Shown: one piece after another, positions 1 to 64,000 of the stretch
Layout of the letters: every line of letters begins with the position of its first letter
Numbering within the stretch: position 1 is the first letter of the stretch
Virus genome (UHGV): UHGV-1374526
Direction: 5' to 3' (one strand)
Origin: a virus
DNA length: 64,000 nt
Program-made: the position numbers and the translations under genes
Notes under the pieces: model-generated
Seen by the model: the letters and a program-made list of their open reading frames with translations, nothing else
Databases searched by the model: none
What the model was told of the DNA's origin: nothing

Positions 1-56
1 ACGGGTTCAACGGGTTCAACGGGTTCAACGGGTTCAACGGGTTCAACGGGTTCAAG
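1..56. repeat. Tandem 10-bp repeat (ACGGGTTCAA) x ~5.6 at the window start
   Basis: Direct reading: acgggttcaa repeated head-to-tail from position 1. It may continue upstream of the window. Confidence 0.9.
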
Positions 57-102
57 ATAGTTAAGGATTCATAACTATTAAGGATTCTTAAACATTCCCC
101 TG

Positions 103-303
103 TAAGTCCGGTCTAACTTTTAAGTCCAGCCTAACATTGTAAGTGCCGTCTAACTTTATAAGTCCAGCCTAACTTATTAAGTGCCGTCTAACTTTTAAGT
201 CTGGACTAACTTTTAAGTCTGGACTAACTTATTAAGTCTGGACTAACTTTTAAGTCCAGCCTAACATTGTAAGTGCCGTCTAACTTTATAAGTCCAGCCT
301 AAC
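103..303. repeat. Iteron-like array of ~11 tandem 18-19-bp units TAAGT-N5-CTAAC plus a 3-4-nt linker
   Basis: Constant flanks TAAGT and CTAAC surround a variable 5-nt core (CCGGT, CCAGC, GCCGT, CTGGA) in an ordered pattern. The units carry no spacers, so this is not CRISPR. Confidence 0.85.
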
Positions 304-310
304 AATCTTT

Positions 311-345
311 GAAGATAGATAGTCCGATATTTGACTATCTGACGG
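311..345. repeat. Left copy of a ~33-bp direct repeat (AGATAGATAGTCYRATATTTGACTATYWG); the right copy is at 581-616
   Basis: Near-identical copies flank the 346-580 segment that holds the triple 42-bp repeat. Confidence 0.8.
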
Positions 346-446
346 CAAATCCGCAAGGACGGGCCGCACGCCGATTGCACCGCTACAGGTGCGCAAGATA
401 TAGGGGCATGACAATTTGACATACAAGATATAGAGGTTTTACATTT

Positions 447-572
447 TTGTAAAAAGAGATATAATTTTATATCAATATTGCTATAATGTCTCAAAAAGAG
501 ATATAATTTTATATCAATATTGCTATAATGTCTCAAAAAGAGATATAATTTTATATCAATATTGCTATAATG
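447..572 (+). promoter_or_regulatory. Three perfect tandem 42-bp repeats, each with an extended -10 promoter (TGcTATAAT) and a 7-bp inverted repeat GATATAA-TTT-TTATATC
   Basis: TATAAT sits at 482-487, 524-529 and 566-571, each preceded by TGc. An AT-rich segment lies upstream and there is no good -35. The embedded hairpin has a 7-bp stem and 3-nt loop. Confidence 0.6.
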
Positions 573-580
573 TCTCAAAA

Positions 581-616
581 AGAGATAGATAGTCTAATAT
601 TTGACTATTAGTGAGG
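581..616. repeat. Right copy of the ~33-bp direct repeat
   Basis: Matches 311-345 at ~30 of 33 positions. Confidence 0.8.
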
Positions 617-1512
617 GAAAGATACTTATACCCGTATGGGTATGCTTCATAGGTTGCTGATACTTAATCAGTCCCAGACTGGACAATTTGAGGGCAAGAC
701 CCTGCCCCTTTTCTGCCTTCTCCAGCACCTTCAATTTCATTCCCTATCGGATTAGTAGGATTACCATTTGCCGATTTTGCATTATATGTATTATGCGAAG
801 TATGGAAGCGGATTGCTTAGAGTATCAATGAGTTACGCATATCAGGGTGTCAATGGGAAACAGACTTTGCACCCTCGGATTCCTAGGAGACCAAGGCACA
901 CCGTTTCCCTACAAGTCCCACATGCTCAAACGGTTGCAACAGATTCCGAGGATTCAATGGGTTGCATGCCGTACCGTTCCCGTGACAGGGGCAGGGGCAG
1001 TTCAGGGTAGGCAATGCACCATTCCCGTTGCAACACGGTGGCATGTCTTACCGATTCCGGTGCATGTGGGGGAGAGGCAGGCCCCTGAAACATACCGATT
1101 CCGGTGCAATCAGGGGCAAAAAGGTTCCGTGATGCACCGATTCCGTGGGCATAGGGGGAAACTGGATGCCAAGAAATACCAAGTACCACCACGGTTTCCC
1201 GGGCTCCGGGGTTGCACGCGGCCCATAGTAAATAGTTGGGTCAAATTTTTTCCGTGGGGTACGGGGGAGGGAGTACCCTTCTGGGCATGTCAAGCAAAAT
1301 CGACATGCGGCGGGTACATGGGTGGGTACATGGTCATGGCCGCTTCGCGGGGTGCGTGGGTTCCGGAGGTTCAACATGATGGTCATGACCTCTGGTCTGT
1401 TTCAGCCTCGTCTGGTCTGTGACCCATTCCCTCTATGTCAAGCAAAATCGACACGCGGCCATTCCACGGGGGACGTATCGACCTAGAAGGCGGGTATACC
1501 CTTCGGGCGGGC

Positions 1513-1575
1513 AGTTATAGCGGACCAGCGGTTGTGGCGCGTTCTAGGGTAGGACCCTCGATTAAATTCGGGCAA
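1513..1575. repeat. Copy 1 of a ~62-bp GC-rich repeat (agtt.tagcggacc...gcgcgttctagggtaggaccctcgatt.aattc)
   Basis: Near-identical to 1990-2052. A second pair (tgtcaagcaaaatcgacaYgcggc) lies at ~1289-1322 and 1437-1470. Confidence 0.8.
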
Positions 1576-1989
1576 ATTTACAAGAGTGTGACGGGGTATA
1601 GGTAGCGAGATGGTACATTAGTCATGAAACAGGAGATAGGGCACTACCATCGACCAAATTTGCGCACGGCGGGCATAATGCGACGGAGCGGCTCTCGCGG
1701 ATTTGGCGGCAAAGAAAAAGCCCGCAGGTAGCTTGACGAGACTACCCACGGGCGTAACTATGGAAAATGCCTGTAGAAAGGAGAGTGTTTAGTCCGCTCC
1801 TGTGGCGAGCAAGTTCCTTGCTTGGGATAGCCAGAAGCATTGGGCTTAGCTGGTTCGGTTGCCGTTCGGAGCGAACAGGTGCAACATACCACATCAGGGG
1901 AGAAAGTCAAGAGGAAATTGGTGTGATGGCGCGTTTACGAATTTAATCCAGTGTGGCGGGGTAGAAGGAGGGGATGGGGTCCGGGTGGA

Positions 1990-2052
1990 TAGTTGTAGCG
2001 GACCGCCCCGTGCGGCGCGTTCTAGGGTAGGACCCTCGATTGAATTCAGGGG
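1990..2052. repeat. Copy 2 of the ~62-bp GC-rich repeat
   Basis: Matches 1513-1575 with few substitutions. Confidence 0.8.
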
Positions 2053-2112
2053 ATTTGGGGATGGGGCGTACACACATGTGGGCGCGTGCGCACAAGAGGA
2101 CACACAAAGGTC

Positions 2113-2140
2113 TTGACATTGGTGTGAGGTTTGGTATAGT
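2113..2140 (+). promoter_or_regulatory. Sigma70-type promoter TTGACA-N16-TATAGT
   Basis: TTGACA at 2113-2118 and TATAGT at 2135-2140, with a 16-nt spacer. Confidence 0.55.
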
Positions 2141-2146
2141 TGCCGC

Positions 2147-2214
2147 AGTGTTCCGACTGGTGCATTGTGGTATGGCCCCGGGGTAGACTTGTTCTGCCTC
2201 CGGGGTTTTCTTTT
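2147..2214 (+). ncRNA. Putative ~70-nt small RNA: promoter at 2113-2140, intrinsic terminator at 2176-2214
   Basis: A predicted TSS ~2147 is followed ~30 nt later by a GC stem (ccccgggg / cctccgggg) and the U-run ttttctttt. No ORF lies between the signals. Confidence 0.35.
2176..2214 (+). terminator. Rho-independent terminator-like hairpin plus T-run
   Basis: An ~8-bp GC stem (2176-2183 pairs with 2198-2205) is followed by ttttctttt. Confidence 0.45.
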
Positions 2215-2381
2215 GGAGAAAGGACAAGGCCTCTCGCCCTGTCAAATTCGACACATCTCGTTCCAGCTCAATACACAATGACGCGGAAGAGAGCCGAGTT
2301 AGGACAGGAAGGACAGGAAGGACAAGAGGAAAGTACTCGCGTAAGAGGTTTACCCTCATCAGGTTAGAACGATTTTGACCG

Positions 2382-2488
2382 GAAAGGACGAAGGACAAAC
2401 TCTCTGCCCCATATATATATATATATAAACCCCTATATAATATATAATATAATATATAATATTTTTTTACTTGTCCTTTGTCCTTTTC
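2382..2488. promoter_or_regulatory. Large inverted repeat of GGACAA half-sites (gaaaggacgaaggacaaa ... ttgtcctttgtcctttt) flanking a (TA)n / AT-rich tract at 2411-2468
   Basis: Direct reading. Further GGACAA/GGACAG copies sit at 2298-2330. It is candidate origin or operator architecture. Confidence 0.6.
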
Positions 2489-2622
2489 AAAAAAAGGAAC
2501 CTCACCCATGTTGAAAATCAATGAGTTATGAAAGGACAACCACCTTGTCCTCGGAACCCCCGGAACCCACGTACTCCAAGGTCTCCAAAAGCACCTAACA
2601 TGCACAGCATAAGCGGATTATG

Positions 2623-2657
2623 AAAAGGACAAACCGCCCTCATCCTCTTGTCCTTTT
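2623..2657. promoter_or_regulatory. Operator-like inverted repeat AAAAGGACAA-N15-TTGTCCTTTT, with a related site AAAGGACAA-N5-TTGTCCT at 2531-2551
   Basis: Perfect 10-bp arms, with the same half-site as the 2382-2488 region. Confidence 0.6.
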
Positions 2658-2684
2658 CTCCAAGGCACAGAGTATCAACGGATT

Positions 2685-2708
2685 CCACGGATTCCGTGGG
2701 TTCCGTGG
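2685..2708. promoter_or_regulatory. Perfect 15-bp palindrome CCACGGATTCCGTGG followed by GTTCCGTGG
   Basis: An intergenic instance of the dispersed CCACGGAWTCC motif, sitting upstream of the first gene's promoter. Confidence 0.6.
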
Positions 2709-2825
2709 CACGGAGCACGGAAATCTCCCGGACAACCATGTCCCGGTACTTGTCCGGGGGTCCAGCCAAAACCGCAAAGCTCTCCATTCTTTCTGGGGAC
2801 CTACAAGAAGCTTGCAAATTTTTAC

Positions 2826-2854
2826 TTGACAATCCTTCGCCCCTGTCCTACTGT
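2826..2854 (+). promoter_or_regulatory. Sigma70-type promoter TTGACA-N17-TACTGT
   Basis: -35 at 2826-2831 and -10 at 2849-2854. The first ATG (2866) is ~5 nt beyond the predicted TSS. Confidence 0.5.
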
Positions 2855-2865
2855 GTGCTCGGCCC

Positions 2866-3849
2866 ATGTGGCGGCCATTATTATCACAAACCAAAACGAA
2901 CATGCAAATAAATTATACCAATGACATGCAGAAGAGAGGGGCATTCCACCTCTTCCTCCTGAACGAAGTCCTCTACAACATGGGAGAAAGTTATGCCAGC
3001 CCGAAGGTACTTGCTCCCGTCTACTTGCAGGAACTGCTCATTCATGGATTGCTTACTCCCACAAAGAAACACCCCGCGAAGCGGAGGACGTTGGGAGAGG
3101 TCTCCTATCAGCACCGGGCACTCTTTGAGCGATTGAACAGGGTGAAAGATACGGGCTACCTCAATCCAATAGCGGAGGACATTCCCTTCCATCGAGACAC
3201 CTTGTACGGTCCCATGACCTCGATGGAACAATTCGAAACCACCGACACGGTGACGAAAATAACTCCCGAACTGCCCGAATCCCTTAACGTCCTCATCTCG
3301 CTTGTGCTTCTCAACGGCGCACCTGTAACCGAGGAATACATCACACAGCGGGCGAAAGGACCGGAGGGTAATCTGGACTTCGACTTCCGCTGGTTCAGTG
3401 CCATGTTCCTCACGTCCTGCCCCTATGGCCGTGAGCCTCGCTACTGTCTCTCCCAAGTGGGCATGGACTTTGGCTGGAAGGTATATGACTATGTTCTTGA
3501 CCACTATGAGCATGTGCCTAATGCCAGCTATTGGAGAACGAAGTTGCCAGCTACGGAATTGGGGTCTCCTTTCACTCTCAACCCCAACCCGGCTCCGGGG
3601 TTCCAATATAAACACAGCTTCATTATCCTTAGTCTCCTTGGTGACTTTATGGATGTCTCGCGCATAACGAAGTCCGACCTTGTTCGCATCCTTCAGCTCC
3701 CCGGCGGTGAGCGTAGCGTAGAGAATGCGCTCTCCGAGCTGACGTCCGAAGGTTTTGCCGAGTATGATGAAGAGACGCGTACCTATGCTCTCACCCACCT
3801 CGGCGCAGTCATGTATGGCCTATACGCTACCCGCATCATGGAAATCTAA
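2866..3849 (+). CDS. Hypothetical early protein; a C-terminal DNA-binding-like region is possible
   Basis: A 327-aa ORF sits directly downstream of the promoter. The overlapping antisense ORF 2884-3798 was rejected from context. The start could also be the internal Met at 2902. Confidence 0.45.
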   Translation: MWRPLLSQTKTNMQINYTNDMQKRGAFHLFLLNEVLYNMGESYASPKVLAPVYLQELLIHGLLTPTKKHPAKRRTLGEVSYQHRALFERLNRVKDTGYLNPIAEDIPFHRDTLYGPMTSMEQFETTDTVTKITPELPESLNVLISLVLLNGAPVTEEYITQRAKGPEGNLDFDFRWFSAMFLTSCPYGREPRYCLSQVGMDFGWKVYDYVLDHYEHVPNASYWRTKLPATELGSPFTLNPNPAPGFQYKHSFIILSLLGDFMDVSRITKSDLVRILQLPGGERSVENALSELTSEGFAEYDEETRTYALTHLGAVMYGLYATRIMEI

Positions 3850-3862
3850 TCTCTTACCTCGA

Positions 3863-6733
3863 ATGACCACAGCACTACTCAACGATGAAACAGTTCAGAA
3901 ACTTGAACTGACCTTTACCGCACCCCGCATCTCCCAGTTGCAACTGGCCGAAGGTATGAAGAAGCTCCCCACCGGGGGTAGTTGCAACCGCGCCGTCGCC
4001 ATTGCCCTGCCGGAGGTCCTTCGCCTTCTCATGGACATGCCGATTGAGAATCGGGAACTGATGCAGTATTACTATCAGGTACAACTCTTTAAGGTGATGC
4101 AGGGAAAGCTGGACGAGAACTCGCTCTCCATGCCTCCCGTATATAAGACCATCCTCTCCAACTGGCGCAAGCATGGGCTGGAAGCTAAGGATATTAAGCC
4201 CGCGCTTCCTGCCCTCGTTCCTTCTGTCCAGTTCCTAAGCAAGCCCGGATTGTATGACTACGCCCTCGACAGCAAGGGTGCAAGGTACTATACCAACCGT
4301 AGCCTCGTCAGCGTGGATGGCACGTCGTGGCGGCATACGGGTATCTTCGGAATTGACGTGGACCTCAAGGAGAACAAGAAACATACCGCGGAAACCCTTC
4401 TCGCTACAGCGCAGGAGAAACTCCCCCAGCTGGATGGCTTCCTCTTCGCGTATGTCAGCCCCAATCAGGGGATTAAGGCGTTCTTCCAAATCTCCAACTC
4501 TACGCTCCAATACCTGAACCAGAACCCGCAGGTGGTGGAGGATGAGGGAAATGAAGAACTGGACGTGAAGCGATTGGCAAATGAACGCATCTATCTCCAC
4601 AAAGCAGTATATCATTCCCTCGCGCAGTACATCCACGAGGGAACCGGATTTGTTCTCGACATGGCCTGTACTGACCCTGCGCGGATGCAGTTCTTCTATC
4701 TGGACACCTTCATCCCCGGAACCCCCGGAACCCCTCGATTCCATGTCCCCGACATGGAGAAGGCGAAAGCGGACTACCTTCAATACGACAAGAACCGGGC
4801 GGTCAGTTACGAACTCCCGTCCGTGGCTCCCGGTGCGCCTCGCCCCAAGATATTCGAGGACTTCATTGCGTGGTTGAAGGTGAACGAGTATTACGATACC
4901 GCCGAAGGCCTCTCCCGCATGGACTATATTAAGGGGGACGGTTGCCTCTATGGCGAGTGCCCACAGTGCAAGGGAGGCAAGTCGGGCAATAGTCAGAACA
5001 CGGACCTTCGCTTCTACCCCAATCCCCAGTACCCCCGGCAGTCCTACTTCCACTGCTTCCATGCCAGTTGCAATGGCGCGAACCCGGAGATTACGTCGGT
5101 GCAATGGCTCTTCGACATGTACTTGACGGAGTTGGAGGGGGAAGCCGAGAAGAAGGCAGGGGTTGAGCCGTGGTGTCAGGACCCTCTCCTGATGAAGTGC
5201 TTCATGCAGGGAATTGCTCCGGTAAATACGAACACCCCTCTCCCGGAGGTCAGCGCGTTGAAGCTCTGCTCTCTCAAGTTCCCCTATGTCCGAAAGAACA
5301 AGGCGGGCAAGAGCATCCCCATCCTGACGGACGAGAACATCAAGTATCTTCTCCATCATGGCCTAAATCTCCGTGCCTTCCGTCGAATGAACACGAACGA
5401 ACTCCTGCTCTTGGACTTTAAGAACAGTAGGTGGTACGAGACGAGCAATACTATATTGAGCAAGATTTCAAGCTTCTGGCAGTTGATAGTTCCCGGTCAG
5501 GCGATTCCTATTCAACGCCTTCGCGAAGCCTTGTCGAGTATTGCACAGGCCAATTACTACCACCCGCTGGCTACGTTCGTCAGCTCCCGTCCTTGGGATG
5601 GGCAGGACCGTTTGCGTGCGTTCTTGGACTACCTCCCCATGAATCAGGATGTAGACATGCCCGAAGGCTGGACCCCGGACAAGTATCGGGACATGGTGCT
5701 TACGACATGGCTCATCACCCTGTGGAAGCGCGTGACCCGCCGTCTCTGCTTCCTCACCCATGTGGAATCCCAGACCAGCTTCCCGCAGAACTACATCCCC
5801 ATGCTCACTGGTGCACAGGGGCTGGGTAAAACGAAAGCCACGGACTGGTTGTTCCGTGGGGTCCGTAATGACGTGGCTAGCTCCATCGAAGGATTGAATA
5901 GTGCGGATAGCGTTGTCCAGATGGCCCGGCACTCTGCCATCATCTTGGACGAGATTGATGAAGAAGTCGCTAACAAGGCGAAGGAGAGTAAGTTGAAGCG
6001 AATCATTACCGGGGAATCTGAAAGTTGCCGTGTTGCTTTCTCCCAGTCTCCGGGAACCTATGAGTACTGCGCAAGTATCATTGGGAGTACGAACCAAGAA
6101 GAGGTATTGAGAGATACCACAGGTACTCGCCGTTACTATCCGGTAATCCTAGGTCCACGTACCATGTCGGAGGAAGAAATCCCTGCCGGGTTTAGTGCCA
6201 ATAGCTGGGCGGTGGAGAAGCTCTTTAAGCTGGACAACCAGCAACTCTGGGCACAGATTAAATACATGGTAGACGCCCATGAAGATGGCGAATACCGTTG
6301 GGCTAATCTGGAAAAAGTCGGTGCATTCCTCGCAGAACAGTATGCCAGTTGCCGAGGCAATGATACTGACCTGACGAAGTACCTCGTCCCCGTGGCTCTC
6401 AAGGATATGGACACGAAGGGAGAGAGGCTCTCCAAGAAGATACCGGGCGACTTTGGCACTATGCACAATATCCTCGCCTATGTCCGTAAGAACTTCGGAG
6501 ACATGGAGAAGGTGGAGAACTGGGCAGACGCTAACTTCAAACGAGACCTCATTGCGGCCTACGGTTCCGATTCCTTGGTCCGCCACAATGTCAAACGCAC
6601 CGAGGACCCGAGGCAAATGAAACGCTACTTCTTCATGCCGATTGACATTTGGATGAAGGAAGCAAGCGCAGAAACGAAGGCGCGGGTATATTCGCAATAT
6701 GAACACATTAAGGCACTTGCGGAAACCCTGTAA
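3863..6733 (+). CDS. Primase-helicase fusion (AEP/PrimPol-type primase, zinc-binding region, SF3/D5-like helicase)
   Basis: N-terminal GIFGIDVDLK (AEP DxD motif) and Cys/His cluster CPQCKGG...HCFHASC. C-terminal Walker A LTGAQGLGKTKA and Walker B AIILDEIDE. The start was moved to the in-frame ATG at 3863 to avoid overlapping the upstream gene. Confidence 0.75.
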   Translation: MTTALLNDETVQKLELTFTAPRISQLQLAEGMKKLPTGGSCNRAVAIALPEVLRLLMDMPIENRELMQYYYQVQLFKVMQGKLDENSLSMPPVYKTILSNWRKHGLEAKDIKPALPALVPSVQFLSKPGLYDYALDSKGARYYTNRSLVSVDGTSWRHTGIFGIDVDLKENKKHTAETLLATAQEKLPQLDGFLFAYVSPNQGIKAFFQISNSTLQYLNQNPQVVEDEGNEELDVKRLANERIYLHKAVYHSLAQYIHEGTGFVLDMACTDPARMQFFYLDTFIPGTPGTPRFHVPDMEKAKADYLQYDKNRAVSYELPSVAPGAPRPKIFEDFIAWLKVNEYYDTAEGLSRMDYIKGDGCLYGECPQCKGGKSGNSQNTDLRFYPNPQYPRQSYFHCFHASCNGANPEITSVQWLFDMYLTELEGEAEKKAGVEPWCQDPLLMKCFMQGIAPVNTNTPLPEVSALKLCSLKFPYVRKNKAGKSIPILTDENIKYLLHHGLNLRAFRRMNTNELLLLDFKNSRWYETSNTILSKISSFWQLIVPGQAIPIQRLREALSSIAQANYYHPLATFVSSRPWDGQDRLRAFLDYLPMNQDVDMPEGWTPDKYRDMVLTTWLITLWKRVTRRLCFLTHVESQTSFPQNYIPMLTGAQGLGKTKATDWLFRGVRNDVASSIEGLNSADSVVQMARHSAIILDEIDEEVANKAKESKLKRIITGESESCRVAFSQSPGTYEYCASIIGSTNQEEVLRDTTGTRRYYPVILGPRTMSEEEIPAGFSANSWAVEKLFKLDNQQLWAQIKYMVDAHEDGEYRWANLEKVGAFLAEQYASCRGNDTDLTKYLVPVALKDMDTKGERLSKKIPGDFGTMHNILAYVRKNFGDMEKVENWADANFKRDLIAAYGSDSLVRHNVKRTEDPRQMKRYFFMPIDIWMKEASAETKARVYSQYEHIKALAETL

Positions 6734-6752
6734 AATTTCTTCTAAAAACTTC

Positions 6753-6780
6753 TTGACAAAAATCTAATCTTTGATACATT
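6753..6780 (+). promoter_or_regulatory. Sigma70-type promoter TTGACA-N16-TACATT
   Basis: It sits in the 6734-6856 intergenic gap. Confidence 0.5.
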
Positions 6781-6856
6781 GGCCTCGTCACCGGGATTCC
6801 GGGGCGGGGCCAATCCCGTTCCGCTAATCCCCTCGAATACAACTAAGCAAACAAGC

Positions 6857-7246
6857 ATGACTACGACAACCGACGACAACATGATTACCGAGTTGAAAGC
6901 TCTTGAATCCGAGCTTCGCTCACAGGTGGAAAAAGCCGAAGCGGAATTGAAGTCCCTTCGCAATAATCACAACCGCATTGTCAAGCTAATCAATCTCCTT
7001 GATGGTCTTGGCAACTTGATGAAGAATACGCACGTTACCACGGTTGCGGATTCCCCTCGCCCCGGCTATAGCAAGAATGGCAAGAAGCTGGGCCGCCCGT
7101 CCAATGAACGTCTCGCCAACTTGAAGGCGCAGAACCAGAACCTCCGCGAACGGTATGAACTTAGCCAGAAGCGTGACCAGCTGAACAAGTGCATTGATAG
7201 CCTCGACTGGATTATCGACTTGCAGGAAGAAGAAGGTGAATACTAA
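6857..7246 (+). CDS. Hypothetical coiled-coil protein
   Basis: ORF in the rightward gene train. Its first in-frame ATG lies downstream of the promoter (the ORF-track start at 6779 is TTG). The sequence is heptad-like (ELKALESELRSQVEKAEAELKSL). Confidence 0.4.
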   Translation: MTTTTDDNMITELKALESELRSQVEKAEAELKSLRNNHNRIVKLINLLDGLGNLMKNTHVTTVADSPRPGYSKNGKKLGRPSNERLANLKAQNQNLRERYELSQKRDQLNKCIDSLDWIIDLQEEEGEY

Positions 7247-7258
7247 ATCTAACCTCTT

Positions 7259-7591
7259 ATGCCCAAAAGACTTATGACATTGGAAGATACAACATACTCT
7301 CAAAGATTTAAGGATAACTTCATGGACATGGTACGGATGCTTCCGTATGCCTTCTTCTGTCCTTTACTCTTTGTCACGTACCTTAAATCACACCTGCCCC
7401 AGTCTTCTTGGATGATGTGCTTCTTGACCGTTGTCGGCATGAGCCTGATTCAGATTCTCTTTGCCGCGGCTATGGTTTCCATTCCGAAGAAGGAGCATAT
7501 GTTCTATGGACTGGTCATTCTCGGTACTGCCTTCTTTATTGTCCCTTTCCTCTTCTGCCACTGGATGGGTATTAACATAAATAAATTATGA
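7259..7591 (+). CDS. Small membrane protein (multiple hydrophobic helices)
   Basis: Hydrophobic segments FFCPLLFVTYL, MMCFLTVVGMSLIQILFAAAMV and LVILGTAFFIVPFLF. Confidence 0.4.
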   Translation: MPKRLMTLEDTTYSQRFKDNFMDMVRMLPYAFFCPLLFVTYLKSHLPQSSWMMCFLTVVGMSLIQILFAAAMVSIPKKEHMFYGLVILGTAFFIVPFLFCHWMGININKL

Positions 7592-7848
7592 AAGACCTAG
7601 CAGAATTATCCCCCTACATGGGCATCTATTACCTCTCCCTATTTATGGGCCTTCTGGTCAATGGTATGCCCCTACTGGCCTCCCTCATCTTCTCGCTCAT
7701 TCTCGTCCTCATCGTTCTGTGGGTGTGGTCCTTCATCTACATCACCCTCACGCATCTGTTGAAACGGAGTAACCGGGACATGAACGTCAATATCTTTGGC
7801 CTCTCCGCGACATTGGTCACTCTCTTCTTCATAATTATATCACACTAA
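7588..7848 (+). CDS. Small membrane protein
   Basis: Its start overlaps the previous stop (ATGA). It has two long hydrophobic helices. Confidence 0.4.
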   Translation: MKDLAELSPYMGIYYLSLFMGLLVNGMPLLASLIFSLILVLIVLWVWSFIYITLTHLLKRSNRDMNVNIFGLSATLVTLFFIIISH

Positions 7849-7851
7849 ACT

Positions 7852-8235
7852 ATGTACAACGAAATTGCAATCGCCGCCCAAACTGTTGATTCCCACTTCT
7901 CCTATATGGGATTAGAGGAATCAGCCGCTGACCTCCTGCGCCATCTTCTGTGGGAGATTGAAGAATACCGGGAAGCTGACGCGGAGGACCGCGTAAAGGA
8001 GGCAACCGACATCGCCATTCTCGCATTGCGCCTAGTAGCCGCTACGGGGCGCGATGAAGGTTTCTCCTTTGAGGATGGGATATTCCTCGCAAACGAAAAA
8101 TGCCGGGAAGTCGTGAACCGCATGAACCGTGCCGTGAAGATGTACAAGAAGGACAGAACCGCCGGAATTCCTATGAGCACCCCACAAGAATACTACGCGC
8201 AAGCGAAGGAACAACTAAATACACCCAAACACTAA
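7852..8235 (+). CDS. MazG-like nucleotide pyrophosphohydrolase
   Basis: An EExxE...E..D-type acidic helix pair (LLWEIEEYREADAEDRVKEATDIAILALRL) typical of the MazG/HisE fold. It is a common auxiliary gene in phage replication modules. Confidence 0.45.
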   Translation: MYNEIAIAAQTVDSHFSYMGLEESAADLLRHLLWEIEEYREADAEDRVKEATDIAILALRLVAATGRDEGFSFEDGIFLANEKCREVVNRMNRAVKMYKKDRTAGIPMSTPQEYYAQAKEQLNTPKH

Positions 8236-10154
8236 TGCACGAAGAAATAGACCACCCCCCTATATCATTTTCACTGCCTCGCATTCCGGGGTATGAAATG
8301 GAGATTACAGACGACCAGACCAAACTCACAGGCGATACTCTTGCCGTTGACTTTGAAACGTATTATGAGGGGAAATATTCCCTCAAGTTCATGGACCCGC
8401 ATTCCTACTGTCTGGACCCACGGTTCGACGCATACATCATGTCCGTCTATGACGGGAAGTATTGCTGGGTAGGACATCCGAAGGATTTTGACTGGGAGAA
8501 AACTACGAAGGACAAAACCCTCGTCGCGTTTAACGCCAGCTTCGACTATGCCGTTTACCTCTTCGCACTTCACGCACCGGGGGCCAAGGGCATCCCGTGC
8601 ACGCCAAGCTTCCAGCCGCCCTTCAAGGAGTGGCTCTGTTCCCGTGCCGCTTCCAACTATCTCGCCATCTATGGCTCTCTTGACAAGATTGTCGCAAAGC
8701 TTTGGGGTGTAGAGATTAGCAAGGAGGTCCGAGCCAAGGCCGAAGGCGTTGATTTCCGCAAGATGGAAGTCATCCCAGACGACATGAAGGAATACGTGGC
8801 GGGCGATAGTTACTACTGTCTCGCCTTGTGGGACAAGATGAAGAACTTCTGGCCGGAAGATGAACGGGAATGTTGGCTCAATACCTGCATCATGGGATGG
8901 CGCGGAGTTCCGACTTCCCGTCAGTATCTTCTTGACGGATTGGAGAAACTCCATCAGGCGCAGGAGGAATACAAGGAAGCTATCCCGCTTGAAAAGAAAC
9001 TCTCCATTCCCCAACTACGTAGAGCGTGCGAGGAACTGAACATCCCGCCGCCGGAGACGACGAGTAAGGCCAGCGAACTATTTACGGACTGGCTGGAAGA
9101 GTATGGCCACCTCGTCCCGTGGGTAACTCTTATCGGGAAGTACAGGAGCGTGAACCGCATGATTAGCATTACCGAGCGCATGCTTTCCCGCGTCTATACT
9201 GACCATGAAGGGATAGAACGTCTCCCCTATACGCTGACCTACTGTGGCGCAAGCACGGGTCGTTGGACTGCCGGGGGCGACAAGCTCAACCTGCAACAGC
9301 TTAACCGTGAAGACGTTCTGGGCTTTAACCAGCGCAACGCCATTCAAGCACCCGAAGGGTATAAGCTCGTGGTATGTGACTGGGCTGGGATTGAAGCACG
9401 TCTGACCGCTTGGCTCTGCGGGCAGGAGAAAATTCTTGATACCCTCCGTGCTGGTGAGAAGGACATCTATGCCGCTAACGCGAAAGGTTGGGGCCTCATC
9501 CCCGCGGATGTCAAGGACTTCAAACAGTACTGCAAGGAAACTCCGGGGCAAGCGGACCTTCGTCAGCATGTGAAGGCGGGGGTACTTGCTTGCGGCTTTA
9601 GTGCTGGATGGAAGGCTATTCAACGCTCGAACCCCGGAATGGACAGGGACCAGTGCCAAGCGATTGTGGACATGTACCGCAGTCGTAGCCCAGAAGTGGT
9701 AGCATGGTGGAGAGAGTTGGACGCATTAGCGGCTCGCGGCTATCGTACCCCCTCCCATAGCTTCGCGCTCTCCCTTCCCTCTGGCCGGAAGCTCTATTAT
9801 CGTAACTGTTACAAGAAACTCATTCAACCCAAGGACGGTCGTCGTCCCTATTTCGCAACCTGCGTCGATTTCGGGTACAAGTCCTCCATCGTCAATACTA
9901 ACCTCCTTAGCAACAATAACATCCAGTCAATCGCACGTGACCTCATGGTCCGCACGTTCAACCGCCTGTGCAAGGAATTAGAGGGTGCGCAACCTATCCT
10001 TCTCGTGCATGACGAAGCCGTAGTGATGGTTCCGGCTGACCATGCCGAGGAATACGCCCAGCGCATCGAACAGATAATGGAAGAAACTCCGCAGTGGGCT
10101 TCATCCCTTCCGCTCCTTGCCGAACCTGAAATCATGGACAAGTATCGCAAATGA
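8235..10154 (+). CDS. Family A DNA polymerase with 3'-5' exonuclease domain
   Basis: Exonuclease motifs LAVDFETY, FNASFDY and YVAGDSYY. Polymerase motif A VCDWAGIEARL, motif B KAGVLACGFSAG and motif C LLVHDEAVV. The start was placed at ATG 8235 to avoid overlapping the MazG-like gene. Confidence 0.8.
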   Translation: MHEEIDHPPISFSLPRIPGYEMEITDDQTKLTGDTLAVDFETYYEGKYSLKFMDPHSYCLDPRFDAYIMSVYDGKYCWVGHPKDFDWEKTTKDKTLVAFNASFDYAVYLFALHAPGAKGIPCTPSFQPPFKEWLCSRAASNYLAIYGSLDKIVAKLWGVEISKEVRAKAEGVDFRKMEVIPDDMKEYVAGDSYYCLALWDKMKNFWPEDERECWLNTCIMGWRGVPTSRQYLLDGLEKLHQAQEEYKEAIPLEKKLSIPQLRRACEELNIPPPETTSKASELFTDWLEEYGHLVPWVTLIGKYRSVNRMISITERMLSRVYTDHEGIERLPYTLTYCGASTGRWTAGGDKLNLQQLNREDVLGFNQRNAIQAPEGYKLVVCDWAGIEARLTAWLCGQEKILDTLRAGEKDIYAANAKGWGLIPADVKDFKQYCKETPGQADLRQHVKAGVLACGFSAGWKAIQRSNPGMDRDQCQAIVDMYRSRSPEVVAWWRELDALAARGYRTPSHSFALSLPSGRKLYYRNCYKKLIQPKDGRRPYFATCVDFGYKSSIVNTNLLSNNNIQSIARDLMVRTFNRLCKELEGAQPILLVHDEAVVMVPADHAEEYAQRIEQIMEETPQWASSLPLLAEPEIMDKYRK

Positions 10155-11506
10155 GTGCGCTTACTCCATTCCCGCCTCAAGAAGATTGCATCCACGATAT
10201 GGTGGATGCAATTACCCGGCACGGCTATGTGATAAATAAATCCTGCACGGGTACGGGGAAGACATTGGTTACTATCGAAACCGCGAAGGCTATGGGCAAG
10301 AGACTTCTCGTCGTCTGCCCTGCCATCGTAGTGACCCAATGGAAGCGAGCGATTGAACAGCAAGGAGCGGACGCGGTGGATGTCCTCTCATGGGAGAAGG
10401 TGCGCAGGGGGAGCACCCCCTATTACAAACGCCCCACAAAGATTCCCAAGTCCCGGATAGTCTTCGGGGCTTGGACCCTTCCCGACGATTCCTTGCTGGT
10501 CCTTGATGAAAGCCATAAGGCCAAAACCTATGGTAGCCAAAGCAACATCATGGCATTAACTGCGGCCCATCAAGGACTTCCGACGATTATGCTCTCTGCC
10601 ACTCCTTTTATGTCTCCCCTCGATATGAGTGTCCCCGCAACATATGCCAAGTGGATTCAAGACCCCCGGCGAGGGTTCTGGCTCTGGGCACGTATGCACG
10701 GATGCACCGACAGCTTCTGGGGAGGTATCGAGTTTAAGCTCAACCCACGTAACCACGCCATGATGGAGAACCTGAAACAAAAGCTCTTCACTGCTGGGGT
10801 TATGACAGAGATTGACAAGGATAGACTTGACACATTCTTCCCGGAGAATAGAATCGAATATCTGTCCGTGGACGTAGACATGAAAGGTATGAAAGAGATT
10901 AAACAATTACAGAAAGCACTTGACAAGCTGGACAAATCATGGGACCAGTCCATCGAACGGGCTAACGAGAAGGGAATCGAACTTCCTGCTATCGTTGAAC
11001 TCCTTCGGCTTCGCCAGCAATCTGAATTGGCTAAGCTCCCCACGATGGCAGAGAAGGCAGTTGAACTTCTGGACAGTGGATATAGCGTCGCCATCTTCGT
11101 GTCTTTCCTCGACAGTCTCTCCACACTCTCGGAACTCATTAACAATAAATCGGGGAGAACAGTTCCCTACTCCGAGATTAGTGGAGCGGTGACTGGGAAG
11201 AACCGACAGGAAGAGGTGGACAAGTTCCAACGGAATGAAGTTCCTCTCGCTCTCGTGCAGATTAGTGCAGGAGGAACTGGGGTGTCGCTTCACGATACCG
11301 AGGGAGGCCACCCCCGCGCCGCACTCATCTCGCCCGATTTTTCCCTTTCGTCACTCCTGCAAGCTCAAGGACGTATCGCCCGCCTCGGTGCAAAGTCACA
11401 CACCTTGCAGTACATTGTGACCGCCTCCGGTACGGTGGAGGAACGAATCATACAATCACTCAACACAAAAGAAATTTGCTTTAACGCATTAACATCAAAT
11501 GGCTAA
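10151..11506 (+). CDS. SF2 (SNF2/DEAD-like) DNA helicase
   Basis: Walker A SCTGTGKT and DEAH-like box LVLDESHKAK, plus a C-terminal helicase domain (QISAGGTGVSLHDT...QGRIARLG). Confidence 0.7.
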   Translation: MSALTPFPPQEDCIHDMVDAITRHGYVINKSCTGTGKTLVTIETAKAMGKRLLVVCPAIVVTQWKRAIEQQGADAVDVLSWEKVRRGSTPYYKRPTKIPKSRIVFGAWTLPDDSLLVLDESHKAKTYGSQSNIMALTAAHQGLPTIMLSATPFMSPLDMSVPATYAKWIQDPRRGFWLWARMHGCTDSFWGGIEFKLNPRNHAMMENLKQKLFTAGVMTEIDKDRLDTFFPENRIEYLSVDVDMKGMKEIKQLQKALDKLDKSWDQSIERANEKGIELPAIVELLRLRQQSELAKLPTMAEKAVELLDSGYSVAIFVSFLDSLSTLSELINNKSGRTVPYSEISGAVTGKNRQEEVDKFQRNEVPLALVQISAGGTGVSLHDTEGGHPRAALISPDFSLSSLLQAQGRIARLGAKSHTLQYIVTASGTVEERIIQSLNTKEICFNALTSNG

Positions 11507-12713
11507 TAACGAAACCAACACTCATAGTAAGTACAGTCCGAGTAAGATGGCATTGCTCGCTACCTGTCCCGGATATGTCCCACGCCCCCTGACTAAAGAG
11601 GAAGAAGAGGATGACTTCTCCCCGGCGGCCATTGGGACCCGTGTTCACGCGGCCCTCGAAACCAAGAACCCAGAATCCCTTCTTACCAAGCATGAGCACA
11701 TCCTCTACACTGCGGCATCCAACATGGTGGATAGGCTCATGTCCATCTTCGCAACCGAGGTACAAACGGACAAGGTAGAAGTACTCCCGGAACACAAGTT
11801 TGAAGGAATCGTCTTCAACCCAGACGACGAAGCACAAACCGGAACGGCTGACGTTCTTGTCCGGCATGGTGATACTTCCATGATTATCGACTACAAAATG
11901 GGGATGGTCCCTGTCTCTGACCCTGCCGAGAATACCCAGTTCATCTACTATGGTTTGCTGGAAATGGCAGAACGCCCTGAATGTAAGCGCATTATCCTCG
12001 CGGTGGTACAACCCAGCCAGACCGAAAGCATGAAGATTGCGGCGTTCTACCGCGACGGTAAGGGGCCGAAGTTCACCACCGACATGTCCGCAGTCCCTAT
12101 GGACGAGGCTACCGCAAGGGGAAACATGTCCGCAGTCATTGCCCGCCATTGCCGTGACGCGGAGAACCCCTACGCTTACTCATCCTCTCCGCACGTCTGC
12201 CCCTACTGTTCCCGTCTCGCCCGGTGTAAGAAGGTGACTAGCATGGCCCGTAACTTCTCACTTAAAGTATTGAAGGACAAGGACCTAGCCGAGGGAATGA
12301 TTGACAATGTCGGTACGGCGATGGACAACCCGGAAACCCTTGGCTCCCTTCTTTCCTTTGCGAACATTATCGCGGAGGCCAACAAGGTGCATAAGGACTA
12401 TGCCAAGACCCTCTTCGCTTGCGGCGTTGATGTTCCCGGATGGAAGTATGCACGGCGAGGTAATACCGTAAAGGTGGACAACGATGCCTTCCGTGCCTAC
12501 GTCGAGCAGTACATTTCCCCAGAGGAAATTCTGGACAGCATCTCCCGCCTCCCTGTGTCGAAGCTTCTTGACATGGTGGTAGATAAAAACAAAGTTGAAG
12601 GAGCCACCCGTGCCGAGATGAAGGAGGCCAAGGAATCCTTACTCGAAGAGCTTCAAGAACTTGGAGTAGTGAAAGAAGTGACGAGCGCGATGGCTTTGCT
12701 CAAAATCAAATAA
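11499..12713 (+). CDS. PD-(D/E)XK (RecB/Cas4-like) nuclease
   Basis: Nuclease core DVLVRHGD...IIDYK and a C-terminal Cys cluster CPYCSRLARC. The gene sits between the helicase and the resolvase. Confidence 0.55.
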   Translation: MANNETNTHSKYSPSKMALLATCPGYVPRPLTKEEEEDDFSPAAIGTRVHAALETKNPESLLTKHEHILYTAASNMVDRLMSIFATEVQTDKVEVLPEHKFEGIVFNPDDEAQTGTADVLVRHGDTSMIIDYKMGMVPVSDPAENTQFIYYGLLEMAERPECKRIILAVVQPSQTESMKIAAFYRDGKGPKFTTDMSAVPMDEATARGNMSAVIARHCRDAENPYAYSSSPHVCPYCSRLARCKKVTSMARNFSLKVLKDKDLAEGMIDNVGTAMDNPETLGSLLSFANIIAEANKVHKDYAKTLFACGVDVPGWKYARRGNTVKVDNDAFRAYVEQYISPEEILDSISRLPVSKLLDMVVDKNKVEGATRAEMKEAKESLLEELQELGVVKEVTSAMALLKIK

Positions 12714-12718
12714 ACATC

Positions 12719-12746
12719 TTGACATTTCACGAACTTGTGATATAGT
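12719..12746 (+). promoter_or_regulatory. Sigma70-type promoter TTGACA-N16-TATAGT
   Basis: It lies immediately after the nuclease stop codon, ~75 nt upstream of the next ATG. Confidence 0.55.
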
Positions 12747-12822
12747 CGCGTCAGAGAAGTTACCGAGGGTAGTTCACTCACCAAAGAAGCCCTCAACCCA
12801 AAACCAAGAATAAACGAATACT

Positions 12823-13590
12823 ATGGCTACTAAGAAAACAGAACACGAAACCTTGGGAATAGACCCGGGAGACGCATTGGAACTGGGAACCCCGGAACCC
12901 AATCAACTCGCAACCGCTACGGAATACCACTCTTTCGAGGGTGAGACCGACGCTTCGGACATTCAGATTCCCTACCTCAAACTGTGGCAAGCCTCTTGCG
13001 ATGAGGCTAAACTGGAAGAACCGATTGGCAGTTTGGGTGCGTTCCTTCTCAACGGTCTGGTCGTTGCCGAGCGCAATAATCCTCTTGAATGTATCGTATT
13101 GAAGGCTCGTAAGTTCTTCCGCGAATACATCCCGTACAACGAACGTCAGCCCGGCGTATATGCCAAGACGTGGAATACGAAGGAAGAGTATGAAGCAGAA
13201 GGATTTGACAAGTCGCAGGTCAACCGTGCCCTTGCCATGTGGCTACTGGTTAAGAAGCCGCAGGGTATTAAGGACGCAAGTACCACCGAGGATGACCTTG
13301 ACGCTCTCTTCACCATTGACTTCATGGGCGACCAGTGGACGCTGGCACGCTACACCCCGGAAGGTAATCAGTACACGGGCGTTGGTGCTCCCTTCATTCA
13401 GTTCATGATGTTGAAGGGGAACAAGCTCGGCTCCCTGCCCTTCCGTGTGCAGATTGGTGCACAACGCGCCGTCTCCCGCGACGGGAAGAACAGCTACGCC
13501 AAAGCGTTCCTCAAGTTCAAACCGCACCCGGTGGAAGGTCAGGTTGAAGCCATCCAAGAGATGGGCCTCCTTTCCGCGGTAACTAAGTAA
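12823..13590 (+). CDS. Hypothetical protein; by position it could be an ssDNA-annealing or SSB-type recombination partner
   Basis: A 255-aa ORF between the nuclease and the RuvC-like resolvase. No diagnostic motif was recognised. Confidence 0.4.
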   Translation: MATKKTEHETLGIDPGDALELGTPEPNQLATATEYHSFEGETDASDIQIPYLKLWQASCDEAKLEEPIGSLGAFLLNGLVVAERNNPLECIVLKARKFFREYIPYNERQPGVYAKTWNTKEEYEAEGFDKSQVNRALAMWLLVKKPQGIKDASTTEDDLDALFTIDFMGDQWTLARYTPEGNQYTGVGAPFIQFMMLKGNKLGSLPFRVQIGAQRAVSRDGKNSYAKAFLKFKPHPVEGQVEAIQEMGLLSAVTK

Positions 13591-13701
13591 CCCCCTCCCG
13601 GCCCTGACGGGTTTATCCCGTAGCACCGCATTGCGGGTAAAAAAGGGGCACGTTCTATTCGGCCATCATAGTACGCTATGGTGGCCGTCTTATTTTTGTG
13701 C

Positions 13702-13730
13702 TTGACCTTCTGGACTTTGTGGGATATATT
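13702..13730 (+). promoter_or_regulatory. Sigma70-type promoter TTGACC-N17-TATATT ending 5 nt before the ATG (leaderless)
   Basis: -35 at 13702-13707 and -10 at 13725-13730, with the ATG at 13736. Confidence 0.45.
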
Positions 13731-13735
13731 CTCCT

Positions 13736-14251
13736 ATGCAACTAGTAGGAGTTGACCCCGGAACCCACGGAGCCCTTGTACTCGCGGACACCCGGAGCAA
13801 GAAAATCTGGATAAAGCACATGCCAGAAGACGAAAGGGAACTGGAAATCATATTGAACAAACTGCCACGTAGCCGTCATCGTATCATGTACATTGAGAAG
13901 ATGAGCTATGCCATGAGCGGAGGCGGCAAGGTGTCCAATCCGAGAAGTAGTGGCGTATTGGGAGAGGCAACCGGGAAGGTCCTCGGTTACGCCGCGGCGG
14001 CGGGGTACACCGTCACAAAGGTTTCCCCAATCGTATGGATGCGGGCTATGGGCGCGTATGATACGGGCCTGACTGCCCGGGACCGCACGAAGTGGAAGAA
14101 CAACCTGAAACGCATCGCGATGGAGAACTTCCCCGGCGCGAAGGTGACATTGCAGAACGCGGACGCTCTTCTCATTCTATTGTACGCGTACCGGGAACTG
14201 AACGACGACCACACACTGACCCTCGACAACTGGGATATAGAAAGAATCTGA
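13736..14251 (+). CDS. RuvC-like Holliday junction resolvase
   Basis: N-terminal MQLVGVDPGTHGALVL matches the RuvC ...G(I/V)DPG motif. Later acidic residues are present. The size (171 aa) fits. Confidence 0.6.
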   Translation: MQLVGVDPGTHGALVLADTRSKKIWIKHMPEDERELEIILNKLPRSRHRIMYIEKMSYAMSGGGKVSNPRSSGVLGEATGKVLGYAAAAGYTVTKVSPIVWMRAMGAYDTGLTARDRTKWKNNLKRIAMENFPGAKVTLQNADALLILLYAYRELNDDHTLTLDNWDIERI

Positions 14252-14252
14252 A

Positions 14253-16091
14253 ATGGCACGACACTTTACCCGCTACGGACGACAATGGGAGTACGGAGTA
14301 TCAGAGCTTGACATCGAACTCTGGTGCTTCAAATACGCATGGCCCGAAGAGAAGGGAGGGCTGGGCAGGTATGGACACGCTAAGAACGCCATCAATCTCC
14401 TGTGGAATTACAAGGGCAGTCCTACTCCCATTATCTGGACGCCGTGGATTGAACGGATGATTGAAACCGCGTGCAAATATGATGTGGTCATCATGGGTGG
14501 AGGCTCGTCCTCTGGGAAGTCATTATCTATGGCTATCATGGCGACGCTCTTCTATCTGGCCGACCCCGTCGATACCCTTTGCCTAGTCACATCGACTACT
14601 ATTGAAGGTGCGAAGAAACGTATCTTCAAGGATATTAAACGGTTGTGGCGCAAGGAATTTCCGGGCAAGCTCGTTGATGGCAAGGGACAGATTAAAGGCG
14701 TGAACGAGGACGGAGATATTGACGATTCCCGCGGCATCTCCATTATCCCCTGCGCGAACGTCGGCGACCCCAGTAGCCGATTTATCGGTATTAAGGCAAA
14801 GAACATGCACGTCTTTTACGACGAGCTTTCCGAATTGCCGATTGAACTCGTCGAGGTGTGGCGTACCAACCTCATCACCAACAGAGCGGACACGCCTCCT
14901 ACCCTGATGGCCGCCTCTAACCCCAAGAGCCGCACCGATGCCTTTGGTGTTATGGCTATGCCCAAGGATGGGTGGAACAGCGTTGACATCTTTGAGGAAT
15001 ACGAGTGGGAGACCAAGGACGGGATTTACATCCGCTTCGACAACACCCAGAACCCCCGCATCAAATATGGCCGCGAGGATTGGAGCTTCTACACCCCGTT
15101 GGACATCGTTCAGCAAACGATTGAACAATATGGGGAGAATAGTCCGTTCGTGATGCGGTTCCACCGGGCAACCTTTTCAGACGATACGGAAGAAGGTTCA
15201 CTAATGTCGGAGGCTGAAATTTACGGCAGTGGCGCGGATGCCATGCCCGTCTGGGGAGACGGCGAGTTGATTACCATCGCAGGATTGGACCCTGCCTACA
15301 CCAACGGCGGGGACCAGTCATGTTTGAAGCTCGCCAAAGTCGGACGAACGGTTGAAGGGCTTTGGGCGTGCGCGGTGTTCCGTACCTATTTGTTGAAGTC
15401 TACGTCCGACAAGGAACGGATGAAGCAAAGGAACTTCGACATCGCCCAGCAAGTTGGAGAGATTCTCCGGGCCAACGGGGTTGAAAGTAAGTACCTTGCC
15501 GTAGACGTAACCGGAGGTACTGGTTTCATCGACATCCTCGCCCAGCATGTCGGCACGGACTTCCAGACGGTCAGCTTCGCGGGTATGGCGAGCAAAGTGC
15601 CCATTGGCCTGTTGCAGAATCAGGAGGCATGCCAGCAATATAGCAACAAGGTCTCCGAGCTTTGGGGATGTATGAAACTGGCAATCAATGCTCGCCAACT
15701 TTATGGCCTCGACCCGACAACTATCGTCGAGCTTAAATCCCGGCTCTACACCATGAACGGAACCCGAATTGCCGTGGAACCCAAGGCGGCCATGAAGAAA
15801 CGGATTCATAAATCCCCGGACAACGCGGACGCACTAGCACTTCTCGTCCACGTGTGCCGGGGAATCATGGGACCGGAGTTCGGTAAGATTAGGCTTGACA
15901 TTCAGAACCATAAGGTGGTAGAACATCAAGAGGTAATCAAATATCGCGAAGACGGAACCGCATATATTGAAGCCGCAGACATTGGCAGGTATCTCGGAGG
16001 CTTCGTCGGAGGCAATGCCCCCGCTCCCGCTCCTGCCCGCGACACCTTTGCCTCCGACGTAACCGCCGCAATGAACATGCTATGGACCTAA
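14253..16091 (+). CDS. Terminase large subunit
   Basis: Walker A VVIMGGGSSSGKSLS followed by an ATPase and nuclease-domain-sized ORF (612 aa). It sits at the head of the morphogenesis block. Confidence 0.75.
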   Translation: MARHFTRYGRQWEYGVSELDIELWCFKYAWPEEKGGLGRYGHAKNAINLLWNYKGSPTPIIWTPWIERMIETACKYDVVIMGGGSSSGKSLSMAIMATLFYLADPVDTLCLVTSTTIEGAKKRIFKDIKRLWRKEFPGKLVDGKGQIKGVNEDGDIDDSRGISIIPCANVGDPSSRFIGIKAKNMHVFYDELSELPIELVEVWRTNLITNRADTPPTLMAASNPKSRTDAFGVMAMPKDGWNSVDIFEEYEWETKDGIYIRFDNTQNPRIKYGREDWSFYTPLDIVQQTIEQYGENSPFVMRFHRATFSDDTEEGSLMSEAEIYGSGADAMPVWGDGELITIAGLDPAYTNGGDQSCLKLAKVGRTVEGLWACAVFRTYLLKSTSDKERMKQRNFDIAQQVGEILRANGVESKYLAVDVTGGTGFIDILAQHVGTDFQTVSFAGMASKVPIGLLQNQEACQQYSNKVSELWGCMKLAINARQLYGLDPTTIVELKSRLYTMNGTRIAVEPKAAMKKRIHKSPDNADALALLVHVCRGIMGPEFGKIRLDIQNHKVVEHQEVIKYREDGTAYIEAADIGRYLGGFVGGNAPAPAPARDTFASDVTAAMNMLWT

Positions 16092-16741
16092 GAGCCGCCG
16101 CAAAGATAGCCGCCCCCAAACCGATTTCCAACGAGAACACCGTTATACGGAAGGCCATTGAGATGTACAAGGCAGGGACCCCGGTTCCTGTCATCTCGGA
16201 AGTTACTGGCCTCCCCCGTGAACGTGTTGATAAGATTGTTGATAGCGTCCAACTCTCGAAGGAGGAACTGGCTATCCGCAATGAACTTCTCAATACGTAC
16301 ACACAGAACACACAGGCACGCATCCTCCAACGCCAAGAGGCGAGGACGAAGATAGAGCTTGACATCGTTGAATCCATGAGTAGCCAGTACAAAGAACTGA
16401 TGAACAGTGGATTCTCCCGTGTCGCTTCCTTCATGGCCGACGCAGAGATACAATCAATTAAGGATGTACCTCTCTTCCTCTCTATCATGGAGCGAAGCCA
16501 CGGTCTGTGGGAGAAGTTTAACGAAGCGATTGCGAAGCGCGACATGGACCTACTGTCACAGGTCATTCAGCAGTTCGAGCTGGAACAAACCGAGATAGTG
16601 ACGCAGATGGGATTGCAGGGTGGACCAGTAACTCTGAACAAGGATGGCACTCGTCCTGAACTGGAAGAAGGAAGCGCGGCCAGAACTATTACCTTGAAGC
16701 TAAAGAAGAAAGGCGAAAAGCCCGAAGCTGACGAAAAATAA
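16082..16741 (+). CDS. Hypothetical protein with HTH-like segment
   Basis: ISEVTGLPRERVDKIV is helix-turn-helix-like. The C-terminal half is coiled-coil. Its function is unknown, and terminase small subunit is not excluded. Confidence 0.35.
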   Translation: MDLRAAAKIAAPKPISNENTVIRKAIEMYKAGTPVPVISEVTGLPRERVDKIVDSVQLSKEELAIRNELLNTYTQNTQARILQRQEARTKIELDIVESMSSQYKELMNSGFSRVASFMADAEIQSIKDVPLFLSIMERSHGLWEKFNEAIAKRDMDLLSQVIQQFELEQTEIVTQMGLQGGPVTLNKDGTRPELEEGSAARTITLKLKKKGEKPEADEK

Positions 16742-16743
16742 TA

Positions 16744-16771
16744 TTGACAACGTCGTCCATTCGCGTATAGT
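16744..16771 (+). promoter_or_regulatory. Sigma70-type promoter TTGACA-N16-TATAGT ending 6 nt before the ATG (leaderless)
   Basis: -10 at 16766-16771 and the ATG at 16778. Confidence 0.5.
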
Positions 16772-16777
16772 GGGGCC

Positions 16778-17542
16778 ATGCCGAAACCCGAATCAATTCA
16801 AGAAGTCTTCCGTCGTTGGACCCCGGTAGCTCTCATGAACTTGCCGGAGGAAGTGAAGACCCCAGAAACGTTCCCCGATTATATGGGGACGGATGATGAA
16901 CCGTTGCCTGTTGGTCATAGTCAGGGAATTCTAACGGTCATTGGGTACTCCCACGATGTCCGATATCCGTATGTCGCGCAATGTGCATGTGGGAATGTGG
17001 TCACGATGAACCGTCTGCAATTAACGCGCAAGCAACACCATTGTGGATGCCTGACCCAAATCATGCGCTCATCCTATCTTATCCGCTTGCGGGTAGAAGC
17101 TATGCGTTCATGGTGGCAACAGGTTCCTCTGTGGCTCGATGACCTTGACAAGCTTCGCGAACACGCGAAGAAGTACAAGAAGGCCGTCAAGAGAACGAAC
17201 AAGTACAATGCCAAGCTCTCCCATGTCGAGTACGCGGACGACCCGCTGACGTTTGACAGGGAGGTAGAGACCTCCGGTAGCCCTGACGGGGTGGACGCTT
17301 TCCTTTCCCTCATCGCACCGTCGGAGGAATATAGTCAGTTCCTACGCAGTATTGCCGAGAAGCTGACCAAGGAATATAAACCTTGGCCCGCAATCCCGAT
17401 GGCGAATACAAGCGCGTATGCCAGTTACAAGAACGAACTGCCCGAATTTGACGCGGCTACCTTCATTAACTTCGTCAACTACCTTGCAGACGCACAAGAG
17501 GATAAAAACCTGAAACCTACGTCCGACAATGGCGATAAGTGA
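16778..17542 (+). CDS. Hypothetical protein
   Basis: A 254-aa ORF in the gene train. Confidence 0.4.
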   Translation: MPKPESIQEVFRRWTPVALMNLPEEVKTPETFPDYMGTDDEPLPVGHSQGILTVIGYSHDVRYPYVAQCACGNVVTMNRLQLTRKQHHCGCLTQIMRSSYLIRLRVEAMRSWWQQVPLWLDDLDKLREHAKKYKKAVKRTNKYNAKLSHVEYADDPLTFDREVETSGSPDGVDAFLSLIAPSEEYSQFLRSIAEKLTKEYKPWPAIPMANTSAYASYKNELPEFDAATFINFVNYLADAQEDKNLKPTSDNGDK

Positions 17543-18020
17543 GAATGCCGCCGTCTTCCATGAGGTAGCACGGGATAAGGAGGTGTGGGGAAAAGCATGG
17601 AGATACCGTGCCTACTACCTTGCGTGGGTGAACGGGAAGTCCGCGAGGCTTGCGCCTACACGTGGCGAGGTCATGCACCCCTACCCCGACCGGGCGAACC
17701 CTACACACGTGATGGCCTTTAAGGATGTTGACCCGGTGCATGGAGTGCGTCCTAAATACTTTCGGACAAAGATATTCTCGAATAGTACGGAAACCCCACT
17801 CACTAGACCCCTCACGCTAACTCCGGGCAGTCCTCGAAAGTACCCCTTCTTCTCCTATCTAATGTATGAGCCTCTCGTCGAATCCCAGCTCTACTTCCGC
17901 TGGTATCTCTTCCAGCAGTTGGTAACTGAATGGGCATTCAATATCCTGCCGCCTCAAGCGGACACATCCTTGGGCATACAGGCTGAACGCCGCGCCCTCA
18001 AAGCAACTAAAACAAAATAA
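17529..18020 (+). CDS. Hypothetical protein
   Basis: A 163-aa ORF overlapping the neighbouring stop. Confidence 0.4.
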   Translation: MAISENAAVFHEVARDKEVWGKAWRYRAYYLAWVNGKSARLAPTRGEVMHPYPDRANPTHVMAFKDVDPVHGVRPKYFRTKIFSNSTETPLTRPLTLTPGSPRKYPFFSYLMYEPLVESQLYFRWYLFQQLVTEWAFNILPPQADTSLGIQAERRALKATKTK

Positions 18021-18026
18021 ACGACA

Positions 18027-18917
18027 ATGGCTACAATAGCAATCCCTTGTGAACCTCGCGTCCTTATCAACGGCGCGAACATTGCACAGAACCTCATTGA
18101 CAGCGTTGCGGCTTCCAGCCGTGGCGACCACGATGTTTGGCTCCTGCTCCCTTACCGGGCCAAGGCCGCCGCTGAACCCATGATTAAAATCTTGAAGAAT
18201 CAGTTCCGGGACCTTCGCACGATTGAGTTGCTGACCCCTGTCACGGGTAGCTACGCTCTCGTTACTCATCTCTTCGCCCGACTGCAACAGGCTCTGGCTT
18301 ACGAGAACGCGCCGGACGAACGAGCTATCATTTGGGTTTCCGAACGCGGCAATGAAAAGTTTAAGCCCGGCGCGATTGATACGCTGGATGCAACGTTCTA
18401 TCGCAAGAAGGCTCCGGTTATTGCGGGTAAATACTTCACCGTTCCCGCTACCGAAGGTTCCTACGAATCTCGCACCGTGGACGGAACCTTCGTCATGTCC
18501 AGCCAGCTGGCGAAGCTCTATCCCCAGCGAGTTCCCTACGTCACCATCTCCCAGCATTTCCGTCTCTTCCTTGACAAGGTGCTGACCGAGAAGTGCTTCA
18601 ACGTGGAGAACTGGGACGACCTCATCACCTTTGGTGAAATCCCCGACGCGGACAACTTTAAGCTTCCCCAAGTTCTTGGCGAAGTCACGGTGACGACCCC
18701 TGCCGAGGTATCTATCGCCAGCATCAAAGCGGAATCTATCAATATGATGGGACAGTCCGAGCAAGTAGGTGGAGCAACTAAAGCCCGCGAGGATTTAAGT
18801 GAAGCAGAAGACTTGACACCCAGCGCGAAAGTTGTTACACCTGCACCTGTGAAGCCCAAGACCAAGAAAGCCATGAAGGCTGATGCGGTTGAGGGTAAAG
18901 ACGAAATTGACAAATAG
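18027..18917 (+). CDS. Hypothetical protein
   Basis: A 296-aa ORF with a Lys/Ala/Pro-rich C-terminal tail. Confidence 0.4.
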   Translation: MATIAIPCEPRVLINGANIAQNLIDSVAASSRGDHDVWLLLPYRAKAAAEPMIKILKNQFRDLRTIELLTPVTGSYALVTHLFARLQQALAYENAPDERAIIWVSERGNEKFKPGAIDTLDATFYRKKAPVIAGKYFTVPATEGSYESRTVDGTFVMSSQLAKLYPQRVPYVTISQHFRLFLDKVLTEKCFNVENWDDLITFGEIPDADNFKLPQVLGEVTVTTPAEVSIASIKAESINMMGQSEQVGGATKAREDLSEAEDLTPSAKVVTPAPVKPKTKKAMKADAVEGKDEIDK

Positions 18918-18922
18918 TAGAT

Positions 18923-21193
18923 ATGCCGAAACCAGACGCAAATGCTCCCGTAGGTCCGGGGGTTATCGGCGTGGTTGACGAGAACGGAACCCTTCTCAAG
19001 CGGAGGGTTCCGACCGCCGACCAAGCCCGCGCCTTGCTCTACTTCTGCCTCACCGCTGACCAGCTATCCATGCAAGCGAGGACAGAGGCACAGGCAGAGC
19101 TGGACGGACAACGCCCGTATGACCCAATGGCCCTTTCCGCAGTTGGTCAGAATTATCGAACCAACTACAACTTCCGCACGATGCGGATTGTTCGTGAAAA
19201 GGTGGCGGCTAGCCTCCGCGAAGTGTGGGATAACCCCGAACTTGTTTCGGTGCAGACCACCTTCGGAGATAACGCTCGTCGCCCCATTTATTCTGACATC
19301 CTTTCCACCGAGGTGACGAAGATGGTCAAGTCCATGCCGGGATTCACTTCCATCATGACAGACCTTCTTCACAACTTCTCCTTCCACGGCTTCGGCCTTG
19401 CCTACTTTGAGGACCCTGACACTTGGTACTTCAAGGCAGGTAGTCTGAACGAGTTTGCCTTCGAGCGAAAGGTTAAGCCGGACAGTAGCACCCTTGAGGT
19501 TGTGTTTGCTACTCGTACCCTTCGTGCCCATGAACTCTACGATTTCATTCGTGACCCGCAGACCGCAAGGGAAGCTGGCTGGGATGTGGAAGAGGTCATG
19601 AAGGTGTTGAAGACCTGTAGTTACAATCAGACGGTACAGCCCCAGCGCATTTCTTGGGAGACCGAGAAGATGCTCAAAAACGGAGACTACACCCTGACCG
19701 ACGTAATTGGAACCAGTATTCCGATTGCCCACATGTGGGTACGCGAATTCAACGGTACGGTTACTCACTCCATCTTCTTTGTCAACGGAAGCGGCGGCAA
19801 TGGTCAGGATGTGAAGCGTGACCAGAACCGCGATGTAGATGACACCAAGTTCCTCTACACCAAGGAAGGAGCCTACAACTCTATGGAAGAAGCGTTCGTC
19901 CTCTTCCCGCTGGGCAGTAGCACCAACGGCGACATCCATGCTCTCCGCGGATATGGGAATGACCTCCTGCCCCACACTCGTGTCATTGACAAGTTGATGA
20001 ACCAAGCGACGGACGCGGCGTTCCTCGGCATGGCGTTAAACGTCTCTGCCACCAATGAAACCTCCCGTCTCTCCGCAATGGTGAACCCGATGGGGGCCTA
20101 TACCATTTTGGACCCGTCAACGCAAGTGGTTCCTAATCCCGTGCCGAATCTGCAACAGGTTGCCGGAACTCCCCTCGCATTCTTGCAGAACCAAATCCGG
20201 GAACGCTTGGGCGAGATTGACGTGAATGCTGATGGAGGCATGGGCCGCACCCAGCTGGAAGCTGAAATCCGTATGGGCAATGCGAGCAAGGTCAGCAATA
20301 ACATCATGGATATGCTCTTGGAGCACATGACCATCCTTCTCCGTGAAATCGTTCGCCGTATCATCCGCAAGGACTACGATGAAGGGATTGGCGGGTTTAA
20401 GGAACGTGAACGCATGCTCCAACGTCTGGACGAAGCAGGTGTGCCAAGGGATGCCTTCTTCGCTATCGACCTTGACAGCGTTACCGCTCTTCCCCCTATC
20501 GGTGCGGGCAGTAAGGTTCGCCGCACGATGGCTCTCCGTCAGTGTCTCAACTACATGCAGTTCATGCCACGAGCTGGGCAGGAACGTCTCATCCGCATGG
20601 CCATTGCCAATGAAACGAATGGACGCACCGCGCAGTTGTTCATGCCGTTGAAGGATGACCCCAACCCGTCCGAAACCGTGGCCGCCTCTATCGCATCCAT
20701 CCAGAACAACCAGCTCATGGCAGGTCAGGAAGTTCCGGTTATGCCGAACGAGGACCACAGGACGCACGCGGAAGTGCATGCCAACTTCATCATGTCCATG
20801 CTACCGGACGCACAGCTGGAACCCGAAGAGATGGCCCAGCTAGCTCAACCTCTACAGCTTCTGGTCGCCCAGTTGGCAGGACACATGGACTATTTGCAGG
20901 CCGCCAAGGAAGTTGTCCCCGAATTTGAACAGTACGAGAAACTGGTCAAGAGGTGCAACGAGGGTATTACCAACGGCATGCGGGCCTTGGAAGCGATGCA
21001 ACAGAACGAAGAAGCGGCTCCCCAAGAAGGACCTACTCCTGAACAGATGAAAGCCGAAGCCGAAATTGAATTGAAGCGCATGAAGACGGAAGCTGAAATC
21101 CAGTTGGCTAAGGAAAAGCAGGATGCCGAGATTACTCGTAACGCCGTAGAAGCCAACGCTAAAGCGGCTCAATCGCTGGGAGGTGCACGATGA
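18923..21193 (+). CDS. Putative portal protein
   Basis: A 756-aa ORF between terminase and the scaffold/capsid genes. It has a long C-terminal coiled-coil barrel-like tail (EAEIELKRMKTEAEIQLAKEKQDAEITRNAVEANAKAA). The call rests on position and size. Confidence 0.5.
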   Translation: MPKPDANAPVGPGVIGVVDENGTLLKRRVPTADQARALLYFCLTADQLSMQARTEAQAELDGQRPYDPMALSAVGQNYRTNYNFRTMRIVREKVAASLREVWDNPELVSVQTTFGDNARRPIYSDILSTEVTKMVKSMPGFTSIMTDLLHNFSFHGFGLAYFEDPDTWYFKAGSLNEFAFERKVKPDSSTLEVVFATRTLRAHELYDFIRDPQTAREAGWDVEEVMKVLKTCSYNQTVQPQRISWETEKMLKNGDYTLTDVIGTSIPIAHMWVREFNGTVTHSIFFVNGSGGNGQDVKRDQNRDVDDTKFLYTKEGAYNSMEEAFVLFPLGSSTNGDIHALRGYGNDLLPHTRVIDKLMNQATDAAFLGMALNVSATNETSRLSAMVNPMGAYTILDPSTQVVPNPVPNLQQVAGTPLAFLQNQIRERLGEIDVNADGGMGRTQLEAEIRMGNASKVSNNIMDMLLEHMTILLREIVRRIIRKDYDEGIGGFKERERMLQRLDEAGVPRDAFFAIDLDSVTALPPIGAGSKVRRTMALRQCLNYMQFMPRAGQERLIRMAIANETNGRTAQLFMPLKDDPNPSETVAASIASIQNNQLMAGQEVPVMPNEDHRTHAEVHANFIMSMLPDAQLEPEEMAQLAQPLQLLVAQLAGHMDYLQAAKEVVPEFEQYEKLVKRCNEGITNGMRALEAMQQNEEAAPQEGPTPEQMKAEAEIELKRMKTEAEIQLAKEKQDAEITRNAVEANAKAAQSLGGAR

Positions 21194-21507
21194 AGGCAGT
21201 TCCTACCTACACTGTCGAAGGGTTCAAAAGCAACAAGGCGGCGACTGGCCGCCTTGCTGAACTCCTGCATGACCCGGTAATGGAAGAAGCTCTCTGCATT
21301 GTTCAGTCAAAACTCAATGCGACATTACAGCCCACAATGGAAGCCGCCGCATTAAACGGGGCTTTCGCGGCTGGGGCTAAATCCGTTATCGCCGCTCTCT
21401 TCAATCTGGCCGAAGAGAATGAAGAAACCGAATCCCCGGTAACTATGATGAATCATCCCATGACCGAGCGTAACGCTTGGATTAACTCACTTTCACCCAA
21501 CAGGTAA
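21190..21507 (+). CDS. Hypothetical small protein
   Basis: A 105-aa ORF overlapping the portal stop. Confidence 0.4.
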   Translation: MKAVPTYTVEGFKSNKAATGRLAELLHDPVMEEALCIVQSKLNATLQPTMEAAALNGAFAAGAKSVIAALFNLAEENEETESPVTMMNHPMTERNAWINSLSPNR

Positions 21508-21514
21508 TACATAG

Positions 21515-22732
21515 ATGGACAACGTAAATATTCCCGCAGTAGCGGAGGGCATCATAGATGGTGCTATTCACAACGACATACATAACATTTTCGAACAGAC
21601 CCTGTTCGCCCCGGATTCCACGGATTCCACTCAACCCTCCAATCCCGCTAACCCCACGGCTCCCATTGAATCCCCGGATGGTACGGTAGTCATGCCAGAT
21701 GCTGGGCCTCGCATCGCGGATGATGAAGTAGTCAATACCACGGGAACCCCGGTTCCCCCGGATGACACGGAAACCGAGGAAACCGAGGAAGAACAGAACG
21801 AAGAGGGGGAAAACGAAGAGGAAGAAAACGAAGAGGAAGAAAACGAAGAAGGGAAGAAGGAAGAACAGAACAACGGTCCTAAGGAACAGAAAGCGAGCAA
21901 GGCCGCGAGCAAGGCATTCGCTGAAATGCGCGTCCAGTTGAGGGGCGCGAAGAAAGAAATCGCGGACTTGAAGGCCAAGTTGGAAGAAGCGGGTAAATCC
22001 TCTCCCAACAATGAAGAGCTTGAATCTCTGCGAGAAATTGTACGCGGCTATGCCTTCACCGCAACCGAAGAATACAAGACCAATGTAACTGCCCCGTACA
22101 ATAAGGCTAACGCCAAACTTGCAGAGATTGCCCGCGCCTCTGGTGCATCTCTGGACATGGACAAGCTGAATGAAGTTGCCCTTAATCCTGACCTCGACGA
22201 GTACGACCGGGAAGAAGCGTATGAGGCCATTGGGAAGGAACTGGGCATCAGCGATTCTGCCGTGTTCAAATTTGTCCGCATGGCTAAGGTCCGCGACGCG
22301 GCCATTGTCGCCCACGGAAACTATCAGGCCGAAGCCGACAAGTATGTGGAAGAGTTGAAGGCCAGCCGCGGCGGCAAATCCGAAGGTGCAACCTACACCG
22401 TCAACCTCGACAACTACACGTTGGAAGCGATGAAGGAACGCGCCAAGGAACTGGGCATGACCACGGAGATTACCGAAGAGAATGTGAAGCATGCCCGCCA
22501 TCTTGCTCACAAGATAAATAATGGCTCCTTCATGGACGGCGCACTGGCCGAACTCATGGTGAAGGAACTGGCAGATGCTCGCGCGACAATCGAGGCTCTC
22601 AACGTGAAGGTGGCCAAACTTCGCAAGGCCCGCCCCTCCGCTAACAGTGGTAGCTCCAAAGCTCCGGAGACCCAGCCACCCGCCGGGCCGACCGCAGTCG
22701 GGGACATTATTGGTAGTGCCTTCGGATTATGA
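21515..22732 (+). CDS. Putative scaffolding protein
   Basis: It has an acidic low-complexity stretch (EETEEEQNEEGENEEEENEEEENEEGKKEEQ) and long coiled-coil helices. It sits immediately upstream of the capsid gene. Confidence 0.45.
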   Translation: MDNVNIPAVAEGIIDGAIHNDIHNIFEQTLFAPDSTDSTQPSNPANPTAPIESPDGTVVMPDAGPRIADDEVVNTTGTPVPPDDTETEETEEEQNEEGENEEEENEEEENEEGKKEEQNNGPKEQKASKAASKAFAEMRVQLRGAKKEIADLKAKLEEAGKSSPNNEELESLREIVRGYAFTATEEYKTNVTAPYNKANAKLAEIARASGASLDMDKLNEVALNPDLDEYDREEAYEAIGKELGISDSAVFKFVRMAKVRDAAIVAHGNYQAEADKYVEELKASRGGKSEGATYTVNLDNYTLEAMKERAKELGMTTEITEENVKHARHLAHKINNGSFMDGALAELMVKELADARATIEALNVKVAKLRKARPSANSGSSKAPETQPPAGPTAVGDIIGSAFGL

Positions 22733-22944
22733 TAAATAATCCTTGACATACTGGTAATTTTATGACAAGAATGGGGCATCAAATGCGGTGTCCCATTCTT
22801 GCTTTCCCGCGAGCAAACCAAAACAAACCTTTATGCAGGTGTGAAAATTCTTGGTCCTGACCCTGCCATGACCGCGTAAGACCCCAAAACAAAATCTTCC
22901 AAAGAGAACTAGGCGTTGCAAATTAAACCAAATTTAATTTACAA

Positions 22945-24201
22945 ATGGCTACTTCTCCTAACGATATTCAGGCCCAAGAATTGAAGCTGGTCACGATGAC
23001 CAACCTTCTTAACGCCAACATGTTCAGCACCTTTGCTCGTACTTCTCCGTGGAACTCCCAGATGATTATGACGGGAGAATGGACTGACGGTGTTGGTGAT
23101 TCCGGGCGCATCGCAACCTTCGGTGCTACGGACCCCCGTGCCGAATGGATGAACATTAACCTCGCTTCCACCTCCAACCAGATTCCGATTACGGTAAATG
23201 ATACTGGGGCTACGGAATACTCCTACAGCCGCTTCATCACGAGGCTTTCCTCCCAGAAACTGGACGTACTCCGTATGCGTCAGTCTTGGCAGGCTAAGCA
23301 ACAGGCCGAGAATGCGGTGAAGCAGTTGGTCCGTGCCGTCGGTAATACTTGGTCTCGCTTCTATCGTCAGAGCTACATCAACATCGCCAGCTACAAACTC
23401 ATCCCCACGAAGGCGGGTGTTGTTGGTCTCGATGTCGTGAGCAACGATATTAACTCCATGCCGGAAGTTAAGCCCGAAGCCGCTCTGAACGACGACCTGA
23501 TGAACCAAGCTTGGCAGTTGCTCATCAATGAAGGTGCTGGCGAATCTGCCGCTCTGATGGACCAAGGTTCCCCTGTCTTCTTGGCTTACACCTCGAAGGA
23601 CACCGTGGACTTCATCCTGCGTCACAACGAAGTTATCCGCAAGGACTGGAACTTCGCAGAGGCCGCGGAAGGCAAGGATGCTACCCTCCTGCGTCAGCTG
23701 GGCGTGAAGTGGACGTACAAGGGCTTTACCTACATCGTGGACAACATGAACCCCCGCTACACCTTCGACGACACCAAGCCGACTGGTCAGAAGTGGGTGG
23801 AAGTTCCCCAGTATATCAAGGTGGAAACGACTGTTGGTAATCGCTATGTGCCGAACCCCGCGTACATGAACGCCCCCTACGAAGATACGATTATCTTTGT
23901 GAAGGACGTGTACAAGTCCCTCGTTCCTCGTCCGGTGTCTGCCTACGGTCAGGCCAAGTGGGACCCCGTGACTTACGCTGGTGAGCTGGTTTGGGTGAAC
24001 AACAAGGACAACGGCGATAACTACATGGGTACGCAGGGCATGTTCATCGCGACGCTTTCTGCCGCTCCGATGCCTGTCTTCCCGCGTCACGGTGTAGTCA
24101 TCCGACACATTCGCACGACCGCTGGCCGCGAACTCGTTGGTGCTGACGGCAAGCCCGTTGGCTCTCTGGTAAGTACCCCCGCGGCAGTGCCGGGCCTCTA
24201 A
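22945..24201 (+). CDS. Putative major capsid protein
   Basis: A 418-aa ORF following the scaffold gene. It is followed immediately by the strongest intrinsic terminator in the window. Confidence 0.5.
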   Translation: MATSPNDIQAQELKLVTMTNLLNANMFSTFARTSPWNSQMIMTGEWTDGVGDSGRIATFGATDPRAEWMNINLASTSNQIPITVNDTGATEYSYSRFITRLSSQKLDVLRMRQSWQAKQQAENAVKQLVRAVGNTWSRFYRQSYINIASYKLIPTKAGVVGLDVVSNDINSMPEVKPEAALNDDLMNQAWQLLINEGAGESAALMDQGSPVFLAYTSKDTVDFILRHNEVIRKDWNFAEAAEGKDATLLRQLGVKWTYKGFTYIVDNMNPRYTFDDTKPTGQKWVEVPQYIKVETTVGNRYVPNPAYMNAPYEDTIIFVKDVYKSLVPRPVSAYGQAKWDPVTYAGELVWVNNKDNGDNYMGTQGMFIATLSAAPMPVFPRHGVVIRHIRTTAGRELVGADGKPVGSLVSTPAAVPGL

Positions 24202-24225
24202 GTCTAAACCTATAACTCTTAAACC

Positions 24226-24263
24226 GAGGCGGGCGGGATGAACCCGCTCGCCTCAATTTTTAT
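24226..24263 (+). terminator. Rho-independent terminator (12-bp GC stem gaggcgggcggg/cccgctcgcctc plus AATTTTTAT)
   Basis: Direct reading. There is one G-U wobble in the stem. Confidence 0.7.
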
Positions 24264-24267
24264 CTGC

Positions 24268-24537
24268 ATGAAGATTACGTATGACCCTGAAAAATTTGGA
24301 GACCTTAAACCGGGGGATGATGTTCAGCTCATGGGAGTTGGCGTTGTTTCAGATGACGGCAAATCTATTGAGATTGTTTCTATCGAGGACCAAGAAATAG
24401 GTGACGACGATAGTGACGAGGATGAGACCGAAGAAGAAACCGAATCTCCCAAACAGGAAACCGAAACCGAAGAAGCCGAAGAACTGGCAGAAGGAGCCGA
24501 CATTGGTTCTATTATCGCCTCTGGCTTTGGAGCATAA
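24268..24537 (+). CDS. Small acidic protein (possible capsid decoration or accessory protein)
   Basis: The start was moved to ATG 24268 because the ORF-track start sits inside the terminator loop. The C-terminus is D/E-rich. Confidence 0.4.
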   Translation: MKITYDPEKFGDLKPGDDVQLMGVGVVSDDGKSIEIVSIEDQEIGDDDSDEDETEEETESPKQETETEEAEELAEGADIGSIIASGFGA

Positions 24538-24567
24538 CCTTTTAACTAAAACTCTTAACGAAGAATT

Positions 24568-25539
24568 ATGGCAATAGAAAATCTTCCCATCCCCGCAGAG
24601 AATGCAACTATCGCTCGCGGGCAAATCTATCAGCTTACCGGACTGACCGAGGCTACTCGGTATAAGTTTATTGTCACGTCTACCAAGTGCCCGCATGTGG
24701 TCATCGCGAAAGATGAAGCGTTGGAGCAGGTGGAAGCCGAAGGGTATCTTTCTGGCCGTGCTTTCTACTTCGTGACGGAAGGTGGTCAGACTAACGCGTA
24801 CCTCCGCATCGATGCCCTTGAGGGCGCGGAGATTACCCTGACTATGAAGGCTGACCAAATTCCGGCCCCCGAAGAAGCAACTCTTCCCGCAGACTTATCA
24901 CCTGACAAGTGGTATAGTATCGGTGATTTAGTCGCAGATACGGGATATGAATTGAAAGTAAGTGCGGAAGTCCCTGTAACCGTATTTGTCAAGACGGGAG
25001 ATACCATTGCAGACGCAATAGAAGAACCTCCGTTTGTAACTGCCGCAGGGACCACTCGTTTCACTTCCACTGGCACGAAAGCGTGGGTGTACGTAGATGG
25101 AGCAGTAAAGGCTAACGTTGACATCGTAGCCGCGCAGGGGATTGAGGGTCTTACCGCTCCCCAGCTTACGACCCTTTCGGACACCGTTTCCGACGTAGCT
25201 CTTGTAGGTCCTACCCCTGCCGGATATTACCGCGTGGACTTCGTGACCGAAGCCGCCGCACCTGAATTCCAATACGATGGCAACATCACTATCCAGAACC
25301 AGAACGTAGTCCTTACCAACGTAGTTGGGGAAGCAGGGGCGCAAGGTCTTCTTCCTCTCGAGGCCGCGCAGGGTATTGTGACTGGTAAGAACCTTCGAGG
25401 AACTCTTATCTTTTCACAGGGGACTGCTCTTGGTGCGGGACAGCGAGCCGCCGTTGCCTCGTTCCAGATTCCTACGGGCGGTGATGCCGGGACCTTTAAG
25501 GGGACTGCGGTGATTACCTTCGTTGGAAATATCGCATAA
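24568..25539 (+). CDS. Putative virion structural protein
   Basis: A 323-aa Thr/Val/Ala-rich beta-like sequence, followed by a terminator. Confidence 0.4.
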   Translation: MAIENLPIPAENATIARGQIYQLTGLTEATRYKFIVTSTKCPHVVIAKDEALEQVEAEGYLSGRAFYFVTEGGQTNAYLRIDALEGAEITLTMKADQIPAPEEATLPADLSPDKWYSIGDLVADTGYELKVSAEVPVTVFVKTGDTIADAIEEPPFVTAAGTTRFTSTGTKAWVYVDGAVKANVDIVAAQGIEGLTAPQLTTLSDTVSDVALVGPTPAGYYRVDFVTEAAAPEFQYDGNITIQNQNVVLTNVVGEAGAQGLLPLEAAQGIVTGKNLRGTLIFSQGTALGAGQRAAVASFQIPTGGDAGTFKGTAVITFVGNIA

Positions 25540-25558
25540 CCAACAATTAAACCTTGAC

Positions 25559-25609
25559 GGGGCTGAACTCATGAGCTAAACTTCTATGGGTTCAGCCCCA
25601 AATTTTTAC
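25559..25609 (+). terminator. Terminator-like hairpin (10-bp stem ggggctgaac/gttcagcccc) plus AAATTTTTA
   Basis: Direct reading. The loop is long (21 nt). Confidence 0.5.
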
Positions 25610-25613
25610 TATC

Positions 25614-27761
25614 ATGGCACGTAAACGTTCTTCTGAAATCCAAATTGAAAATTACGTCAACGGCTCCCCTATTACGCCGGGCGTAACCTATAAGCTGGGC
25701 GATGCCGACACGCACACCGCGTGGCTTCTTGCTTCCAGTTCTCCCTGTCTCTTCAAACTTTCCGCTACCGCTCCTACCGACGAACTGTGGTCCAACATTA
25801 CGCCGGAACAGTTCATCATCAATGGTTCGGTCGCGGGACAGGTGATTGAGATTGAATCCCCCGACGGTAAGTACTTCGTCGTCCCTACTAACGCACAGGA
25901 CAAGAACGCCTCCGTCGAAAGTGCACACGCGACGATTGCACTTCACCCGCTGGGGTTCGACTACGACCAAGAGTATCAGGCCCTCCCGCTGGATGGTGAT
26001 GGTCCTGTCTCCGAAGGTTTCTACAAAATCTCCAACCTCGAAAGCGGTAAGCTCTACTCTATCAATGTGCATCCTGACTTGGGCGGCTTGATGGAAACGA
26101 AGCCTAATCCGGAATTCAGCTATGCGCTCTTTAGCGTAGGAGCCGACAACAATCCTAAGGCATTCCTCGCTGGTGGTAAGACTACTGACCAGCTGGTCTT
26201 TGTGGCAACTGAAACTTCTGCAATTCTTTCTCTCGGCAGTACGATTGAAGAAGCGGGCTACTTTGTCTCCATCAGAAATTTTAGTTTAGGCTCCGGTGAG
26301 GGTGGCGGTTCTGGCACTGGCTTTGACCCAGCTAGTGACCAGACAATCTCCGGGGCATGGAGTTTCACCAACACGGCGGGATTGGTTCTCGGAAACGAAG
26401 TTCCTTTAGTTCTCGGACAAGGGGATGACGCGGTGAAAATCCACGGCGATGGTAACGGAGCCGCAGTCATTGAGGGGACGAACGCTTCCCACATGGACGT
26501 TGCGATTCCTGTCAAGTTCCAAGGCTCTACCACTTTCGATGACAGCGTTTCCTTCGTCGCCGCTACTGGCGAGAAGATGAAGTGCATCCTCTTCGGCAAG
26601 GAGAGCGGTCCTACGCGAGCCATACTTTACGAAGAATCCAACGGTTTCCTCTCCATAACTGACCCCAATAACGTCAACGATAAGACATTGACCATCGATG
26701 GGGCTGGGGACTTGTGGGTCTACAGAAATGAAAACCATAACGGGGTAGTTACGTTCAACTCCCAAACCCGTATGCACGGCACTATTGACGTGGGCGGGGT
26801 TATGACGTTCCGCAAAACTCCCAATGCCAACAGCGGCATCAACATCCCGCTGGCCGCGGGCGCACCGACGAATACGGGGGCGGTTAATCGCTTTTATGCG
26901 TTGGGATTGGCTAGCGAGGCGAACATCCTGACCACTAATGCTTTCCTCAATACGACGACCATTACCAAGACAGGGACTTCGACGGTGACACAAACAGTTC
27001 CCTACCATTTGGCTAGCATTAAGGTTCCACCGGGAACTCATTCGACCATTCAGGCGAACTTTAAGGTGAGCAACCCTCAATGGAATTATTCCAGTTTCGC
27101 AGGGTTCTCTTTCGTTTGGCGTGCTACTGGTGCGGCAAAGTTGACCTTTGGTATCGGACGTGGCGCGAAGACGGTTCGTTCCGACCTTTCCATAGATTCT
27201 TACAGTATTATCCCGGCAAACGATTTGGCGTACAATCATGGCGAAATTCTGGATATTACCTTTGACAACGTCAGAGATACCCAGCGCAACGGTTATACGG
27301 TGCGGGTGCGTGAGATTTACGCACTCGATTCCACGGCGGGCTGGCAGGTGAAAACCACCACCAGCTTCATCCCGGCCAGTCAAAACGAACCCGTCCCTTG
27401 GACGATTGCCAAGGTTATTTACCAGCAGAACGCTTCGGCCAATATTGCCCTGTATGATAATCTGGGTGCACTCTGGCTCATGCTCACCGGAGGTCAGGCA
27501 AATAATCTGTATAAAATTGCCACCTGCCGTGGCGTCAGTACTTTTGAGACTGGTGTCGGCATTTCCAGCTGGGTGACTGATGTGGTGAATAATTCGACTG
27601 GCAACATTTCTGTTTATGCAGGGAACGGAGAGTACACCTATTACCAGCCGGGAGGCACAAACCCGGTCTTTTATGGACTGGAAGCAATGGCCGTCGATGC
27701 CATTGAATCCGAGGAAGCCACGGATTTTGTGGATATTAACAACCCCATTGAACAGGCATGA
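25614..27761 (+). CDS. Putative tail fiber/spike-like structural protein
   Basis: A 715-aa ORF rich in G/T/N/S and predicted beta repeats. Confidence 0.4.
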   Translation: MARKRSSEIQIENYVNGSPITPGVTYKLGDADTHTAWLLASSSPCLFKLSATAPTDELWSNITPEQFIINGSVAGQVIEIESPDGKYFVVPTNAQDKNASVESAHATIALHPLGFDYDQEYQALPLDGDGPVSEGFYKISNLESGKLYSINVHPDLGGLMETKPNPEFSYALFSVGADNNPKAFLAGGKTTDQLVFVATETSAILSLGSTIEEAGYFVSIRNFSLGSGEGGGSGTGFDPASDQTISGAWSFTNTAGLVLGNEVPLVLGQGDDAVKIHGDGNGAAVIEGTNASHMDVAIPVKFQGSTTFDDSVSFVAATGEKMKCILFGKESGPTRAILYEESNGFLSITDPNNVNDKTLTIDGAGDLWVYRNENHNGVVTFNSQTRMHGTIDVGGVMTFRKTPNANSGINIPLAAGAPTNTGAVNRFYALGLASEANILTTNAFLNTTTITKTGTSTVTQTVPYHLASIKVPPGTHSTIQANFKVSNPQWNYSSFAGFSFVWRATGAAKLTFGIGRGAKTVRSDLSIDSYSIIPANDLAYNHGEILDITFDNVRDTQRNGYTVRVREIYALDSTAGWQVKTTTSFIPASQNEPVPWTIAKVIYQQNASANIALYDNLGALWLMLTGGQANNLYKIATCRGVSTFETGVGISSWVTDVVNNSTGNISVYAGNGEYTYYQPGGTNPVFYGLEAMAVDAIESEEATDFVDINNPIEQA

Positions 27762-28150
27762 ACAACGCAGAAATACAAATTCAATTCCCACAGCCCGGCG
27801 ACTGGACCAAGCTCATTATGAGTGTAATCTACGCGGACGCACTGGGCTTTACGCACCTTGACCAGTACAGTGAGACCACGTTGCCGAAGGAGCAGATACC
27901 CGCCCTCGCGGGGGCTATCGAGGCCATTGCCGCTCTTGACGAACAGTGGCAAGCGTGCCAAGTTTGGGCACGATTGGGAGATATTCCCTCCCCTTCCAGC
28001 CCGACGGACAAAGTGCCCGCAGTCCTTCTGACTGTCGAGGCTACCGGGGATTCCGGGGGTACAAAAATATTTACCCCTGACCAATATCCCCAGTTCGTAC
28101 TCACCGATAGTGGTACACTATCCTTCTTTAACTTCTTCACAAAAGGATGA
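27758..28150 (+). CDS. Hypothetical protein
   Basis: A 130-aa ORF overlapping the previous stop (ATGA). Confidence 0.4.
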   Translation: MNNAEIQIQFPQPGDWTKLIMSVIYADALGFTHLDQYSETTLPKEQIPALAGAIEAIAALDEQWQACQVWARLGDIPSPSSPTDKVPAVLLTVEATGDSGGTKIFTPDQYPQFVLTDSGTLSFFNFFTKG

Positions 28151-28210
28151 TAATCATGAGCTTACTCGAACTTCTTGACTTACTTGGCTGGAAGCGCAAG
28201 TAGCACATCG

Positions 28211-28244
28211 CCCCGGAGGCTAACCCCCTCCGGGGATTTTTATT
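28211..28244 (+). terminator. Rho-independent terminator (ccccggagg-ctaaccc-cctccgggg plus ATTTTTATT)
   Basis: A perfect 9-bp GC stem and a T-run. It ends the structural operon. Confidence 0.7.
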
Positions 28245-28253
28245 AAAATAATT

Positions 28254-28281
28254 TCTTGACAAATAATAAAATTATTATATG
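28254..28281 (+). promoter_or_regulatory. Sigma70-type promoter region (TTGACA at 28256-28261; AT-rich -10 around 28276-28281)
   Basis: The -10 assignment is ambiguous (spacer 14-16). The ATG at 28290 is within ~9 nt, so the transcript is probably leaderless. Confidence 0.4.
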
Positions 28282-28289
28282 GTGGTGGC

Positions 28290-28877
28290 ATGTCCAAGAC
28301 ATCAAACACCAAACAGATAACCAAGATTGTTATTGACGAGGCCAATGGCTTGACACACGTTTATATGTCAGACCTTAGCCCGAAGATAGTTAAAGCCAAT
28401 ACCTCGGCCCCAACGAACATTCCTACCAAGAGCGAATTCTCTTTTCGCGATGAATCCGTAGAATCGCAAGCAGTAGTTGAGAAGGCCTTTGACGAAGTAT
28501 TCCCGGAGGAAGATGGGCATCCTCAACTGTTCTGCCCAATCTGCGGTGGTCTATTGAGAGAAGCACGTCGCGGCAACTACGTGTTCGTAGAGTGTATGAG
28601 TTGCGAATTAGCGGTGCTGGGAGATGATAGTGACGATTATGAAGAGGCGAAGGAAAAGGCATGGCTTACCGCCCGCCAGTTTATTGAAGAACTCCCTCCG
28701 CTTCTGCGTCTCCAACCCGGCGCCGAAATCCAGTACTACGACGGCATGTTCCATAGGCATACCGGAATCGTTGCAGGAAGAACCCGCGTCTCCATGCGCA
28801 TCCTGTTGGAGGATGGGCGAAGCATTGACCCCAGCAGGATAGTTGAATGGCCGTGGGGAATGGAGCAAGCCGAGTAA
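28290..28877 (+). CDS. Zn-ribbon protein, paralog A (CPICGG...CMSCE)
   Basis: Two CxxC pairs. Its C-terminal domain is shared with the next gene (…IVEWPWGMEQAE versus …IEKWPWELERVN). Confidence 0.45.
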   Translation: MSKTSNTKQITKIVIDEANGLTHVYMSDLSPKIVKANTSAPTNIPTKSEFSFRDESVESQAVVEKAFDEVFPEEDGHPQLFCPICGGLLREARRGNYVFVECMSCELAVLGDDSDDYEEAKEKAWLTARQFIEELPPLLRLQPGAEIQYYDGMFHRHTGIVAGRTRVSMRILLEDGRSIDPSRIVEWPWGMEQAE

Positions 28878-28879
28878 CC

Positions 28880-29254
28880 ATGAAGGAGAGCAAAATGAAA
28901 ACGCCTAAATGCCCGGTGTGCGGAAATGAGATGCAGTTGCAATCTGATGAAGTATGTTCAGGGTATTACACACCATTATATTATTACGAGTGCATAGCAT
29001 GTCCTCTTGCCACAACGCCAGCAGATACCGCAAAAGACGCCGAGAATCAGATAAAAGAGCTTATTTCCAAGTTCCCGCCTATCATGAGGGTCTGGCCCGA
29101 AGATACAGTAGTATGGAAAAATACTCCTGTCACGATTCTTGATAAGGACGTTCCGTGCGGAGAACTTCTGGTGATAAACTCGCAAGGACGCAAATTCCTC
29201 ATACCTCATCATGCTATTGAGAAATGGCCGTGGGAACTTGAAAGGGTAAACTAA
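28880..29254 (+). CDS. Zn-ribbon protein, paralog B (CPVCGNEM...YECIACP)
   Basis: It is paralogous to 28290-28877. The start was placed at ATG 28880, just after the upstream stop. Confidence 0.45.
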   Translation: MKESKMKTPKCPVCGNEMQLQSDEVCSGYYTPLYYYECIACPLATTPADTAKDAENQIKELISKFPPIMRVWPEDTVVWKNTPVTILDKDVPCGELLVINSQGRKFLIPHHAIEKWPWELERVN

Positions 29255-29256
29255 CC

Positions 29257-29718
29257 ATGAATACATTGCATCTATCAACCACACAATACTTCGCGCTTGC
29301 GGTTCTTTTCGCGCTTGCGGGTGTAGCTCTCCGCGGCTTAGGGGGTACTGCCCTCACCGAGATGGCCAAGAGGCTGAAAGCTCACTTGAAGCTCATTGGC
29401 ATTGAGACCAATAGCTACCGGACGAGAGGAAGCGAGTATACCCTATATGAGCGCAAGGAAATGGAGAACATATACAACCATATCTTCAATACCTCGGTTC
29501 AGTGGGTTATCTTTGGGCTAATCGGACTGACCGTAAGTATCATTGCCGAGTGCCTCTACACTCTTCCCGCACCTCCGCTTTATGTCCTCTCTCTTATCTC
29601 CGCATGGATTGCCGCATGGTATCTCTTTATTGTTTTATCTAACTACATAACCACGGGGGTTTTCATGTGGATGACCCGCTATCGACTTTACCGCGAATAC
29701 CCAAACATCAAATTCTAA
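29257..29718 (+). CDS. Membrane protein (about 3 hydrophobic helices)
   Basis: Hydrophobic segments YFALAVLFALAGVAL, WVIFGLIGLTVSIIA and LSLISAWIAAWYLFIVL. Confidence 0.45.
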   Translation: MNTLHLSTTQYFALAVLFALAGVALRGLGGTALTEMAKRLKAHLKLIGIETNSYRTRGSEYTLYERKEMENIYNHIFNTSVQWVIFGLIGLTVSIIAECLYTLPAPPLYVLSLISAWIAAWYLFIVLSNYITTGVFMWMTRYRLYREYPNIKF

Positions 29719-29719
29719 T

Positions 29720-30130
29720 ATGGAAAAGAATCAAATTAAACTCGGAATGATTGTCCGCGTCGACGGCGGCCCTTGCGGTCGCGTCGTGGAAATCGACAAC
29801 GAACGTTCTTCCTACCCGTACAAGGTACGCTATTCGGGAGGATTAGCGGAGTGGGCCTCTGCTAACCAGATGGAAGAAATTCTAGATGCGCCAGAAGAAT
29901 CTGTCCGCGCTGGTTGCACTAACGCCGCCAAACCCCGGCGACCGTTCAAGAGAGGGGATAGGGTACAATACGTTCCTCGCGGCTGGGTAAGCTATGATGA
30001 AGAGCCTACGCCCTATCAGGAGTACGCGGTTTACGATGATGAAGACAGCGACGGCTGGGTAGCTATCGATGGAGTAACCGTCAACTACTTCAACACCGTT
30101 ATGTTCTTTGACCTCAAACTAATCGATTAA
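29720..30130 (+). CDS. Hypothetical protein
   Basis: A 136-aa ORF. Confidence 0.4.
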   Translation: MEKNQIKLGMIVRVDGGPCGRVVEIDNERSSYPYKVRYSGGLAEWASANQMEEILDAPEESVRAGCTNAAKPRRPFKRGDRVQYVPRGWVSYDEEPTPYQEYAVYDDEDSDGWVAIDGVTVNYFNTVMFFDLKLID

Positions 30131-30135
30131 CCTCC

Positions 30136-30261
30136 ATGATTGCCTACCTCTTATTCATTATCTTCATCGTATGTCCCATGAGCATCGCCGCTCTCGGAAT
30201 GGTCCTCGCGTATTACGCTGGGCTAAGGGCAGGTATGAAGCAGAAGGAGGAAGGAGTATGA
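30136..30261 (+). CDS. Tiny membrane peptide 1 (41 aa)
   Basis: MIAYLLFIIFIVCPMSIAALGMVLAYYAGL plus a charged tail. Its stop overlaps the next start (ATGA). Confidence 0.35.
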   Translation: MIAYLLFIIFIVCPMSIAALGMVLAYYAGLRAGMKQKEEGV

Positions 30262-30389
30262 CACTCTTCCTCAATTTAATCCTTGCATTCTGTATCATAA
30301 CGAGTACATCTATCCTCGTAAGAATTCTATTCTTATTCCTACTAAATCCCAGCAAATACATTCACCATGACCACAACGATATTTGTTAG
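30258..30389 (+). CDS. Tiny membrane peptide 2 (43 aa)
   Basis: MTLFLNLILAFCIITSTSILVRILFLFLL plus a His/Asp tail. It is an internal start within ORF-track entry 30171-30389. Confidence 0.35.
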   Translation: MTLFLNLILAFCIITSTSILVRILFLFLLNPSKYIHHDHNDIC

Positions 30390-30492
30390 TATTACTGACA
30401 TCCTTGCATGGATAGGAATTACTCTGTGCATCCTCGCCCTATTCACCCTGTGGGTAATCGAAACCATTAAGAAGCATATCAAAAGAAAATGA
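30367..30492 (+). CDS. Tiny membrane peptide 3 (41 aa)
   Basis: MTTTIFVSITDILAWIGITLCILALFTLWVIE plus a KKHIKRK tail. Its stop overlaps the ATG of the 30489 gene. It was not listed in the ORF track (too short). Confidence 0.3.
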   Translation: MTTTIFVSITDILAWIGITLCILALFTLWVIETIKKHIKRK

Positions 30493-31514
30493 ACGACGAC
30501 GAACCAAATTGTTGGACCTGCGCATACAGCAACTTCCCCGAAACCGCGGAACCCTGTGCATCCTGTGACATGTACTTTAGCCACTTTGAATCCAGTGAAC
30601 CCACGGAATCCACGGACACCGCGGCAAGCGAGGATGCACGGAGGTGCTCCCTCTGCAAATTCCGTGATATCCCGATAGTGCAATCCCCCTGCCAGAGGTG
30701 TGCTATCACTCCCGGACTTCCCTGCTTCACCTCCGATACCAACAAATTGGTAGAGATGGAGAAGTTGAAGCGGGAAGAAGCAAAGCGGAGGGAAGCCAAG
30801 ATGGCTGGTCCTACCTGTCTGGCATGTAAACATAAGGGGGTATCTATCCTAGAGGAACCCTGCATCTCCTGCAACGGCTATCAGAATTATACCCCAGATG
30901 AATCTGCGCCATGTGCCGAAGGTACGGACGAGAACGATGATGTCATCGAACCGTGCAATACTTGCACTCACCGGGATAACCTCCGTTGCAATCCTCCATG
31001 CTCTCATTGCCGACAGGAGCGGGGAATTGAGTACCCGGAATATGAAGAGGATAAAGGGGATGAAGAGGATGTCCCCTCCCCCTGCTCCACATGCAAGTAC
31101 GGGGACTTGCCCGGAACCGTGGGACCCTGTGCTTCCTGTTTCGACGAGGGGCTGGACCATCCCCTGAACTACGAGGAAGCCACGGAATCCGGGGACGAGG
31201 AATCCAAGGACGAGGATTCCGGGGTCACAGAAATTGTGCCGAAGCATATTGTTGATATGTTTGTCGAAAGAGTGGGGCAAGAGGTGCGACGGCATTTTGA
31301 AGCCCACAATGCTCATCCACGTCCTTGCCCCTACTGCGGAGAAATCCCGGAGGTCGTGGGGGAAACCATCTATCCCGGAGAGGAACATTGCTATGTCGTC
31401 TGCAACGGGGCCAAGCTTCTTCCTCATAGCATTTCCATTCATGGCCTCACTCGCGAAGAAGCGGTAGCCCGCTGGAATAGCTTCGTATTAACTATGAAGT
31501 CCCAAGAAAAATGA
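30489..31514 (+). CDS. Repetitive multi-zinc-ribbon protein (six C-x2-C-x10-13-C-x2-C units)
   Basis: CWTCAY..CASCD, CSLCKF..CQRCA, CLACKH..CISCN, CNTCTH..CSHCR, CSTCKY..CASCF and CPYCGE..CYVVCNG. Acidic linkers sit between the units. Confidence 0.5.
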   Translation: MNDDEPNCWTCAYSNFPETAEPCASCDMYFSHFESSEPTESTDTAASEDARRCSLCKFRDIPIVQSPCQRCAITPGLPCFTSDTNKLVEMEKLKREEAKRREAKMAGPTCLACKHKGVSILEEPCISCNGYQNYTPDESAPCAEGTDENDDVIEPCNTCTHRDNLRCNPPCSHCRQERGIEYPEYEEDKGDEEDVPSPCSTCKYGDLPGTVGPCASCFDEGLDHPLNYEEATESGDEESKDEDSGVTEIVPKHIVDMFVERVGQEVRRHFEAHNAHPRPCPYCGEIPEVVGETIYPGEEHCYVVCNGAKLLPHSISIHGLTREEAVARWNSFVLTMKSQEK

Positions 31515-31611
31515 ACGCTCACTGGATAACCATTAGCGGGGGAGGATTCGTCCTCCCCATTAACTCCATACTAATCGCGGAGGGAGACCTCGCCGCATAA
31601 CATTTCATCTC

Positions 31612-31842
31612 ATGAACCTTCCATACATTGGACAAATCAAAGGGCTTCGCCAATATCTTATTGACGAGCGCATTCTCTCTCCTATCGAAGTTGGTCTAGC
31701 CTCCGACACAGAGCTACTCGACACAATCATTAAACGAGGATATTCCTTCGTCGTACCCTACAATGGTAGCTATACGACTGGGGATGAAATCCTTCTAATC
31801 CCTAATGACGCATTGAACCATGCAGTCAAATTCTCACGCTAA
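31612..31842 (+). CDS. Hypothetical small protein
   Basis: A 76-aa ORF. Confidence 0.35.
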   Translation: MNLPYIGQIKGLRQYLIDERILSPIEVGLASDTELLDTIIKRGYSFVVPYNGSYTTGDEILLIPNDALNHAVKFSR

Positions 31843-31846
31843 ACGT

Positions 31847-31933
31847 ATGTACACACTAATCGGATTCCTTCTCGGTATTCTCTTTTACTACATCATCGAG
31901 AACAATAACGACAACGACTTTACCCCTGCATGA
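31847..31933 (+). CDS. Tiny membrane peptide (28 aa)
   Basis: MYTLIGFLLGILFYYIIENNNDNDFTPA. Its stop overlaps the next ATG (ATGA). It was not listed in the ORF track (too short). Confidence 0.25.
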   Translation: MYTLIGFLLGILFYYIIENNNDNDFTPA

Positions 31934-32406
31934 AGAAGAACAGTAGAGGACTAATCGTCCATCCCGGATTGAAACATTCACGGAGGCCACGGCATAGTAC
32001 TCCCCCGGTAAAGAACGTGCCACGGGGCTACATTGCCACTGGGGAGATTGCCGATAAAATCGGGAGAAGCTCCGTATGGGTAATTCACGCCCTGAACCGA
32101 TTGAAGGTCAAACACGTTCGTTGTGGGCATACCATGTACTGGGAAGGGGAAGGAGCCAATGAATATATTCAGATGCAGGTCAAAGGTCTATATGACAGCA
32201 TCCCGGAAGGGTACGTTGATGTAGCTACCGCATTGGAATCTACGGGCTTGAAGTCTCCGGCGTATCTGACCACCCTATTCAAGCGGGGCAAAGTTCAACG
32301 TGTACGGTATCGTGATGATAGCGACCCTCGCGGTCGTAGGACACGGTTTGCGTATAATTTGCTTGACCTCCTTTCTCATTTGGGTTTAGATAGCTCTGAC
32401 GTATGA
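31930..32406 (+). CDS. Putative DNA-binding protein with HTH-like segment(s)
   Basis: GYIATGEIADKIGRSSVWVIHALNRL is helix-turn-helix-like. A second similar segment is VDVATALESTGLKSPAYLTTLF. Confidence 0.4.
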   Translation: MKKNSRGLIVHPGLKHSRRPRHSTPPVKNVPRGYIATGEIADKIGRSSVWVIHALNRLKVKHVRCGHTMYWEGEGANEYIQMQVKGLYDSIPEGYVDVATALESTGLKSPAYLTTLFKRGKVQRVRYRDDSDPRGRRTRFAYNLLDLLSHLGLDSSDV

Positions 32407-32756
32407 GAACGACCTACTCTACAACCAGAACCATACAGAAGGGCCAGAGCAATCAGCGAGCCTTGCTCGGTCTCCTTCTGAATATTGACCTCCTTGACTT
32501 CTCCCTCACCGTTGATAACATACGTGTCCTTCTGTACATGCACGCCAATGGATTTGAGAGTGAGCATAGTAACCCGGAAATTAGCAGGGGTACTCGCATC
32601 CAGATATCATCTCTCTACTATGTCCTGCGCAAGCTGGAAGAAAAAGGGTATATTGAATACGAGGGAGTGAGGGGGTCGAGGAAACAAACTAAAAGTAAAC
32701 TAACTCCGAAAGGTATCACTTTCTGTCGTGACATCTTCCGGCCACAAACAATCTAA
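32403..32756 (+). CDS. Winged-helix (MarR/PadR-like) transcriptional regulator
   Basis: ISSLYYVLRKLEEKGYIEYEGVRGSRKQTKSKLTPKG has the recognition helix and wing (LTPKG) pattern. Confidence 0.4.
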   Translation: MRTTYSTTRTIQKGQSNQRALLGLLLNIDLLDFSLTVDNIRVLLYMHANGFESEHSNPEISRGTRIQISSLYYVLRKLEEKGYIEYEGVRGSRKQTKSKLTPKGITFCRDIFRPQTI

Positions 32757-32764
32757 TCAACGAC

Positions 32765-33199
32765 ATGGAAAAGAACAATCTCGATGAACAGGCAGAAGTC
32801 GCGGCCAAGCTCTATAGCATGGCTGAACTTCCAACCCCGTGGGACCAGCTCACCGCGGTAAAGAAGAAGCCCTACATGAACATGGCGGGCAAACTAATCA
32901 AGGGAGAGGCTGACATCTTTGCCCAGCTGACGGCGAAGTACTGTGTCCAGCTTGGTGTACCCGGCAAGTACAAGACCATCATCTCCGGGATTATTAGTGC
33001 CGCCCTTGGAGCTTTAGCTATGTTTGGAGCGTTGGGGCAGAGTAGTTGCACCTACGCGGATGTGAGTAAGGACCGCGCAGTTATCTGCAATGGAGAATCC
33101 TGTGTAATCGTTAGCCCCGGAAGGTTGACCTTTACGCAGGAACAGCCTAAGACGGATGCAGGTCCGGTGGTAATCCCCTCCAAAGAATACTGCAAATAA
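32765..33199 (+). CDS. Hypothetical protein with one transmembrane helix
   Basis: Transmembrane-like segment IISGIISAALGALAMFGALG. Confidence 0.4.
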   Translation: MEKNNLDEQAEVAAKLYSMAELPTPWDQLTAVKKKPYMNMAGKLIKGEADIFAQLTAKYCVQLGVPGKYKTIISGIISAALGALAMFGALGQSSCTYADVSKDRAVICNGESCVIVSPGRLTFTQEQPKTDAGPVVIPSKEYCK

Positions 33200-33200
33200 T

Positions 33201-34232
33201 ATGGCAGAAGAGTATCAAGAGATTCCACAAGCTCCTGACCTCTTTAATCATCCCGTACCCTCGGTTCCCGTGGGTACGGAGATGTTTAATGAGGCCCCGC
33301 CATTTGATTCAATGCCGGACCCGATTGCCCCTGTCTATGGGGATAGTGATGTAGGGACGTTCCATACCCCGGTATATAATGATGACCCCCTCATGCGCAA
33401 CCGGGAAGAGAGCATGTTCGCCATTGTGTATGACCCAAAGGATTCCGGGACTAACGCAAAGGTCATGTACACCTGCGGTGTTGTCATTGATGATAATGAG
33501 GTGCATGAAATTGGAGGTGCGCCGGGGACGTTGAAGGCAGTGGATAGTGGAGAGAAAGCACCATTAGATGATGACATCGTCTGGTATGTCAATGTTAAAT
33601 CCGACCGCAAGTCCTCCACCGTGTCTAGTAAGAAAGACACCAGCGCGGACTTCTCCGTCCCCATTGCGAGGACGAGCAAGGGCAGGAACGGATATATCCA
33701 GCAACTTCACCGTGGTGCTATCTTCATTGGAGGCGGCGGTGGTGGCGGCAAGTTCCCATACAAGGTCACGACGACTAAGGAGCAGGACGCAAACAAGAAC
33801 TGGCATACCTACGCAGTTATCGAGCCGGGCGGTTTCCGTGATACCGAACGGAAGAAGGTGGAGATTGACGGGTTCAAAGACGGGGCGGCTAAGAAGGAAA
33901 TCGTAACCGACGGTGAACTTCCCGTACTCCTTGAATGGGAATACACTTGGCCCGCCAATACCGTGACGAACGCCAAGCTGGTTGTTGATGATAAGCCGTG
34001 GGATGGTAAGGAGGTAATCACTCCGATTGAGAGTGCCGAGGGAACGGGTAAGAGCAAATGCGCGATTGCCATCCTGACGGTAACGCGAAACCCGCAGGAC
34101 AATAGTCTTGACGCAACCGTGAAATCCCAGCTGGTCAATACTGGACTGGCCGCCGTCTGGTACAGCGGATATGTTGATGGCGTTAGCGGACGTGTTGGGC
34201 AATATGCAGAAGTAAGTACCGTAGCACCATGA
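33201..34232 (+). CDS. Hypothetical protein (Gly-run GGGGGGK)
   Basis: A 343-aa ORF. Confidence 0.4.
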   Translation: MAEEYQEIPQAPDLFNHPVPSVPVGTEMFNEAPPFDSMPDPIAPVYGDSDVGTFHTPVYNDDPLMRNREESMFAIVYDPKDSGTNAKVMYTCGVVIDDNEVHEIGGAPGTLKAVDSGEKAPLDDDIVWYVNVKSDRKSSTVSSKKDTSADFSVPIARTSKGRNGYIQQLHRGAIFIGGGGGGGKFPYKVTTTKEQDANKNWHTYAVIEPGGFRDTERKKVEIDGFKDGAAKKEIVTDGELPVLLEWEYTWPANTVTNAKLVVDDKPWDGKEVITPIESAEGTGKSKCAIAILTVTRNPQDNSLDATVKSQLVNTGLAAVWYSGYVDGVSGRVGQYAEVSTVAP

Positions 34233-35041
34233 AGTCTCACCTCTTACTCCCCACGAACTCGTCGAAGGATATTTCGGTTTTAATGAGGAAGAATAATCCT
34301 GACTACACTGAACAATATAAAAGTAGTTTGTGGTATGGAACCCAAGGACCCACGGTTTCCGGGCTTCCTGTACCTCTAGGTCGAGCCGTAGCTATTTCAC
34401 CAAACGCAACGCATAAACCGGGGATTAAGTGCAAGAACCTTGTGGACGCGTGGAAAGTCTTCAACACATTGAAAGGATTTAATTCCATCGCGCTTCCGGC
34501 GAAGTTGCCTAGTCAGAATGGCATTCCCGGAGGCGTCGATGCTCGTACTCAATTTCGAGTATACGAGCCAGCACTTTGGTTCGCATGGCAGGGAGTGCCG
34601 GAAGGAACTGAAATTACTCCACATGAAGTCACATTGCAGGAAGCCCGCGATTGGCCCTACTATGACGACGGCTGGCTATACCAAAACAGTACATACGGAC
34701 CACATTATGGAAGCGGATTTATGGATAATATGTGGTACATTGAATCAGAAAGTGGAGCAGTTTATCTGGATGTAAGTATCGATTTAAGCTTCAAGTATGA
34801 GAGAAAAACATCCTCTGGTGTATGGCAGACCTTTTCGATACTTGCCTATGTAGGCTACCCCATTAAATATTGGGCGAATGGGAATAAGGCTTCCATGCGA
34901 ACAGTCACATGGAGCACCACGATAGGTGGAGTAGAAGTTGACTGCCTTGGAAGTTATTACTGTTGGACCCCCTACGTTGCCGCTCCCGAAATCTCCCAAA
35001 TGAATCAATGGTTTAAGGGATTACAGTTCACGACACTTTGA
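34229..35041 (+). CDS. Hypothetical protein
   Basis: A 270-aa ORF rich in Trp/Tyr. Confidence 0.4.
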   Translation: MKSHLLLPTNSSKDISVLMRKNNPDYTEQYKSSLWYGTQGPTVSGLPVPLGRAVAISPNATHKPGIKCKNLVDAWKVFNTLKGFNSIALPAKLPSQNGIPGGVDARTQFRVYEPALWFAWQGVPEGTEITPHEVTLQEARDWPYYDDGWLYQNSTYGPHYGSGFMDNMWYIESESGAVYLDVSIDLSFKYERKTSSGVWQTFSILAYVGYPIKYWANGNKASMRTVTWSTTIGGVEVDCLGSYYCWTPYVAAPEISQMNQWFKGLQFTTL

Positions 35042-35103
35042 TATAGCAGTACAACTGGCTTATCGATTTCGTACATCGAAATGTCAGGACGTTAAACTCC
35101 CAC

Positions 35104-35154
35104 GGAACCCACGGAACCCACGGCCAAATGGTCACAATGGGTTCCGTGGGTTCC
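35104..35154. promoter_or_regulatory. Perfect 16-bp inverted repeat GGAACCCACGGAACCC-N19-GGGTTCCGTGGGTTCC (hairpin), followed by two 13-bp direct repeats GTTGTGTCATACC (35158-35170, 35185-35197)
   Basis: It is built from the dispersed CCACGGAACC motif and lies between gene 34229-35041 and the promoter at 35211. It may act as a terminator and/or operator. Confidence 0.6.
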
Positions 35155-35210
35155 TTCGTTGTGTCATACCCACTAGCGTGTGCGGTTGTGTCATACCAAT
35201 TAAAAATTTC

Positions 35211-35238
35211 TTGACCAGAATCTTCTTCTGTGTATGAT
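35211..35238 (+). promoter_or_regulatory. Sigma70-type promoter TTGACC-N16-TATGAT (leaderless: the ATG at 35246 is ~8 nt after the -10)
   Basis: Direct reading. Confidence 0.5.
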
Positions 35239-35245
35239 GGCGGGC

Positions 35246-35911
35246 ATGGACAACAACATCCATTACATCATTAGCGCGTATAACCCCTCCCTTCATTGGC
35301 CGGAGAGGGAATCGAACCTAATCCATTACACGGTCAATTATCTTAAATCCCTGCACATCCCCGGCGAGCACATTACTGTCATGTCCGAGGACCTTGGCGT
35401 TCTTTCATGGGCCAAAGCGGAGGGGCTGAACGTTGCCCGCGTCCCTGATGCACCCGATGAAGCCATCCTCTCCATCGCCGCAGAGCATGCGGGAATGGAC
35501 ATCATGGTGCTCGATACTCAATGCCCGGTGCGCGAAGCGGACCTTCTCGACGTTATGGCTAGCCAGATAGCTACCGAGAAGGATGTCATCTTCATCTCCG
35601 CATACATGGGAATGAAGCGGACGAACATCGAAGACTACCCCGCATGGACCAGCATAGTTGATGGTAGTGTGTGGGGGTTCCGGCACGATAGCGACCTGAA
35701 AGCCATTAAGAAAATGAGAAGTATCTATTATGTCTATCATGACGCGTTCGCCGGACACTTCGGAGTGAGCCTCGACTACCAATACGACAAGGAGGTTCTC
35801 GACATCGCCGTGAAACGCGGCTGGGAAAAGAGCGCAAGCACCGCTCCCTGCTCTGCGGATTATCCGCGCCGCGTGCAGATTATAGTTGACAAACCCAAAC
35901 AGAATATCTAA
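35246..35911 (+). CDS. Hypothetical protein, possibly a nucleotidyl/glycosyl-transferase-like fold
   Basis: The start was moved to the ATG downstream of the -10 (the track start at 35234 lies inside the -10). Alternating beta/alpha hydrophobic pattern (IHYIISAY...ITVMSED...IMVLDT). The fold assignment is weak. Confidence 0.35.
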   Translation: MDNNIHYIISAYNPSLHWPERESNLIHYTVNYLKSLHIPGEHITVMSEDLGVLSWAKAEGLNVARVPDAPDEAILSIAAEHAGMDIMVLDTQCPVREADLLDVMASQIATEKDVIFISAYMGMKRTNIEDYPAWTSIVDGSVWGFRHDSDLKAIKKMRSIYYVYHDAFAGHFGVSLDYQYDKEVLDIAVKRGWEKSASTAPCSADYPRRVQIIVDKPKQNI

Positions 35912-35925
35912 TCTTCATCCACATC

Positions 35926-36375
35926 ATGAACACAAACCAAATATATTTTGACGGAAGCCTTGGACAGTTCATTCGCAAGGCGAACTATGAACTGGTAAGC
36001 GTAAACCCTACGTTGGAAGTTCAGCATGGAATATCCTCCCTTGTCCTCCATTTTGGCGCAGGATTTAAGGGAGACCTCCAATTTAATTTCTCCCATGCCT
36101 CTGCTCTTGGCAACATCTCTCTGGAATACCCCTTTATATGGAAGATTCAGTTAGCCCCGCTCAACGCCGGAGCCTTGCCTGTATGGAAGACAGTCGCGTC
36201 TGGCATGACGGGCCCGGAGGAACCCGGAGGCACTGCTGACACCATTATCCTTCCGATTGGTCCATTGGAATTAGACCCTGCCGAATACCCTATCGGGACC
36301 TACTGGATGACTGTTGAGTTCTCCGATTCGGTTAACTGGACCTGCACCTTCCCCTTCACTCTTCAAATCATCTAA
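35926..36375 (+). CDS. Hypothetical protein
   Basis: A 149-aa ORF. Confidence 0.4.
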   Translation: MNTNQIYFDGSLGQFIRKANYELVSVNPTLEVQHGISSLVLHFGAGFKGDLQFNFSHASALGNISLEYPFIWKIQLAPLNAGALPVWKTVASGMTGPEEPGGTADTIILPIGPLELDPAEYPIGTYWMTVEFSDSVNWTCTFPFTLQII

Positions 36376-36377
36376 CC

Positions 36378-36749
36378 ATGCAACTTGATTTATCTCACAT
36401 CCTGCAACTCTACCCCGTCCTGAAGGTCCTCCATTACCAGACAAGTAGTGGATTCCATCATGAACGATACGACGATGCGGTAGAAGAATTGGGCGGCATT
36501 GCCGACAGTTTCATTGAAACCTATCTCGGACTACATGGCCGCGACTGGATGGTAAAGCCCATGTCGTTGCGCCCCGTGTTGCCTGATACTTCTACTAATT
36601 GCATTCTCCTGTACAGAAATGTCATCCTACATGACATCGTTCCCTACCTCTACACCATTGCGGGGAATGAACCCGCGCTAAGGAAACTGGCAGAGGACTT
36701 CGAGCAGAGTGCCCAAAAGATTTACAGCCTACTGAACAATTACGTCTAA
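36378..36749 (+). CDS. Hypothetical protein
   Basis: A 123-aa ORF. Confidence 0.4.
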   Translation: MQLDLSHILQLYPVLKVLHYQTSSGFHHERYDDAVEELGGIADSFIETYLGLHGRDWMVKPMSLRPVLPDTSTNCILLYRNVILHDIVPYLYTIAGNEPALRKLAEDFEQSAQKIYSLLNNYV

Positions 36750-36757
36750 TAGAACCC

Positions 36758-37267
36758 ATGCCTACAACAACTCGCGTCCGAGAATTTTTCCTCTGCTCCG
36801 ATGGCCCGGAGAGCAACCCCGAAGTAATAGCCACGGTACTTCCACGGCTTGACGGGGTTTGCTCCCGCGCCCGGTCCTTGACATGGGGCGTTATTGCCTA
36901 TTCCCTCTCTCACTTCAACCTGCCCTTCGGTGTTGCCTTGGAGAACATGAGGAACGGTTATTGTGCCCGCGTCGTAGGAACGCCTACTGGGGAGGAAACC
37001 GAGGATGGGAATGAAGCCGCTGACGTTACCCCTTGGTTCATCCTGCAATCGTTCAAGACCGAGAGCGACGAATGGGACTACCGTTTCATGGCGTTGGAAC
37101 CAATAGAGGCAGGAGCCGCCATTGATATGAAGAGGGATTATCTCCTGCCCGACGGGTGGTATAAAGTCGGAGAAGAGGTAACTCTTCGCAACGATTTCAT
37201 CGCCTCCTTCTGTTGGGAGATTGCCATTCCCGGCGACACCTTAAAAGTAGAAACCGCAAACGCATAG
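36758..37267 (+). CDS. Hypothetical protein
   Basis: A 169-aa ORF. Confidence 0.4.
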   Translation: MPTTTRVREFFLCSDGPESNPEVIATVLPRLDGVCSRARSLTWGVIAYSLSHFNLPFGVALENMRNGYCARVVGTPTGEETEDGNEAADVTPWFILQSFKTESDEWDYRFMALEPIEAGAAIDMKRDYLLPDGWYKVGEEVTLRNDFIASFCWEIAIPGDTLKVETANA

Positions 37268-37271
37268 ACCA

Positions 37272-37526
37272 ATGAAGAAGACCAACGATATTAGTATTGT
37301 AGATAATAAGAGAGTAGGAATCCTCAAGGTGAAATATGATGGAGATACCTTTGCCATCTTTAACTATTGTCGGGAGGGAGACGAGAAGGAACAGTGTTAT
37401 CCCACGCGCGAAAGGGCTATAGAAATGGCGAAGATGGTTGCTCGCCATCTCATCCACGCGAATCCCGTTATGACAGAAAGGGGCATTGACCTTTACCCGA
37501 CAGACTGTACAATCCAAGACGAATAA
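37272..37526 (+). CDS. Small-protein paralog family, member 1 (divergent)
   Basis: Shares the ...F.YC.....G...T...A.K.A..I... core with members 2-6. Confidence 0.45.
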   Translation: MKKTNDISIVDNKRVGILKVKYDGDTFAIFNYCREGDEKEQCYPTRERAIEMAKMVARHLIHANPVMTERGIDLYPTDCTIQDE

Positions 37527-37529
37527 ACC

Positions 37530-37769
37530 ATGAACGACAAAGTAGCTATTTTAGAAGACAAAGGATTTGGATTCTTCCGAGTAACTCACTGTGGAAGTGT
37601 CATTGCAGATTTTCTTTACTGCACAGGCTCTGGTGAACAAGGATATATGACACGAGATTCCGCAAAGAAACTGGCAACGAAGATTGCCCGCTACGTAGTT
37701 AGCAGAGGGACAGTTTGTACCATCGAGGGAGTATCACTTAACCAAATCATTTTCAACATCGATGACTGA
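37530..37769 (+). CDS. Small-protein paralog family, member 2
   Basis: GFFRVTHCGSVIADFLYCTGSGEQGYMTRDSAKKLATKIARYV. Confidence 0.5.
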   Translation: MNDKVAILEDKGFGFFRVTHCGSVIADFLYCTGSGEQGYMTRDSAKKLATKIARYVVSRGTVCTIEGVSLNQIIFNIDD

Positions 37770-37998
37770 CACTCTAAATATTACCACCATAGATGACCCC
37801 GATATCGGGTTTTTCTGGGTCCTGCTTGAAAACTGTTGCGTTGCCACCTTTTACTATTGCGTGAAAGATGATAGTGGCTTCTTCACCAAGGAGCAAGCTA
37901 AGAAACTAGCCAACAAGCTCGCCCGCAAAATTGAGAAGAGCATGATTATCGAAACCGAAAAGGGAATCAAATTGGAAAGGAACAACATCAATGAATAA
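37762..37998 (+). CDS. Small-protein paralog family, member 3
   Basis: GFFWVLLENCCVATFYYCVKDDSGFFTKEQAKKLANKLARKIEKS. Its start overlaps the previous stop. Confidence 0.5.
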   Translation: MTDTLNITTIDDPDIGFFWVLLENCCVATFYYCVKDDSGFFTKEQAKKLANKLARKIEKSMIIETEKGIKLERNNINE

Positions 37999-38227
37999 CG
38001 ATTCAGATACCCGTGTTTATGACATCCCTACTAGCGGAATGTTCCGCGTCAGGCACAGAGGAAGTTGCGTCGCCGTTTTCAACTATTGCGTGGCAGATGA
38101 AAGCGGCTTCTTCACCAAGAAGCAAGCTAAGAAACTAGCCATCAAGTTCGCCCGCAAAATTGAGAAGAGCACGGTCATAGAAACAAAGATGGGAATCAAA
38201 CTTAAAAGGAACAATACTAATGACTGA
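37991..38227 (+). CDS. Small-protein paralog family, member 4
   Basis: GMFRVRHRGSCVAVFNYCVADESGFFTKKQAKKLAIKFARKIEKS. Its start overlaps the previous stop. Confidence 0.5.
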   Translation: MNNDSDTRVYDIPTSGMFRVRHRGSCVAVFNYCVADESGFFTKKQAKKLAIKFARKIEKSTVIETKMGIKLKRNNTND

Positions 38228-38468
38228 CACTCTAAATATTACCACCGTAGATGACCCCATTGCCGGATTTTTCCGGGTCATGCTTGAAAACTGTTGCGTT
38301 GCCGCCTTTTACTATTGCACGGAAGGCGAGGAAGGACATTTCACCAAGAAGCAAGCCAAGAAGCTGACCGAGAAGCTAGTCCGCAAAATTGAAAATAGTA
38401 CGACCATCAAAACCAAAAAAGGATTCAAACTACTTAAACCGAAAGGGAACGACAATGACCAACGATAA
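38220..38468 (+). CDS. Small-protein paralog family, member 5
   Basis: GFFRVMLENCCVAAFYYCTEGEEGHFTKKQAKKLTEKLVRKIENS. It is nearly identical to member 3 at the N-terminus. Confidence 0.5.
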   Translation: MTDTLNITTVDDPIAGFFRVMLENCCVAAFYYCTEGEEGHFTKKQAKKLTEKLVRKIENSTTIKTKKGFKLLKPKGNDNDQR

Positions 38469-38712
38469 GTATCTGCTGGAAACCTTCTTAATGGAATACC
38501 CGCGAGCAGGAATCATTGCGGTGATTCATCGAAACTACCGTATTGCCATGTTCCCCTATCACAGGAGCGAGGATGAGAAGGGACTTCCGACAAGGGACTG
38601 CGCCCTCAACATGGCAATCGAACTTCGTGACAAGATTAAGAAATGCACGACGGAAGAATCCGACACGGGGATTACCTTCGTCGAAAAGGAACAACCAATC
38701 TTCAATGACTAA
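38455..38712 (+). CDS. Small-protein paralog family, member 6 (divergent)
   Basis: The start was moved to the internal ATG (MTNDKYLLETF...). IAVIHRNYRIAMFPYHRSEDEKGLPTRDCALNMAIELRDKIKK fits the family pattern. Confidence 0.4.
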   Translation: MTNDKYLLETFLMEYPRAGIIAVIHRNYRIAMFPYHRSEDEKGLPTRDCALNMAIELRDKIKKCTTEESDTGITFVEKEQPIFND

Positions 38713-39136
38713 CAAACGCAAATTCAAAAAGGGAGACCTTGTTCGGTTCATCAACACAGGAAGGCATCCAGAAATACGTGAGAGTTTAGCGGAGGGTTCC
38801 CTAGTATACGTCCAAGAAGAGGAAGGTATGGACCGTCGCATCCTTGTCAAGACCGGGGATGGGACACATAAGCGGTTCCCCTTCTATGAGTTTGAGCTAG
38901 TGGAAGAGACCAAACATGAAGTCTTCGTCCGATACACACGGGACGAGGCTATCATCCTCTTCAACTATCAGCCCGTTCTCCGCATACCTACCAGATATAA
39001 GCTGGGCGACCAAGAGGTCGATATGTGCTGGGAAGTAGAGGGCTGGGCCAAGTGTATTGTTGAAGACCTCAACGAGCATGTCATGTTGCCAGATATAGAC
39101 AAAACCAAAAACGAAAATGGAACTGGGAAAGTATAA
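38543..39136 (+). CDS. Hypothetical protein; N-terminus paralogous to the next gene
   Basis: KFKKGDLVRFINTGRHPE compared with RFKCGDVVLRIDTGRCGM in 39117-39572. It overlaps member 6 in another frame, so its boundaries are uncertain. Confidence 0.3.
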   Translation: MPCSPITGARMRRDFRQGTAPSTWQSNFVTRLRNARRKNPTRGLPSSKRNNQSSMTNKRKFKKGDLVRFINTGRHPEIRESLAEGSLVYVQEEEGMDRRILVKTGDGTHKRFPFYEFELVEETKHEVFVRYTRDEAIILFNYQPVLRIPTRYKLGDQEVDMCWEVEGWAKCIVEDLNEHVMLPDIDKTKNENGTGKV

Positions 39137-39572
39137 GAACAGATTTAAGTGCGGCGACGTTGTTCTTCGGATAGATACGGGAAGATGTGGCATGTGTGGG
39201 GATAGCATCCCAACAGGGTCTATCCTCCGGGTAATGTCCGACGAGGATGTTGCTGGTGTCGTTCGTGTCCAATATCCCCAAGCGAATGATGAAGACGAAG
39301 AGATACAGGATGTTATGTGGTACGAAATCGACCACTTACCCGCGAAAGCCAAGGTAGAAGAATTCTCGGATGCCGTGAGGGTGTCCATGAATGGGAACGC
39401 TATTGCCACCATTCTCACGGACATTGCCACCCCATTGGGCACTCTTCATTTCGAAAGCTGGGCCAGAGAAATTGCCCAGTCGATGGCGAACATTATTAAC
39501 CTTCAAATCTCATTGGGGAAGCTAACCTCGGATGGAATCAAAGTAGAAAAAACTAATGACAAGGAAAGATAA
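39117..39572 (+). CDS. Hypothetical protein (paralogous N-terminus)
   Basis: See 38543-39136. Confidence 0.35.
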   Translation: MELGKYKNRFKCGDVVLRIDTGRCGMCGDSIPTGSILRVMSDEDVAGVVRVQYPQANDEDEEIQDVMWYEIDHLPAKAKVEEFSDAVRVSMNGNAIATILTDIATPLGTLHFESWAREIAQSMANIINLQISLGKLTSDGIKVEKTNDKER

Positions 39573-40323
39573 GATAAAGGAAATACAGAAGTGGGCGGGA
39601 ACTACGCCCGATGGCATCCTTGGTGATAAGACCATTGATGCTATATGGAAGAAGATACAACCCACGGAATCCACGGTTCCCGATGAACAACCCAACGATT
39701 CCCCGGAATCCGCGGGTCCCGCGGCATACGTGTCTCCGGCAGAGCTTGTCCGCAAGGGCATGGCTAAGAAGATTCTCAACATGGAGGACTACAAGATTAC
39801 AGGTCCCGATTCTCTGCGCGTAACTCGCCTCCCCTCCGGTGACGGCGGTGGCAAGTGGGAGATTGCAGGTATCTGTGATGGGATTGAACCCAAGGAATTC
39901 AATCTAATCAAATCCATGATGGACCGGGGCGACAGGGATGCGGCATGGGAGGAATGCCTCCGCTATGTTCTCGCCAATACGGAACCGTTGGTTGCCAAGG
40001 GAGTTGCAGGATGCTACGCCATTGAGTTCATGCTTCGTGACATGACCTTCAACATGGGTGTGGCGGGAACGACTAAGGTCGTCCAGCGCATGCTCGACAT
40101 TGATATTGATGGCAAGTGGGGGAAAAATACTCAAGCCAAATGGACAGACGCCATTCAATCATGGGATGAAAAGGAAGTTCTCGATTCGCTGGACCGCGCT
40201 TGTCGTGCCCGCTATTGCTCCATTGTAAGAGCCAATCCGGTGAAGGCGAAGTTCCTTACGGGCTGGTCCAACCGATGCAATGCACGGCTTGCCTACGCTC
40301 TTACTCTGTTGTCAAGGAAATAA
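39556..40323 (+). CDS. Putative endolysin / peptidoglycan-binding hydrolase
   Basis: There are two PG_binding_1-like segments (IQKWAGTTPDGILGDKTIDAIWKKIQ and IDIDGKWGKNTQAKWTDAIQ). The central domain is unassigned. It is followed by small membrane and coiled-coil genes. Confidence 0.4.
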   Translation: MTRKDKIKEIQKWAGTTPDGILGDKTIDAIWKKIQPTESTVPDEQPNDSPESAGPAAYVSPAELVRKGMAKKILNMEDYKITGPDSLRVTRLPSGDGGGKWEIAGICDGIEPKEFNLIKSMMDRGDRDAAWEECLRYVLANTEPLVAKGVAGCYAIEFMLRDMTFNMGVAGTTKVVQRMLDIDIDGKWGKNTQAKWTDAIQSWDEKEVLDSLDRACRARYCSIVRANPVKAKFLTGWSNRCNARLAYALTLLSRK

Positions 40324-40335
40324 TCGGGAATTTTC

Positions 40336-40364
40336 TTGACCCATTAAATCCCAAATGCTAACAT
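40336..40364 (+). promoter_or_regulatory. Sigma70-type promoter TTGACC-N17-TAACAT overlapped by a 9-bp inverted repeat ACATGGCGG...CCGCCATGT that includes the ATG at 40390
   Basis: Direct reading. Confidence 0.45.
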
Positions 40365-40389
40365 GGCGGTGAGGTAATTCCTTGCCGCC

Positions 40390-40743
40390 ATGTTTAATTT
40401 CATCGCACAGCTTAATGCTACTGACGGCAACGTGTGGGCATTGTTTCTCACTCGTATCGTCGATGAAATGTCCCCCGCGTATCTCGTATTCGTGGGGGTT
40501 ATTTACGTGGCAGTAAAGCTGGCATATAAGTACCTCTCAAAAAAGATAGAGTTTAGTCTTGATAAGGAGAAGTCATTTCTCATACTATTGCAAGAAGCTC
40601 TAAGAGTTATATCCGAGTTGGATGATTCTCTAGACCAACTACATGGAAAAATAGACAATCTACGAAGCGACCATGAAGAGATAATCGACCGCGCCTTCTG
40701 CGCTATCTCGCAACAAGATACACACCCCCTCCGACAGAAATGA
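40390..40743 (+). CDS. Holin-like small membrane protein
   Basis: It has a single TM helix (AYLVFVGVIYVAVKLAY) and a charged C-terminal region. It sits next to the putative endolysin. Confidence 0.35.
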   Translation: MFNFIAQLNATDGNVWALFLTRIVDEMSPAYLVFVGVIYVAVKLAYKYLSKKIEFSLDKEKSFLILLQEALRVISELDDSLDQLHGKIDNLRSDHEEIIDRAFCAISQQDTHPLRQK

Positions 40744-41252
40744 AACTATTCAATCTGTTCCGAAAAAGCCACGAGCAGGAACAACTCGAAAACGAGTTGA
40801 CCCAGAATCTTAATCAATTACAGGAAAGCATCCGTGCGTGTACTGAAAAACTCCGCTCAAGGAATCGGTTCTATGCCTCCCTTCCTATTGGTCGCGAGGG
40901 TGAGCTGAAACTGCCCAGAAACCAATGGGCCTATTTTTTACGGGGGAAAGTAGGAATTCGTTATGACGGAGAAACCCTTACCTCTTCGGTTACACAGGTT
41001 AAAACTCGTGAAGAAGTTCAACTGCCAAGAATTATTGACGCGGAGAGAAGTCATAAATTACTTGTCATACGAGGATATGTTATTGACAGGAGAACAAACC
41101 GCACCTATTATCAGGGCGAGACAGTAAGTTTTCAGCGGGGAGAACCAATGCAATTAACGTTGAACGGGCATATTAGCATGATGTGGACACCCCCGCTTCC
41201 CGATGCAATTATGCCGTTCTATCAAACCAATATACATGGCCTTGATTCCTAA
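40740..41252 (+). CDS. Hypothetical coiled-coil protein (spanin-like by position)
   Basis: The N-terminus is heptad-like (EQEQLENELTQNLNQLQESIRACTEKL). The start overlaps the previous stop. Confidence 0.3.
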   Translation: MKLFNLFRKSHEQEQLENELTQNLNQLQESIRACTEKLRSRNRFYASLPIGREGELKLPRNQWAYFLRGKVGIRYDGETLTSSVTQVKTREEVQLPRIIDAERSHKLLVIRGYVIDRRTNRTYYQGETVSFQRGEPMQLTLNGHISMMWTPPLPDAIMPFYQTNIHGLDS

Positions 41253-44118
41253 CACTCCGGCCTCCAACCCACAGCCTCCGACGATACCCATTGGAACCAC
41301 GGATTCCTCGTGGCGCAATGGGTTCAGTCCTGACAGGCCAATGGGTGAGCCGATAATTAACTTTCCCACTCCTGTGGTAAAGAACGTGATGTTCTTCGTT
41401 GAGAGGATTGCCAAGAATCCCAGCGAGATTACCATTGAATTGGGAACGCCGTTCGTACCCACCGCAGGTACGACCTTCCTCCCGTTTATGCGGGATGCAG
41501 TTCTCGTGCATGTCGAACCCGTCAATGAGGCGGCGAGACAGCACGTTTATCGTTTCTACTACATGGTCCCGCCGGAACAGCAGTTCCGATATAACATTCA
41601 GGACATGAAGAAAATCCGTGACGGCTATACGTTGAAAGATACTGCCGCTACGGGTAAGTTCATGGGTCCGGATGCAGACACGGAAGAGTTGAAGGACTTC
41701 TACGAGATTACACGGGAATGGGTGGAACCCACGGATTCCGCGTATGCCCCGCTCCCCCTTGGCTCGTTTGACCCCAGCAACGAAAAGCTTGACCCTGACT
41801 TCTATGACCAGCATTTCTACACGGCATACGATGCCCAGCTGGTATATGAAGAAGTAGCCCAGTTCGAAGAGGAACACCTGCGCAAGTACTTTCGTAAGGT
41901 CATCCGTGTGTATAAAACCCTGCCGGGACCTGTGGTTAAAGAGTTCGTCCCTTATAACATTTGGCAGAAGGGAGATACGGTGTGGGATGAAGGTGGTCCG
42001 GGAACGAACCAGCCCGAATCTGAATGGGTGGCGCAGCCTGCAATTAAGTTATCAAGAGAGGTCTGGGCCGCGCCGCTTTGGCCCGTCGATGGTGGAGGGA
42101 AGGAACCGGGTCAGGCCCGCATTCCTCACATGCCCCTCCTTGAACTGGACAATAAGCCCGTTAGTGCTGGCTGGGACAAGGGCAGTTATCCGAGTACGCA
42201 GATGTACACCCTTGTATCTATGTACAAACGGAACAGTAACATTGCGGAGAAAGAGGAACAGAACAGCCTCTCCGGTAATTGTTGTAACCCTGATTCCCGT
42301 TTTGTCCGGTGCATCAACACAACCGTGACGACTAGCCAGTCCGTTGACTGGACAGCAAACGGCGATGTCCCGGCGATTGACCCCCCGGACCCCAGCGAGA
42401 ACTGTAGCCAATGGCGTGTAGATTCCTCTGTGGTAGTACATGAAGGGTACTCTCATAAGGAAACGCGAAAGAGTTGCACCACCTACGACCAGATTGATGA
42501 ATTCTGGGAATCCTCATTCGATAGGATAACCAATCAGGTCTATCCTGTACTGCGGAAGATTGTACATAATCCGAGCACTGACTTCGATACTGATTGGCAG
42601 AATGAAGGATTCACCAAATACACGGATGCCGTGGGCAATACCTACTATGGCCGTAAACTGGAATCCCCGGAATCCGTGGCTCCCATTACTATCCCGGACT
42701 CCGCTTGGGAGAAGATAGGCTACAACCTTGCGGACTTCACCGTAGAAGAGGAACCGACGTTTAATACCAAGATGCTCACCGGACTGTCCATGATTAACGG
42801 ATGGAACGACCCAGCCTATCCCCAGTTCTCTGACTACTTCGCTATGCTTGGTAGCTTCACCTCCGACAATAAGGGAGTCCCACGTGGTTCTCTCTACAAC
42901 GTCCGGTTTAAGGGTCAACGCTGGTGGCAACTCTGGATTCAAAACGAGATGCCCACAGAAATGTCTCCCGGAACTATCACCGCCACTCCCTTCTATCATG
43001 CTCCCAATCCTGACGGCCCTTGGTTCTCACAGGATGGGGTTTATAAGGTAAGGGGCGAAATGATGATTAACGATGTCCTCTATGGCGAGGGAGTTACGAG
43101 CAATGTCTGGACATTCCCCGTAGGTTTCATGGATGGTACGCAGATATATAAGCGGAAGGCCTATAACCCTGAAATGAAATTTACCACAGGGGCATTACCT
43201 ACAGGTATTGGGAAGGCGTTCACCACGGTGGAGAACGGAGAATTACTTCTCACCTGCTGGGTACTGAACAGCAATAAGGTTGCCATCAATGGGGAGATTC
43301 CCATCATGATGAATAGTACGAAGATATTCGACATCAATGTATCTAGCTCTGATGCTCCCAGTACCACGCCGGAACCGAACATAAGCACAACTACCGTGGC
43401 TAAGGCAAAGTATACCGTTGGCAATTATGTATTAGACGCGCAGGTAGTGAATAACCTCAACATCACTTACAACCGGAATAAGTTCCCATTCTTCCAATTC
43501 ACCATCACGCTCTGCTCTCTCCGCGGCAATACGTTCAAGGTCACGCAGGGGGATAAGATTCAACGCGTCGTCCTGCGCCAATGGGTGAACCCCTGTTACG
43601 CCGTAGATAGTTACATGCAGATTCCGGGAATCGGGTACTACAAAAAATATACCACGACGATGAACTACAGTTTCCCTGCCGTGTTCGGTTCGGTTAGTTG
43701 GGTTCCGTGGAATACGAGGCCCGACCTTTCTGGCAAGAATGCTGGACAGTACTTCCCGCAGACCCGGATGATGAGGGACAGTTACTCCGGCCCCTGCACC
43801 GCCGTGGTAGAGGAAGCCTTCTCCCCTGACGGAACATGGCCTAAAGGCTGGGGCCTTGGGACGTCGGTACAGTTCACGACGAACAGTGGATATTTCTCTT
43901 CACCGCTTTGCGATTACCGTCTGCCCGCATGCCTCCACGGCCCGCTGGCTATAACCGTAGTCATTGGCAATCAGGACGCCAAGTGGCTTCCCGGCGCGTT
44001 TAATACGGCCTTTCCGGGGACTACCCACACAGATTGGAAACCCGTGACCTCCTATTACGCATCCCCGTGGAACGGGGGCATGATGTGCAAGAAAGTAACC
44101 ATTTATCCACCCAGTTAA
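41236..44118 (+). CDS. Large virion structural protein (tail/adaptor-like)
   Basis: It is ~960 aa, rich in W/Y/N/T, and sits before the ejection-protein cluster. The start was moved to the internal ATG at 41236. Confidence 0.4.
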   Translation: MALIPNTPASNPQPPTIPIGTTDSSWRNGFSPDRPMGEPIINFPTPVVKNVMFFVERIAKNPSEITIELGTPFVPTAGTTFLPFMRDAVLVHVEPVNEAARQHVYRFYYMVPPEQQFRYNIQDMKKIRDGYTLKDTAATGKFMGPDADTEELKDFYEITREWVEPTDSAYAPLPLGSFDPSNEKLDPDFYDQHFYTAYDAQLVYEEVAQFEEEHLRKYFRKVIRVYKTLPGPVVKEFVPYNIWQKGDTVWDEGGPGTNQPESEWVAQPAIKLSREVWAAPLWPVDGGGKEPGQARIPHMPLLELDNKPVSAGWDKGSYPSTQMYTLVSMYKRNSNIAEKEEQNSLSGNCCNPDSRFVRCINTTVTTSQSVDWTANGDVPAIDPPDPSENCSQWRVDSSVVVHEGYSHKETRKSCTTYDQIDEFWESSFDRITNQVYPVLRKIVHNPSTDFDTDWQNEGFTKYTDAVGNTYYGRKLESPESVAPITIPDSAWEKIGYNLADFTVEEEPTFNTKMLTGLSMINGWNDPAYPQFSDYFAMLGSFTSDNKGVPRGSLYNVRFKGQRWWQLWIQNEMPTEMSPGTITATPFYHAPNPDGPWFSQDGVYKVRGEMMINDVLYGEGVTSNVWTFPVGFMDGTQIYKRKAYNPEMKFTTGALPTGIGKAFTTVENGELLLTCWVLNSNKVAINGEIPIMMNSTKIFDINVSSSDAPSTTPEPNISTTTVAKAKYTVGNYVLDAQVVNNLNITYNRNKFPFFQFTITLCSLRGNTFKVTQGDKIQRVVLRQWVNPCYAVDSYMQIPGIGYYKKYTTTMNYSFPAVFGSVSWVPWNTRPDLSGKNAGQYFPQTRMMRDSYSGPCTAVVEEAFSPDGTWPKGWGLGTSVQFTTNSGYFSSPLCDYRLPACLHGPLAITVVIGNQDAKWLPGAFNTAFPGTTHTDWKPVTSYYASPWNGGMMCKKVTIYPPS

Positions 44119-44122
44119 GCTC

Positions 44123-44866
44123 ATGGCATTTATTACCAAATCCTATTTGACCTATCGCAATGTTTGTGACGAGCTTTGTATGCTTATCACAAACCAGCCG
44201 CCATCCAAGTCCAATGTTGACTTCCGTCGTATATTGAAGGAAGCGCAGAACCTCCTGCTCAATGAGGCCACGGTATCTCCGGATTCCGTGGAAACCTTGG
44301 ACTTTGAAGGAATCCCTCGCGGGGGTTCTATCTCCCTGCCCGAAGAGTATGATAGTATTGTCGAGGCATGGACACCTAGTGGCAAGAAATACAACATCAT
44401 TGACCGGGCCATGTTCGAAAGCAACACTTGGTTCCGTTCCGAATATCCCAAGCACGACAGCGGTTATCATGCTATCATGCTGGACATGGGACTGAATGAA
44501 CAGAACCTCCGTACCTACTCGGTATTGTCTGGCAGTAACGGCATCAACGATAATCCTACGAGCAACGTCATGACGGTTTCGGCACGGTGCGCATTGCGCG
44601 GCCTGTCCCTTAACATTTATGACGACGCGGCATGGGAGGACAAGGAGGTTCGTATCTACCCCGGATGTCTTCCCGCATTGAAGGCGATGATGCTGGCCGT
44701 GGTCTATAACGAGCAGGGCAATACCCAAATGGGGACGGACAGCTACGGCCTTGCCGTCAAATACCTGAACGACCACCTGCGCAAATATCGTCAGGGCACA
44801 TATCAGGCTCCGAACATTATTCAGAACGGCGGCATCATGCAGTGCCCCGGACTTAACCTCATGTAA
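44123..44866 (+). CDS. Putative virion protein
   Basis: A 247-aa ORF in the structural gene train. Confidence 0.4.
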   Translation: MAFITKSYLTYRNVCDELCMLITNQPPSKSNVDFRRILKEAQNLLLNEATVSPDSVETLDFEGIPRGGSISLPEEYDSIVEAWTPSGKKYNIIDRAMFESNTWFRSEYPKHDSGYHAIMLDMGLNEQNLRTYSVLSGSNGINDNPTSNVMTVSARCALRGLSLNIYDDAAWEDKEVRIYPGCLPALKAMMLAVVYNEQGNTQMGTDSYGLAVKYLNDHLRKYRQGTYQAPNIIQNGGIMQCPGLNLM

Positions 44867-44868
44867 TT

Positions 44869-45999
44869 ATGGCAACCAAACGTACAGACATATCGAGCGA
44901 GACGAAAGCGAGCGGGGGCATCCCCGCCGCCAAGTCCATTAAGCAGAAGACGATGGACGAGGTGCTTCCGAAGACGAACCCTGACATCCCTCTCCGTCCA
45001 ATGAATAACAACGACCCGAACAAACCCGTCGACGCGAAGGAGATGAACACCATCGCCGCGGCCAATAGTAACCACGGCATCAAGAATCCCCCGGCATCCG
45101 CGGCTCCCGCGGCGGCCCAGTCTCCTAGTCCTTACGGGCGGGGGATTACTGAACCAGCAGTGCCGGGAGCGGTTGACCCTAACAGCGCGGCCTACGCCGC
45201 CCAGCAACGGGCAACCTATGCGGCGGGCATGCAACAAGCCGCGGCGGGGAAACTCTCTGCGGAGGACAGGCTCATGCTTCGTGGCGTGGACCAGAACATA
45301 AGCCGGGGGCAGATGCCCACCATATCTCCGGCTATGCCGACGCAAGCGACGGCTACACCCCGGCAAGCGACGGCTACCGCTCCAACCGCTAGCCCCGACA
45401 CCTCCACGGCTGGGTTCTATGCGCATGCGGAGAAGATGCTTGGCCCGGATAAGTTCAAGACATTTATGTCCATGCCGGAAGCGCAGAGGAACGCGATATA
45501 TAGCAAGTTTGTAGAGAGCCGGACCAAGAACGCGCCCGCCGCGGGAGCTACCGCGGGGGCTACCGCGGGAACCACTGCCGCCCCCTCTGGCTCTAGGTTC
45601 CCCGCCTCTGCTCTCCCCTCTGGCAATGCTCCCGTACCCACGAGCGTCCCGACGACTGCGGGTACTGGAACTGCCGAGAGTATGCTACGAACCTTGAGGG
45701 ATGATACGGCAAGCCCCGAAGCAAGAGCACAGGCGCAAACATACCTCCGCGTCCGAACCATGTACGCCCAGCCGGAAAAGTTTGGTAAGGAGATTAAGAC
45801 CCTCGAAAAATTGGAACGCGCCAAAATAAAGGAACTTAGCAACATGTTCAGGAATAGATTGAATATCCGGGACCCCCGCTTCGCCCGCCAGTACGCCCAG
45901 TATCAGGCCCTGCGGAAGAAAGACCCGCAAGCGAAGCTCACCCTCTACACTGAACTGATGAAGGGACCGGAGTTCACTCACTTGGACTTCCGAAAATAA
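44869..45999 (+). CDS. Ala/Pro/Thr-rich low-complexity protein (internal-virion-protein-like)
   Basis: Long A/P/T/S tracts, with a structured C-terminus. Confidence 0.4.
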   Translation: MATKRTDISSETKASGGIPAAKSIKQKTMDEVLPKTNPDIPLRPMNNNDPNKPVDAKEMNTIAAANSNHGIKNPPASAAPAAAQSPSPYGRGITEPAVPGAVDPNSAAYAAQQRATYAAGMQQAAAGKLSAEDRLMLRGVDQNISRGQMPTISPAMPTQATATPRQATATAPTASPDTSTAGFYAHAEKMLGPDKFKTFMSMPEAQRNAIYSKFVESRTKNAPAAGATAGATAGTTAAPSGSRFPASALPSGNAPVPTSVPTTAGTGTAESMLRTLRDDTASPEARAQAQTYLRVRTMYAQPEKFGKEIKTLEKLERAKIKELSNMFRNRLNIRDPRFARQYAQYQALRKKDPQAKLTLYTELMKGPEFTHLDFRK

Positions 46000-46030
46000 A
46001 TTTGACATAATACATATTTCACTTGACCCT

Positions 46031-46073
46031 CGCCCCACTCATGATAGGATGTTGAAGACCCACATGAGTGGGG
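46031..46073. promoter_or_regulatory. Perfect 12-bp inverted repeat GCCCCACTCATG-N19-CATGAGTGGGGC upstream of the giant gene
   Basis: Direct reading. There is no adjacent T-run, so it is not a classic terminator. TTGACA/TTGACC hexamers at 46002-46028 lack a convincing -10. Confidence 0.5.
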
Positions 46074-46102
46074 CAAACTTATTATACTAATACTCAACAA
46101 AC

Positions 46103-49100
46103 ATGGCTATTGACTTTAGTACCGCCAATATGTCCGACTTCACTCCGAAGTCGGGAAGCAGTATTGCACGTGAACAGCGAGCCGCAGAAAGGCACGCCGC
46201 GTGGCAAGAGACGCAAGCGCAGAAACAGCAGGACCGAGAACAGAAAGCACTGGACCGCGAGCAAAGGTTAGCGGAAAAGAAACAGACCCGTGCCGAGAAG
46301 GGAGCGACGGCGACCGCAGACTATGACACCTTCCTCTTTAAGTCTGTTGATGACTTTGCGGAGAAACAGAAAAAGGATGCGGAACACGCAAATAATGTAG
46401 AATGGCAAAATAAATCCCGCGCCCATACGGAACAAGAATGGAAAACCGCCGAGGAAAATAAAGCCCTCGACATCTTGAACAAAGGAAACCGTGGGTACAG
46501 CTTTGAGGGAATCGACTACATGAAAGACTATGTAGACCGCGGGGAAGATGCGCTGGTCGATTTGAAGGCCGCTTCCCGCGGTGATAGCGAGGCCATTAAG
46601 AAGCTTGCCAACAATACGGGACTTACCGTTGTGTCTTCTTCCGAGCTTACGCCTACGCACCCCACCTTCTTATCCCGCTCTGGCTTCGGAAGTGGAGAGG
46701 ACGGGAACCCCGTCGTAACGGAAAAGTTCCTCGCCATTGCCGCGGACAGAAACCGTAACGCAAAGGCGGTTGCCAAAGGCATTGCCAACACAATGGAAAA
46801 GGCCCGGAAGGATTACCTCAACTCGAATCTAGATGTTGGAACGGGTAAACCTACGGCGCAAGCCATCGAGACCGCACCTATTGCTTACACCGCAGAAGAA
46901 ATAGAAAGCGTCATCAATACGATTAGGCGCGAAGACATTGGCAACTATCGTGCCGCTAAGGCTCTTTACGACAAACACCGCTCTTCTTCGACGGAAGGCG
47001 TGCAGAAGAAAACCCCCAGCCAAACGAGCGTGGGGGAGCTTGGCGTTGGCGAATTCTCTGATTCAGCACCTTCATTTACTGGGAATGTTTTTGCTGAACT
47101 CGCCAACCTTTCCAAGTCTCCCAGCAAAATGTTCCAGCTTGTCCGCGACTACGGGGATTACCTTTCCCGGAGTACGGAAGATATTGAATCCCCGGAATCT
47201 GCTACAGCGGATGCGAAACAACTCCATACAGACCAAGCAAAACTCATTTCAAAAAAAGAAAAACCTGTTGAGGATAGGATTCGTGAACAGATAGAAACAG
47301 CCGACAAAATCGTAAGACGCCTCGAAGAGGACTACACTGGCCTTCCCTATCTCGAACTTCGCGACGCGCTTCTCAATCCAGAGGCCGCGGCCTCTGCCCT
47401 TCTGTCTTTAGTCCCCGGTGCTGACATGGACGCAATACGTGCACGGGCAAAGGTCATTACCGAGGAAGTTCGCCGCCAGAAGGACCGCCCTCTGACCGTC
47501 GAAAACCCCGAACAGATTGGCATGAGTGAGGCTATACTGGAAGCCGTGGCCACAAGGTTTCCGGGGGTTCCAAAATCTGCCCTGCGCCAAGCGGGAGTAA
47601 CCAAACTGATTCAGGACTATACCGCCAAAGCCACGCCGAAAGGCACTCTCATGGATGCAGTCAAAGGCGCACTGGCTAACTACCGAAGCACGGCGGGACA
47701 AATTGCGGACGTACTTACCTTCCAACCGGATAATAGTGTGGGTAAGTACGCCGACCCAATGAGCTTGATGGAATGGAGGAAGGGAACGAGGCGTGGCTCA
47801 TGGTGGTATGGCATGCCGGGCGGCCCGTCCTTTGAAGTCGGACCGGAGAGGTTGAAGGAATACATGGCCCAGTACCATATTGAAAGTACTCGCGATGCCC
47901 TCAACTCCCTCTCCCATGCCGCACGTATGGGTGACTTGGGCGTTGGCCGTGGCAGTCTCTTTGCGTACAATCCGCACACCAAGGAAGTTGATACGAACGC
48001 CACGCTCGAACTGAATCCCAATGCTCTCTACAATGATAAGCTGATGGACCAGAGCATTGAGGCTCTCCGTGCTAGTGGCGCGGACGAGAAGCTTATCAAT
48101 CGCACCATTGAGAAGTTCCAGAACCTCCGCAAGAAATCCGCACAGGAACTTGTGAAGGACAACATGGCATTGGACGAGACGCTGGGGACGCTTCGCGATA
48201 CGTGGCTTGGCTCCGGCTTGCAGTTCAACCCTGTCTTGACTGAATCCATGAAGCATCTGGACAAGTACCTTTCCTTCAAGAATTTCTACAACGAACAGAA
48301 GGAAGCGGGCAAGAGCGACGAGGACATCCTCTCCGCATGGCAGGAGAAAGGGCAAGCCACCTTCGATTCTGTTCTCCGTGGGTTACAGATAGGTACACAC
48401 AAGGCAATCGACCTTGGGACAAGTACCGCCTATGGTGCTCTTCTCTTTGCACAGAATGCAGTTGGCAGTCGTGCGGCGATGGAACATACCCGCACCCTCT
48501 GGGACCAGCTGAACAAAAAACAGGAAGCAGAAGCCGAGTTGGTTCGAGGCAATATCCTTGCGGACTATACTGCGGAAATCGCTAACCTCGGCTACCAAAT
48601 GGTAGCAACCGCGGGGGCTGGTAAAGTTGGTGGCCTCGCTGGCCGTGCACTGACACGTACCGCGCTCAATAAATTCATGAAGGCAACGGCTAACGTCGTA
48701 GCGAAGCGGGCCGAAGCTCTTGTCCCTGCCGCCCGTCCGGGATTGGCGGGACGTTTGAGTGGAACTATTCAGCGCAACCTCGACAACCTTGCGGCGTTGA
48801 ACCTCGAACGGGCAGGAGCCGGAGCCGGGGTAAATCTTAGCATCATCTCGCAGGTTGCACCGAATGCTTACTCCGACATCTTCTATACCATTTATGATAG
48901 GGAGATGGAAGGGAAGGAACCGACTGCCGAGAACACGAACAGGGCACAGAGCATTGCCAACATGCGTGCTCTCTTTGGTGCGGCTCTCGTATCTACTGGT
49001 AGTACTCTCATCAACAACCGCGCAGGTATGGATTCCTTCATGCGTAAGATTGTTGGGGCTAAAAACCTTCGCGGTCAATCTCCATTCCAAACTCTTGAAC

Positions 49101-52100
49101 GGAAGATGGCCGGATGGAGAAGCAAGCCATTTAAGGAGATGAACACGAAGGAAAAGACGTTTGCCGTTGCTTCCTATCTGTACAGCCAGAGCAAGGCCGT
49201 AGTGGAAGGAGCCACCGAAGAACTGGCAGACGAATTCCAAGAGTGGGCGTTTACCGAACTGGTGAAGAACGGAGAAATCTCCGAATCCTCTATTGCCACT
49301 ACTGACCAAGTGATTAGCACAGGCATGAAGATTGCTTTCCTCGGAGGTATCGGCGGCTACGTTGGTAGCCACTTAGCTGGTGAAGGGAACATACGTTTCC
49401 AAACCGAAGCCGCTCCCACTCTCGATGTAAAGGATGCTACTTCCATGCTACCGGATATTACGAAAGATGCGAGCAACATCATCGAGGAAACGGGCAAAGC
49501 CATTACCAAAAACAATGTGCCGGAAAGCTTGGTAGAAACCGGAAAGAAGGTTATCGAGATTGCCGGGGAGAAGGGAGATGCCGCGGAAGTTGCCCGCGAA
49601 TGGGTGGACAAATCCATTGCCCATGAAAGTCTGGCAGTCTCCGATGAAACCCGCAAGGCGTGGGTGGAAGGAGCAACCCGTATGGGCATCAGCAACTTCA
49701 CCCAGTTCCGCAACCTAGTGGAACGGGCCTCCGAAATATATACCTATGAGGGCAGTGCCGCGGCAAGCTCATTCATGGCAGAAGCCATTAACGACCTGCC
49801 CAATACCCTGTCATTCCCAAATAAGGAAAACCTCGACACCATGCGCACCATGCTTTCGGAGGCCCTTGATGCTATGGGAGACCGGGTTCAGGTTATCGAA
49901 GTAGACGACGACCTGTCCATCATTACTACAGGGGACGAGGACCTTGATGCCGCCATTAACGTTATTAACGGATTGACGGAAGCCGCGGCTACCACGGAAC
50001 CCAAGGAATCCCCGGCTACCGCGGAACCCACGGAATCCCCGGTAGCTATTGCCCGGAAGGAGAGGGACAATGCTATTGCCCCCATCACTGCTATGGTAGA
50101 GACGGGAGTAGTTACCCCAGAAGCTACCGCTTCCGTGGATAACATGGATGCGGCAATCACCTCGTTCGACCCCAACACCGGGGCATGGCTCTCATCCGGT
50201 TCACCTCTGGACCGCGGCGCGAAGCTCGTCTCCCTGAACGAGATGACCGGGATTAACGCCCCCATGATTACCAGCAACACGGGAGAAACCGTTGTCATCG
50301 CTCCGCACGCAAGCATGTACAACACAGGTGAGGGAGGGACACCCAGCACCAAGTGGGGGGACAAGGTCTCCGCTCTCAATCTCCCGACGGATGGGACTGG
50401 CGCAAATGCCTACGGCACGCTTCGCGGCCTTCAAGTTAATGCCTCCCCCGCACAGGCCGCGGCCATTGATGGAGTGCTCCGCGCACTGCATGCCGCTGGT
50501 TTGGACGTCGCTATCCGTGCAACCAATGCCCCGGCGAACATCTCTTCCCCTGCCAGTATCACCTACATGAACGGCACGGACGGGAAGCTTGTCGGCGGTG
50601 TCATTGACCTGTACGTGAACCGGGATAACCCGATTGAAAGCGTAACGGGAACGGTACTACACGAAGTCATCCACCTCATTGACCGTCATCTTCGTACCAC
50701 CAACACGGACTATTCCCAGCGGATGGATAGGATTAGAAGCGCGATTGCAGAGAACTACAACAACATTGTCGATAGTCTCTCCGCTATGTATGACGCTAGC
50801 GTGGACATCAATGAGATGAACGCCATCGCCGCGCTCGCTTCCGACCTCAACTACGGTCTCCGCGGTGCGGACGAATTTGCCAGTGTCGCGTTCTCCAATC
50901 CTGTCATGAACTTCATGGTAGCGGAAGCTAGCGGAGACAATATCACCATCACGGATTTGGCTCGCTATGCCGAAGCGGCGGGAGGCCGGAAGCCCGTGCA
51001 CGTGCGCCTCGTCGAATGGCTTAAAGATTTGATTAGGGACATCAAAGATACTGCGGACGATATGGACGGAACCACCGCCGCAGAACGCGTGGCTGAATGG
51101 GATTCCTATGTGGCCCGCGTCGCGGACATGACCCCCGGCAAGTGGTTCGATATGCCTCGCACTCCGTCATGGAAAGTAGATGATACGGATTATACTATGG
51201 GCAACGGGGTAGATTATTTTAACCCGATGGCCTATGAGACCGACATGACCCGGAGATTGTCCTTCGGCCTTGGCGCAGAAATCATTGGCACGAAGGCCGG
51301 GAACTGGGTAACTAGTATTAAGAACGTATGGCAAGGCGTGTCTAAGGGCTTGGACAAAGCAGGCATCAATGTTAAGTCCGAGGAACAGAAGCTGGTTGTG
51401 CTGGAACAAATGGCCAATGTTAATGCGGCGTATGAACGCAGTATTAAACGCATTGACAAAATTGGTGATATGCTTCAACGCCGTGCGGATAATCTGGGCT
51501 GGGATGCCGCTACGCGAAAGAAATGGAGCAAGTCCATTCTTGACATGTCGGGGAATATGGACAACGATATTGACCCTGAAACTGTTGCACGCATTAACGC
51601 AGAGGCTCAAGCAGAAGTTCGTCAGCATGAACAGACCCGCGACTTCCGTATCGCGTTGGCTAAGAAGACTGTCACCGATGCCGTCAATAGGCACGCGGAA
51701 GCGGTGCGTCTGGCTAACTCCCTTGCGCTTAATAGTGAAGGGCGATTGGAAATCAACGACATGATGCGCCGGATTAAAGACATGAGCGGCAAGGGATATG
51801 GAGCCATGCTGGACAAGCAGGTAGCTCTCCCCATGCTCTCCCAGCAGATTCACAAATCTCTCTCCGACCTTGGCTCTCGTATCTCCGCGACGGGGGATGC
51901 CAATCTGGATATCACCTACTTTGGCCTTGCCCGCGACACGCAAAACTATCTCGCGGATATGATTAACGAAGTGGATAGTCCCTTCTCTATGGATGAACTT
52001 CTGGACAGGTGGTCCAACCTTCGCAATGACTTCCTCTATGCGGAGAGTACAAACCATCCCGTCATCGCTCCTATGATTCAGGACATCGCTAAGGCACGGG

Positions 52101-55100
52101 CCGAAGCTAAACAAATCATCCGGGAAGCCAATGATGATTTCCACGCCGCAACAAAGAGGGCAGGTGTAACTCGCGCTGGCGTAGCTACCCCTGCTGGTTC
52201 CGTGTGGCTGAAACGAGACAACGCTATCCTCAATGCTCGCCGTCAAAAACAAGCGGAGTATATGGCTAAGCGGGATGCCGCTGAACAGTGGCTTCTGTCA
52301 CAAGGAGTTGTAGGCCAACTGGTCCACAATGTCATCGCCGATTCCCGTAAAGAAATTGCCGCAACGCAAATCTCTATTGCCAAGCTCATTGGAGATAGCC
52401 GTATGGCTGACAACGCCGCGGAGATGAATTATCTTCATCGCACCTACATGGCCGTTGGACGCCATGCCGGAGACTTCACCCGGACGATGAAGGACATCAT
52501 CGCAAACCCCAACGGAGAACTGGCGCAGAAATACGATGGTCTGACGAAACTGTTGCAGGAAGCCGCAATCTCTCATGCCGAAGCGCACCAGAGAGAACTA
52601 TCCGAAAACGTAAGCCAAGTGCTGGACAACATGCAGGCATTGGCCGCGCTCCACGACGAGTTGAAACTTCCGCTGGTGTCAGCTCCCACGGGAGCCTCTT
52701 CGAATTATAAACTCCTGTTCGAAGGTGTAGCCAAGAACTACAGGACCAGAGAAATTCTTGACTTCATTCAGAACAACTTCGGTCAGGTTCAAATGCTTGC
52801 GGACTTGAGGGACGGCCACAACATCAGTGCCATATATAATAAGGCCATGAGCATGATAGCACAGGCAGACTATCGCACGAAGTCAAAGATGACAGAGAGG
52901 AAGGAAACTCTGGACATGAATGCCAGAGATAGTTTCCTCGCTGATGTCTTCTCCAGCCTTCCGGGAAAAACGATTGCGGACAAAATCGGCAGTCTTCAAT
53001 CCCCGGCATCCGTGGCTTCCGAAGTGAACAAGGCCATCCCCACTATCCCGACTTCGGCCATTGACCAGATATGGAACACGCCTAATATGAATGCCGCAGA
53101 ACGACTGGACAAGACGCTCAATCTTCTTCGCGGTCAGGCTGGCGTTCTCATGAGGATGAACGGCATGGGCAACGTCATCTCCGCTACCGACTTGAAAGCG
53201 TTGCAATATCCGGAACTCTCCCGTCTTGCGGTGAACGATGCCATGAAGGCCATTGACGAAGTACTGTCCAAGAAGAGGACGAATGAAGATGCGCTGGCCC
53301 AGCGGAAACGCTTGCCCGAATGGCAGAGGAAAGCTATGTATGAACTTAGCGACCTCACCATTGGGGATGCCATTGGGACGTTACAGAATACCCTATCCAT
53401 GCAGTCGAAGATTGCCGTGAACCAGTTGCTTGCTGACGAGTATACCTCCGTACTGAAAGCGCAGGGTGTGGTCGTACCCCCGAATTCCACGAACCGTACT
53501 TCGGACATGGTGGAAATCTCCTTGAAGAATACGAAGAATGCGTTGAACGGAATGTACGCCGACAAGGATGTAGCCGATGCCATCTACCGCATCTACAGGC
53601 CGAGCGACGACATCCTGAATAGCAGGACGGACGACTATAAGGAGGTCCGCGAGTACTGGCAGAAGTCCGGCAAGGGGCAAGGATGGTGGAGTAAGGCGGG
53701 TGGCTTGGCTAACCTTTCTGTCTTAATAGCGAGTCCTAATTCCACGTTACGTAACTTATATGGTACAGTAGCTCAAATGACCCATGCGGGTGCACTTCCA
53801 TTCACGGGGAGTAAAGAAATCGCAAAGCTTATCGGAGATTGGAGCCAGATGTATAAACTGCGGAAGTTGTCCCGCGGTAAAGACCTTGCTTCACAGGCTT
53901 CCGCGGATAGACTGCTGGCCGCGGAAGACAGGTACAACGAGAAGATTCGCTACTGGCAAGAGCTTGGTCTGCTGGACGCAGGTCAAGGGGAGTTCCTGCG
54001 CAACGTCTGGAAGTCTGACGAGTTCAGTAAGATGGCAGGAGAATTTGAAGAAGTGAATGAGGATTCCTTCTTCAAACTGGCCGAAGCTCTGAACGAGAAA
54101 CAGGAACGGACGAAGGGCGAGGTGGCTAAGGATGTCGCCAAGACGGCGGGCAAAGTCGTAGCATGGCCCATCAAAACGATGTCCTTCGCCTATGGCTTGC
54201 CGGACGCGGCGGCCAAGATTGCTCTCTTCACTAACCAGAGAGCGATTGCCGATACCCAATTAAAGGTACAACTGGCACGGGCGAAAGGCAAGGCCAACCC
54301 CAATGCACGGGACCAGATACTCCTTGACGCGAGCCAGACTACCCAGAGTTGGGATGCTTATGTGGACAGGTATACTGCCAACATGGTGAAGAGCTTGCTC
54401 CCCACGGGTTCGCGTACTCCTTCGTGGGTGAAAACCCTGAATATAGTTGCGGCTCCGTTCTTCATGTTCCAGTACCATACCTTCCAGTCTGTAGCCTACA
54501 ACCTTGGCCACGCCATAGGTGAAGGGGTAGACGGTGTGTGGGCTATCAATAACGGCATGAAGAAGGAGGGGGCTTACCTCTTGGGACGCGCTATCCTTCG
54601 CATCGCTGGTTCCGCAGTAACTATTGGTGCAACCTCTGCGGTCTCTTCCTGGGTTGCCCGACAGATTATCGCCAGTGTCTTGGGAGATGACGATGACCAT
54701 AAAATCATTGACGACGCGGAAGTCATGAGGAAGCTGGCAGATAGTGGGCTAATTCCTGACTATGATAAGTTCGGGGACTTGATTGGCATCATAGATATGA
54801 AGCGACATGAGTTCGAGTATTTGACCCTTGAATACATGAACCCGTTCAAGACCATCAGGGTGTTAGCCAAACCCCTGCCCAGCCTCTTCATGGATATGGA
54901 TGTGGACAAGTGGGGGATGAACAAGGTTGCCGAACTGAAAAACCTGCTGGAAAATACGGTGCTTGAAGAATCCCTCCTTCTGAACACAGCTACTGAATTG
55001 TTTAATGAGGAAGACTTCAATTACAAGCATAGCCTCTCCGGTGATGAAAGCGTCAACGTTCTCCCGGCAGTCGGCAACGCAATCCTGTTGGCCGCAGGGC

Positions 55101-55798
55101 TGAACCCCTCGTTCGGCAGTGGACACACGTGGCAAGCCCTTGAACGTGTCGCGACGGTTGCCAATAAAAAGATTCCCGTCTACGGCTGGTTAGTCAAGTC
55201 TGGTAAACAAATGTTTAGTGATACGCCCGACATGAGTGCCGAGGCATACGGGTTACAGACCTTTGGTACTGGTCTCCGTCGTCCGAAGGATTTGACCGAA
55301 GCCCTTGCCGCCGGGTTAAAGAATGCCAACGCGGCAGTCACTAAGTCGAAGCGAATGAGCGTCCTTCGTCCGGACTTCTACAAGAGAATGGAATCCGGGG
55401 TGGATGTGGAATCTATGGAAGCCGTGGAAACCGCGGATGCCGTGAAGAATTTCACCAAGCTAGTCAATAGTGTCCGGTTTGTTACGGAAATTACAAACAT
55501 GCTTGACCCCGCTCTGCGGAAGGAAGTTCTGGCTTCCGCGATTGAGAGTTCCGGTATGAGTGCCAAGACCTACGGCGCGGCCATGAAAGGCATCATGCCC
55601 TACATCATTAGCCCGCAAGCAGGACGTGAGGCTATCGCGAAACTCAACCGCGAATTGCAGAAGTCTAATACCACGGACGAGGGCAAACGCCTAATCGAAG
55701 AGCAGAAGAAACTCATTATCAACCTCATGAGGAAGGGTAGCATTCAGATTGATGGGGCATTGAGTGCGGAGGAAATTCATAATCGGATGAAGCAGTAG
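46103..55798 (+). CDS. Giant virion/ejection protein (3231 aa) with zincin-like HExxH motif
   Basis: It is a single uninterrupted ORF. HEVIH lies within TGTVLHEVIHLIDRH at ~50650-50700. There are long helical regions and Gly/Ala-rich segments, and the gene sits after the tail genes. No polymerase catalytic motif was recognised by eye. Confidence 0.6.
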   Translation: MAIDFSTANMSDFTPKSGSSIAREQRAAERHAAWQETQAQKQQDREQKALDREQRLAEKKQTRAEKGATATADYDTFLFKSVDDFAEKQKKDAEHANNVEWQNKSRAHTEQEWKTAEENKALDILNKGNRGYSFEGIDYMKDYVDRGEDALVDLKAASRGDSEAIKKLANNTGLTVVSSSELTPTHPTFLSRSGFGSGEDGNPVVTEKFLAIAADRNRNAKAVAKGIANTMEKARKDYLNSNLDVGTGKPTAQAIETAPIAYTAEEIESVINTIRREDIGNYRAAKALYDKHRSSSTEGVQKKTPSQTSVGELGVGEFSDSAPSFTGNVFAELANLSKSPSKMFQLVRDYGDYLSRSTEDIESPESATADAKQLHTDQAKLISKKEKPVEDRIREQIETADKIVRRLEEDYTGLPYLELRDALLNPEAAASALLSLVPGADMDAIRARAKVITEEVRRQKDRPLTVENPEQIGMSEAILEAVATRFPGVPKSALRQAGVTKLIQDYTAKATPKGTLMDAVKGALANYRSTAGQIADVLTFQPDNSVGKYADPMSLMEWRKGTRRGSWWYGMPGGPSFEVGPERLKEYMAQYHIESTRDALNSLSHAARMGDLGVGRGSLFAYNPHTKEVDTNATLELNPNALYNDKLMDQSIEALRASGADEKLINRTIEKFQNLRKKSAQELVKDNMALDETLGTLRDTWLGSGLQFNPVLTESMKHLDKYLSFKNFYNEQKEAGKSDEDILSAWQEKGQATFDSVLRGLQIGTHKAIDLGTSTAYGALLFAQNAVGSRAAMEHTRTLWDQLNKKQEAEAELVRGNILADYTAEIANLGYQMVATAGAGKVGGLAGRALTRTALNKFMKATANVVAKRAEALVPAARPGLAGRLSGTIQRNLDNLAALNLERAGAGAGVNLSIISQVAPNAYSDIFYTIYDREMEGKEPTAENTNRAQSIANMRALFGAALVSTGSTLINNRAGMDSFMRKIVGAKNLRGQSPFQTLERKMAGWRSKPFKEMNTKEKTFAVASYLYSQSKAVVEGATEELADEFQEWAFTELVKNGEISESSIATTDQVISTGMKIAFLGGIGGYVGSHLAGEGNIRFQTEAAPTLDVKDATSMLPDITKDASNIIEETGKAITKNNVPESLVETGKKVIEIAGEKGDAAEVAREWVDKSIAHESLAVSDETRKAWVEGATRMGISNFTQFRNLVERASEIYTYEGSAAASSFMAEAINDLPNTLSFPNKENLDTMRTMLSEALDAMGDRVQVIEVDDDLSIITTGDEDLDAAINVINGLTEAAATTEPKESPATAEPTESPVAIARKERDNAIAPITAMVETGVVTPEATASVDNMDAAITSFDPNTGAWLSSGSPLDRGAKLVSLNEMTGINAPMITSNTGETVVIAPHASMYNTGEGGTPSTKWGDKVSALNLPTDGTGANAYGTLRGLQVNASPAQAAAIDGVLRALHAAGLDVAIRATNAPANISSPASITYMNGTDGKLVGGVIDLYVNRDNPIESVTGTVLHEVIHLIDRHLRTTNTDYSQRMDRIRSAIAENYNNIVDSLSAMYDASVDINEMNAIAALASDLNYGLRGADEFASVAFSNPVMNFMVAEASGDNITITDLARYAEAAGGRKPVHVRLVEWLKDLIRDIKDTADDMDGTTAAERVAEWDSYVARVADMTPGKWFDMPRTPSWKVDDTDYTMGNGVDYFNPMAYETDMTRRLSFGLGAEIIGTKAGNWVTSIKNVWQGVSKGLDKAGINVKSEEQKLVVLEQMANVNAAYERSIKRIDKIGDMLQRRADNLGWDAATRKKWSKSILDMSGNMDNDIDPETVARINAEAQAEVRQHEQTRDFRIALAKKTVTDAVNRHAEAVRLANSLALNSEGRLEINDMMRRIKDMSGKGYGAMLDKQVALPMLSQQIHKSLSDLGSRISATGDANLDITYFGLARDTQNYLADMINEVDSPFSMDELLDRWSNLRNDFLYAESTNHPVIAPMIQDIAKARAEAKQIIREANDDFHAATKRAGVTRAGVATPAGSVWLKRDNAILNARRQKQAEYMAKRDAAEQWLLSQGVVGQLVHNVIADSRKEIAATQISIAKLIGDSRMADNAAEMNYLHRTYMAVGRHAGDFTRTMKDIIANPNGELAQKYDGLTKLLQEAAISHAEAHQRELSENVSQVLDNMQALAALHDELKLPLVSAPTGASSNYKLLFEGVAKNYRTREILDFIQNNFGQVQMLADLRDGHNISAIYNKAMSMIAQADYRTKSKMTERKETLDMNARDSFLADVFSSLPGKTIADKIGSLQSPASVASEVNKAIPTIPTSAIDQIWNTPNMNAAERLDKTLNLLRGQAGVLMRMNGMGNVISATDLKALQYPELSRLAVNDAMKAIDEVLSKKRTNEDALAQRKRLPEWQRKAMYELSDLTIGDAIGTLQNTLSMQSKIAVNQLLADEYTSVLKAQGVVVPPNSTNRTSDMVEISLKNTKNALNGMYADKDVADAIYRIYRPSDDILNSRTDDYKEVREYWQKSGKGQGWWSKAGGLANLSVLIASPNSTLRNLYGTVAQMTHAGALPFTGSKEIAKLIGDWSQMYKLRKLSRGKDLASQASADRLLAAEDRYNEKIRYWQELGLLDAGQGEFLRNVWKSDEFSKMAGEFEEVNEDSFFKLAEALNEKQERTKGEVAKDVAKTAGKVVAWPIKTMSFAYGLPDAAAKIALFTNQRAIADTQLKVQLARAKGKANPNARDQILLDASQTTQSWDAYVDRYTANMVKSLLPTGSRTPSWVKTLNIVAAPFFMFQYHTFQSVAYNLGHAIGEGVDGVWAINNGMKKEGAYLLGRAILRIAGSAVTIGATSAVSSWVARQIIASVLGDDDDHKIIDDAEVMRKLADSGLIPDYDKFGDLIGIIDMKRHEFEYLTLEYMNPFKTIRVLAKPLPSLFMDMDVDKWGMNKVAELKNLLENTVLEESLLLNTATELFNEEDFNYKHSLSGDESVNVLPAVGNAILLAAGLNPSFGSGHTWQALERVATVANKKIPVYGWLVKSGKQMFSDTPDMSAEAYGLQTFGTGLRRPKDLTEALAAGLKNANAAVTKSKRMSVLRPDFYKRMESGVDVESMEAVETADAVKNFTKLVNSVRFVTEITNMLDPALRKEVLASAIESSGMSAKTYGAAMKGIMPYIISPQAGREAIAKLNRELQKSNTTDEGKRLIEEQKKLIINLMRKGSIQIDGALSAEEIHNRMKQ

Positions 55799-55814
55799 TC
55801 CTCTGTTTATATCC

Positions 55815-55843
55815 TTGACCTTCGGGGGCATGGGAGATATAAT
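55815..55843 (+). promoter_or_regulatory. Consensus sigma70 promoter TTGACC-N17-TATAAT whose -10 is flanked by a perfect 12-bp inverted repeat GGGCATGGGAGA / TCTCCCATGCCC (55826-55855); leaderless ATG at 55850
   Basis: Direct reading. The start codon lies inside the right arm. Confidence 0.55.
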
Positions 55844-55849
55844 TCTCCC

Positions 55850-56455
55850 ATGCCCTCTTTTCGTATAGTACCCAATCATATCATGGCCACCCCTCCGGGA
55901 GGCTGGAAGTTTATTGTCCCTGAATCCATGAGTGTCAGGCTCAAGGGAACCAAGGTTTCCGCGGGTTCACTGGAACAACTCCGCAAGGCGGTCGCCCGTC
56001 TCTTCATGAATAACGGAGAACCCTTTCAGGTTGCGCTCTTTGAATCAGAGCTTTGCGCTTCTCTCCCTCCCCAGTACTGCACCACCTGCGGTGATAAGGG
56101 AATTGAATGGAAGGAGTATGAACCCATGAGTGCCAAGAAGATATTGGCCTTCTTCGGTACTATGGTTCTCTGGTATCGACGGGGACACAGGTTTGTAGAC
56201 GAGGCAGAAGCTCGCCGCCGCTATGCTATCTGCGCCTCCTGTCCGTATGCTACCTCTACGCCTCCCCCGGATTTAGAGAAGCAAGGGTGCGCCACATGTG
56301 GAGCCGAAGGAGCTGGCCGCAAATTCCTCAAGGAAAAAATCTCCGGGCTTGCGGACCTGACCAACGGGAAGGCCCCTCTCTATTGTACCTTATGTGGTTG
56401 CGACCTATCAGTAAAGGCTCACTTCGATATTGAATCTGACTGCTGGCTAAAATAG
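55850..56455 (+). CDS. Cys-rich hypothetical protein (CTTCGD, CASCPY, CATCG, CTLCGC)
   Basis: A 201-aa ORF with several CxxC pairs. Confidence 0.45.
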   Translation: MPSFRIVPNHIMATPPGGWKFIVPESMSVRLKGTKVSAGSLEQLRKAVARLFMNNGEPFQVALFESELCASLPPQYCTTCGDKGIEWKEYEPMSAKKILAFFGTMVLWYRRGHRFVDEAEARRRYAICASCPYATSTPPPDLEKQGCATCGAEGAGRKFLKEKISGLADLTNGKAPLYCTLCGCDLSVKAHFDIESDCWLK

Positions 56456-56458
56456 TCC

Positions 56459-56486
56459 TTGACATTATTTCAAGTTGATACATACT
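56459..56486 (+). promoter_or_regulatory. Sigma70-type promoter TTGACA-N16-CATACT (near-leaderless; ATG at 56496)
   Basis: Direct reading. The -10 is imperfect. Confidence 0.4.
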
Positions 56487-56495
56487 TCCCTCCGT

Positions 56496-56855
56496 ATGAA
56501 CTCAATATTCACAGCAGAAGAAGCTAGCAAGCTCCCCCTGTATAAGGGATGCACGGTGTTCATTAACGTACATTGCGGTGGCATGCCCACAGTGAGAGCC
56601 GTTGAAGTATCTGATGTCGCCTTCGAATGTTTCGTTTCTCGTGTCAGAATCGAATACATCAACCACCGATTCAGAACCACAGATAATGGCTATCTCAACC
56701 ACACTGTCTTCCTCACCTATCAGGACGCGGCCAAGCATGCGTGCCACGATTACGTCGAAGAGATAGAGAGGCTCGAACAACTACTCGAAACCAAAAAGAA
56801 AAAGCTCGCCGAACTGATGGCGAGCATTGAGAAAAACGAAGTTCCTGTCAGTTAG
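56496..56855 (+). CDS. Hypothetical protein
   Basis: The start was moved to the first ATG downstream of the promoter. The C-terminus is coiled-coil. Confidence 0.4.
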   Translation: MNSIFTAEEASKLPLYKGCTVFINVHCGGMPTVRAVEVSDVAFECFVSRVRIEYINHRFRTTDNGYLNHTVFLTYQDAAKHACHDYVEEIERLEQLLETKKKKLAELMASIEKNEVPVS

Positions 56856-56945
56856 GTATTGACATCATAGGTACTGCATGGTATAAAGAATCCACAACGA
56901 CATCATTCTGTTTGGACTGTAAGTTGTTTGGGTTCTAAGCGAAAA

Positions 56946-56980
56946 CCCCGGAAGGAAATATCTTCCGGGGTTTTTGTTTT
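56946..56980. terminator. Bidirectional rho-independent terminator (AAAA-ccccggaag-gaaatat-cttccgggg-TTTTTGTTTT) at the convergence of the rightward and leftward modules
   Basis: A perfect 9-bp stem has an A-run on one side and a T-run on the other. It lies between the + gene ending at 56855 and the - gene ending at 56979. Confidence 0.75.
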
Positions 56981-57485
56981 AGTTCTGTTTCGCTTCGAGG
57001 GATTCTATTAGCTGGGTAATCTCTCCGATACATCGTTGCAATTCCGATGCGGGGTTTACCTCAACCAACTTATCATGCGCCCAGATATAGAAGAGCCGTA
57101 CCAGAATGGAATCTTCGGGGCTACGTTGGTAGCTATGGCTCATGACTGTACGCCTGAACTGTTCAAGGATAAGGTAAAGGTCAAACGTTTCGAACACCTT
57201 GGACCAGTGCTTAGCGTGGTACTCCAAATACCATCGTGCTTTCTTGAGGTCTTCAATACGGTTCTTCTTGTACTGTGACCGCATCAAATACTTGACGGCG
57301 TTCCCTAATGCGAAGGGAAGCTTGCCAGTAATTTCTATGGTCTCGATTCCGCTGGGGTGGGAGGTGTAATGCTTCGGGTGGTTGACGGCATCGTTCATGG
57401 ATTCCTTTCCTTCCGGCAGGTCGGGGAAAGCCTGTGAGTTTACCTTGGTTGAAACGATTGCGTTGATTGCTTCGTGAGCGTGCAT
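56979..57485 (-). CDS. DUF3310-like small phage protein
   Basis: Motif NHPKHY...IE..I....NAVKYLMR...K...DLKKA.WYL is characteristic of this widespread phage family. Confidence 0.4.
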   Translation of the reverse strand: MHAHEAINAIVSTKVNSQAFPDLPEGKESMNDAVNHPKHYTSHPSGIETIEITGKLPFALGNAVKYLMRSQYKKNRIEDLKKARWYLEYHAKHWSKVFETFDLYLILEQFRRTVMSHSYQRSPEDSILVRLFYIWAHDKLVEVNPASELQRCIGEITQLIESLEAKQN

Positions 57486-57486
57486 A

Positions 57487-58092
57487 CTATTTGGTGAGGT
57501 GCTTGTAAATTTGTTTGTTGATATATTTGCGAATAGACATCTTGGCTATGACGAAGAGGCGGGGAGAGGGTAGAGTTAAACATCCCTCTTTGACTGTCCA
57601 CTTCCTTGTAATTCTCCGTGCGAACTTGTACGCCTTCCTGCATATTTCCAGAGCCGCAGAGGAACTTCCAACAAGAGCCACGGGGACTTCACCTTTGATG
57701 AAATAGCCATGAAATTTAAACTGGAAGAAAAAGGAGTTGTCCTCCTTAATCCAGCTAGGGGTTTCATCTGGGGTAGTTTCTCCAACTGCACCTATGGAAA
57801 GTTTACTGGACGCAAGGATGCGACCATAGGTTAGTTGTTCCTCGGTCAGTTGTTTCTTCGACCGGAGAGAGGCATGGATAAGTTGCTTATGTTCAGGCAT
57901 GATGCGAGACCGAAGCTTGTTAGCTTTTGTCTCCCTCAAGAACTTCCTTTGCTCCGCGGGACTATCTCGATACCAGTAAAATTTGTCTCCGTATTTCTTG
58001 CACTTGAACTTTCCTCTTCGACGCTTCGCAGTTGGGGCTTTCATGTTAGCCGCCATCTGTTCCCGATACTTCTTGAGACTTATTTTGCCCAT
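57487..58092 (-). CDS. Basic hypothetical protein (possible nucleic-acid-binding or homing-endonuclease-like)
   Basis: The N-terminus is Lys/Arg-rich (KRRRGKFKCKKYGDKFYWY). It overlaps the ThyX stop. Confidence 0.35.
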   Translation of the reverse strand: MGKISLKKYREQMAANMKAPTAKRRRGKFKCKKYGDKFYWYRDSPAEQRKFLRETKANKLRSRIMPEHKQLIHASLRSKKQLTEEQLTYGRILASSKLSIGAVGETTPDETPSWIKEDNSFFFQFKFHGYFIKGEVPVALVGSSSAALEICRKAYKFARRITRKWTVKEGCLTLPSPRLFVIAKMSIRKYINKQIYKHLTK

Positions 58093-58751
58093 AGTTCTGG
58101 AACGGAATGAAGTCGGTTAGCATTAACGGGGATGTCCTTGAATGCCCATGCGAGGTCGTACTTCAATTCCATCTTTTGCCGGAGGGCCAGAAGGAGCGCA
58201 CGGATTTGCGGTTGGGCCGCGCCGTCCAATCGCATACGGAAGATGTGCCTCCACTCGCGGAGGTTAGCAGTCACGCCAATCACCGTAGCCGTACAGTTCG
58301 GAAGCAATCCCCGCGCTTCTTCGGGAGGCAGTCCTCCTTGGACAAGTTCCACGTACTTCTCCGCAAGGTTCTGGCAGGTATTCTTAAACTCTTCAATGGT
58401 CTTCGGGTCAACCTTCTCGTCGCTAAAGAACTGCGGACGGACGAAGCAAATGATTCCCTTCCGGGAGTAGTTGACAAACCTCTGGCTCTCCATGCTGACG
58501 CTCATGTGACGATGACGGACAAGCTGATGTGTCACCGCTCTATCCGTCGAGAGGACTGCCGGGATGTTGATATGCTCGATGACACTTTCATGTCCGCGGT
58601 TAATGATACGGGAGAGAAACGCAATGGGGTCGCCCTTCGGTTCGCTTTTATAGCAGACACGGCCCATTATCTCTGCGGCCTCAACCTGTTTATCTATTAC
58701 TGATTTAGTTAGCGGAAGTGTGACTTCCTGATTTATCCATAGAACGTTCAT
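58080..58751 (-). CDS. thyX: Flavin-dependent thymidylate synthase ThyX
   Basis: It carries the RHRX7S signature (LVRHRHMSVSMESQRF) and the ThyX-like GRVCYKS motif. The start was placed at MNVLWINQ (58751). The full ORF extends to 58907 and would overlap the upstream gene more. Confidence 0.7.
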   Translation of the reverse strand: MNVLWINQEVTLPLTKSVIDKQVEAAEIMGRVCYKSEPKGDPIAFLSRIINRGHESVIEHINIPAVLSTDRAVTHQLVRHRHMSVSMESQRFVNYSRKGIICFVRPQFFSDEKVDPKTIEEFKNTCQNLAEKYVELVQGGLPPEEARGLLPNCTATVIGVTANLREWRHIFRMRLDGAAQPQIRALLLALRQKMELKYDLAWAFKDIPVNANRLHSVPELWAK

Positions 58752-59025
58752 GAATGATATGTTTGGCTTTGTAGTTTGCGAGTTCAAGAGTGGGGAATGT
58801 CCATCCATACTGGCCCCACTCACTGGTGCTGGGGAGGTATTCATCTCCGGCTTTAACCTTGATGAAATCATTGTCCGCTTTGTGCTGACGGATGATGACA
58901 ACCTCATAATTGTTTACCTTCCCGCTTCCTTTATGGGTTAGCTCATAGATGGCAACGCCAGCCTCACGGAAAATGAGGCGACAGGTGAAGGGGTTGCGTG
59001 TAAATTCGTTAGGAATTTTTTTCAT
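58705..59025 (-). CDS. Hypothetical small protein
   Basis: A 106-aa ORF between the ligase and thyX. Confidence 0.35.
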   Translation of the reverse strand: MKKIPNEFTRNPFTCRLIFREAGVAIYELTHKGSGKVNNYEVVIIRQHKADNDFIKVKAGDEYLPSTSEWGQYGWTFPTLELANYKAKHIIHERSMDKSGSHTSAN

Positions 59026-60979
59026 TTGTAATTGAAGGGTTAATCATTTGCATGAATTCTTCTTCTGTAATTGAAGGAATCTTGTGGAGCCTCGCAATCT
59101 TTTGCTTGTGCTCCCCCGGTTCCTTACCGACAACAAGGTAGTTGGTCTTCCTTGACACGTTCTCCTTGACCGTGCCTCCCATGTCCTGAACGAGCAGGTT
59201 ATATACATGGCGAGGCTGGGACAGGGTTCCCGTGATGACGAAGTTTACTCCCCGCAACGCGGTGCTCTTGGGAACATTGCCCTCGGCATTGGGAATATCT
59301 CCTGTCATAACCATTGCCGTCATCTCGTTCCACGTTGGCACGGTCTCCATGTAATTCAGAATTGCCTCGGTCATCAGGGGGCCGAACTCCGCATGACGCT
59401 TGTTCCTTAAATCTTCGGGGAAGAGAGTGAGGAAAGAGTAGAGATTGGGGTAAGCATAGGAGAGACTTTCCGCACGGGTGCAACCGACATGGGGAATCTC
59501 CATCGCAGTAATCCATTGAGCAAGGGTTGCATGGTGCTTCCGTTCCTCCACGATTTCAAGGAATCCTCTGTACCCTTGGGTTCCGGGGATTCCGTTGATG
59601 AGATTGTCCATCGTGCCGGACATGAGAAGCAGGAACGGGTGATGGAGGTAAGCAGTTTCTGCGGTCGGAGGCTCTACATCATTCTCCCCGGCGAGCAGTT
59701 TGTCTGCAATCATACGTGAGAATACAAGTCCCATGCCATCAATGTCCAGTGCATTCTTACCGCATGCGTATTCCAGCTTGGCCGCTACCTTATCCCTGCA
59801 CAACGGATTGGTACAGAAGATGTTGAGGTCACTAGAGGATAACGTGGAGCCGCAACAGGGACAGGTCAGAGGGACAACGGAAACCGTATTGCCACAGCCG
59901 CGGACCCTACGAACGTAGGGAATAATCTCCCCTGCCTTAATCACCTCCACGGTATCACCAATGTGGAAGGAGGCCGCATTAGCCACGTTGGAGAGGGTGG
60001 CACGGGAAACGTTGGTTCCACCAATCTTCACCGTATCGAAGACAGCAACCGGGGTAAGAACTCCGGTTCTGCCTACTTGCCAAATGACATCTCGGAGGGT
60101 AGTTTCAACTCCCTGCGGGTTGAACTTAAAGGCTACCGCGTCCTTCGGGTGATGGGCGGTAGCCTCTCCCGCATGGATTATAGCATTCTTCTGGTTCAAC
60201 TTAAACACAATACCATCAGTGGGATAGGCATTGTCGTCGCGCAGGTACTTGGCCATGTCCCGGATGTATTCATCCGTCAGAGCTTCACCTTCTGGCCATT
60301 CATTGGGGAGGGTTACGAGGTCAAACATTTCCATCAGCCACCCATGCAGTTCCATGCGGGATTCAACACCCTCCGGGAAGGGACTTGCATCGAACGGGAT
60401 GAAGGTAATGAGCCAGTCAGACCACTTGAGCTTATTGTTGCGGAGTTGACCAACGGCACAGGCGCGGAGGTTGGAGTACCCCATGCTTTCCACCCGCCCC
60501 TCTTCGCTCTTAGCTACGACCACTTCCCCACGGATAGCTCCCGTGTAATTGCCATAACTTGGCGGGACCATGTAGAGAACCTTATCAAGGGGGATTACTT
60601 CCCCCTCGGTTCCGTTGCCACGGGTAACGGCCTTGACGAGCCGCCCCTTTTCAATGTACAGGACGAGGGTGAGGCCGTCATACTTTGGTTCAACCACGAC
60701 GTCACGTCCGGCAATCCAGCCGCGAAGCTGGTCCATACCAATGCCGTCCTTGCCCTCATGAATCTTGGCAAGGGAGAGCACGGGATTAGGATGCCGGAAG
60801 GTCTTGGCTCCCCGTTGTACGTCGTCCCCAAGACTATCGAGTTCCTTGGATTCCGGGGAACGGGAACGCAGTTCTTCAACCAGCGTATCGTAAACCGTGT
60901 CAGGGAGAAGGGTTTTCCCCTCTTTGTAGTAGGAGCTATTGAAGATAGCAATCACTTCTTCCAACTCCATCACGCTCAT
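59009..60979 (-). CDS. ligA: NAD-dependent DNA ligase
   Basis: Adenylation motif KxDG (EPKYDGLTL), a four-Cys Zn finger (CPCCGS...C..C) and a LigA-like N-terminus (ELEEVIAIFNSSYY). The start was trimmed to Met-26 to remove the overlap with the upstream gene. Confidence 0.75.
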   Translation of the reverse strand: MSVMELEEVIAIFNSSYYKEGKTLLPDTVYDTLVEELRSRSPESKELDSLGDDVQRGAKTFRHPNPVLSLAKIHEGKDGIGMDQLRGWIAGRDVVVEPKYDGLTLVLYIEKGRLVKAVTRGNGTEGEVIPLDKVLYMVPPSYGNYTGAIRGEVVVAKSEEGRVESMGYSNLRACAVGQLRNNKLKWSDWLITFIPFDASPFPEGVESRMELHGWLMEMFDLVTLPNEWPEGEALTDEYIRDMAKYLRDDNAYPTDGIVFKLNQKNAIIHAGEATAHHPKDAVAFKFNPQGVETTLRDVIWQVGRTGVLTPVAVFDTVKIGGTNVSRATLSNVANAASFHIGDTVEVIKAGEIIPYVRRVRGCGNTVSVVPLTCPCCGSTLSSSDLNIFCTNPLCRDKVAAKLEYACGKNALDIDGMGLVFSRMIADKLLAGENDVEPPTAETAYLHHPFLLLMSGTMDNLINGIPGTQGYRGFLEIVEERKHHATLAQWITAMEIPHVGCTRAESLSYAYPNLYSFLTLFPEDLRNKRHAEFGPLMTEAILNYMETVPTWNEMTAMVMTGDIPNAEGNVPKSTALRGVNFVITGTLSQPRHVYNLLVQDMGGTVKENVSRKTNYLVVGKEPGEHKQKIARLHKIPSITEEEFMQMINPSITNEKNS

Positions 60980-60989
60980 GTTTTTAGGA

Positions 60990-61298
60990 TTACCTATCTC
61001 CATTGTCGTCTTCCTTTCTGACTGGAATAATACCTTCACTAATGAGATTGTCAAGTTCTTTCTCTACTATCTTGTGACAATCTGAAGGAGGCATAAGTAC
61101 AAACTCCAATAAGGTAACATACTCCATCCTCAAAGGGACTGTGTTATACTCGCTAGCTTTCTTCACTAAATTCTTACAGATTGTCCGAATAATTTTCCGT
61201 ACAAGTTTACGATATTTCTCCTGTTCTCTAGTCATTTCCATTGCTTTATGCTTCGTGGGGCAGAATAATTTTACGGGTGTTAGCTTCCTTCTCGGCAA
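60990..61298 (-). CDS. Hypothetical small protein
   Basis: A 102-aa ORF. Confidence 0.35.
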   Translation of the reverse strand: MPRRKLTPVKLFCPTKHKAMEMTREQEKYRKLVRKIIRTICKNLVKKASEYNTVPLRMEYVTLLEFVLMPPSDCHKIVEKELDNLISEGIIPVRKEDDNGDR

Positions 61299-61845
61299 GC
61301 TCCGACTTATCTACGAAGGTAAGAGTGGATTGTTCCAATAGGTTCATGGAAATTACATTGCTCGCCACGGAGAAGAGACGGAATGCGGAGATGCCTCCCT
61401 TCTCTTCATCAATGCGGTCCGGGTCGTTCTGACTGGCATACGCTACCAAGAGGTGAATGGCCATGAAGAGGACGAGTGCCTTAATCATGACGTGGGAATC
61501 TGTAAAGATATTGCACGCCTTGCCGGGGTTCTCAAGCTCCTGCATAAAGGCAATGTATTCCTTTACAGTGACGAGGTTCTCGGCGACTTCTGCCATGATG
61601 AACTGAACTCCCGCCAACGGCGGGGGTTCAATATCAAAGATGTTGGAGGCGTAGTCCCCCAGTTCAAGAGCCTTCTCGGCAACCGCCTCCGCGGGCGCGT
61701 CGATGGGCAGGTTGAAGGCAGGGACTGCATCCCACTCCCGTTGCAGTCTTTCCTTCAACATGATAGACTTCGGTTCGGTGAGAATGCGGGCTACCTCTTC
61801 CTGAATATTATCAAGGCTCAATTCGTTTGGTTCTGTGGTATTCAT
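61246..61845 (-). CDS. Hypothetical protein
   Basis: A 199-aa ORF. A sigma70-type promoter lies immediately upstream (leaderless). Confidence 0.4.
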   Translation of the reverse strand: MNTTEPNELSLDNIQEEVARILTEPKSIMLKERLQREWDAVPAFNLPIDAPAEAVAEKALELGDYASNIFDIEPPPLAGVQFIMAEVAENLVTVKEYIAFMQELENPGKACNIFTDSHVMIKALVLFMAIHLLVAYASQNDPDRIDEEKGGISAFRLFSVASNVISMNLLEQSTLTFVDKSELAEKEANTRKIILPHEA

Positions 61846-61854
61846 GTGGGGATA

Positions 61855-61882
61855 ATAGTATCTGGGTTTTATTACTTGTCAA
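61855..61882 (-). promoter_or_regulatory. Sigma70-type promoter on the minus strand (TTGACA-N16-TACTAT) ~3 nt upstream of the start of gene 61246-61845
   Basis: The reverse complement of 61850-61883 reads cttgacaagtaataaaacccagatactattatcc. Confidence 0.45.
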
Positions 61883-62408
61883 GCTCTTTCTTTTCGTCTT
61901 TATCTATTTCATTCAGAAGATTGCAGAGACGTTCCATTTCGGTTGTTCCCTCACATGAAGGGTTGACACGTAAGGACTGGTTCTTCTTGAAGTCCCAAAT
62001 AGCTCCGTCGATAACTCTGAACCGATAATGCAGGTCGATTGGCCTGATGAGAAGAAGAGAGGCAGGGGTTACTGCTTTGATAGTTCCTGTACATTTATCC
62101 TTAATACCGACAAGAACGGAATCCTTCTCGTCCTCCATTACAGTCCATTTACCTATATGTTCTCTACAAATTACCTCGTCCCCCTCCTTAAACTTCCGAA
62201 GAGGTGTAGGGTAACATTTGATTGCTTCTTCATGACGGACAACCCCCTCACCCAGAGGGAAAGCATTTAAGACTTTGTATCTGTAGAAGTTCGGGGAAAG
62301 CTCGACTACTCTCCCCACGTAATACTCTCCACCCAGTTCTCTGACAATGTAGTCACCGGGGTTAATGTCCTCGTCGATATATCTTTGATAGTCTTTGGGT
62401 TCTAACAT
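61872..62408 (-). CDS. Hypothetical protein
   Basis: A 178-aa ORF. Confidence 0.4.
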   Translation of the reverse strand: MLEPKDYQRYIDEDINPGDYIVRELGGEYYVGRVVELSPNFYRYKVLNAFPLGEGVVRHEEAIKCYPTPLRKFKEGDEVICREHIGKWTVMEDEKDSVLVGIKDKCTGTIKAVTPASLLLIRPIDLHYRFRVIDGAIWDFKKNQSLRVNPSCEGTTEMERLCNLLNEIDKDEKKELDK

Positions 62409-62522
62409 ATTCTTGATAGTAGTGGTTATAACTTTTTGGATTTCGTTCGTATTCTTTTTTCTGTTCCTCCATTATCTCCCGAGTTAAACGGGAAACCCGA
62501 AGGAGTGCAAGAAATTGTTGGG

Positions 62523-63098
62523 TTAAACTCTTAGATTGCATTGGAAGGAATCTTTGTGGAGCGAGAGGATTTCATCCTTAGATAGCGTGCTCATGTTAAG
62601 CACCATGTGGTCAGGCGTCATGGACAGAATCTCCGCACCCGGCTCCGTAGGAAATATACAACCCAATTTAACGGAGCGGGCAAGAGATGGGCGGGCCTTA
62701 AACATAGCGTCGTAAAGGGTTTTGCTATACCTAACGGCGTAAAAATTATGGTAGGAAAATAGGGTCGCATAATCATGGTTTTCTCCGCGCTTCACCTTAT
62801 GGTAGTTGAGACGAATGATGCGCACCGTTCTATCCTCATAGGCATTTGGGTCGTAGAGTGTCCTAACCGCAAAGAAGATGCCTGACGTGAATACCTCCCC
62901 AATACCGAAGGATTCAATCTGGAATTTGGTCTGTTCAGATTGGAGAATATTATCCTCCGGGTTCCGGGGAATATAGAACTCTCCCTTGACATGGGCAGGA
63001 AGAACCATAGGGCTTCCAAGTTTTCCGGTACGACCATTATTATCCCGTGCCCAAGAATGAAGGAGCATGATTTGTTGAGCGAGTGCGATAGGTTTCAT
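62523..63098 (-). CDS. Hypothetical protein
   Basis: The start was moved to MKPIALAQ (63098) so that the conserved upstream 22-bp motif is intergenic. Confidence 0.4.
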   Translation of the reverse strand: MKPIALAQQIMLLHSWARDNNGRTGKLGSPMVLPAHVKGEFYIPRNPEDNILQSEQTKFQIESFGIGEVFTSGIFFAVRTLYDPNAYEDRTVRIIRLNYHKVKRGENHDYATLFSYHNFYAVRYSKTLYDAMFKARPSLARSVKLGCIFPTEPGAEILSMTPDHMVLNMSTLSKDEILSLHKDSFQCNLRV

Positions 63099-63114
63099 AT
63101 CTGTTTTGTTTTTG

Positions 63115-63136
63115 TAGAGCGATGTGAGGTTTCTAA
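63115..63136 (-). promoter_or_regulatory. Conserved 22-nt element, copy 3 (minus-strand TTAGAAACCTCACATCGCTCTA)
   Basis: It is identical at 21 of 22 positions to copy 1 and sits ~17 nt upstream of the start at 63098. Confidence 0.5.
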
Positions 63137-63486
63137 ATATCCAGTTTCCAGCGAATAGTTGGGTAGCCGTCCTCACTGGATTCAAGGTAAAGGAAGATGC
63201 CGTCACGAGATATTACGAAGGTCACGCTATCTGGGACGTACCCGCACAGATAAATGTATATATCCTTGACAACCATAGAATAGGGCAACCTATAGGTTCG
63301 TATGGGGAAGATGTTTTCTCCAGTCTTTGATGATATTGTTTGTTGAAGACAAAGTAGCATCCGCTTTTTCCGACTAGATATTTTGAAGCTGATTGCAAGA
63401 GGGTCCTGCTCTTTCGGCTTATCGGGGTACGGCTTCCTTCCAGTTGTGGTTTCTGCTTGGCTAAGTATTAGGTCAAAATTCTCCAT
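63133..63486 (-). CDS. Hypothetical protein
   Basis: A 117-aa ORF preceded by the conserved motif. Confidence 0.35.
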   Translation of the reverse strand: MENFDLILSQAETTTGRKPYPDKPKEQDPLAISFKISSRKKRMLLCLQQTISSKTGENIFPIRTYRLPYSMVVKDIYIYLCGYVPDSVTFVISRDGIFLYLESSEDGYPTIRWKLDI

Positions 63487-63494
63487 AATAATTT

Positions 63495-63517
63495 CTAGCG
63501 TGCTTTGAGGTTTCTAA
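63495..63517 (-). promoter_or_regulatory. Conserved 22-nt element, copy 2 (minus-strand TTAGAAACCTCAAAGCACGCTAG)
   Basis: It shares TTAGAAACCTCA..G..CGCT. It begins at the stop codon of the upstream gene. Confidence 0.45.
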
Positions 63518-63871
63518 TTAGAAGATAGGTCGAGTGAATCCCATGTCTTCAAGGCAACGGGCGAGGCGATTTGCTTCCAGCTGATGCCGCTTTAGGCGTC
63601 GGCGTATGATGTCAATGCCCCATTCTACCAGTAGCTGGAAGACAAACCAGCCCGTGATGATGACGCACCATGTAAGGTACGATACGAGAAGTTCACCAGT
63701 GGCAAGGAGATAACCTAAACAAACCAGCGCACTTACGAGGGCAACAATGTCCACTACCGAGTGCAGGTGCTCCACGAGGCTCCACAAGGCATGAAGCCTA
63801 TCGGCTCGCCCGATGTGGTGGAGACAGTTCTTGCGGAGGATGACGACGTTAGATTCTTTTTCGGATGTCAT
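63518..63871 (-). CDS. Small membrane protein
   Basis: Hydrophobic helices (LVCLGYLLATGELLVSYLTWCVIITGWFVFQLLV). It is preceded by the conserved motif. Confidence 0.4.
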   Translation of the reverse strand: MTSEKESNVVILRKNCLHHIGRADRLHALWSLVEHLHSVVDIVALVSALVCLGYLLATGELLVSYLTWCVIITGWFVFQLLVEWGIDIIRRRLKRHQLEANRLARCLEDMGFTRPIF

Positions 63872-63875
63872 ACTA

Positions 63876-63897
63876 TAGAGCTATGTGAGGTTTCTAA
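63876..63897 (-). promoter_or_regulatory. Conserved 22-nt element, copy 1 (minus-strand TTAGAAACCTCACATAGCTCTA), directly followed by TAGT-ATG
   Basis: It abuts the start codon of 63518-63871. Confidence 0.5.
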
Positions 63898-63901
63898 GGG
63901 T

Positions 63902-64000
63902 TCAACGGAGTACGAGCTTCACGGTTTCCAGATTCAATTCATCGTGCCATTTGTTGCTCGTAAACTTCACCATGCAGGGGAGGAAGAAACGTTCTGCCAG
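63902..64000 (-). CDS. 3' end of a leftward gene that begins beyond the window
   Basis: The open frame ...LAERFFLPCMVKFTSNKWHDELNLETVKLVLR ends with stop TGA at 63902-63904, 4 nt before the conserved motif. Confidence 0.3.
   Translation of the reverse strand: MAERFFLPCMVKFTSNKWHDELNLETVKLVLR

Follow-up and report, generated by a model that had tools for sequence, protein, structure and literature searches.

What do the repeats that crowd the first 620 nt of this phage DNA do, and does the phage genome begin where they begin? The 64,000-nt stretch analysed here (the window) comes from a ~71-kb virulent phage of Akkermansia muciniphila that is uncultured. We assign the host because of a CRISPR link. 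The CRISPR array L012 contains spacers that match the window phage with a 5'-TTC PAM, its repeat is found in 116 arrays from human-gut metagenomes beside Cas4 and Cas1c, and NCBI names the Cas1c next to those arrays as A. muciniphila. A Bacteroidota host had been considered because Shine-Dalgarno sequences are missing and one domain is weakly BT4734-like, and was ruled out by the TTGACA/TATAAT-type promoters and the CRISPR link. No integrase was matched among 68 distinct ORFs scanned (Pfam or PHROGs), there is no similar DNA in cultured phages or the plasmid collection, and no known RNA family was detected at gathering or permissive thresholds. An N4-like phage, with the 3231-aa ORF as virion RNA polymerase and hairpin promoters, was rejected based on the absence of tblastn, Pfam, PHROG or PDB similarity. 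We found no description in the literature of a virulent phage of this type, nor of virulent Akkermansia phages.

The first-pass annotation suggested that position 1 may be a physical end of the genome. The window opens inside a repeat, with exactly 55 nt of pure repeat at the contig start, and L167 (98% identical, with 7 units of the 9-mer preceded by unique GGTGGGATAG) and other relatives run leftward through the array. In relatives that are 98-99.7% identical, ~330 bp more repeats and then early genes lie to the left of position 1. The window start is an assembly break and no genome end. The contig of one relative has a 69-nt terminal overlap within the iteron array, so the map is circular.

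On this map the repeats are the middle of a ~3.2-kb non-coding hub, which contains at least eight repeat families and a 20-bp palindrome and has ~14.5 kb of leftward early genes on one side and the rightward replication genes on the other. The early genes start at promoters adjoining the arrays (TTGACG-16-TAAATT lies ~330 bp left of the 9-mer array), many have their own promoters, and they extend 7.1 kb past the window end. The large terminase gene (14253-16091) is ~13 kb from the repeat region. Features are listed in Table 1.

Table 1. Coordinates of the repeat region and associated features of the window, with the basis for each
Coordinates	Strand	Feature	Basis
1-55		(ACGGGTTCA) x6.1 array, left-truncated	TRF: period 9, 100% identity
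56-100	+	17-nt module (ATAACTATTAAGGATTC), ~2 copies	Read from the sequence
103-303	+	Eleven iterons, consensus TAAGT-C-Y-N-G-N-CTAAC, 18/19-nt period	Pattern scan and family comparison
313-339	+	Direct-repeat copy 1; operator-like inverted repeat GATAGTC-N8-GACTATC (318-339)	Repeat search
394-447	+	Two CAAGATATAG(G/A)GG motifs (394-406, 424-436) around TTGACA (416-421)	Kept in relatives
438-587	+	42-bp unit x3.3 (451-587); predicted tandem rightward sigma-70-type promoters	Repeat and promoter search
583-609	+	Direct-repeat copy 2; operator-like inverted repeat GATAGTC-N8-GACTATT (588-609)	Repeat search
590-2216	+	Conserved non-coding block	Substitutions without 3-nt periodicity; 86-97% identical in relatives
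1138-1217		Sharp functional boundary: last protospacers 1138-1175, first CGCG 1217	Spacer and CGCG maps
2113-2214	+	Promoter TTGACA-16-TATAGT (2113-2140) and intrinsic-terminator-like hairpin with T-run (2176-2214)	Promoter and terminator search
2220-2660		Candidate replication origin, eleven AAGGACAA boxes	Repeat search; box/primase-helicase co-variation
2866-6733	+	327-aa protein (C-terminus winged-helix-like by eye), then VapE-like primase-helicase	Family searches
60200-64000	-	Distal tail of the CRISPR-targeted, CGCG-poor zone	Circular map

The leftmost repeats form a perfect array, as the first-pass annotation noted, with a unit of 9 bp in place of the 10 bp (5.6 copies) that it gave; relatives have 1-10 units. 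The 17-nt module region includes an inverted repeat (ATAGTTA-N8-TAACTAT at 57-78), and TTAAGGATTC occurs in 1-4 copies per relative. The approximately 11 units of TAAGT-N5-CTAAC reported next are eleven exact units, compared with a mean of 1.96 matches in shuffled sequence (at least 12 in 0 of 100 shuffles). This iteron array occurs once in the window; the only other match in the 64 kb is isolated and has one mismatch. A scan for iteron pairs across 185,579 species genomes returned chance two-unit matches only, none related to the window phage.

The iteron cores in units 1-11 are CCGGT, CCAGC, GCCGT, CCAGC, GCCGT, CTGGA, CTGGA, CTGGA, CCAGC, GCCGT and CCAGC. The pattern noted in this order is explained by past duplication: the block of units 8-11 (233-303) is a 97% identical copy of units 1-4 (103-173), and CTGGA occurs three times in a row. 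The identical 11-unit order is found in the window, L167 and L171, which are independent assemblies. The half-sites of each quasi-palindromic iteron, T(A/T)AG...CTAA, are spaced by 10 bp. Among the 161 family units that define the consensus, the only free positions are 8 and 10; the arms and G9 are conserved among relatives while these two positions and the spacers vary. The variable cores had been interpreted as sites for two or three binding specificities, but they turn over freely between relatives and appear to be mostly free positions within one quasi-palindromic site. Relatives have 3-25 iterons, the highest number being in L168, where a higher-order repeat could be an assembly loop. The 327-aa winged-helix-like protein is unlikely to be the iteron binder, as L165, with a ~1.2 kb shorter gap to the primase gene, has no such gene call and yet keeps 8 iterons.

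To the right of the iterons, a bracketing direct repeat is present, although it is 26 nt at 92% identity (313-338 and 583-608) and not 33 bp as initially described; the 64 kb contain just two GATAGTC-N8-GACTAT(C/T) sites. The perfect 42-bp repeats inside it are confirmed. Every unit has the palindrome GATATAA-TT-TTATATC and also TGCTATAAT. The proposed triple promoter corresponds to three sigma-70-type matches, one at 438-465 (TTTACA-16-TATAAT, 11/12) and two (TTGCTA-18-TATAAT) at 478-507 and 520-549, with hexamers and a 16-18 nt spacing of a type used elsewhere in the genome. We consider the proposal plausible because the phage uses TTGAC-N16-18-TAnnnT promoters throughout (23 sites genome-wide versus ~5 in shuffles, many of them 6-12 nt ahead of an ATG). 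In contrast, CAAGATATAGGGG was rejected as a genome-wide T7-like phage promoter, with just two good copies, both local.

The 42-bp repeats represent a predicted sigma-70-type promoter, directed rightward, that has been duplicated in tandem in a lineage-specific way. There are 0, 2 or 3 copies of the unit per relative, and those in L031 have diverged and retain both TATAAT hexamers. No exact match to the unit was found in IMG/VR; it is present, diverged or identical, in ENA and JGI relatives. With an operator-like inverted repeat on either side, these promoters would fire toward the non-coding block, the origin and the replication genes.

Comparison of unit counts in related genomes indicates that every array changes copy number between close relatives. 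Arrays are found in every relative that covers the region, and the unit arms are conserved. L006 and L011 lack 304-582, which is everything between the iterons and direct-repeat copy 2, and most arrays left of the 9-mers are missing from L168, so no single module is proven essential.

The non-coding block differs from 3900-6700, where substitutions have a 3-nt periodicity. It includes a hairpin (628-643) whose stem is kept while the loop varies between relatives. Folding of the whole block was unconvincing (z-scores of -0.78 for the plus strand and -2.58 for the minus strand). Similarity to most relatives stops at 2087-2218. Beyond this the AAGGACAA boxes are arranged as five direct copies, an AT-rich (TA)n tract (2411-2462), and then inverted and mixed copies. 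In relatives the box is AAGGACAA, TGAGACAA or ATAACAAC, and the version tracks the primase-helicase C-terminus or allele. The primase-helicase of L031 is swapped (27% identity) and the boxes change too, whereas the TAAGT iterons are invariant. From this sequence comparison, 2220-2660 is the better candidate for the origin than the iteron array.

One positional signal in the hub comes from spacers. We compared 1,562 unique spacers from the 116 A. muciniphila type I-C CRISPR arrays with a composite genome. There are 343 spacers that match it, 303 of them in a zone from -11 kb to +1.1 kb relative to position 1. For high-confidence spacers the number in this zone is 96 of 103 (7.9 versus 0.12 per kb, p ~2e-64, from 43 arrays), and distinct protospacer sites number 156 inside it and 15 outside. 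A further 106 spacers match relatives only, and all are located at -8.6 to +1.05 kb, though those loci also cover 1.2-16 kb. TTC PAMs are abundant at 1.2-2.9 kb, past the last protospacers of the zone. At least three spacers match the iteron array itself.

A second signal changes at the same place. There are no CGCG sites in 1-1216 and then 10 in 1217-2338, and the 9.5 kb to the left has 6 where ~45 are expected. CGCG is the most differentially depleted of the 256 tetranucleotides (observed/expected 0.22 in the left zone versus 1.15), there is no overall CpG depletion, and nine relatives repeat the pattern. General palindrome avoidance was rejected as a marker of the zone since it is genome-wide; only CGCG-type sites are zone-specific. 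Both the protospacer and the CGCG-avoidance signals fade with distance leftward. The flanks of the boundary (1170-1290) are highly conserved, and the repeat region is on the exposed side, ~0.6 kb to the left. Primed adaptation alone can yield spacer clusters and the observed strand bias, but not the CGCG pattern. A literature search found no paper on a CGCG-specific restriction system in Akkermansia. Free DNA ends are described as hotspots of spacer acquisition in a passage of PMC8860600 that cites Modell 2017 and Levy 2015.

Because the DNA left of the boundary is heavily CRISPR-targeted and without CGCG, it probably enters the cell first and would face host defences at a time when early proteins are not yet active. 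On this reading, to which we give an even chance, the boundary would mark the edge of the first-entering DNA, with the repeat region ~0.6 kb inside it, and would be either the genome end that leads the way in or an injection stop like that of T5. Of the two we prefer the leading end, with entry that is slow and may be paced by transcription, as in T7. The absence of a recurrent contig end near 1.2 kb and the natural variants that lack parts of the region count against this reading. The earlier suggestion of a terminus or packaging region thus holds in spirit, with the boundary shifted to the right of the repeats, but not as a pac/cos site, given the distance to the terminase gene and the contig ends of relatives, which are scattered, coincide with repeats and do not recur near 1.2 kb.

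Under the preferred reading of an entry boundary, the iterons may be tandem sites for one putative dimeric DNA-binding protein that is either family-conserved or supplied by the host or virion. With the adjacent arrays they could assemble a nucleoprotein complex on the leading DNA that anchors it, protects its end or lets terminase recognise the junction. We infer this role of the arrays from position only, the boundary being outside them. More tentatively, and with somewhat less than even confidence, we propose staged genome delivery by an Akkermansia phage unrelated to T5 and T7. The leading ~12-16 kb would enter first and alone be exposed to type I-C CRISPR and CGCG-specific restriction, and the repeat mosaic would be the cis nucleoprotein signal that anchors, caps or arrests DNA at the boundary.

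The iteron array could instead be a transcriptional control element (operator, enhancer or insulator) for divergent early promoters, with no role in entry or at a genome end. The leftward early promoter is on one side of it and the rightward promoters, bracketed by the two operator-like inverted repeats, are on the other, each iteron resembles a dimer site, and such a function is compatible with a CRISPR/CGCG boundary that lies elsewhere. We consider this unlikely, as the array ends ~130 nt upstream of the nearest rightward promoter, iteron number ranges so widely without compensation, L006 and L011 keep the iterons with the promoter segment deleted, and no regulator was found.

The first-pass annotation also listed an origin, and tandem quasi-palindromic 18/19-bp units with A/T-rich spacers, unique in the genome and placed at the switch in gene orientation, do resemble a lambda or plasmid iteron origin. 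What makes this improbable is the separate 2220-2660 module, with boxes flanking an AT-rich tract beside the replication genes. Those boxes change with the primase-helicase, while the iterons never change across the same lineages. The array also lacks a neighbouring AT-rich unwinding element (304-393 is GC-rich, and the AT-rich 420-600 is absent or deleted in relatives), and the neighbouring 304-582 is dispensable in L006 and L011.

That the arrays are non-functional, slippage-prone minisatellites whose order is an assembly artefact is quite improbable. Copy number is indeed highly variable, the arrays are places where contigs of relatives break, and the 25-unit repeat of L168 may be a loop; the arrays nevertheless occur in every relative covering the region, with conserved arms and G9 beside variable positions 8, 10 and spacers, and the unit order is shared by three assemblies. 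Tandem direct repeats are found in centromeres bound by ParR-like proteins, but a partition centromere (parC or sopC type) of a plasmid-prophage, as first suggested from this architecture, can hardly be correct: the 68 distinct ORFs (Pfam or PHROGs) have no ParA, ParM, TubZ, ParB or ribbon-helix-helix family, plasmid Rep or integrase, and neither the species-genome scan nor the plasmid collection provided related DNA.

A. muciniphila is a major human-gut bacterium and a probiotic in development. Approximately one quarter of its type I-C spacers target the window phage family, making this family a dominant predator. Late or protected entry would spare ~83% of the phage genome from host nucleases, to judge from the spacer and CGCG maps; for phage engineering or therapy, the maps indicate which part of the genome is within reach of CRISPR. 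If an entry boundary is the correct reading, a T5- or T7-like strategy has arisen in an unrelated phage, its cis-acting boundary is placed within ~50 nt, and staged entry, also that of uncultured phages, can be recognised by computation alone, through natural CRISPR arrays and the avoidance of restriction sites in metagenomic sequence. The old question of which DNA signal stops or paces phage genome entry becomes testable in a new system.

Among known systems, lambda ori and plasmid iteron origins share with the array tandem 18-22-bp direct repeats, internal dyad symmetry and A/T-rich spacers. Unlike them, the array has no adjacent unwinding element and no co-variation with an initiator, and the better origin candidate is 2 kb away. 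That candidate resembles the origins of the P4 alpha and SaPI Rep primase-helicases, which have short boxes in both orientations on either side of an AT-rich tract beside the primase-helicase gene. As in P4 and SaPI, box specificity tracks the C-terminal part of the primase-helicase; the boxes are unrelated in sequence to those of P4 and SaPI, and binding is predicted.

The injection-stop region of T5 (iss, Repeat Region 3 of the first-step-transfer DNA) is large and untranslated, with nine DRD copies, inverted repeats and palindromes (10.1101/866236), and only the first-entering region of T5 is CRISPR-susceptible and the sole source of primed spacers (PMC5389539). The window hub, too, is large, untranslated and rich in repeats, and like the T5 region it adjoins small early genes at the inner edge of their block. 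In both phages CRISPR susceptibility and primed acquisition are confined to the first-entering 8-17% of the genome, one-sided exposure being shown indirectly in the window phage, from natural protospacers and CGCG avoidance. Restriction-site content also differs across the boundary in both (EcoRI in T5, CGCG here). There is no sequence or protein homology between the two: searches for homologues of T5 A1, A2 and dmp returned none, and the DnaA boxes proposed for the T5 stop signal have no counterpart within 3 kb of the repeats. The signals of the window phage are a gradient that peaks beside the repeats, whereas T5 has a uniform block. The arrays of the window phage differ greatly even among close relatives, in contrast to the T5 repeats, which are reported to be highly conserved.

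The leading (left) end of T7 has short tandem repeat arrays beside the terminal repeat, followed by three strong tandem host-RNA-polymerase promoters (A1-A3). Co-directional early genes make up approximately 19% of the T7 genome and are drawn into the cell by host RNA polymerase, and this transcription-driven entry gives early anti-restriction time to act. Unlike T7, the window phage has a triple promoter that points away from the early genes, a first inward promoter ~1.5 kb from the boundary, no recognisable phage RNA polymerase and a terminal repeat that is putative. As in T7, there are host-type promoters near the putative leading end, and co-directional early genes heading away from the boundary make up ~20% of the genome. 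In the window phage the exposure signals form a gradient.

The first 620 bases of the window hold three repeat systems back to back, as the first-pass annotation described, although some of its measurements do not hold (see table). By TRF the leftmost tandem unit is a perfect 9-bp sequence rather than a 10-bp one, and the direct repeat that brackets the 42-bp units is 26 nt long with 92% identity, not 33 bp. Within each copy of this direct repeat is an inverted repeat, GATAGTC-N8-GACTAT(C/T), that occurs nowhere else in the 64 kb. Shuffled sequences contained a mean of 1.96 TAAGT-N5-CTAAC matches (iterons), and 12 were reached in 0 of 100. The patterned order of iteron cores is present, with a duplication behind it: units 1-4 appear again as units 8-11 (97% identity). 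The core CTGGA is triplicated. A short motif, (A/G)GATA(G/T)A, is found at nearly every repeat-module junction.

Features of the window (with one row from the related contig L016) and array copy numbers among relatives
Feature	Position	Description	Copies in relatives
9-mer array	1-55	ACGGGTTCA, x6.1	1-10
17-nt module			1-4
Iterons	103-303	eleven exact TAAGT-N5-CTAAC units, period 18/19 nt	3-25
Direct repeat, copies 1 and 2	313-338, 583-608		
42-bp unit	451-587	perfect, x3.3	0, 2 or 3
(A/G)GATA(G/T)A motif	53-60, 311-322, 394-403, 424-433, 456-465 (x3), 581-592	plus strand	
Hairpin	628-643	5' part of conserved block	
ACCGATTCCG motifs	1050-1160	three	
(TGTCGGT)n	~1287	tandem array	0-6
90-nt duplication	1484-1572, 1962-2050	about 79% identical	
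Candidate small RNA	1710-1910	minus strand, ~165 nt	
Promoter-like site and terminator-like hairpin	2113-2214	TTGACA-16-TATAGT	
AAGGACAA boxes	about 2220-2660	eleven: five direct, (TA)n, then inverted	
Start-proximal promoters (examples)	13702-13730, 16744-16771, 28256-28283, 55815-55843		
3231-aa ORF	46103-55798		
Leftward early-gene repeats	63126-63137, 63508-63519, 63886-63897		
Leftward early-gene repeats in a relative	L016 6560-6700, 6990-7080	conserved GC hairpin	

Position 1 had been proposed as a possible physical genome end, a reading contradicted by relatives that continue leftward through the array. The related contig L167, 98% identical over 1-2233, has seven 9-mers, unique sequence before them, and then further arrays; L016, L011, L013, L017, L007, and L031 likewise continue through. 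The first 55 nt of the window, and no more, are pure repeat, from which we infer an assembly break, probably the residue of a de Bruijn assembler (k=55) meeting a longer tandem array. Among relatives, contigs stop within iterons or 9-mers, in the (TA)n tract around 2448, or near 2800, and one contig has a 69-nt terminal overlap inside its iteron array. Dispersed promoter/leader repeats of the early genes also break assemblies.

Across relatives, a mosaic of tandem arrays separates the leftward early promoter from the rightward promoters, in the order (CCGGTTCCC)n, (TA)n, (ATTCTTTTGG)3, a 20-bp palindrome AATGTTCCA-CR-TGGAACATT, (GCAATCGG)n, (CGGGTTCAA)n, the 17-nt module, and iterons. The copy number of every array differs among genomes that are 85-99.7% identical. 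The whole stretch from the iterons to direct-repeat copy 2 is deleted in L006 and L011, and L168, 99.7% identical to the window, is without most arrays left of the 9-mers. In L168 (JGI 3300045988 Ga0495776_032509, reverse strand) a deletion has taken out the palindrome together with other arrays and fused (CCGGTTCCC)n to where the 9-mers end; this genome has 25 iterons in a higher-order repeat. Another variable array, (TGTCGGT)n, occurs just right of the 1.2-kb boundary described below (L006, L011, L016, L031).

The variable cores had been taken to suggest several DNA-binding specificities. The consensus of 161 units, TAAGT-C-Y-N-G-N-CTAAC, varies freely only at positions 8 and 10, and its arms, 10 bp apart, make up the quasi-palindrome T(A/T)AG...CTAA. 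Because there is a single consensus with quasi-palindromic arms, the sequences point to one dimeric binder instead.

The junctions between 42-bp units each create TTGCTA-18-TATAAT, the first junction gives TTTACA-16-TATAAT, and every unit also contains TGCTATAAT. Most relatives lack the unit; L031 and L167 have two copies of it, L034 and L168 three. The diverged L031 copies retain both TATAAT hexamers and a GATATA...TATATC palindrome. The units face the conserved non-coding block, and the best reading is that they arose by lineage-specific tandem duplication of a predicted rightward promoter between two operator-like inverted repeats.

The iteron array had also been considered as an origin or a partition centromere. 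A better origin candidate is the separate module of AAGGACAA boxes directly upstream of the replication genes, which co-varies with the primase-helicase. The box is AAGGACAA in the window and L021, TGAGACAA in L020, L022, L023, and L027, and ATAACAAC in L031-L034 and L165. This variation tracks the C-terminal ~110 residues of the primase-helicase and, in L031, a swap of the whole allele (27% identity) within flanks that are still 88-94% identical, whereas the TAAGT iterons are constant in all of these lineages. A centromere role is not supported: no partition, Rep, or integrase families were found among the 68 distinct ORFs scanned; a scan of species genomes for iteron pairs gave unrelated chance pairs only, and the plasmid collection contained no similar DNA. 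A strong promoter-like site lies only ~35 nt before a terminator-like hairpin next to the boxes; it could produce a very short transcript or serve in transcriptional activation of the adjacent origin. In L031 this promoter is present with a ~200-nt unit.

The window encodes a VapE-like primase-helicase, a family-A DNA polymerase, a helicase, an exonuclease, a large terminase, an NAD-dependent ligase, ThyX, and an endolysin. For the 3231-aa ORF, searches of Pfam, PHROGs, PDB sequences, and cultured phages gave nothing, and no tRNAs or Rfam families were found in the window. Cultured phages include none similar at the DNA level and no protein match to the terminase; the polymerase matches them only at about 25% identity. 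Relatives are common in human-gut metagenomes (contigs of 64-72 kb). Mapping the window's right end onto them gives a circular map of ~71 kb, with ~7 kb, all leftward genes, missing from the window.

Shine-Dalgarno sequences are almost wholly absent. TTGAC-N16-18-TAnnnT promoters occur at 23 sites (about 5 in shuffles), 19 of them on the coding strand, and many genes start 6-12 nt past such a promoter or a sigma-70-type -10 element, so the mRNAs would be leaderless. The leftward early genes have repeated promoter-plus-leader modules with a conserved GC hairpin, and a TTAGAAACCTCA motif recurs 15-27 nt before their start codons.

Among relatives, codon periodicity in the substitutions is strong at 3900-6700 and absent at 600-2250; thus window 1 to ~2866, with ~330 bp leftward, is a ~3.2-kb non-coding hub between divergent gene blocks. 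Within it, 590-2216 is a 1.6-kb conserved, G-rich, non-coding block that contains the exposure boundary, three ACCGATTCCG motifs, and an internal duplication. At its 5' side is a hairpin whose stem is kept in relatives while the loop varies. Also in the block is a candidate small RNA, for which the sequence shows both a promoter (TTGACT-16-TATGTT, including TG) and a strong intrinsic terminator. Its 13 versions differ very little; one hairpin has been replaced, and the replacement involves two compensatory pairs plus a G-U pair, the latter possible on the minus strand alone. It had no Rfam match.

The contig L012 (IMG/VR UViG_3300029014_000107, about 5244-9367), filed as viral and returned by the iteron search, is really a CRISPR array of 62 repeats and 61 spacers; 34 of these spacers have matches in this phage family, next to a 5'-TTC PAM. 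A metagenome scan with the L012 repeat gave 120 loci (L045-L164) with 116 arrays and 1,562 unique spacers. One array, L066, adjoins Cas4 and Cas1c, the type I-C signature, and its Cas1c sequence carries the annotation Akkermansia muciniphila. Of the unique spacers in these A. muciniphila arrays, about a quarter target this one phage family. On a 71,078-bp composite (the window plus the missing part from L019), 303 of the 343 matching spacers map to the interval from -11 kb to +1.1 kb relative to position 1, peaking at -2.2 to -1.0 kb with a smooth leftward decay and a sharp right edge (last protospacers at 710-800 and 1138-1175). For high-confidence spacers (TTC PAM, at most 5 mismatches, L012-only spacers excluded), 96 of 103, from 43 arrays, fall in a zone that is 17% of the genome, a density of 7.9 versus 0.12 per kb (p ~2e-64); distinct sites number 156 in the zone and 15 elsewhere. 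A further 106 spacers match relatives only, all at -8.6 to +1.05 kb, though the loci of those relatives also span 1.2-16 kb. PAMs are plentiful past the edge. Conservation of the 590-2216 block extends across the edge, which is therefore not a homology breakpoint.

CGCG occurs at ~4.8 per kb over 2-56 kb. There is none in 1-1216, the first is at 1217, and there are 10 by 2338; the CRISPR and CGCG edges therefore coincide within ~50 nt. The 9.5 kb to the left contains 6 against about 45 expected, and 56-62.8 kb is intermediate. Overall CpG is not depleted in the CGCG-poor zone. CGCG is the most differentially depleted of 256 tetranucleotides (O/E 0.22 versus 1.15; next-lowest ratio 0.50), a test made partly circular by setting zone limits from CGCG positions; in the CRISPR-defined zone there are 13 against 60.9 expected. 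The zone has a single CCGCGG site, against 43 elsewhere in the genome. Nine relatives have the same CGCG pattern. Strong avoidance of CGCG and CCGCGG is confined to the early-left zone (1-1216, 56500-64000, and 7 kb beyond the window end), and the entire 71-kb composite has a single GATC, which implies host restriction pressures with different reach.

As we read the two signals, host nucleases reach DNA left of ~1.2 kb and not DNA to its right. In T5, CRISPR susceptibility and primed spacers are limited to first-step-transfer DNA (PMC5389539). Free ends of injected genomes are spacer-acquisition hotspots (PMC8860600, citing Modell 2017 and Levy 2015). Both signals weaken with leftward distance, and transcription of the entire 14.5-kb early block runs away from the boundary; for these reasons a leading genome end near 1.2 kb is slightly preferred, and a T5-like stop at the boundary would be the alternative. 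Spacer clustering and the strand bias seen here could both come from priming alone, but priming leaves the CGCG avoidance unexplained. The repeat arrays lie 0.6-1.5 kb inside the boundary, and their position and conservation suggest that they may serve as a scaffold to which proteins bind for anchoring, for capping, or for recognition of a junction. With a leading end near 1.2 kb, entry would be slow and possibly paced by transcription, for which the comparison is T7.

What the first reader, a model, noticed from the sequence alone, without database searches (positions are those of the whole stretch)
447..572. Three perfect tandem 42-bp promoter-bearing repeats, each containing a 7-bp stem / 3-nt loop hairpin
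Each unit carries an extended -10 (TGcTATAAT) without a good -35, and also the perfect inverted repeat GATATAA-TTT-TTATATC just upstream. A triple strong early promoter at a genome end recalls T7 A1-A3. A small hairpin upstream of the start site recalls N4-type hairpin promoters used by a virion-injected RNAP, and a giant virion protein exists at 46103-55798. Either reading makes this the likely entry point of early transcription.
Basis: partly seen in the sequence, partly recalled or inferred. Interest (0 to 1): 0.6.

Follow-up and report, generated by a model that had tools for sequence, protein, structure and literature searches.

The report
Copy-variable promoter-like repeat in gut phage
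A perfect 42-base tandem repeat carrying textbook bacterial promoter signals is real, but relatives of this uncultured gut phage carry it in zero, one or three copies, so it is an optional, slippage-amplified promoter-like cassette and not a conserved early-transcription entry point.

Summary
The repeat is real: a 42-bp unit, 3.26 copies, 100% identical, at window 451-587. Each unit holds TGCTATAAT and a second TATAAT. The palindrome is GATATAA-TT-TTATATC (7+2+7), not 7+3+7. It is all A/T apart from one end pair, and its DNA hairpin is worth only -1.9 kcal/mol.

About 17 related ~70-kb phage genomes have both flanks at roughly 80-90% identity. At least 11 lack the unit, two have one copy, and two (this window and L018) have three. 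The site is not at a demonstrable genome end. It sits inside a ~3-kb repeat-rich non-coding region between divergent gene blocks.

The phage's own promoters are sigma70-like: TTGACA-N16/17-TAtaaT, often leaderless. The first unit, together with a conserved TTTACA, forms such a promoter (11 of 12 matches, spacer 16). So the cassette is most likely an accessory rightward host-RNAP promoter amplified by slippage (about 0.4).

The rivals are a neutral minisatellite (about 0.3) and a protein-binding box array (about 0.2). The N4-type hairpin-promoter reading fails every test I could run. The giant ORF shows no RNA polymerase signature.

This is ordinary in kind and of modest interest.

The parts
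451..587 (+). The array: 42-bp unit AAAAAGAGATATAATTTTATATCAATATTGCTATAATGTCTC at 451-492, 493-534 and 535-576, plus an 11-nt partial copy at 577-587. 19% G+C.
458..473 (.). 16-bp palindrome GATATAA-TT-TTATATC, copy 1. Copies 2 and 3 are at 500-515 and 542-557. It occurs nowhere else in the window.
   Evidence: fold (-1.9 kcal/mol)
467..486 (.). Second, overlapping near-palindrome TTATATCAAT|ATTGCTATAA (9 of 10 arm positions pair), copy 1. Copies 2 and 3 are at 509-528 and 551-570. It amounts to back-to-back TGaTATAAA (minus strand) and TGcTATAAT (plus strand).
479..487 (+). Extended -10 TGCTATAAT, copy 1. Copies 2 and 3 are at 521-529 and 563-571. Predicted starts are near 494, 536 and 578.
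438..465 (+). Canonical -35/-10 promoter-like site TTTACA-16-TATAAT (11 of 12 matches). The -35 lies in the conserved flank and the -10 is supplied by the first unit. Predicted start is near 472.
   Evidence: The GAGATATAATT stretch is identical to the -10 region of the promoter-like site at 55815.
478..507 (+). TTGCTA-18-TATAAT (10 of 12 matches), formed across the junction of units 1 and 2. A second copy at 520-549 spans units 2 and 3.
437..454 (.). Conserved flank inverted repeat TTTTAC-ATTTTT-GTAAAA. Relatives have TTTACAAAAATGTAAA. The cassette is inserted immediately to its right.
583..608 (.). Right-flank element AGATAGATAGTCTAATATTTGACTAT, itself an inverted repeat ATAGTC-N8-GACTAT. 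It is a direct repeat of 313-338. Recombination between the two copies has deleted the whole intervening segment in relative L008.
   Evidence: (D8)
312..589 (+). Seven same-strand RAGATAKA boxes at 312, 395, 425, 456, 498, 540 and 582. Three of them are supplied by the array. These are 7 of the 14 occurrences in the 64-kb window.

Best explanation
The 42-bp unit is an accessory sigma70-type promoter cassette in the large non-coding control region of an uncultured ~70-kb human-gut phage.

In its single-copy form, [AAAAAGAGATA]-31 nt-[AAAAAGAGATA], it drops a perfect TATAAT 16 nt downstream of a conserved TTTACA. It also adds a second, extended -10 (TGcTATAAT) 21 bp further on. This creates rightward host-RNAP promoters where relatives have none.

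The 11-nt direct repeat that brackets the unit then allows replication slippage or unequal recombination. In two lineages this has expanded the cassette to three or more identical copies, multiplying the -10 elements at 21-bp spacing.

The 16-bp palindrome covers -14 to +2 of the first promoter and about -36 to -21 of the second. That is where an operator for a dimeric regulator would sit.

Shown: the repeat, its motifs, its 0/1/3-copy polymorphism, the bracket repeat, and the phage's use of sigma70-like promoters.

Inferred: that RNAP actually fires here, the direction, the slippage mechanism, and any operator role.
For: 1. The phage uses sigma70-type promoters. There are 22 sites with at least 10 of 12 matches against 9.5 in shuffles. 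Nineteen lie on the plus strand, where genes are plus-strand, and most are intergenic. Several have an ATG 5-7 nt after the -10, i.e. leaderless. The consensus is A-rich UP..ttC TTGACA N16-17 ..gaTAtaaT.
2. Site 438-465 (TTTACA-16-TATAAT) scores 11 of 12 and has the phage's preferred 16-nt spacer and its 'ga' before the -10. Its GAGATATAATT is identical to the -10 region of the promoter-like site at 55815, which directly precedes a leaderless ORF.
3. TGnTATAAT is rare: 6 in 64 kb against 1.4 expected, and 3 of them are here. By my reading of the sites listed, TGn precedes the -10 in about a third of the phage's own promoter-like sites.
4. Both TATAAT hexamers and the palindrome are kept in all four carrier genomes (one arm base differs in L018 copy 1), although the L018 unit differs at 3 of 42 positions.
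5. Zero-copy relatives have no -10 at the matching distance from TTTACA, so the insertion creates the promoter.
6. The single-copy forms (L025, L026) show the 11-nt bracketing repeat that slippage needs.
Against: - There are no transcript data, and the host is unknown.
- The cassette is absent from most relatives, so whatever it drives is dispensable.
- In L018 the TG of the extended -10 is lost (CGCTATAAT), the -35-like TTGCTA becomes TCGCTA, and the TTTACA spacer is 15 nt.
- Three substitutions missing the 22 'important' positions is not significant: (20/42)^3 = 0.11, my arithmetic.
- Nothing recognisable lies downstream. There is no ORF, no Rfam or tRNA hit, only a weak 5-bp terminator-like hairpin at 692-707, and no convincing conserved RNA fold.
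- A 42-bp spacing is too tight for three RNAPs to sit independently (an RNAP footprint is about 75 bp, established knowledge).
- A/T-rich sequence yields TATA-like hexamers on both strands easily. The minus strand also reads TGaTATAAA.
Confidence: 0.4

Rival explanations
1. It is a neutral or nearly neutral minisatellite. An A/T-rich ~50-nt indel bracketed by an 11-nt direct repeat expands and contracts by slippage, and its promoter-like hexamers and palindromes are by-products of TATA-rich composition with no role.
For: - The 0/1/3-copy polymorphism occurs among genomes whose flanks are roughly 80-90% identical.
- The copies are perfectly identical, which points to recent expansion.
- The surrounding region is a hypervariable mosaic of repeat modules that are shuffled or deleted between relatives (L008, L030, L032).
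- There is no statistically significant constraint on the motifs (3 substitutions, p about 0.11).
- No downstream product could be identified.
Against: - The unit has persisted long enough to accumulate 3 fixed differences. It sits on at least two upstream flank haplotypes (L026 versus window/L018/L025), yet keeps both TATAAT hexamers in every copy, the palindrome in all but L018 copy 1, and (except in L018) the exact 16-nt spacing to TTTACA.
- Two lineages independently hold the same 3.26 copies.
- An 11-of-12 match in the phage's own promoter format is unlikely to be inert if host RNAP reads such sites.
Confidence: 0.3
2. It is a protein-binding array. The units add paired half-sites (G[A/C]TATAA) and RAGATAKA boxes to an existing row of boxes, spaced at 42 bp, which is 4 helical turns. 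A phage or host DNA-binding protein (regulator/operator, replication accessory factor or small terminase) binds cooperatively on one face of the helix. This is compatible with the promoter reading if the protein is a repressor.
For: - Seven RAGATAKA boxes, all on the plus strand, lie within 312-589. These are 7 of the 14 in the window, and only 1 of 100 shuffles reaches 14.
- The two upstream boxes CAAGATATAGGGG are conserved in most relatives.
- The 16-bp palindrome is unique to the array.
- Spacing is 42 bp, and 30-31 bp for the upstream boxes, close to whole helical turns (my arithmetic).
- The palindrome overlaps the predicted -10/+1 of one promoter and the -35 region of the next.
Against: - No DNA-binding protein (HTH, repressor, integrase, ParB or recognisable small terminase) was found among about 45 ORFs scanned.
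- No gene is evidently specific to the carrier genomes.
- A much better origin-like structure lies 1.7 kb away: 8 AAGGACAA boxes in both orientations around an (AT)n run at 2220-2655.
- The array is dispensable in most relatives.
Confidence: 0.2
3. It is an N4-type hairpin promoter read by a virion-injected RNA polymerase (the giant ORF at 46103-55798). The palindrome would extrude as a hairpin on the template strand.
For: There are three copies and a small inverted repeat upstream of a possible start. The template-strand centre is purine (AA). A 3231-aa ORF exists.
Against: - N4 promoters need a GC-rich heptamer centred at -11, a 3-nt loop, a G:C loop-closing pair and -11R/-10G/-8G/+1C (PMC4496689). 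Here the palindrome is all A/T apart from one end pair, has a 2-nt centre, and is worth -1.9 kcal/mol.
- The giant ORF has no Pfam, PHROG or PDB sequence hit.
- It has no T7-like motifs B, C or T/DxxGR.
- None of its three DxDxD strings is conserved in its only three full-length homologues.
- The element is absent from most relatives that keep the giant-ORF phage backbone.
Confidence: 0.02

Closest known systems
Extended -10 (TGnTATAAT) sigma70 promoters (established knowledge, e.g. galP1-type)
   Same: There is an exact TGnTATAAT with an A/T-rich upstream region and no usable -35 at 17 nt. Such promoters can work without a -35.
   Different: Here the motif is one of two -10 elements per unit, and the TG is lost in relative L018. 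No start site has been mapped.
Phage T7 A1-A2-A3 early promoter cluster (established knowledge)
   Same: Three host-RNAP promoter-like sites lie in the same orientation in a non-coding stretch.
   Different: The T7 promoters are non-identical, more than 100 bp apart, and each has a -35. They sit at the entering end of a linear genome just upstream of early genes, and are conserved. This array is made of identical 42-bp copies, is internal in related contigs, has no gene for 2.3 kb, and is missing from most relatives.
N4 virion-RNAP hairpin promoters (PMC4496689)
   Same: There are three copies of a short inverted repeat near a putative start, in a phage with a giant ORF.
   Different: The stem composition, loop length, conserved bases, polymerase homology and conservation among relatives all fail (see the membership test).
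Tripartite operators of temperate phages (lambda OR1-3 type; established knowledge)
   Same: Three 16-17-bp pseudo-palindromes overlap promoter elements.
   Different: The copies are identical and spaced 42 bp apart, against about 23-24 bp in lambda. No repressor or integrase was found, and the number of sites varies (0, 1 or 3) between close relatives.
Minisatellites / VNTRs in promoter regions, as at bacterial contingency loci (established knowledge)
   Same: The copies are perfect and head-to-tail. Copy number is polymorphic among close relatives. A short bracketing direct repeat is present in the single-copy state.
   Different: The unit is long (42 bp) and carries complete promoter elements rather than altering spacer length. 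It is found in a phage, and the phenotype is unknown.
Iteron-type replication origins (established knowledge)
   Same: Direct repeats sit at whole-turn spacing in an A/T-rich non-coding region near replication genes.
   Different: The array is dispensable in most relatives. A separate box-plus-(AT)n structure at 2220-2655 fits an origin better.

Membership tests
Sigma70 -35/-10 promoter of this phage's own type | TTGACA-like hexamer, a 16-17-nt spacer and a TAnnnT hexamer, co-oriented with downstream transcription | tested here: met
   Site 438-465 is TTTACA-16-TATAAT, 11 of 12 matches. It fits the consensus built from 17 phage sites, including 'ga' before the -10. The inner units score 10 of 12 with an 18-nt spacer.
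Sigma70 -35/-10 promoter of this phage's own type | A/T-rich UP-like tract ending in ttC just upstream of the -35 | tested here: not met
   The sequence upstream of TTTACA is ...caagatatagaggt, not the AaAAa.ttC seen in the phage's own sites.
Sigma70 -35/-10 promoter of this phage's own type | A transcript 5' end 6-8 nt downstream of the -10 | not testable with these tools
   No RNA data are available. The predicted starts are near 472, 494, 514, 536, 556 and 578.
Extended -10 promoter | TG at -15/-14 directly upstream of a near-consensus -10 | tested here: met
   TGCTATAAT occurs three times in the window and is also present in L025 and L026. It is NOT kept in L018, which has CGCTATAAT.
N4-type virion-RNAP hairpin promoter | 5-7-bp stem and 3-nt loop, with a GC-rich heptamer centred at -11 and a G:C loop-closing pair | tested here: not met
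   The arms are 7 nt around a 2-nt centre. The fold is a 6-bp stem with a 4-nt loop, all A/T pairs apart from one outer G:C, at -1.9 kcal/mol. The definition is from PMC4496689.
N4-type virion-RNAP hairpin promoter | A virion RNAP homologue (T7-like single-subunit fold) encoded by the phage | tested here: not met
   The giant ORF has no Pfam, PHROG or PDB sequence hit and no motif B, C or T/DxxGR. Remote structural homology was not tested, because no useful alignment depth was available.
N4-type virion-RNAP hairpin promoter | Conserved among related phages as the obligatory early promoters | tested here: not met
   The element is absent in at least 11 of about 17 related genomes.
crAss-type two-barrel virion RNAP (as a premise for injected-RNAP promoters) | A conserved DFDxD metal-binding motif in the giant virion protein (bioRxiv 10.1101/2020.03.07.982082) | tested here: not met
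   The three DxDxD strings (positions 1278, 1820, 2931) are not conserved in any of the three full-length homologues.
T7-like early promoter cluster at the genome end | Located at the entering physical end and directly upstream of early genes | tested here: not met
   Contigs L015 and L017 run from window 60.5-64 kb, through about 6.4 kb of small minus-strand genes, into this region. The site is internal in L018, L025 and L026. The next plus-strand gene is at 2866, and 590-2150 shows no codon periodicity. The true physical ends were not determinable.
Minisatellite / VNTR generated by slippage | Perfect head-to-tail copies, copy-number polymorphism among close relatives, and a short direct repeat bracketing the unit in the single-copy allele | tested here: met
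   The copies are 100% identical. Alleles with 0, 1.3 and 3.3 copies exist. The 11-nt AAAAAGAGATA lies on both sides of the unit in L025 and L026.
Iteron-type origin | Repeats essential and conserved with the replicon, and adjacent to a DNA-unwinding element | tested here: not met
   The array is dispensable. An alternative box cluster around (AT)n lies at 2220-2655. Binding of an initiator is not testable here.

The most novel reading that the evidence does not exclude
The cassette could be a phage 'contingency locus'. Slippage would switch it between 0, 1 and 3 or more copies, giving the phage population a heritable rheostat for host-RNAP entry into the conserved non-coding region. That region could yield an early long non-coding RNA or a transcript that activates the nearby origin-like structure. 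The palindrome would serve as the operator of an unidentified regulator.
Probability: 0.1. Interest if true: 0.5.

Novelty: new member of a known kind. Interest (0 to 1): 0.25.

Why it matters
If the cassette fires, it would be a clean natural example of promoter gain and dosage change by indel plus slippage, within a recombining population of an uncultured and almost unannotatable human-gut phage lineage. It would also mark where host RNAP enters a ~3-kb conserved non-coding region whose function is unknown.

If it does not fire, it is simply a minisatellite. Either way it is not the conserved early-transcription entry point, and it gives no evidence for an injected RNA polymerase in this phage.

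Tried and rejected
- **N4-type hairpin promoter:** rejected on stem, loop and sequence rules, hairpin stability, lack of conservation, and lack of any RNAP signature in the giant ORF.
- **Genome-end early cluster like T7:** rejected, because the site is internal in other assemblies and no gene lies downstream.
- **Origin iterons or unwinding element:** considered unlikely. The array is dispensable and a better candidate lies at 2220-2655. I first thought the 327-aa ORF (2866-3849) and those boxes swap as one initiator/iteron module. contradicts this: L008 has the window-like ORF but different boxes. I dropped the idea.
- **Protein-coding or known RNA downstream:** no tRNA, no Rfam hit at E<=1 and no codon periodicity. 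The 39-aa ORF at 636-755 is broken by frameshifting indels in relatives (my reading). RNAalifold of 581-745 gave only weak covariation, and the 692-707 hairpin is a weak terminator.
- **A carrier-specific gene that might encode a cognate binding protein:** none was evident. Pfam found nothing in the left-hand small genes of L018.
- **Host identification:** no close phage in GenBank. The genome-contig scan with the primase found nothing, and the exact-protein look-up found nothing.
- **Source of the unit elsewhere in the genome:** only an 11-nt identity to the -10 region of the promoter at 55815.
- **Assembly artefact:** the unit is real, because it appears in independent assemblies (ENA OURU01000392 and OOBT01000054.1). 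A perfectly periodic 137-nt array is, however, what a de Bruijn assembler with k between 96 and 137 would print for any longer array of the same phase (my inference). 'Three' may therefore be a lower bound for this window.

Full report
**1. What is in the sequence**

Window 451-587 holds 3.26 head-to-tail copies of the 42-bp unit AAAAAGAGATATAATTTTATATCAATATTGCTATAATGTCTC. Identity is 100% and there are no indels (TRF score 274; the repeat finder family D3; read directly). The unit is 19% G+C in a genome of about 52% G+C.

- TGCTATAAT occurs at 479, 521 and 563. There are 4 in the window against 0.24 expected by chance.
- TGNTATAAT occurs 6 times against 1.4 expected.
- The inverted repeat is 16 nt, GATATAA-TT-TTATATC.
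- As single-stranded DNA it folds into a 6-bp stem with a 4-nt loop, all A/T pairs apart from one G:C at the outer end. MFE is -1.9 kcal/mol. The whole unit folds no better than shuffled sequence (z = -0.25 and -0.41 for the two strands).

- Each unit has a second TATAAT inside the palindrome (460, 502, 544). The first lies 16 nt after TTTACA (438-443), giving an 11-of-12 sigma70 match. The inner two lie 18 nt after TTGCTA, giving 10 of 12.
- A second, overlapping near-palindrome TTATATCAAT|ATTGCTATAA places TGaTATAAA on the minus strand back-to-back with TGcTATAAT on the plus strand.

**2. Where it sits**

The window is most of an uncultured phage genome of about 70 kb.

Recognisable genes:
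- VapE-type primase/helicase at 3755-6733.
- PolA at 8100-10154.
- A helicase at 10151-11506.
- An exonuclease.
- The large terminase at 14253-16091.
- An endolysin.
- A PHROG thymidylate-synthase family hit at 58080-58907 and an NAD-dependent ligase, both on the minus strand.

Almost everything else has no Pfam or PHROG match. GenBank phages are very distant: no DNA match, no TerL match, and PolA at about 26% identity.

Genes run on the plus strand from 2866 to about 56.4 kb and on the minus strand from about 57 kb to the window end.

Window 1-2865 has no convincing ORF. Across 590-2150, substitutions among up to 12 relatives are spread evenly over the three codon phases. In the primase gene they concentrate in one phase, for example 22 of 34.

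The region is built of repeat modules:
- ACGGGTTCA x6 at 1-55.
- TAAGTnnnnnCTAAC x11 at 103-303.
- Two copies of an inverted-repeat element at 313-338 and 583-608.
- Two CAAGATATAGGGG boxes.
- The inverted repeat TTTTAC...GTAAAA.
- The array itself.

It is not a demonstrable genome end. In contigs L015 and L017, window 60.5-64 kb is followed by about 6.4 kb of small minus-strand genes and then by this very region. In L018, L025 and L026 the site is internal. Many IMG/VR contigs break either in the 19-bp repeat array or in the (AT)n run near 2400. That pattern looks like assembly breakage at repeats (inference).

**3. Relatives**

The primase protein and two flank patterns retrieved related contigs from IMG/VR. 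A unit-derived pattern retrieved L025 and L026 from metagenomes.

- **Zero copies.** Both flanks of the array align at roughly 80-90% identity, but in L003, L004 and L007 window positions 454 and 590 are adjacent. The whole array is missing and 'CCAT' stands in its place.
- **Census over about 17 distinct genomes**:
  - 3.3 copies: the window and L018.
  - 1.3 copies: L025 (ENA OURU01000392, human gut metagenome) and L026 (OOBT01000054.1).
  - 0 copies: L003, L004, L007, L012, L014, L015, L017, L020, L028, L031.
  - Deleted or rearranged: L008 has lost the whole segment between the two inverted-repeat copies, and L030 and L032 have the modules in another order.
- **Unit variants.** The L025 unit is identical to the window's. 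L026 differs by G38A. The L018 unit differs at three positions (T29C, G38A, T41G) in all three copies, and its first copy has two further changes.
- **What the changes hit.** T29C destroys the TG of the extended -10 and weakens the -35-like TTGCTA. Both TATAAT hexamers are intact in every carrier, and the palindrome is intact apart from one arm base in L018 copy 1. With only three substitutions this is not significant: (20/42)^3 = 0.11, my arithmetic.
- **Bracketing repeat.** In single-copy alleles the unit is bracketed by the 11-nt direct repeat AAAAAGAGATA. This is the substrate that slippage or unequal exchange needs.
- **Haplotypes.** The unit occurs on two different upstream flank haplotypes, L026 versus window/L018/L025. 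It is therefore an old presence/absence polymorphism in a recombining population.
- **Caveat on copy number.** The window's perfectly periodic 137 nt is exactly what a de Bruijn assembler with k between 96 and 137 would output for any longer array in the same phase (inference). Three copies may be a lower bound here. In L018 the variant first copy shortens the perfectly periodic stretch, so its count is probably real.

**4. Does the phage use such promoters?**

Yes.
- TTGAC[AC]-N16-18-TAnnnT sites lie in intergenic gaps in front of genes. In several the ATG follows the -10 by 5-7 nt, which implies leaderless mRNAs.
- Shine-Dalgarno sequences are absent.
- Sites with at least 10 of 12 matches number 22 against 9.5 in block shuffles, and 19 lie on the plus strand, where the genes are plus-strand.
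- The 17-site consensus is A-rich UP..ttC TTGACA N16-17 ..gaTAtaaT.

Site 438-465 fits this format: 16-nt spacer, 'ga' before the -10, and a perfect TATAAT. It lacks the A-rich/ttC tract upstream. Its GAGATATAATT is identical to the -10 region of the promoter-like site at 55815, which directly precedes a leaderless ORF. Zero-copy relatives have no -10 at that distance from TTTACA. The cassette therefore creates a promoter-like site rather than decorating one.

The host is unknown. A Bacteroidota host is not excluded by the E. coli-like consensus. The crAss-like phage phi14:2 of Cellulophaga has -35/-10-like middle promoters that E. coli sigma70 RNAP reads. It also has long intergenic regions that are heavily transcribed early (bioRxiv 10.1101/2020.03.07.982082).

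**5. What would be transcribed?**

This is unknown.
- Rightward starts (predicted near 472-578) lead into the second inverted-repeat element, then an invariant ATACCC-N4-GGGTAT palindrome, then a highly conserved stretch with only a weak 5-bp terminator-like hairpin at 692-707.
- Beyond that lies the conserved non-coding block.
- There are no tRNA and no Rfam hits.
- Canonical promoters sit right in front of the first genes on both sides: TTGACA-17-TACTGT before 2866 and TTGACG-16-TGnTAAATT before the first leftward gene in L018.

The conserved entry points of early transcription are more likely those promoters.

**6. The injected-RNAP idea**

N4 early promoters are defined by a GC-rich heptamer centred at -11 between inverted repeats, a 3-nt loop, a G:C closing pair, and recognition of -11R, -10G, -8G and +1C (PMC4496689). 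None of these is present here.

The giant ORF (3231 aa):
- It has no Pfam, PHROG or PDB sequence match.
- It has no T7-like RNAP motifs.
- It has one close fragment among 5.8 billion proteins.
- It has seven hits, three of them full-length (26-46% identity), among 1.84 billion representatives.
- Its three DxDxD strings are not conserved in any of those three homologues. About 0.7 such strings are expected by chance (my estimate).

No RNAP, sigma factor, repressor or integrase was found elsewhere. I could not test remote structural similarity.

**7. Verdict**

The cassette is most likely an accessory, slippage-amplified sigma70-type promoter cassette (about 0.4). The palindrome is possibly an operator.

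The rivals are a functionless minisatellite (about 0.3) and a protein-binding box array (about 0.2). Seven same-strand RAGATAKA boxes lie at 312-589, with 42-bp spacing equal to four helical turns. The N4-type reading is about 0.02.

The box-array and promoter readings are not exclusive. The element is a new instance of known kinds of things, and interest is modest.

Noticed in passing
window 590-2150 (most conserved 1430-1910): A ~1.5-kb block is conserved among up to 12 related genomes but shows no codon periodicity of substitutions. Stretch 1550-1909 has only 16-18 variable positions per 240 nt. This is functional non-coding DNA or RNA of unknown role in a phage.
   Followed up: partly
window 1712-1910, minus strand: Candidate small-RNA gene. 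Promoter TTGACT-16-TGgTATGTT lies at 1910..1883, the start is near 1876, and a 13-bp GC-rich terminator at 1753..1720 is followed by a U run. The fold has z = -2.9. It lies in the most conserved stretch.
   Followed up: partly
window 2113-2215, plus strand: Candidate ~65-nt small RNA. Promoter TTGACA-16-TGgTATAGT (11 of 12 matches) is followed by two hairpins, the second with UUUUCUUUU after it. The fold has z = -3.7.
   Followed up: partly
window 2220-2655: Origin-like structure. Eight of the window's 13 AAGGACAA boxes lie here, in both orientations, around an (AT)n run at 2407-2462. The box sequence is polymorphic among relatives: AAGGACAA, TGAGACAA or AAGGACCG. It does not co-vary with the adjacent 327-aa ORF.
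   Followed up: partly
window 1-303; L018 4590-5060; L015 9300-9490: Arrays of 9-bp (ACGGGTTCA x6) and 19-bp (TAAGTnnnnnCTAAC x11) repeats. In relatives the repeat modules of the whole non-coding region vary in number, are reordered (L030, L032) or are deleted (L008). L018 shows further 27-bp repeats and a second (AT)n run to the left of the window start.
   Followed up: partly
window, e.g. 13702-13738, 16744-16780, 28256-28292, 55815-55852: The phage's promoters have the form TTGACA/C-N16-17-TAtaaT with the ATG 5-7 nt after the -10, which implies leaderless mRNAs. Other genes have A-rich, Shine-Dalgarno-free leaders. This is a possible clue to the unknown host.
   Followed up: partly
window 46103-55798: The 3231-aa Ala-rich ORF has no Pfam, PHROG or PDB hit. 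It has only three full-length homologues (3211-3381 aa, 26-46% identity) among 1.84 billion representative proteins. It has no conserved DxDxD and no T7-like RNAP motif.
   Followed up: partly
window 1484-1572 and 1962-2050: An 89-nt segment is duplicated at 79% identity within the non-coding block (D4). Neither strand folds better than shuffles. The differences are not adenine-specific by my reading of the sequences, so it is not a DGR template/variable pair.
   Followed up: partly
window 37754-38431: A 229-bp tandem repeat, 3.0 copies at 71% matches. It was not examined.
   Followed up: no
window 950-1160, 2678-2704, 4714-4734, 21612-21630, 30588-30616, 35099-35123, 49978-50042: Short tandem 9-mers and related repeats built on GGAATCC/CGGnTTCC-like cores recur in both non-coding and coding DNA. 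Three imperfect ACCGATTCCGGTGCA repeats about 43 nt apart lie at 1050-1160.
   Followed up: no

Follow-up and report, generated by a model that had tools for sequence, protein, structure and literature searches.

A probable control region, non-coding and with a predicted minus-strand small RNA gene, at the start of a human-gut phage genome

A conserved non-coding block and its flanks

The window analyzed here, a 64-kb stretch of DNA from virus genome UHGV-1374526, contains close to its left end a conserved, non-coding block of ~1.5 kb (positions 620-2110), which stands at the start of a ~70-kb human-gut phage genome. Outside the block on its left lie three exact 42-bp tandem promoter-like cassettes on the plus strand (451-587; TGcTATAAT, GATATAAT), which had already been recognized as a triple promoter in an earlier reading of the sequence alone (hereafter the sequence-only reading). 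The cassette is lineage-specific, being present in 1 to 3 copies in 4 of ~47 family sequences, while the block is kept in all. Just outside the block on its right, a plus-strand promoter, TTGACA-16-TGgTATAGT (2113-2140), precedes a strong terminator (2175-2206, plus strand, -22.9 kcal/mol) with the U-tract UUUCUUUUGG; together these two would give a plus-strand transcript of ~65 nt, and the terminator stem carries compensatory changes. Promoters of the Bacteroidetes type, TAnnTTTG, are not enriched (14 per strand vs 10.7 expected).

The block had been described as visibly richer in GC than the rest of the window, a description that the measurements do not bear out: its GC content is 0.537 against 0.515±0.026 in equal-sized windows elsewhere, 18% of which are as high or higher. 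It appears GC-rich because AT-rich flanks adjoin it (GC 0.359 upstream and 0.475 downstream). The true compositional anomaly is one of strand asymmetry, with a GC skew of +0.151 (z = 3.5) that exceeds the maximum found elsewhere. Runs of four or more G on the plus strand number 18, compared with 3.9±2.3 elsewhere (an approximately fourfold excess), and C runs are normal. Despite the many G-runs, the block holds no canonical G-quadruplex motifs.

The ORFs of the block overlap on both strands, as the sequence-only reading had pointed out in finding none of them credible, and no ORF is kept across relatives. In their products P, G, R, H and C are overrepresented, whereas K, E, D and N are scarce; of the amino acids previously listed as abundant, C, R and G are confirmed and W is not. 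Across the relatives, none of the six frames proved to be a conserved coding frame under purifying selection, a finding that the sequence-only reading had named as one that would overturn it. In each of the six frames the synonymous fraction lies at 0.19-0.24, with no excess of synonymous change, codon periodicity is absent (127/120/124 variable sites by codon phase), and the alignment contains indels of 1-2 nt. In the primase gene, used as a positive control, both coding signals were clear, with 3-4 times more change at third codon positions.

A search for homologous regions in related phages, as had been suggested, identified ~46 related human-gut metagenome contigs that carry the block at 84-97% identity and in syntenic position. 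Constraint across the block is patchy. Patches of 20-50 nt with ~100% identity alternate with patches at 70-75%, such that near-invariant segments are interleaved with fast-evolving ones that change at about the rate of third codon positions. The most conserved sub-block, 1445-1710, retains 97-99% identity even where the primase is 86% identical; L046, a near-complete genome, lacks it. Some contigs that are otherwise intact have internal deletions of 175-430 nt. Conservation of the block stops at ~2085, and upstream of 620 the relatives form a variable mosaic. Key elements of the block are found again in lineages with a primase identity of only 64%, and in the distant relative L012 the non-coding region around the block lies between leftward and rightward gene blocks. 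Beyond the family, blastn of positions 1-3000 against 50,697 phage records returned no DNA match, the ORF at 2866-3849 matched none of these records by blastn or tblastn, and the primase gave remote matches only. Probing for prophages or a host with the family anchor gave 0 matches. Literature searches located analogues and nothing on this phage group.

Repeats, boxes and hairpins within the block

At the left edge of the block, the palindrome TATACCC-NNNN-GGGTATG occupies positions 627-644 (-8.3 kcal/mol, with the loop GTAT in the window). A small hairpin had been reported here, correctly as to its existence and incorrectly as to its place (637-652). Its stem is invariant among relatives and is found again in the distant L012, and its 4-5-nt loop is hypervariable. 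A short terminator-like hairpin on the plus strand, GGGCA-AGACCC-TGCCC followed by CUUUUCU, lies at 692-715 in a segment that is 97-98% conserved. The family's most conserved stretch, TTTTGCATTATATGTATTATGCGAAGTATGGAAG, spans 775-808 and has a 29-nt core that does not vary in any lineage; the stretch includes an imperfect palindrome, GCATTATA-TG-TATTATGC, and marks a recombination junction in L016.

Between 875 and 1470, the plus strand carries nine RTTCC(G/C) sites, each followed by a G-tract, where 1.0 would be expected; there are 0 sites in the reverse orientation. Spacings among the first eight are mostly near 33, 44 and 64 nt, with 16 and 26 also present. The array holds three units of 42-44 bp (1050-1075, 1094-1119 and 1136-1161) with ACCGATTCCG at 1050, 1094 and 1136, the same three motif copies that the sequence-only reading had listed, with the middle one displaced by ~6 nt. 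The RTTCCG/G-tract sites are related to the 9-mers repeated in tandem where the window begins (1-57). Since the RTTCCG cores are no more conserved than their spacers (0.915 vs 0.902, p = 0.32), a binding-site array is not demonstrated.

A pair of repeats previously put at ~30 bp is real and measures 36 nt (1287-1322 and 1435-1470, 83% identical); its exact 18-mer, TGTCAAGCAAAATCGACA, is found at just two sites in the 64 kb. Each member begins with a 25-bp operator-like sequence on the plus strand, here called the B box (1287-1311 and 1435-1459), which in copy 1 reads (A)TGTCAAGCAAAATCGACATGCGGC and has the imperfectly palindromic half-sites TGTCAAG and ATCGACA. The B box is confined to this block within the window, and distant lineages have 3-5 copies of it. 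We considered whether the B boxes could be sigma-70 promoters on either strand and rejected this, as copies 1 and 2 lack a -10 element at the right spacing and only a degenerate third copy coincides with a promoter. A 57-nt insertion at 1325-1381 is present in only ~21% of relatives and is therefore dispensable.

Two direct repeats on the plus strand occupy 1484-1572 (copy 1) and 1962-2050 (copy 2), are 79% identical and are spaced by 478 nt. The sequence-only reading had detected this pair as ~62-bp repeats at 1513-1575 and 1990-2052; the pair stands, but each copy is 89 nt long and those coordinates are out of register by 1 nt. The copies share a 27-nt identical core (1537-1563 and 2015-2041), for which 0 matches are expected by chance. 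Copy 1 lies in the sub-block 1445-1710, yet L046 lacks it and L026 has lost part of it. Both copies carry the hairpin AGGGT-AGG-ACCCT, whose stem is broken in copy 2 by a T→C change in about half of the relatives. Three possible identities for these repeats were explored and rejected. N4-type hairpin promoters have a 5-7-bp stem and a 3-nt purine loop and go with an N4-like vRNAP gene; here the 3231-aa ORF resembles no RNA polymerase in PHROG, Pfam or PDB, the copy 2 stem is broken in about half of the relatives and the hairpin is absent from L012. A CRISPR-repeat mimic was likewise discarded, since none of 185,579 species-representative genomes contains an exact match to the 26-nt degenerate core pattern, a search by exact match that cannot exclude a diverged mimic. 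Nor do the repeats appear to be paralogues of the small RNA described below or of the plus-strand RNA of distant lineages, with local alignments at z < 3 and no covariance-model match.

A predicted small RNA gene on the minus strand

One unit in the block is well supported, namely a gene on the minus strand, running from about 1876 to 1711, for a small RNA (sRNA) of ~166 nt; its promoter, its transcript ends and the transcript itself are predictions made from sequence. The 89-bp direct repeats flank this gene. From its 5′ end, the predicted RNA consists of a multi-helix domain, then a CU-rich region that is single-stranded, and a terminator, and its covariance model (220 bits) finds one copy in the window plus a weak match to the seed and terminator of the distant lineage L019. 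By consensus match, a sigma-70-type promoter is predicted at 1883-1910 (TTGACT, a 16-nt spacer and the extended -10 element TGgTATGTT), which is invariant in 44 relatives except at the 'n' of TGn. Its -35 element sits within the degenerate third B box (1907-1930). The predicted intrinsic terminator is a 13-bp hairpin at 1720-1753 (-22.8 to -24.0 kcal/mol) followed by UUUUUCUUUG at 1719-1710. The same DNA would give -24.0 kcal/mol on the minus strand and -17.6 on the plus strand, and the minus strand is favored as the RNA strand because three G·U pairs stabilize it. The sequence-only reading had proposed structured non-coding RNA transcribed from the triple promoter; the block does appear to encode RNA, but the predicted sRNA lies on the opposite strand and has a promoter of its own.

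The CU-rich stretch of the sRNA, ~40 nt and predicted to be unpaired, contains UCCUUUCUA, which forms the core of a putative seed, 5′-CUCUCCUUUCUAC-3′ (1773-1785, minus strand). This core is invariant in four lineages between which its flanks diverge, and the unpaired probability of the seed is 0.67-0.82 vs 0.42-0.50 overall. Folding of single sequences gave z values of -2.1 to -4.9, and across 18 distinct variants 99.1% of the cells in the fold are paired. In one hairpin, two pairs change from A-U to G-C in 14 of 44 contigs, with the other variable columns in loops; the compensatory cells all come from one haplotype and one helix, diversity within the window-type lineage being low. These two pairs, 1811/1819 and 1812/1818, are the only clean compensatory pairs in a block-wide scan for covarying stacked pairs, in which tolerating G·U intermediates yields many false positives. 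An 11-17-bp inverted repeat (1554-1570 and 1938-1954) flanks the sRNA gene in the manner of an inverton, an idea that was rejected because all 45 contigs with the gene have it in one orientation.

The 5′ domain of the sRNA cannot be aligned with distant lineages, three of which (L012, L019 and L034) present the same architecture in otherwise different sequence. In L019 and L034, promoter, seed and terminator follow in the same order with unrelated helices between them, the promoter in the equivalent place being TTGACA-17/18-TGaTAnnTT by consensus match, and a B box overlaps its -35 element. The L012 promoter, TTGACA-17-TGaTAAGGT, was recognized by eye and scores below the cut-off of the scan, which in this lineage picked up no promoter and, of the terminator, just the inner part; the arrangement in L012 rests on reading and fold. 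All three lineages have different but equivalent terminator hairpins followed by U-tracts.

As to targets, the 64-kb window contains no site complementary to the seed with ≤2 mismatches except the opposite strand of the gene itself. Of 37 large phage ORFs, 36 are without a Shine-Dalgarno (SD) sequence, so that a seed directed at SD sequences would need host mRNAs or non-SD targets.

Interpretation of the block and competing explanations

Taking these observations together, we think it probable that the block forms the core of a non-coding control region ~2.9 kb long and that it is a mosaic of separate elements, a minus-strand sRNA gene together with repeats that act as DNA, and not one RNA or a decayed gene. 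The sRNA would pair through its seed with purine-rich sequences of the UAGAAAGGA type, which are SD-like, either in host mRNAs or in plus-strand transcripts of the control region itself; among the latter, both 89-nt repeats are candidates, as each starts with TAGAAGG. Such pairing may block translation or alter RNA stability, as it does for CU-rich seed sRNAs elsewhere. The rest of the block, that is the RTTCCG/G-tract array, the B boxes and the 89-bp repeats, would act as DNA. Judged by sequence, these repeats and boxes are probably protein-binding DNA, on which DNA-binding proteins of the phage or the host would probably assemble for replication, packaging or control of transcription. The repeat arrays may also hold origin or recombination sites, as the sequence-only reading had suggested for the block. 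Because the third B box overlaps the -35 element of the sRNA promoter, the same binding protein probably controls the sRNA.

It is conceivable, although we consider it unlikely, that the block acts purely as DNA, as an iteron origin, a pac/cos-type packaging region or a partition-like site, and that the sRNA-like signals are incidental. Several same-orientation repeats of one motif, as in iterons, are indeed present in the nine RTTCC[GC] sites (against 1.0 expected), and this explanation would accommodate their unidirectional arrangement and recurrent spacings, their kinship with the 9-mers at the window start, the palindromic boxes, the fall of recombinant junctions at conserved motifs, an AT-rich tract flanked by inverted GGTTCC clusters at 2408-2704 and the primase-helicase gene that comes next, at 3755. 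The nearest AT-rich tract (2408-2468) is ~900 bp from the RTTCC array. However, a block working only as DNA gives no account of why the order of promoter, seed and terminator is retained in distant lineages when the intervening sequence has been replaced, why G·U pairs make the terminator more stable in its minus-strand form, or why the sRNA hairpin carries compensatory changes. The site cores are also no more conserved than their spacers, and positions 1-2900 contain no DnaA boxes with ≤1 mismatch.

We find it improbable that the block gives rise to a single ~1.6-kb non-coding RNA, structured or serving as a scaffold or sponge, that would start at the upstream promoters and extend rightward through the block as far as the terminator at 2175-2206. 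Promoter-like sites do lie upstream, a strong plus-strand terminator stands just past the end of conservation, and on the plus strand, which is G-rich and C-poor, a small number of one-sided changes preserve G·U pairing; untranslated RNA of that composition would be a poor substrate for Rho. Yet a scan of 1-4000 with Rfam covariance models, one of the checks put forward by the sequence-only reading, gave 0 matches at E≤1, the large phage RNAs GOLLD, ROOL and HEARO included; the scan of L019 gave chance-level matches only, and ARAGORN found no tRNA or tmRNA. Consensus folds of the plus strand are no more stable than column-shuffled controls (z -1.8 to +1.0), and consensus folding was not significant in any of eight sub-blocks across the block on either strand (z -2.5 to +1.0). 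Compensatory pairs are absent outside the sRNA hairpin. Moreover, most relatives are without the triple cassette and vary as a mosaic before 620, otherwise intact contigs carry the internal deletions of 175-430 nt, and a convergent minus-strand gene stands in mid-block.

That the block encodes one or more small proteins is very improbable. The candidates are an ORF behind the strong SD-like TAGAAAGGAG(G) and the 'MSSKID...' ORFs that would start at the ATGs of the B boxes: in L012, AAAGGAGGTGCTCATG is followed by a 61-codon ORF with 6 nt between the SD-like sequence and the ATG, and both B boxes of the window start with ATGTCAAGCAAAATCGAC. On the other hand, the conserved stretch shows 2-nt indels between L019 and L034, and where the ORF would start L019 reads GTG-TGA; the hairpin haplotype of the window-type lineage alters four consecutive codons non-conservatively while the pairing is kept; the B box ATG is TTG, ACG or TAG in relatives, with 1-3-nt indels thereafter; no frame has an excess of synonymous change; and the real genes of the phage use no SD. 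Finally, the atypical strand composition and want of ORFs might suggest a decayed gene or recently acquired foreign DNA without function, the latter close to the horizontally acquired remnant that the sequence-only reading had entertained, but the syntenic position in ~46 relatives, the partial retention in lineages with 64% primase identity, the interleaving of near-invariant segments with segments changing at about the third-codon rate and the unremarkable GC content make this the least credible of the explanations.

Possible roles and significance of the predicted small RNA

Within the favored reading, that of an sRNA gene set among DNA-acting repeats, a more specific proposal is that the seed mimics the 3′ tail of 16S rRNA and that the sRNA is a phage-made 'free anti-SD'. 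We regard this as a long shot. The L012 seed, CACCUCCUUUCUA, matches what we take to be the 3′-terminal 12 nt of 16S rRNA carrying the anti-SD sequence, and its core, UCCUUUCUA, is kept in all lineages. If this were true, the sRNA could silence SD-dependent host mRNAs selectively or alternatively titrate a factor that recognizes the 16S 3′ end, in either case sparing the SD-less messages of the phage.

Finding repeat arrays and an sRNA gene in such a phage region is not unusual; the phage family in which they are seen here is uncharacterized, uncultured and abundant in the human gut. The coding density of phages is usually >90%, and an ORF-free region of 2.9 kb that is kept family-wide is therefore a concentrated store of regulatory information. 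What had looked like an odd block is resolved into units that can be tested, comprising an sRNA gene with an invariant seed, operator-like boxes and oriented repeat arrays. If the sRNA is confirmed, a new family would join the few sRNAs known from virulent or uncultured gut phages, and the seed would offer a handle for finding the host and the targeted pathway.

Comparison with known systems

RsaE of S. aureus is a base-pairing sRNA whose CU-rich seed occludes ribosome-binding sites. In the Listeria sRNA LhrC, CU-rich sites, one of them in a single-stranded stretch, pair over the SD sequence (PMC4132741), and SprX, from a phage island of S. aureus, is reported to be a CU-rich-seed sRNA that occludes the ribosome-binding site (PMC4005690). 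The RNA predicted here resembles all three in being short and ORF-less, in its Rho-independent terminator and in its independent transcription, which in our case is a prediction; as in LhrC, the stretch that separates a stem-loop domain from the terminator is single-stranded and holds a C/U-rich motif. It differs from them in having no sequence or Rfam relationship to any, in belonging to a phage whose own genes are without SD sequences, and in being known from its sequence alone. Unlike the UCCC motif of the CU-rich-seed sRNAs, the seed UCCUUUCUA matches what we take to be the last bases of 16S rRNA.

Among the phage regulatory and antisense RNAs of early or immunity regions are OOP of lambda, Sar of P22, C4 of P1/P7 and the prophage RNA DicF. 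With these the predicted gene has in common a location in a phage regulatory region, an orientation opposing the adjacent early genes, a host-type promoter and an intrinsic terminator. Whereas they overlap or target identified phage genes, no ORF lies within 1 kb of the sRNA gene described here, and the opposite strand of the gene is the only complementary phage sequence in the 64-kb window. Phage-encoded regulatory RNAs more broadly are the subject of a review (PMC12197685). GOLLD, ROOL and HEARO/OMEGA also consist of long, ORF-free, conserved phage DNA; in contrast to them, the block has no covariance-model match at E≤1, no excess folding stability and no multi-helix architecture supported by covariation, and it sustains natural internal deletions.

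Repeat-rich non-coding DNA occurs at phage ends such as the left end of T7 with its promoters A1-A3, the first-step-transfer end of T5 and the cosB R-sites of lambda. The control region has no sequence similarity to these and differs further in containing RNA genes, which are predicted. Like them, it is non-coding DNA beside tandem short repeats, which are of the sort that some phage genome ends carry. Its 2.9 kb exceed the size of the corresponding T7 and lambda regions, and it resembles such ends in its tandem short repeats, its clustered host-type promoters and its arrays of short sites of the kind bound by terminases or other DNA-binding proteins.

The flagged block (620-2110) is best described as a composite non-coding control region that holds a predicted small RNA (sRNA) gene, oriented repeat arrays and operator-like boxes.

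Genome setting and relatives

The window covers most of a phage genome and encodes a family-A DNA polymerase, a primase-helicase, a helicase, an exonuclease, a resolvase, a large terminase, an endolysin and an NAD-dependent ligase. A 3231-aa ORF without detectable relatives (46103-55798, plus strand, ~15% of the window) gave no sequence match in Pfam, PHROG or PDB; its size is reminiscent of virion-packaged giants like the virion RNA polymerases of N4 or crAss-like phages, although nothing here backs that identity. No close relatives were found among 50,697 deposited phage genomes; many occur in IMG/VR and ENA assemblies, as contigs of ~69 to 71 kb that come from human-gut samples where labelled. 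The comparison set comprised 47 non-redundant sequences of the window type, including the window itself (84-97% identity across 590-~2087), and a distant set of six sequences from three lineages (L012/L071/L043, L019/L069 and L034), whose primase is ~64% identical at the protein level. The first credible ORF begins at 2866 and positions 1-2865 are thus ORF-free; the equivalent region of L012 is 2.8 kb long and lies between leftward and rightward gene blocks. This first ORF (2866-3849, plus strand, 327 aa), which has no match in PHROG or among deposited phages, is found in only some relatives (L002, L008); others carry unrelated DNA in its place, yet the adjoining primase gene is conserved.

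Composition and conservation of the block

The sequence-only reading had described a GC-rich, ORF-free block with several repeat families, and this holds in part. Its repeats, motif copies and a hairpin are present, with small errors in their exact coordinates, whereas the high GC content is not borne out: the block has a GC fraction of 0.537 versus 0.515 ± 0.026 in equal-sized windows elsewhere, 18% of which are equally high, and it contrasts merely with its AT-rich flanks. What is unusual is strand asymmetry, with a GC skew of +0.151 that exceeds every other window and, on the plus strand, 42 runs of G≥3 (15.4 ± 4.2 elsewhere) and 18 of G≥4 (3.9 ± 2.3 elsewhere), C runs being at a normal level.

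The lack of a credible ORF was confirmed. Open frames move from one genome to another, indels of 1 to 2 nt are present, the synonymous fraction of changes is 0.19 to 0.24 in each of the six frames, and variable columns are spread evenly over the three phases (127/120/124); the primase gene of the same contigs, used as a control, varies three to four times more at third codon positions. The block as a whole and the primase gene show about equal similarity between genomes, and conservation of the block is patchy at a scale of 20 to 50 nt, with ~100% identity at 785-805, 1225-1265, 1545-1565 and 1725-1765, 70 to 75% at 885-925 and 1005-1025, and an abrupt end near 2085. Block divergence does not track that of the primase. 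Sub-block 1445-1710 holds 97 to 99% identity even where the primase is 86% identical. At 780-808 lies a 29-nt sequence, GCATTATATGTATTATGCGAAGTATGGAA, identical in every lineage bar one single T→C change and kept even at 64% primase protein identity; in L016 it forms a recombinant junction, with distant-type sequence to the left and window-type sequence to the right. Deletions in L046 and L026 fall between short shared motifs. With divergence uncoupled from the primase and recombinant junctions visible, the region is a mosaic whose modules can be exchanged. The L046 deletion removes the equivalent of 1312-1745 and so joins its first B box (see below) to the sRNA immediately beyond the seed, and the L026 deletion spans 1329-1503. 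Unrelated AT-rich DNA interrupts the block at ~1841 in L073 (coverage 2×), which may be an assembly chimera.

A predicted minus-strand small RNA gene

Simple scans found two elements on the minus strand: a sigma-70-type promoter, by consensus match, at 1910-1883 (TTGACT, 16-nt spacer, TGgTATGTT) and, at 1753-1720, a terminator-like site stronger than any other in the region (13 bp followed by TTTTTCTTTG). The terminator hairpin reaches -24.0 kcal/mol as minus-strand RNA versus -17.6 kcal/mol as plus-strand RNA, since three of its pairs are G·U. The predicted RNA of ~166 nt (~1876→1711) folds with a z of -3.7 against mononucleotide shuffles into a 9-bp closing helix, three inner hairpins, an open stretch of ~40 nt that contains CUCUCCUUUCUAC, and the terminator. 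The 44 contigs yield 18 distinct variants, which differ by no indels and in which standard pairs fill 99.1% of the pair cells. In 14 contigs one hairpin reads GCGGGgaaUCCGC in place of GCAAGgaaCUUGC: two of its A-U pairs have become G-C and one G-C pair has become G·U; the remaining variable columns lie nearly all in loops or junctions.

Little sequence at this locus can be aligned between the window type and the three distant lineages. L019 and L034 present, on the minus strand and in the same order, TTGACA, a 17- to 18-nt spacer, TGaTAnnTT, ~95 nt of helices, UCCUUUCUA, which is invariant across lineages, and a terminator with a strong hairpin and U-tract. In L012 the same order was recognized by eye, the scan flagging no promoter and just the inner part of the terminator. 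A helix at the corresponding position was read from the sequences as CCAG/CUGG (window), CCAC/GUGG (L012) and CCGC/GCG(a)G (L019). With a covariance model of the window-type RNA, the 64-kb window returned one copy only (220 bits), and L019 gave a weak match on its seed and terminator (E ~0.009). The predicted gene matches no Rfam family and would be new; we consider it probably real, a weak point being the shallow diversity of its variants.

The earlier proposal of structured RNA transcribed from a triple promoter stands as to a functional, non-coding, RNA-encoding block, but not as to strand, promoter or scale, the candidate being a minus-strand sRNA with its own promoter. Just four members of the family carry the triple promoter cassette, and upstream of 620 the sequence is a variable mosaic of cassettes. 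A single large structured RNA gained no support: Rfam returned zero matches at E≤1, RNAalifold on eight sub-blocks and both strands did no better than column-shuffled controls (z -2.5 to +1.0; covariation term just -0.76 kcal/mol for 1430-2110), and when stacked covarying pairs were sought across the whole block, clean compensatory changes turned up solely at 1811/1819 and 1812/1818, in one hairpin.

An adjacent plus-strand unit, with a promoter at 2113-2140 and a terminator at 2175-2206 (-22.9 kcal/mol, its stem backed by compensatory changes), would yield a predicted RNA of ~65 nt. A strongly folding plus-strand RNA gene of ~185 nt, missing from the window, is confined to the distant lineages (L019 ~2609-2823; L034 ~1957-2165; L012 ~7660-7875), with a TTGACAGAA...TGtTATAAA promoter, a 13-bp terminator, a consensus fold of -73 kcal/mol with a 9-bp closing helix, and no Rfam or tRNA match. 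Its 3′ end resembles both the 2175-2206 terminator and the 3′ module of the window sRNA (UUCCAUAGUUAC plus hairpin), a likeness which argues that RNA-gene modules have been shuffled within the region during evolution of the family.

Repeat arrays and operator-like boxes

The motif RTTCC(G/C) occurs at nine sites in 875-1470 (1.0 expected), in a single orientation and usually trailed by a G-run; most spacings among the first eight are near 33, 44 or 64 nt, with 16 and 26 nt also seen. It is similar to the six tandem ACGGGTTCA 9-mers at 1-57 and to their variants in relatives. The segment is consistent with arrayed sites for a DNA-binding protein, a tentative reading since conservation of the cores does not exceed that of the spacers. 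At 103-303, after the 9-mers, come arrayed repeats of ~19 nt, TAAGTCYRGNCTAAC; relatives carry other 9-mers at the same place (GGGGGTTCC, GGTTTCCAC, GTGGGTTCC), and these repeats differ in number and type among genomes.

Two 25-bp B boxes at 1287 and 1435 (core TGTCAAGCAAAATCGACA) are imperfectly palindromic and unique to this region; the distant lineages have three to five of them. The TTGACA -35 element of the sRNA promoter is part of one such box in L019 and L034, and in the window a degenerate box at 1907-1930 likewise supplies the -35; this overlap suggests that the box is an operator. The sRNA gene is flanked by 89-nt direct repeats (1484-1572 and 1962-2050) that have no significant similarity to either sRNA type and no fold signal; their core was not found in L012, and the first copy is deleted in L046.

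A palindromic hairpin at 627-644 has a hypervariable loop. The near-palindrome TAGTC-N-AATATT-N-GACTA, which looks like an operator, brackets the promoter cluster at 313-338 and 583-608; L012 has two copies of a perfectly palindromic 14-bp version, GTCAAATATTTGAC. Outside the block, a (TA)n-rich tract (2408-2468) is followed by oppositely oriented clusters of GGTTCC-type 9-mers (2548-2566 and 2678-2704), in a layout comparable to that of L012 and L019, and is a candidate unwinding element or origin.

Possible targets and comparison with known systems

The seed, the invariant CU-rich core of the sRNA, is placed in the open stretch directly upstream of the terminator, and its perfect complement, UAGAAAGGAG, resembles a strong Shine-Dalgarno (SD) sequence. 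Among 37 large phage ORFs, whose leaders are A-rich, 36 lack an SD-like leader (GGAG, GAGG or AGGA within 20 nt upstream of the start) and one has it. Despite this near-absence of SD leaders, the clearest promoters of the non-coding region are sigma-70-like, with no enrichment of the Bacteroidetes motif TAnnTTTG. No complementary seed site occurs elsewhere in the 64-kb window; both 89-nt repeats open with TAGAAGG(A/C)GGG on the plus strand, a seed complement with a one-base bulge. Given these observations, the likely targets would be host mRNAs or plus-strand RNAs from the same region. Another possibility, that TAGAAAGGAG is a real ribosome-binding site of a small ORF, was rejected: 2-nt indels shift the frame between L019 and L034, the would-be start in L019 reads GTG-TGA, and the hairpin haplotype alters the would-be protein non-conservatively.

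Control regions of this kind are known in phage biology, and the interest of this one, in an uncultured gut phage family, is moderate as it stands; it would rise if the seed, which resembles the 16S tail, acts on SD-dependent translation. The architecture of the predicted sRNA is like that of sRNAs, LhrC among them, whose CU-rich seeds pair over ribosome-binding sites (PMC4132741).
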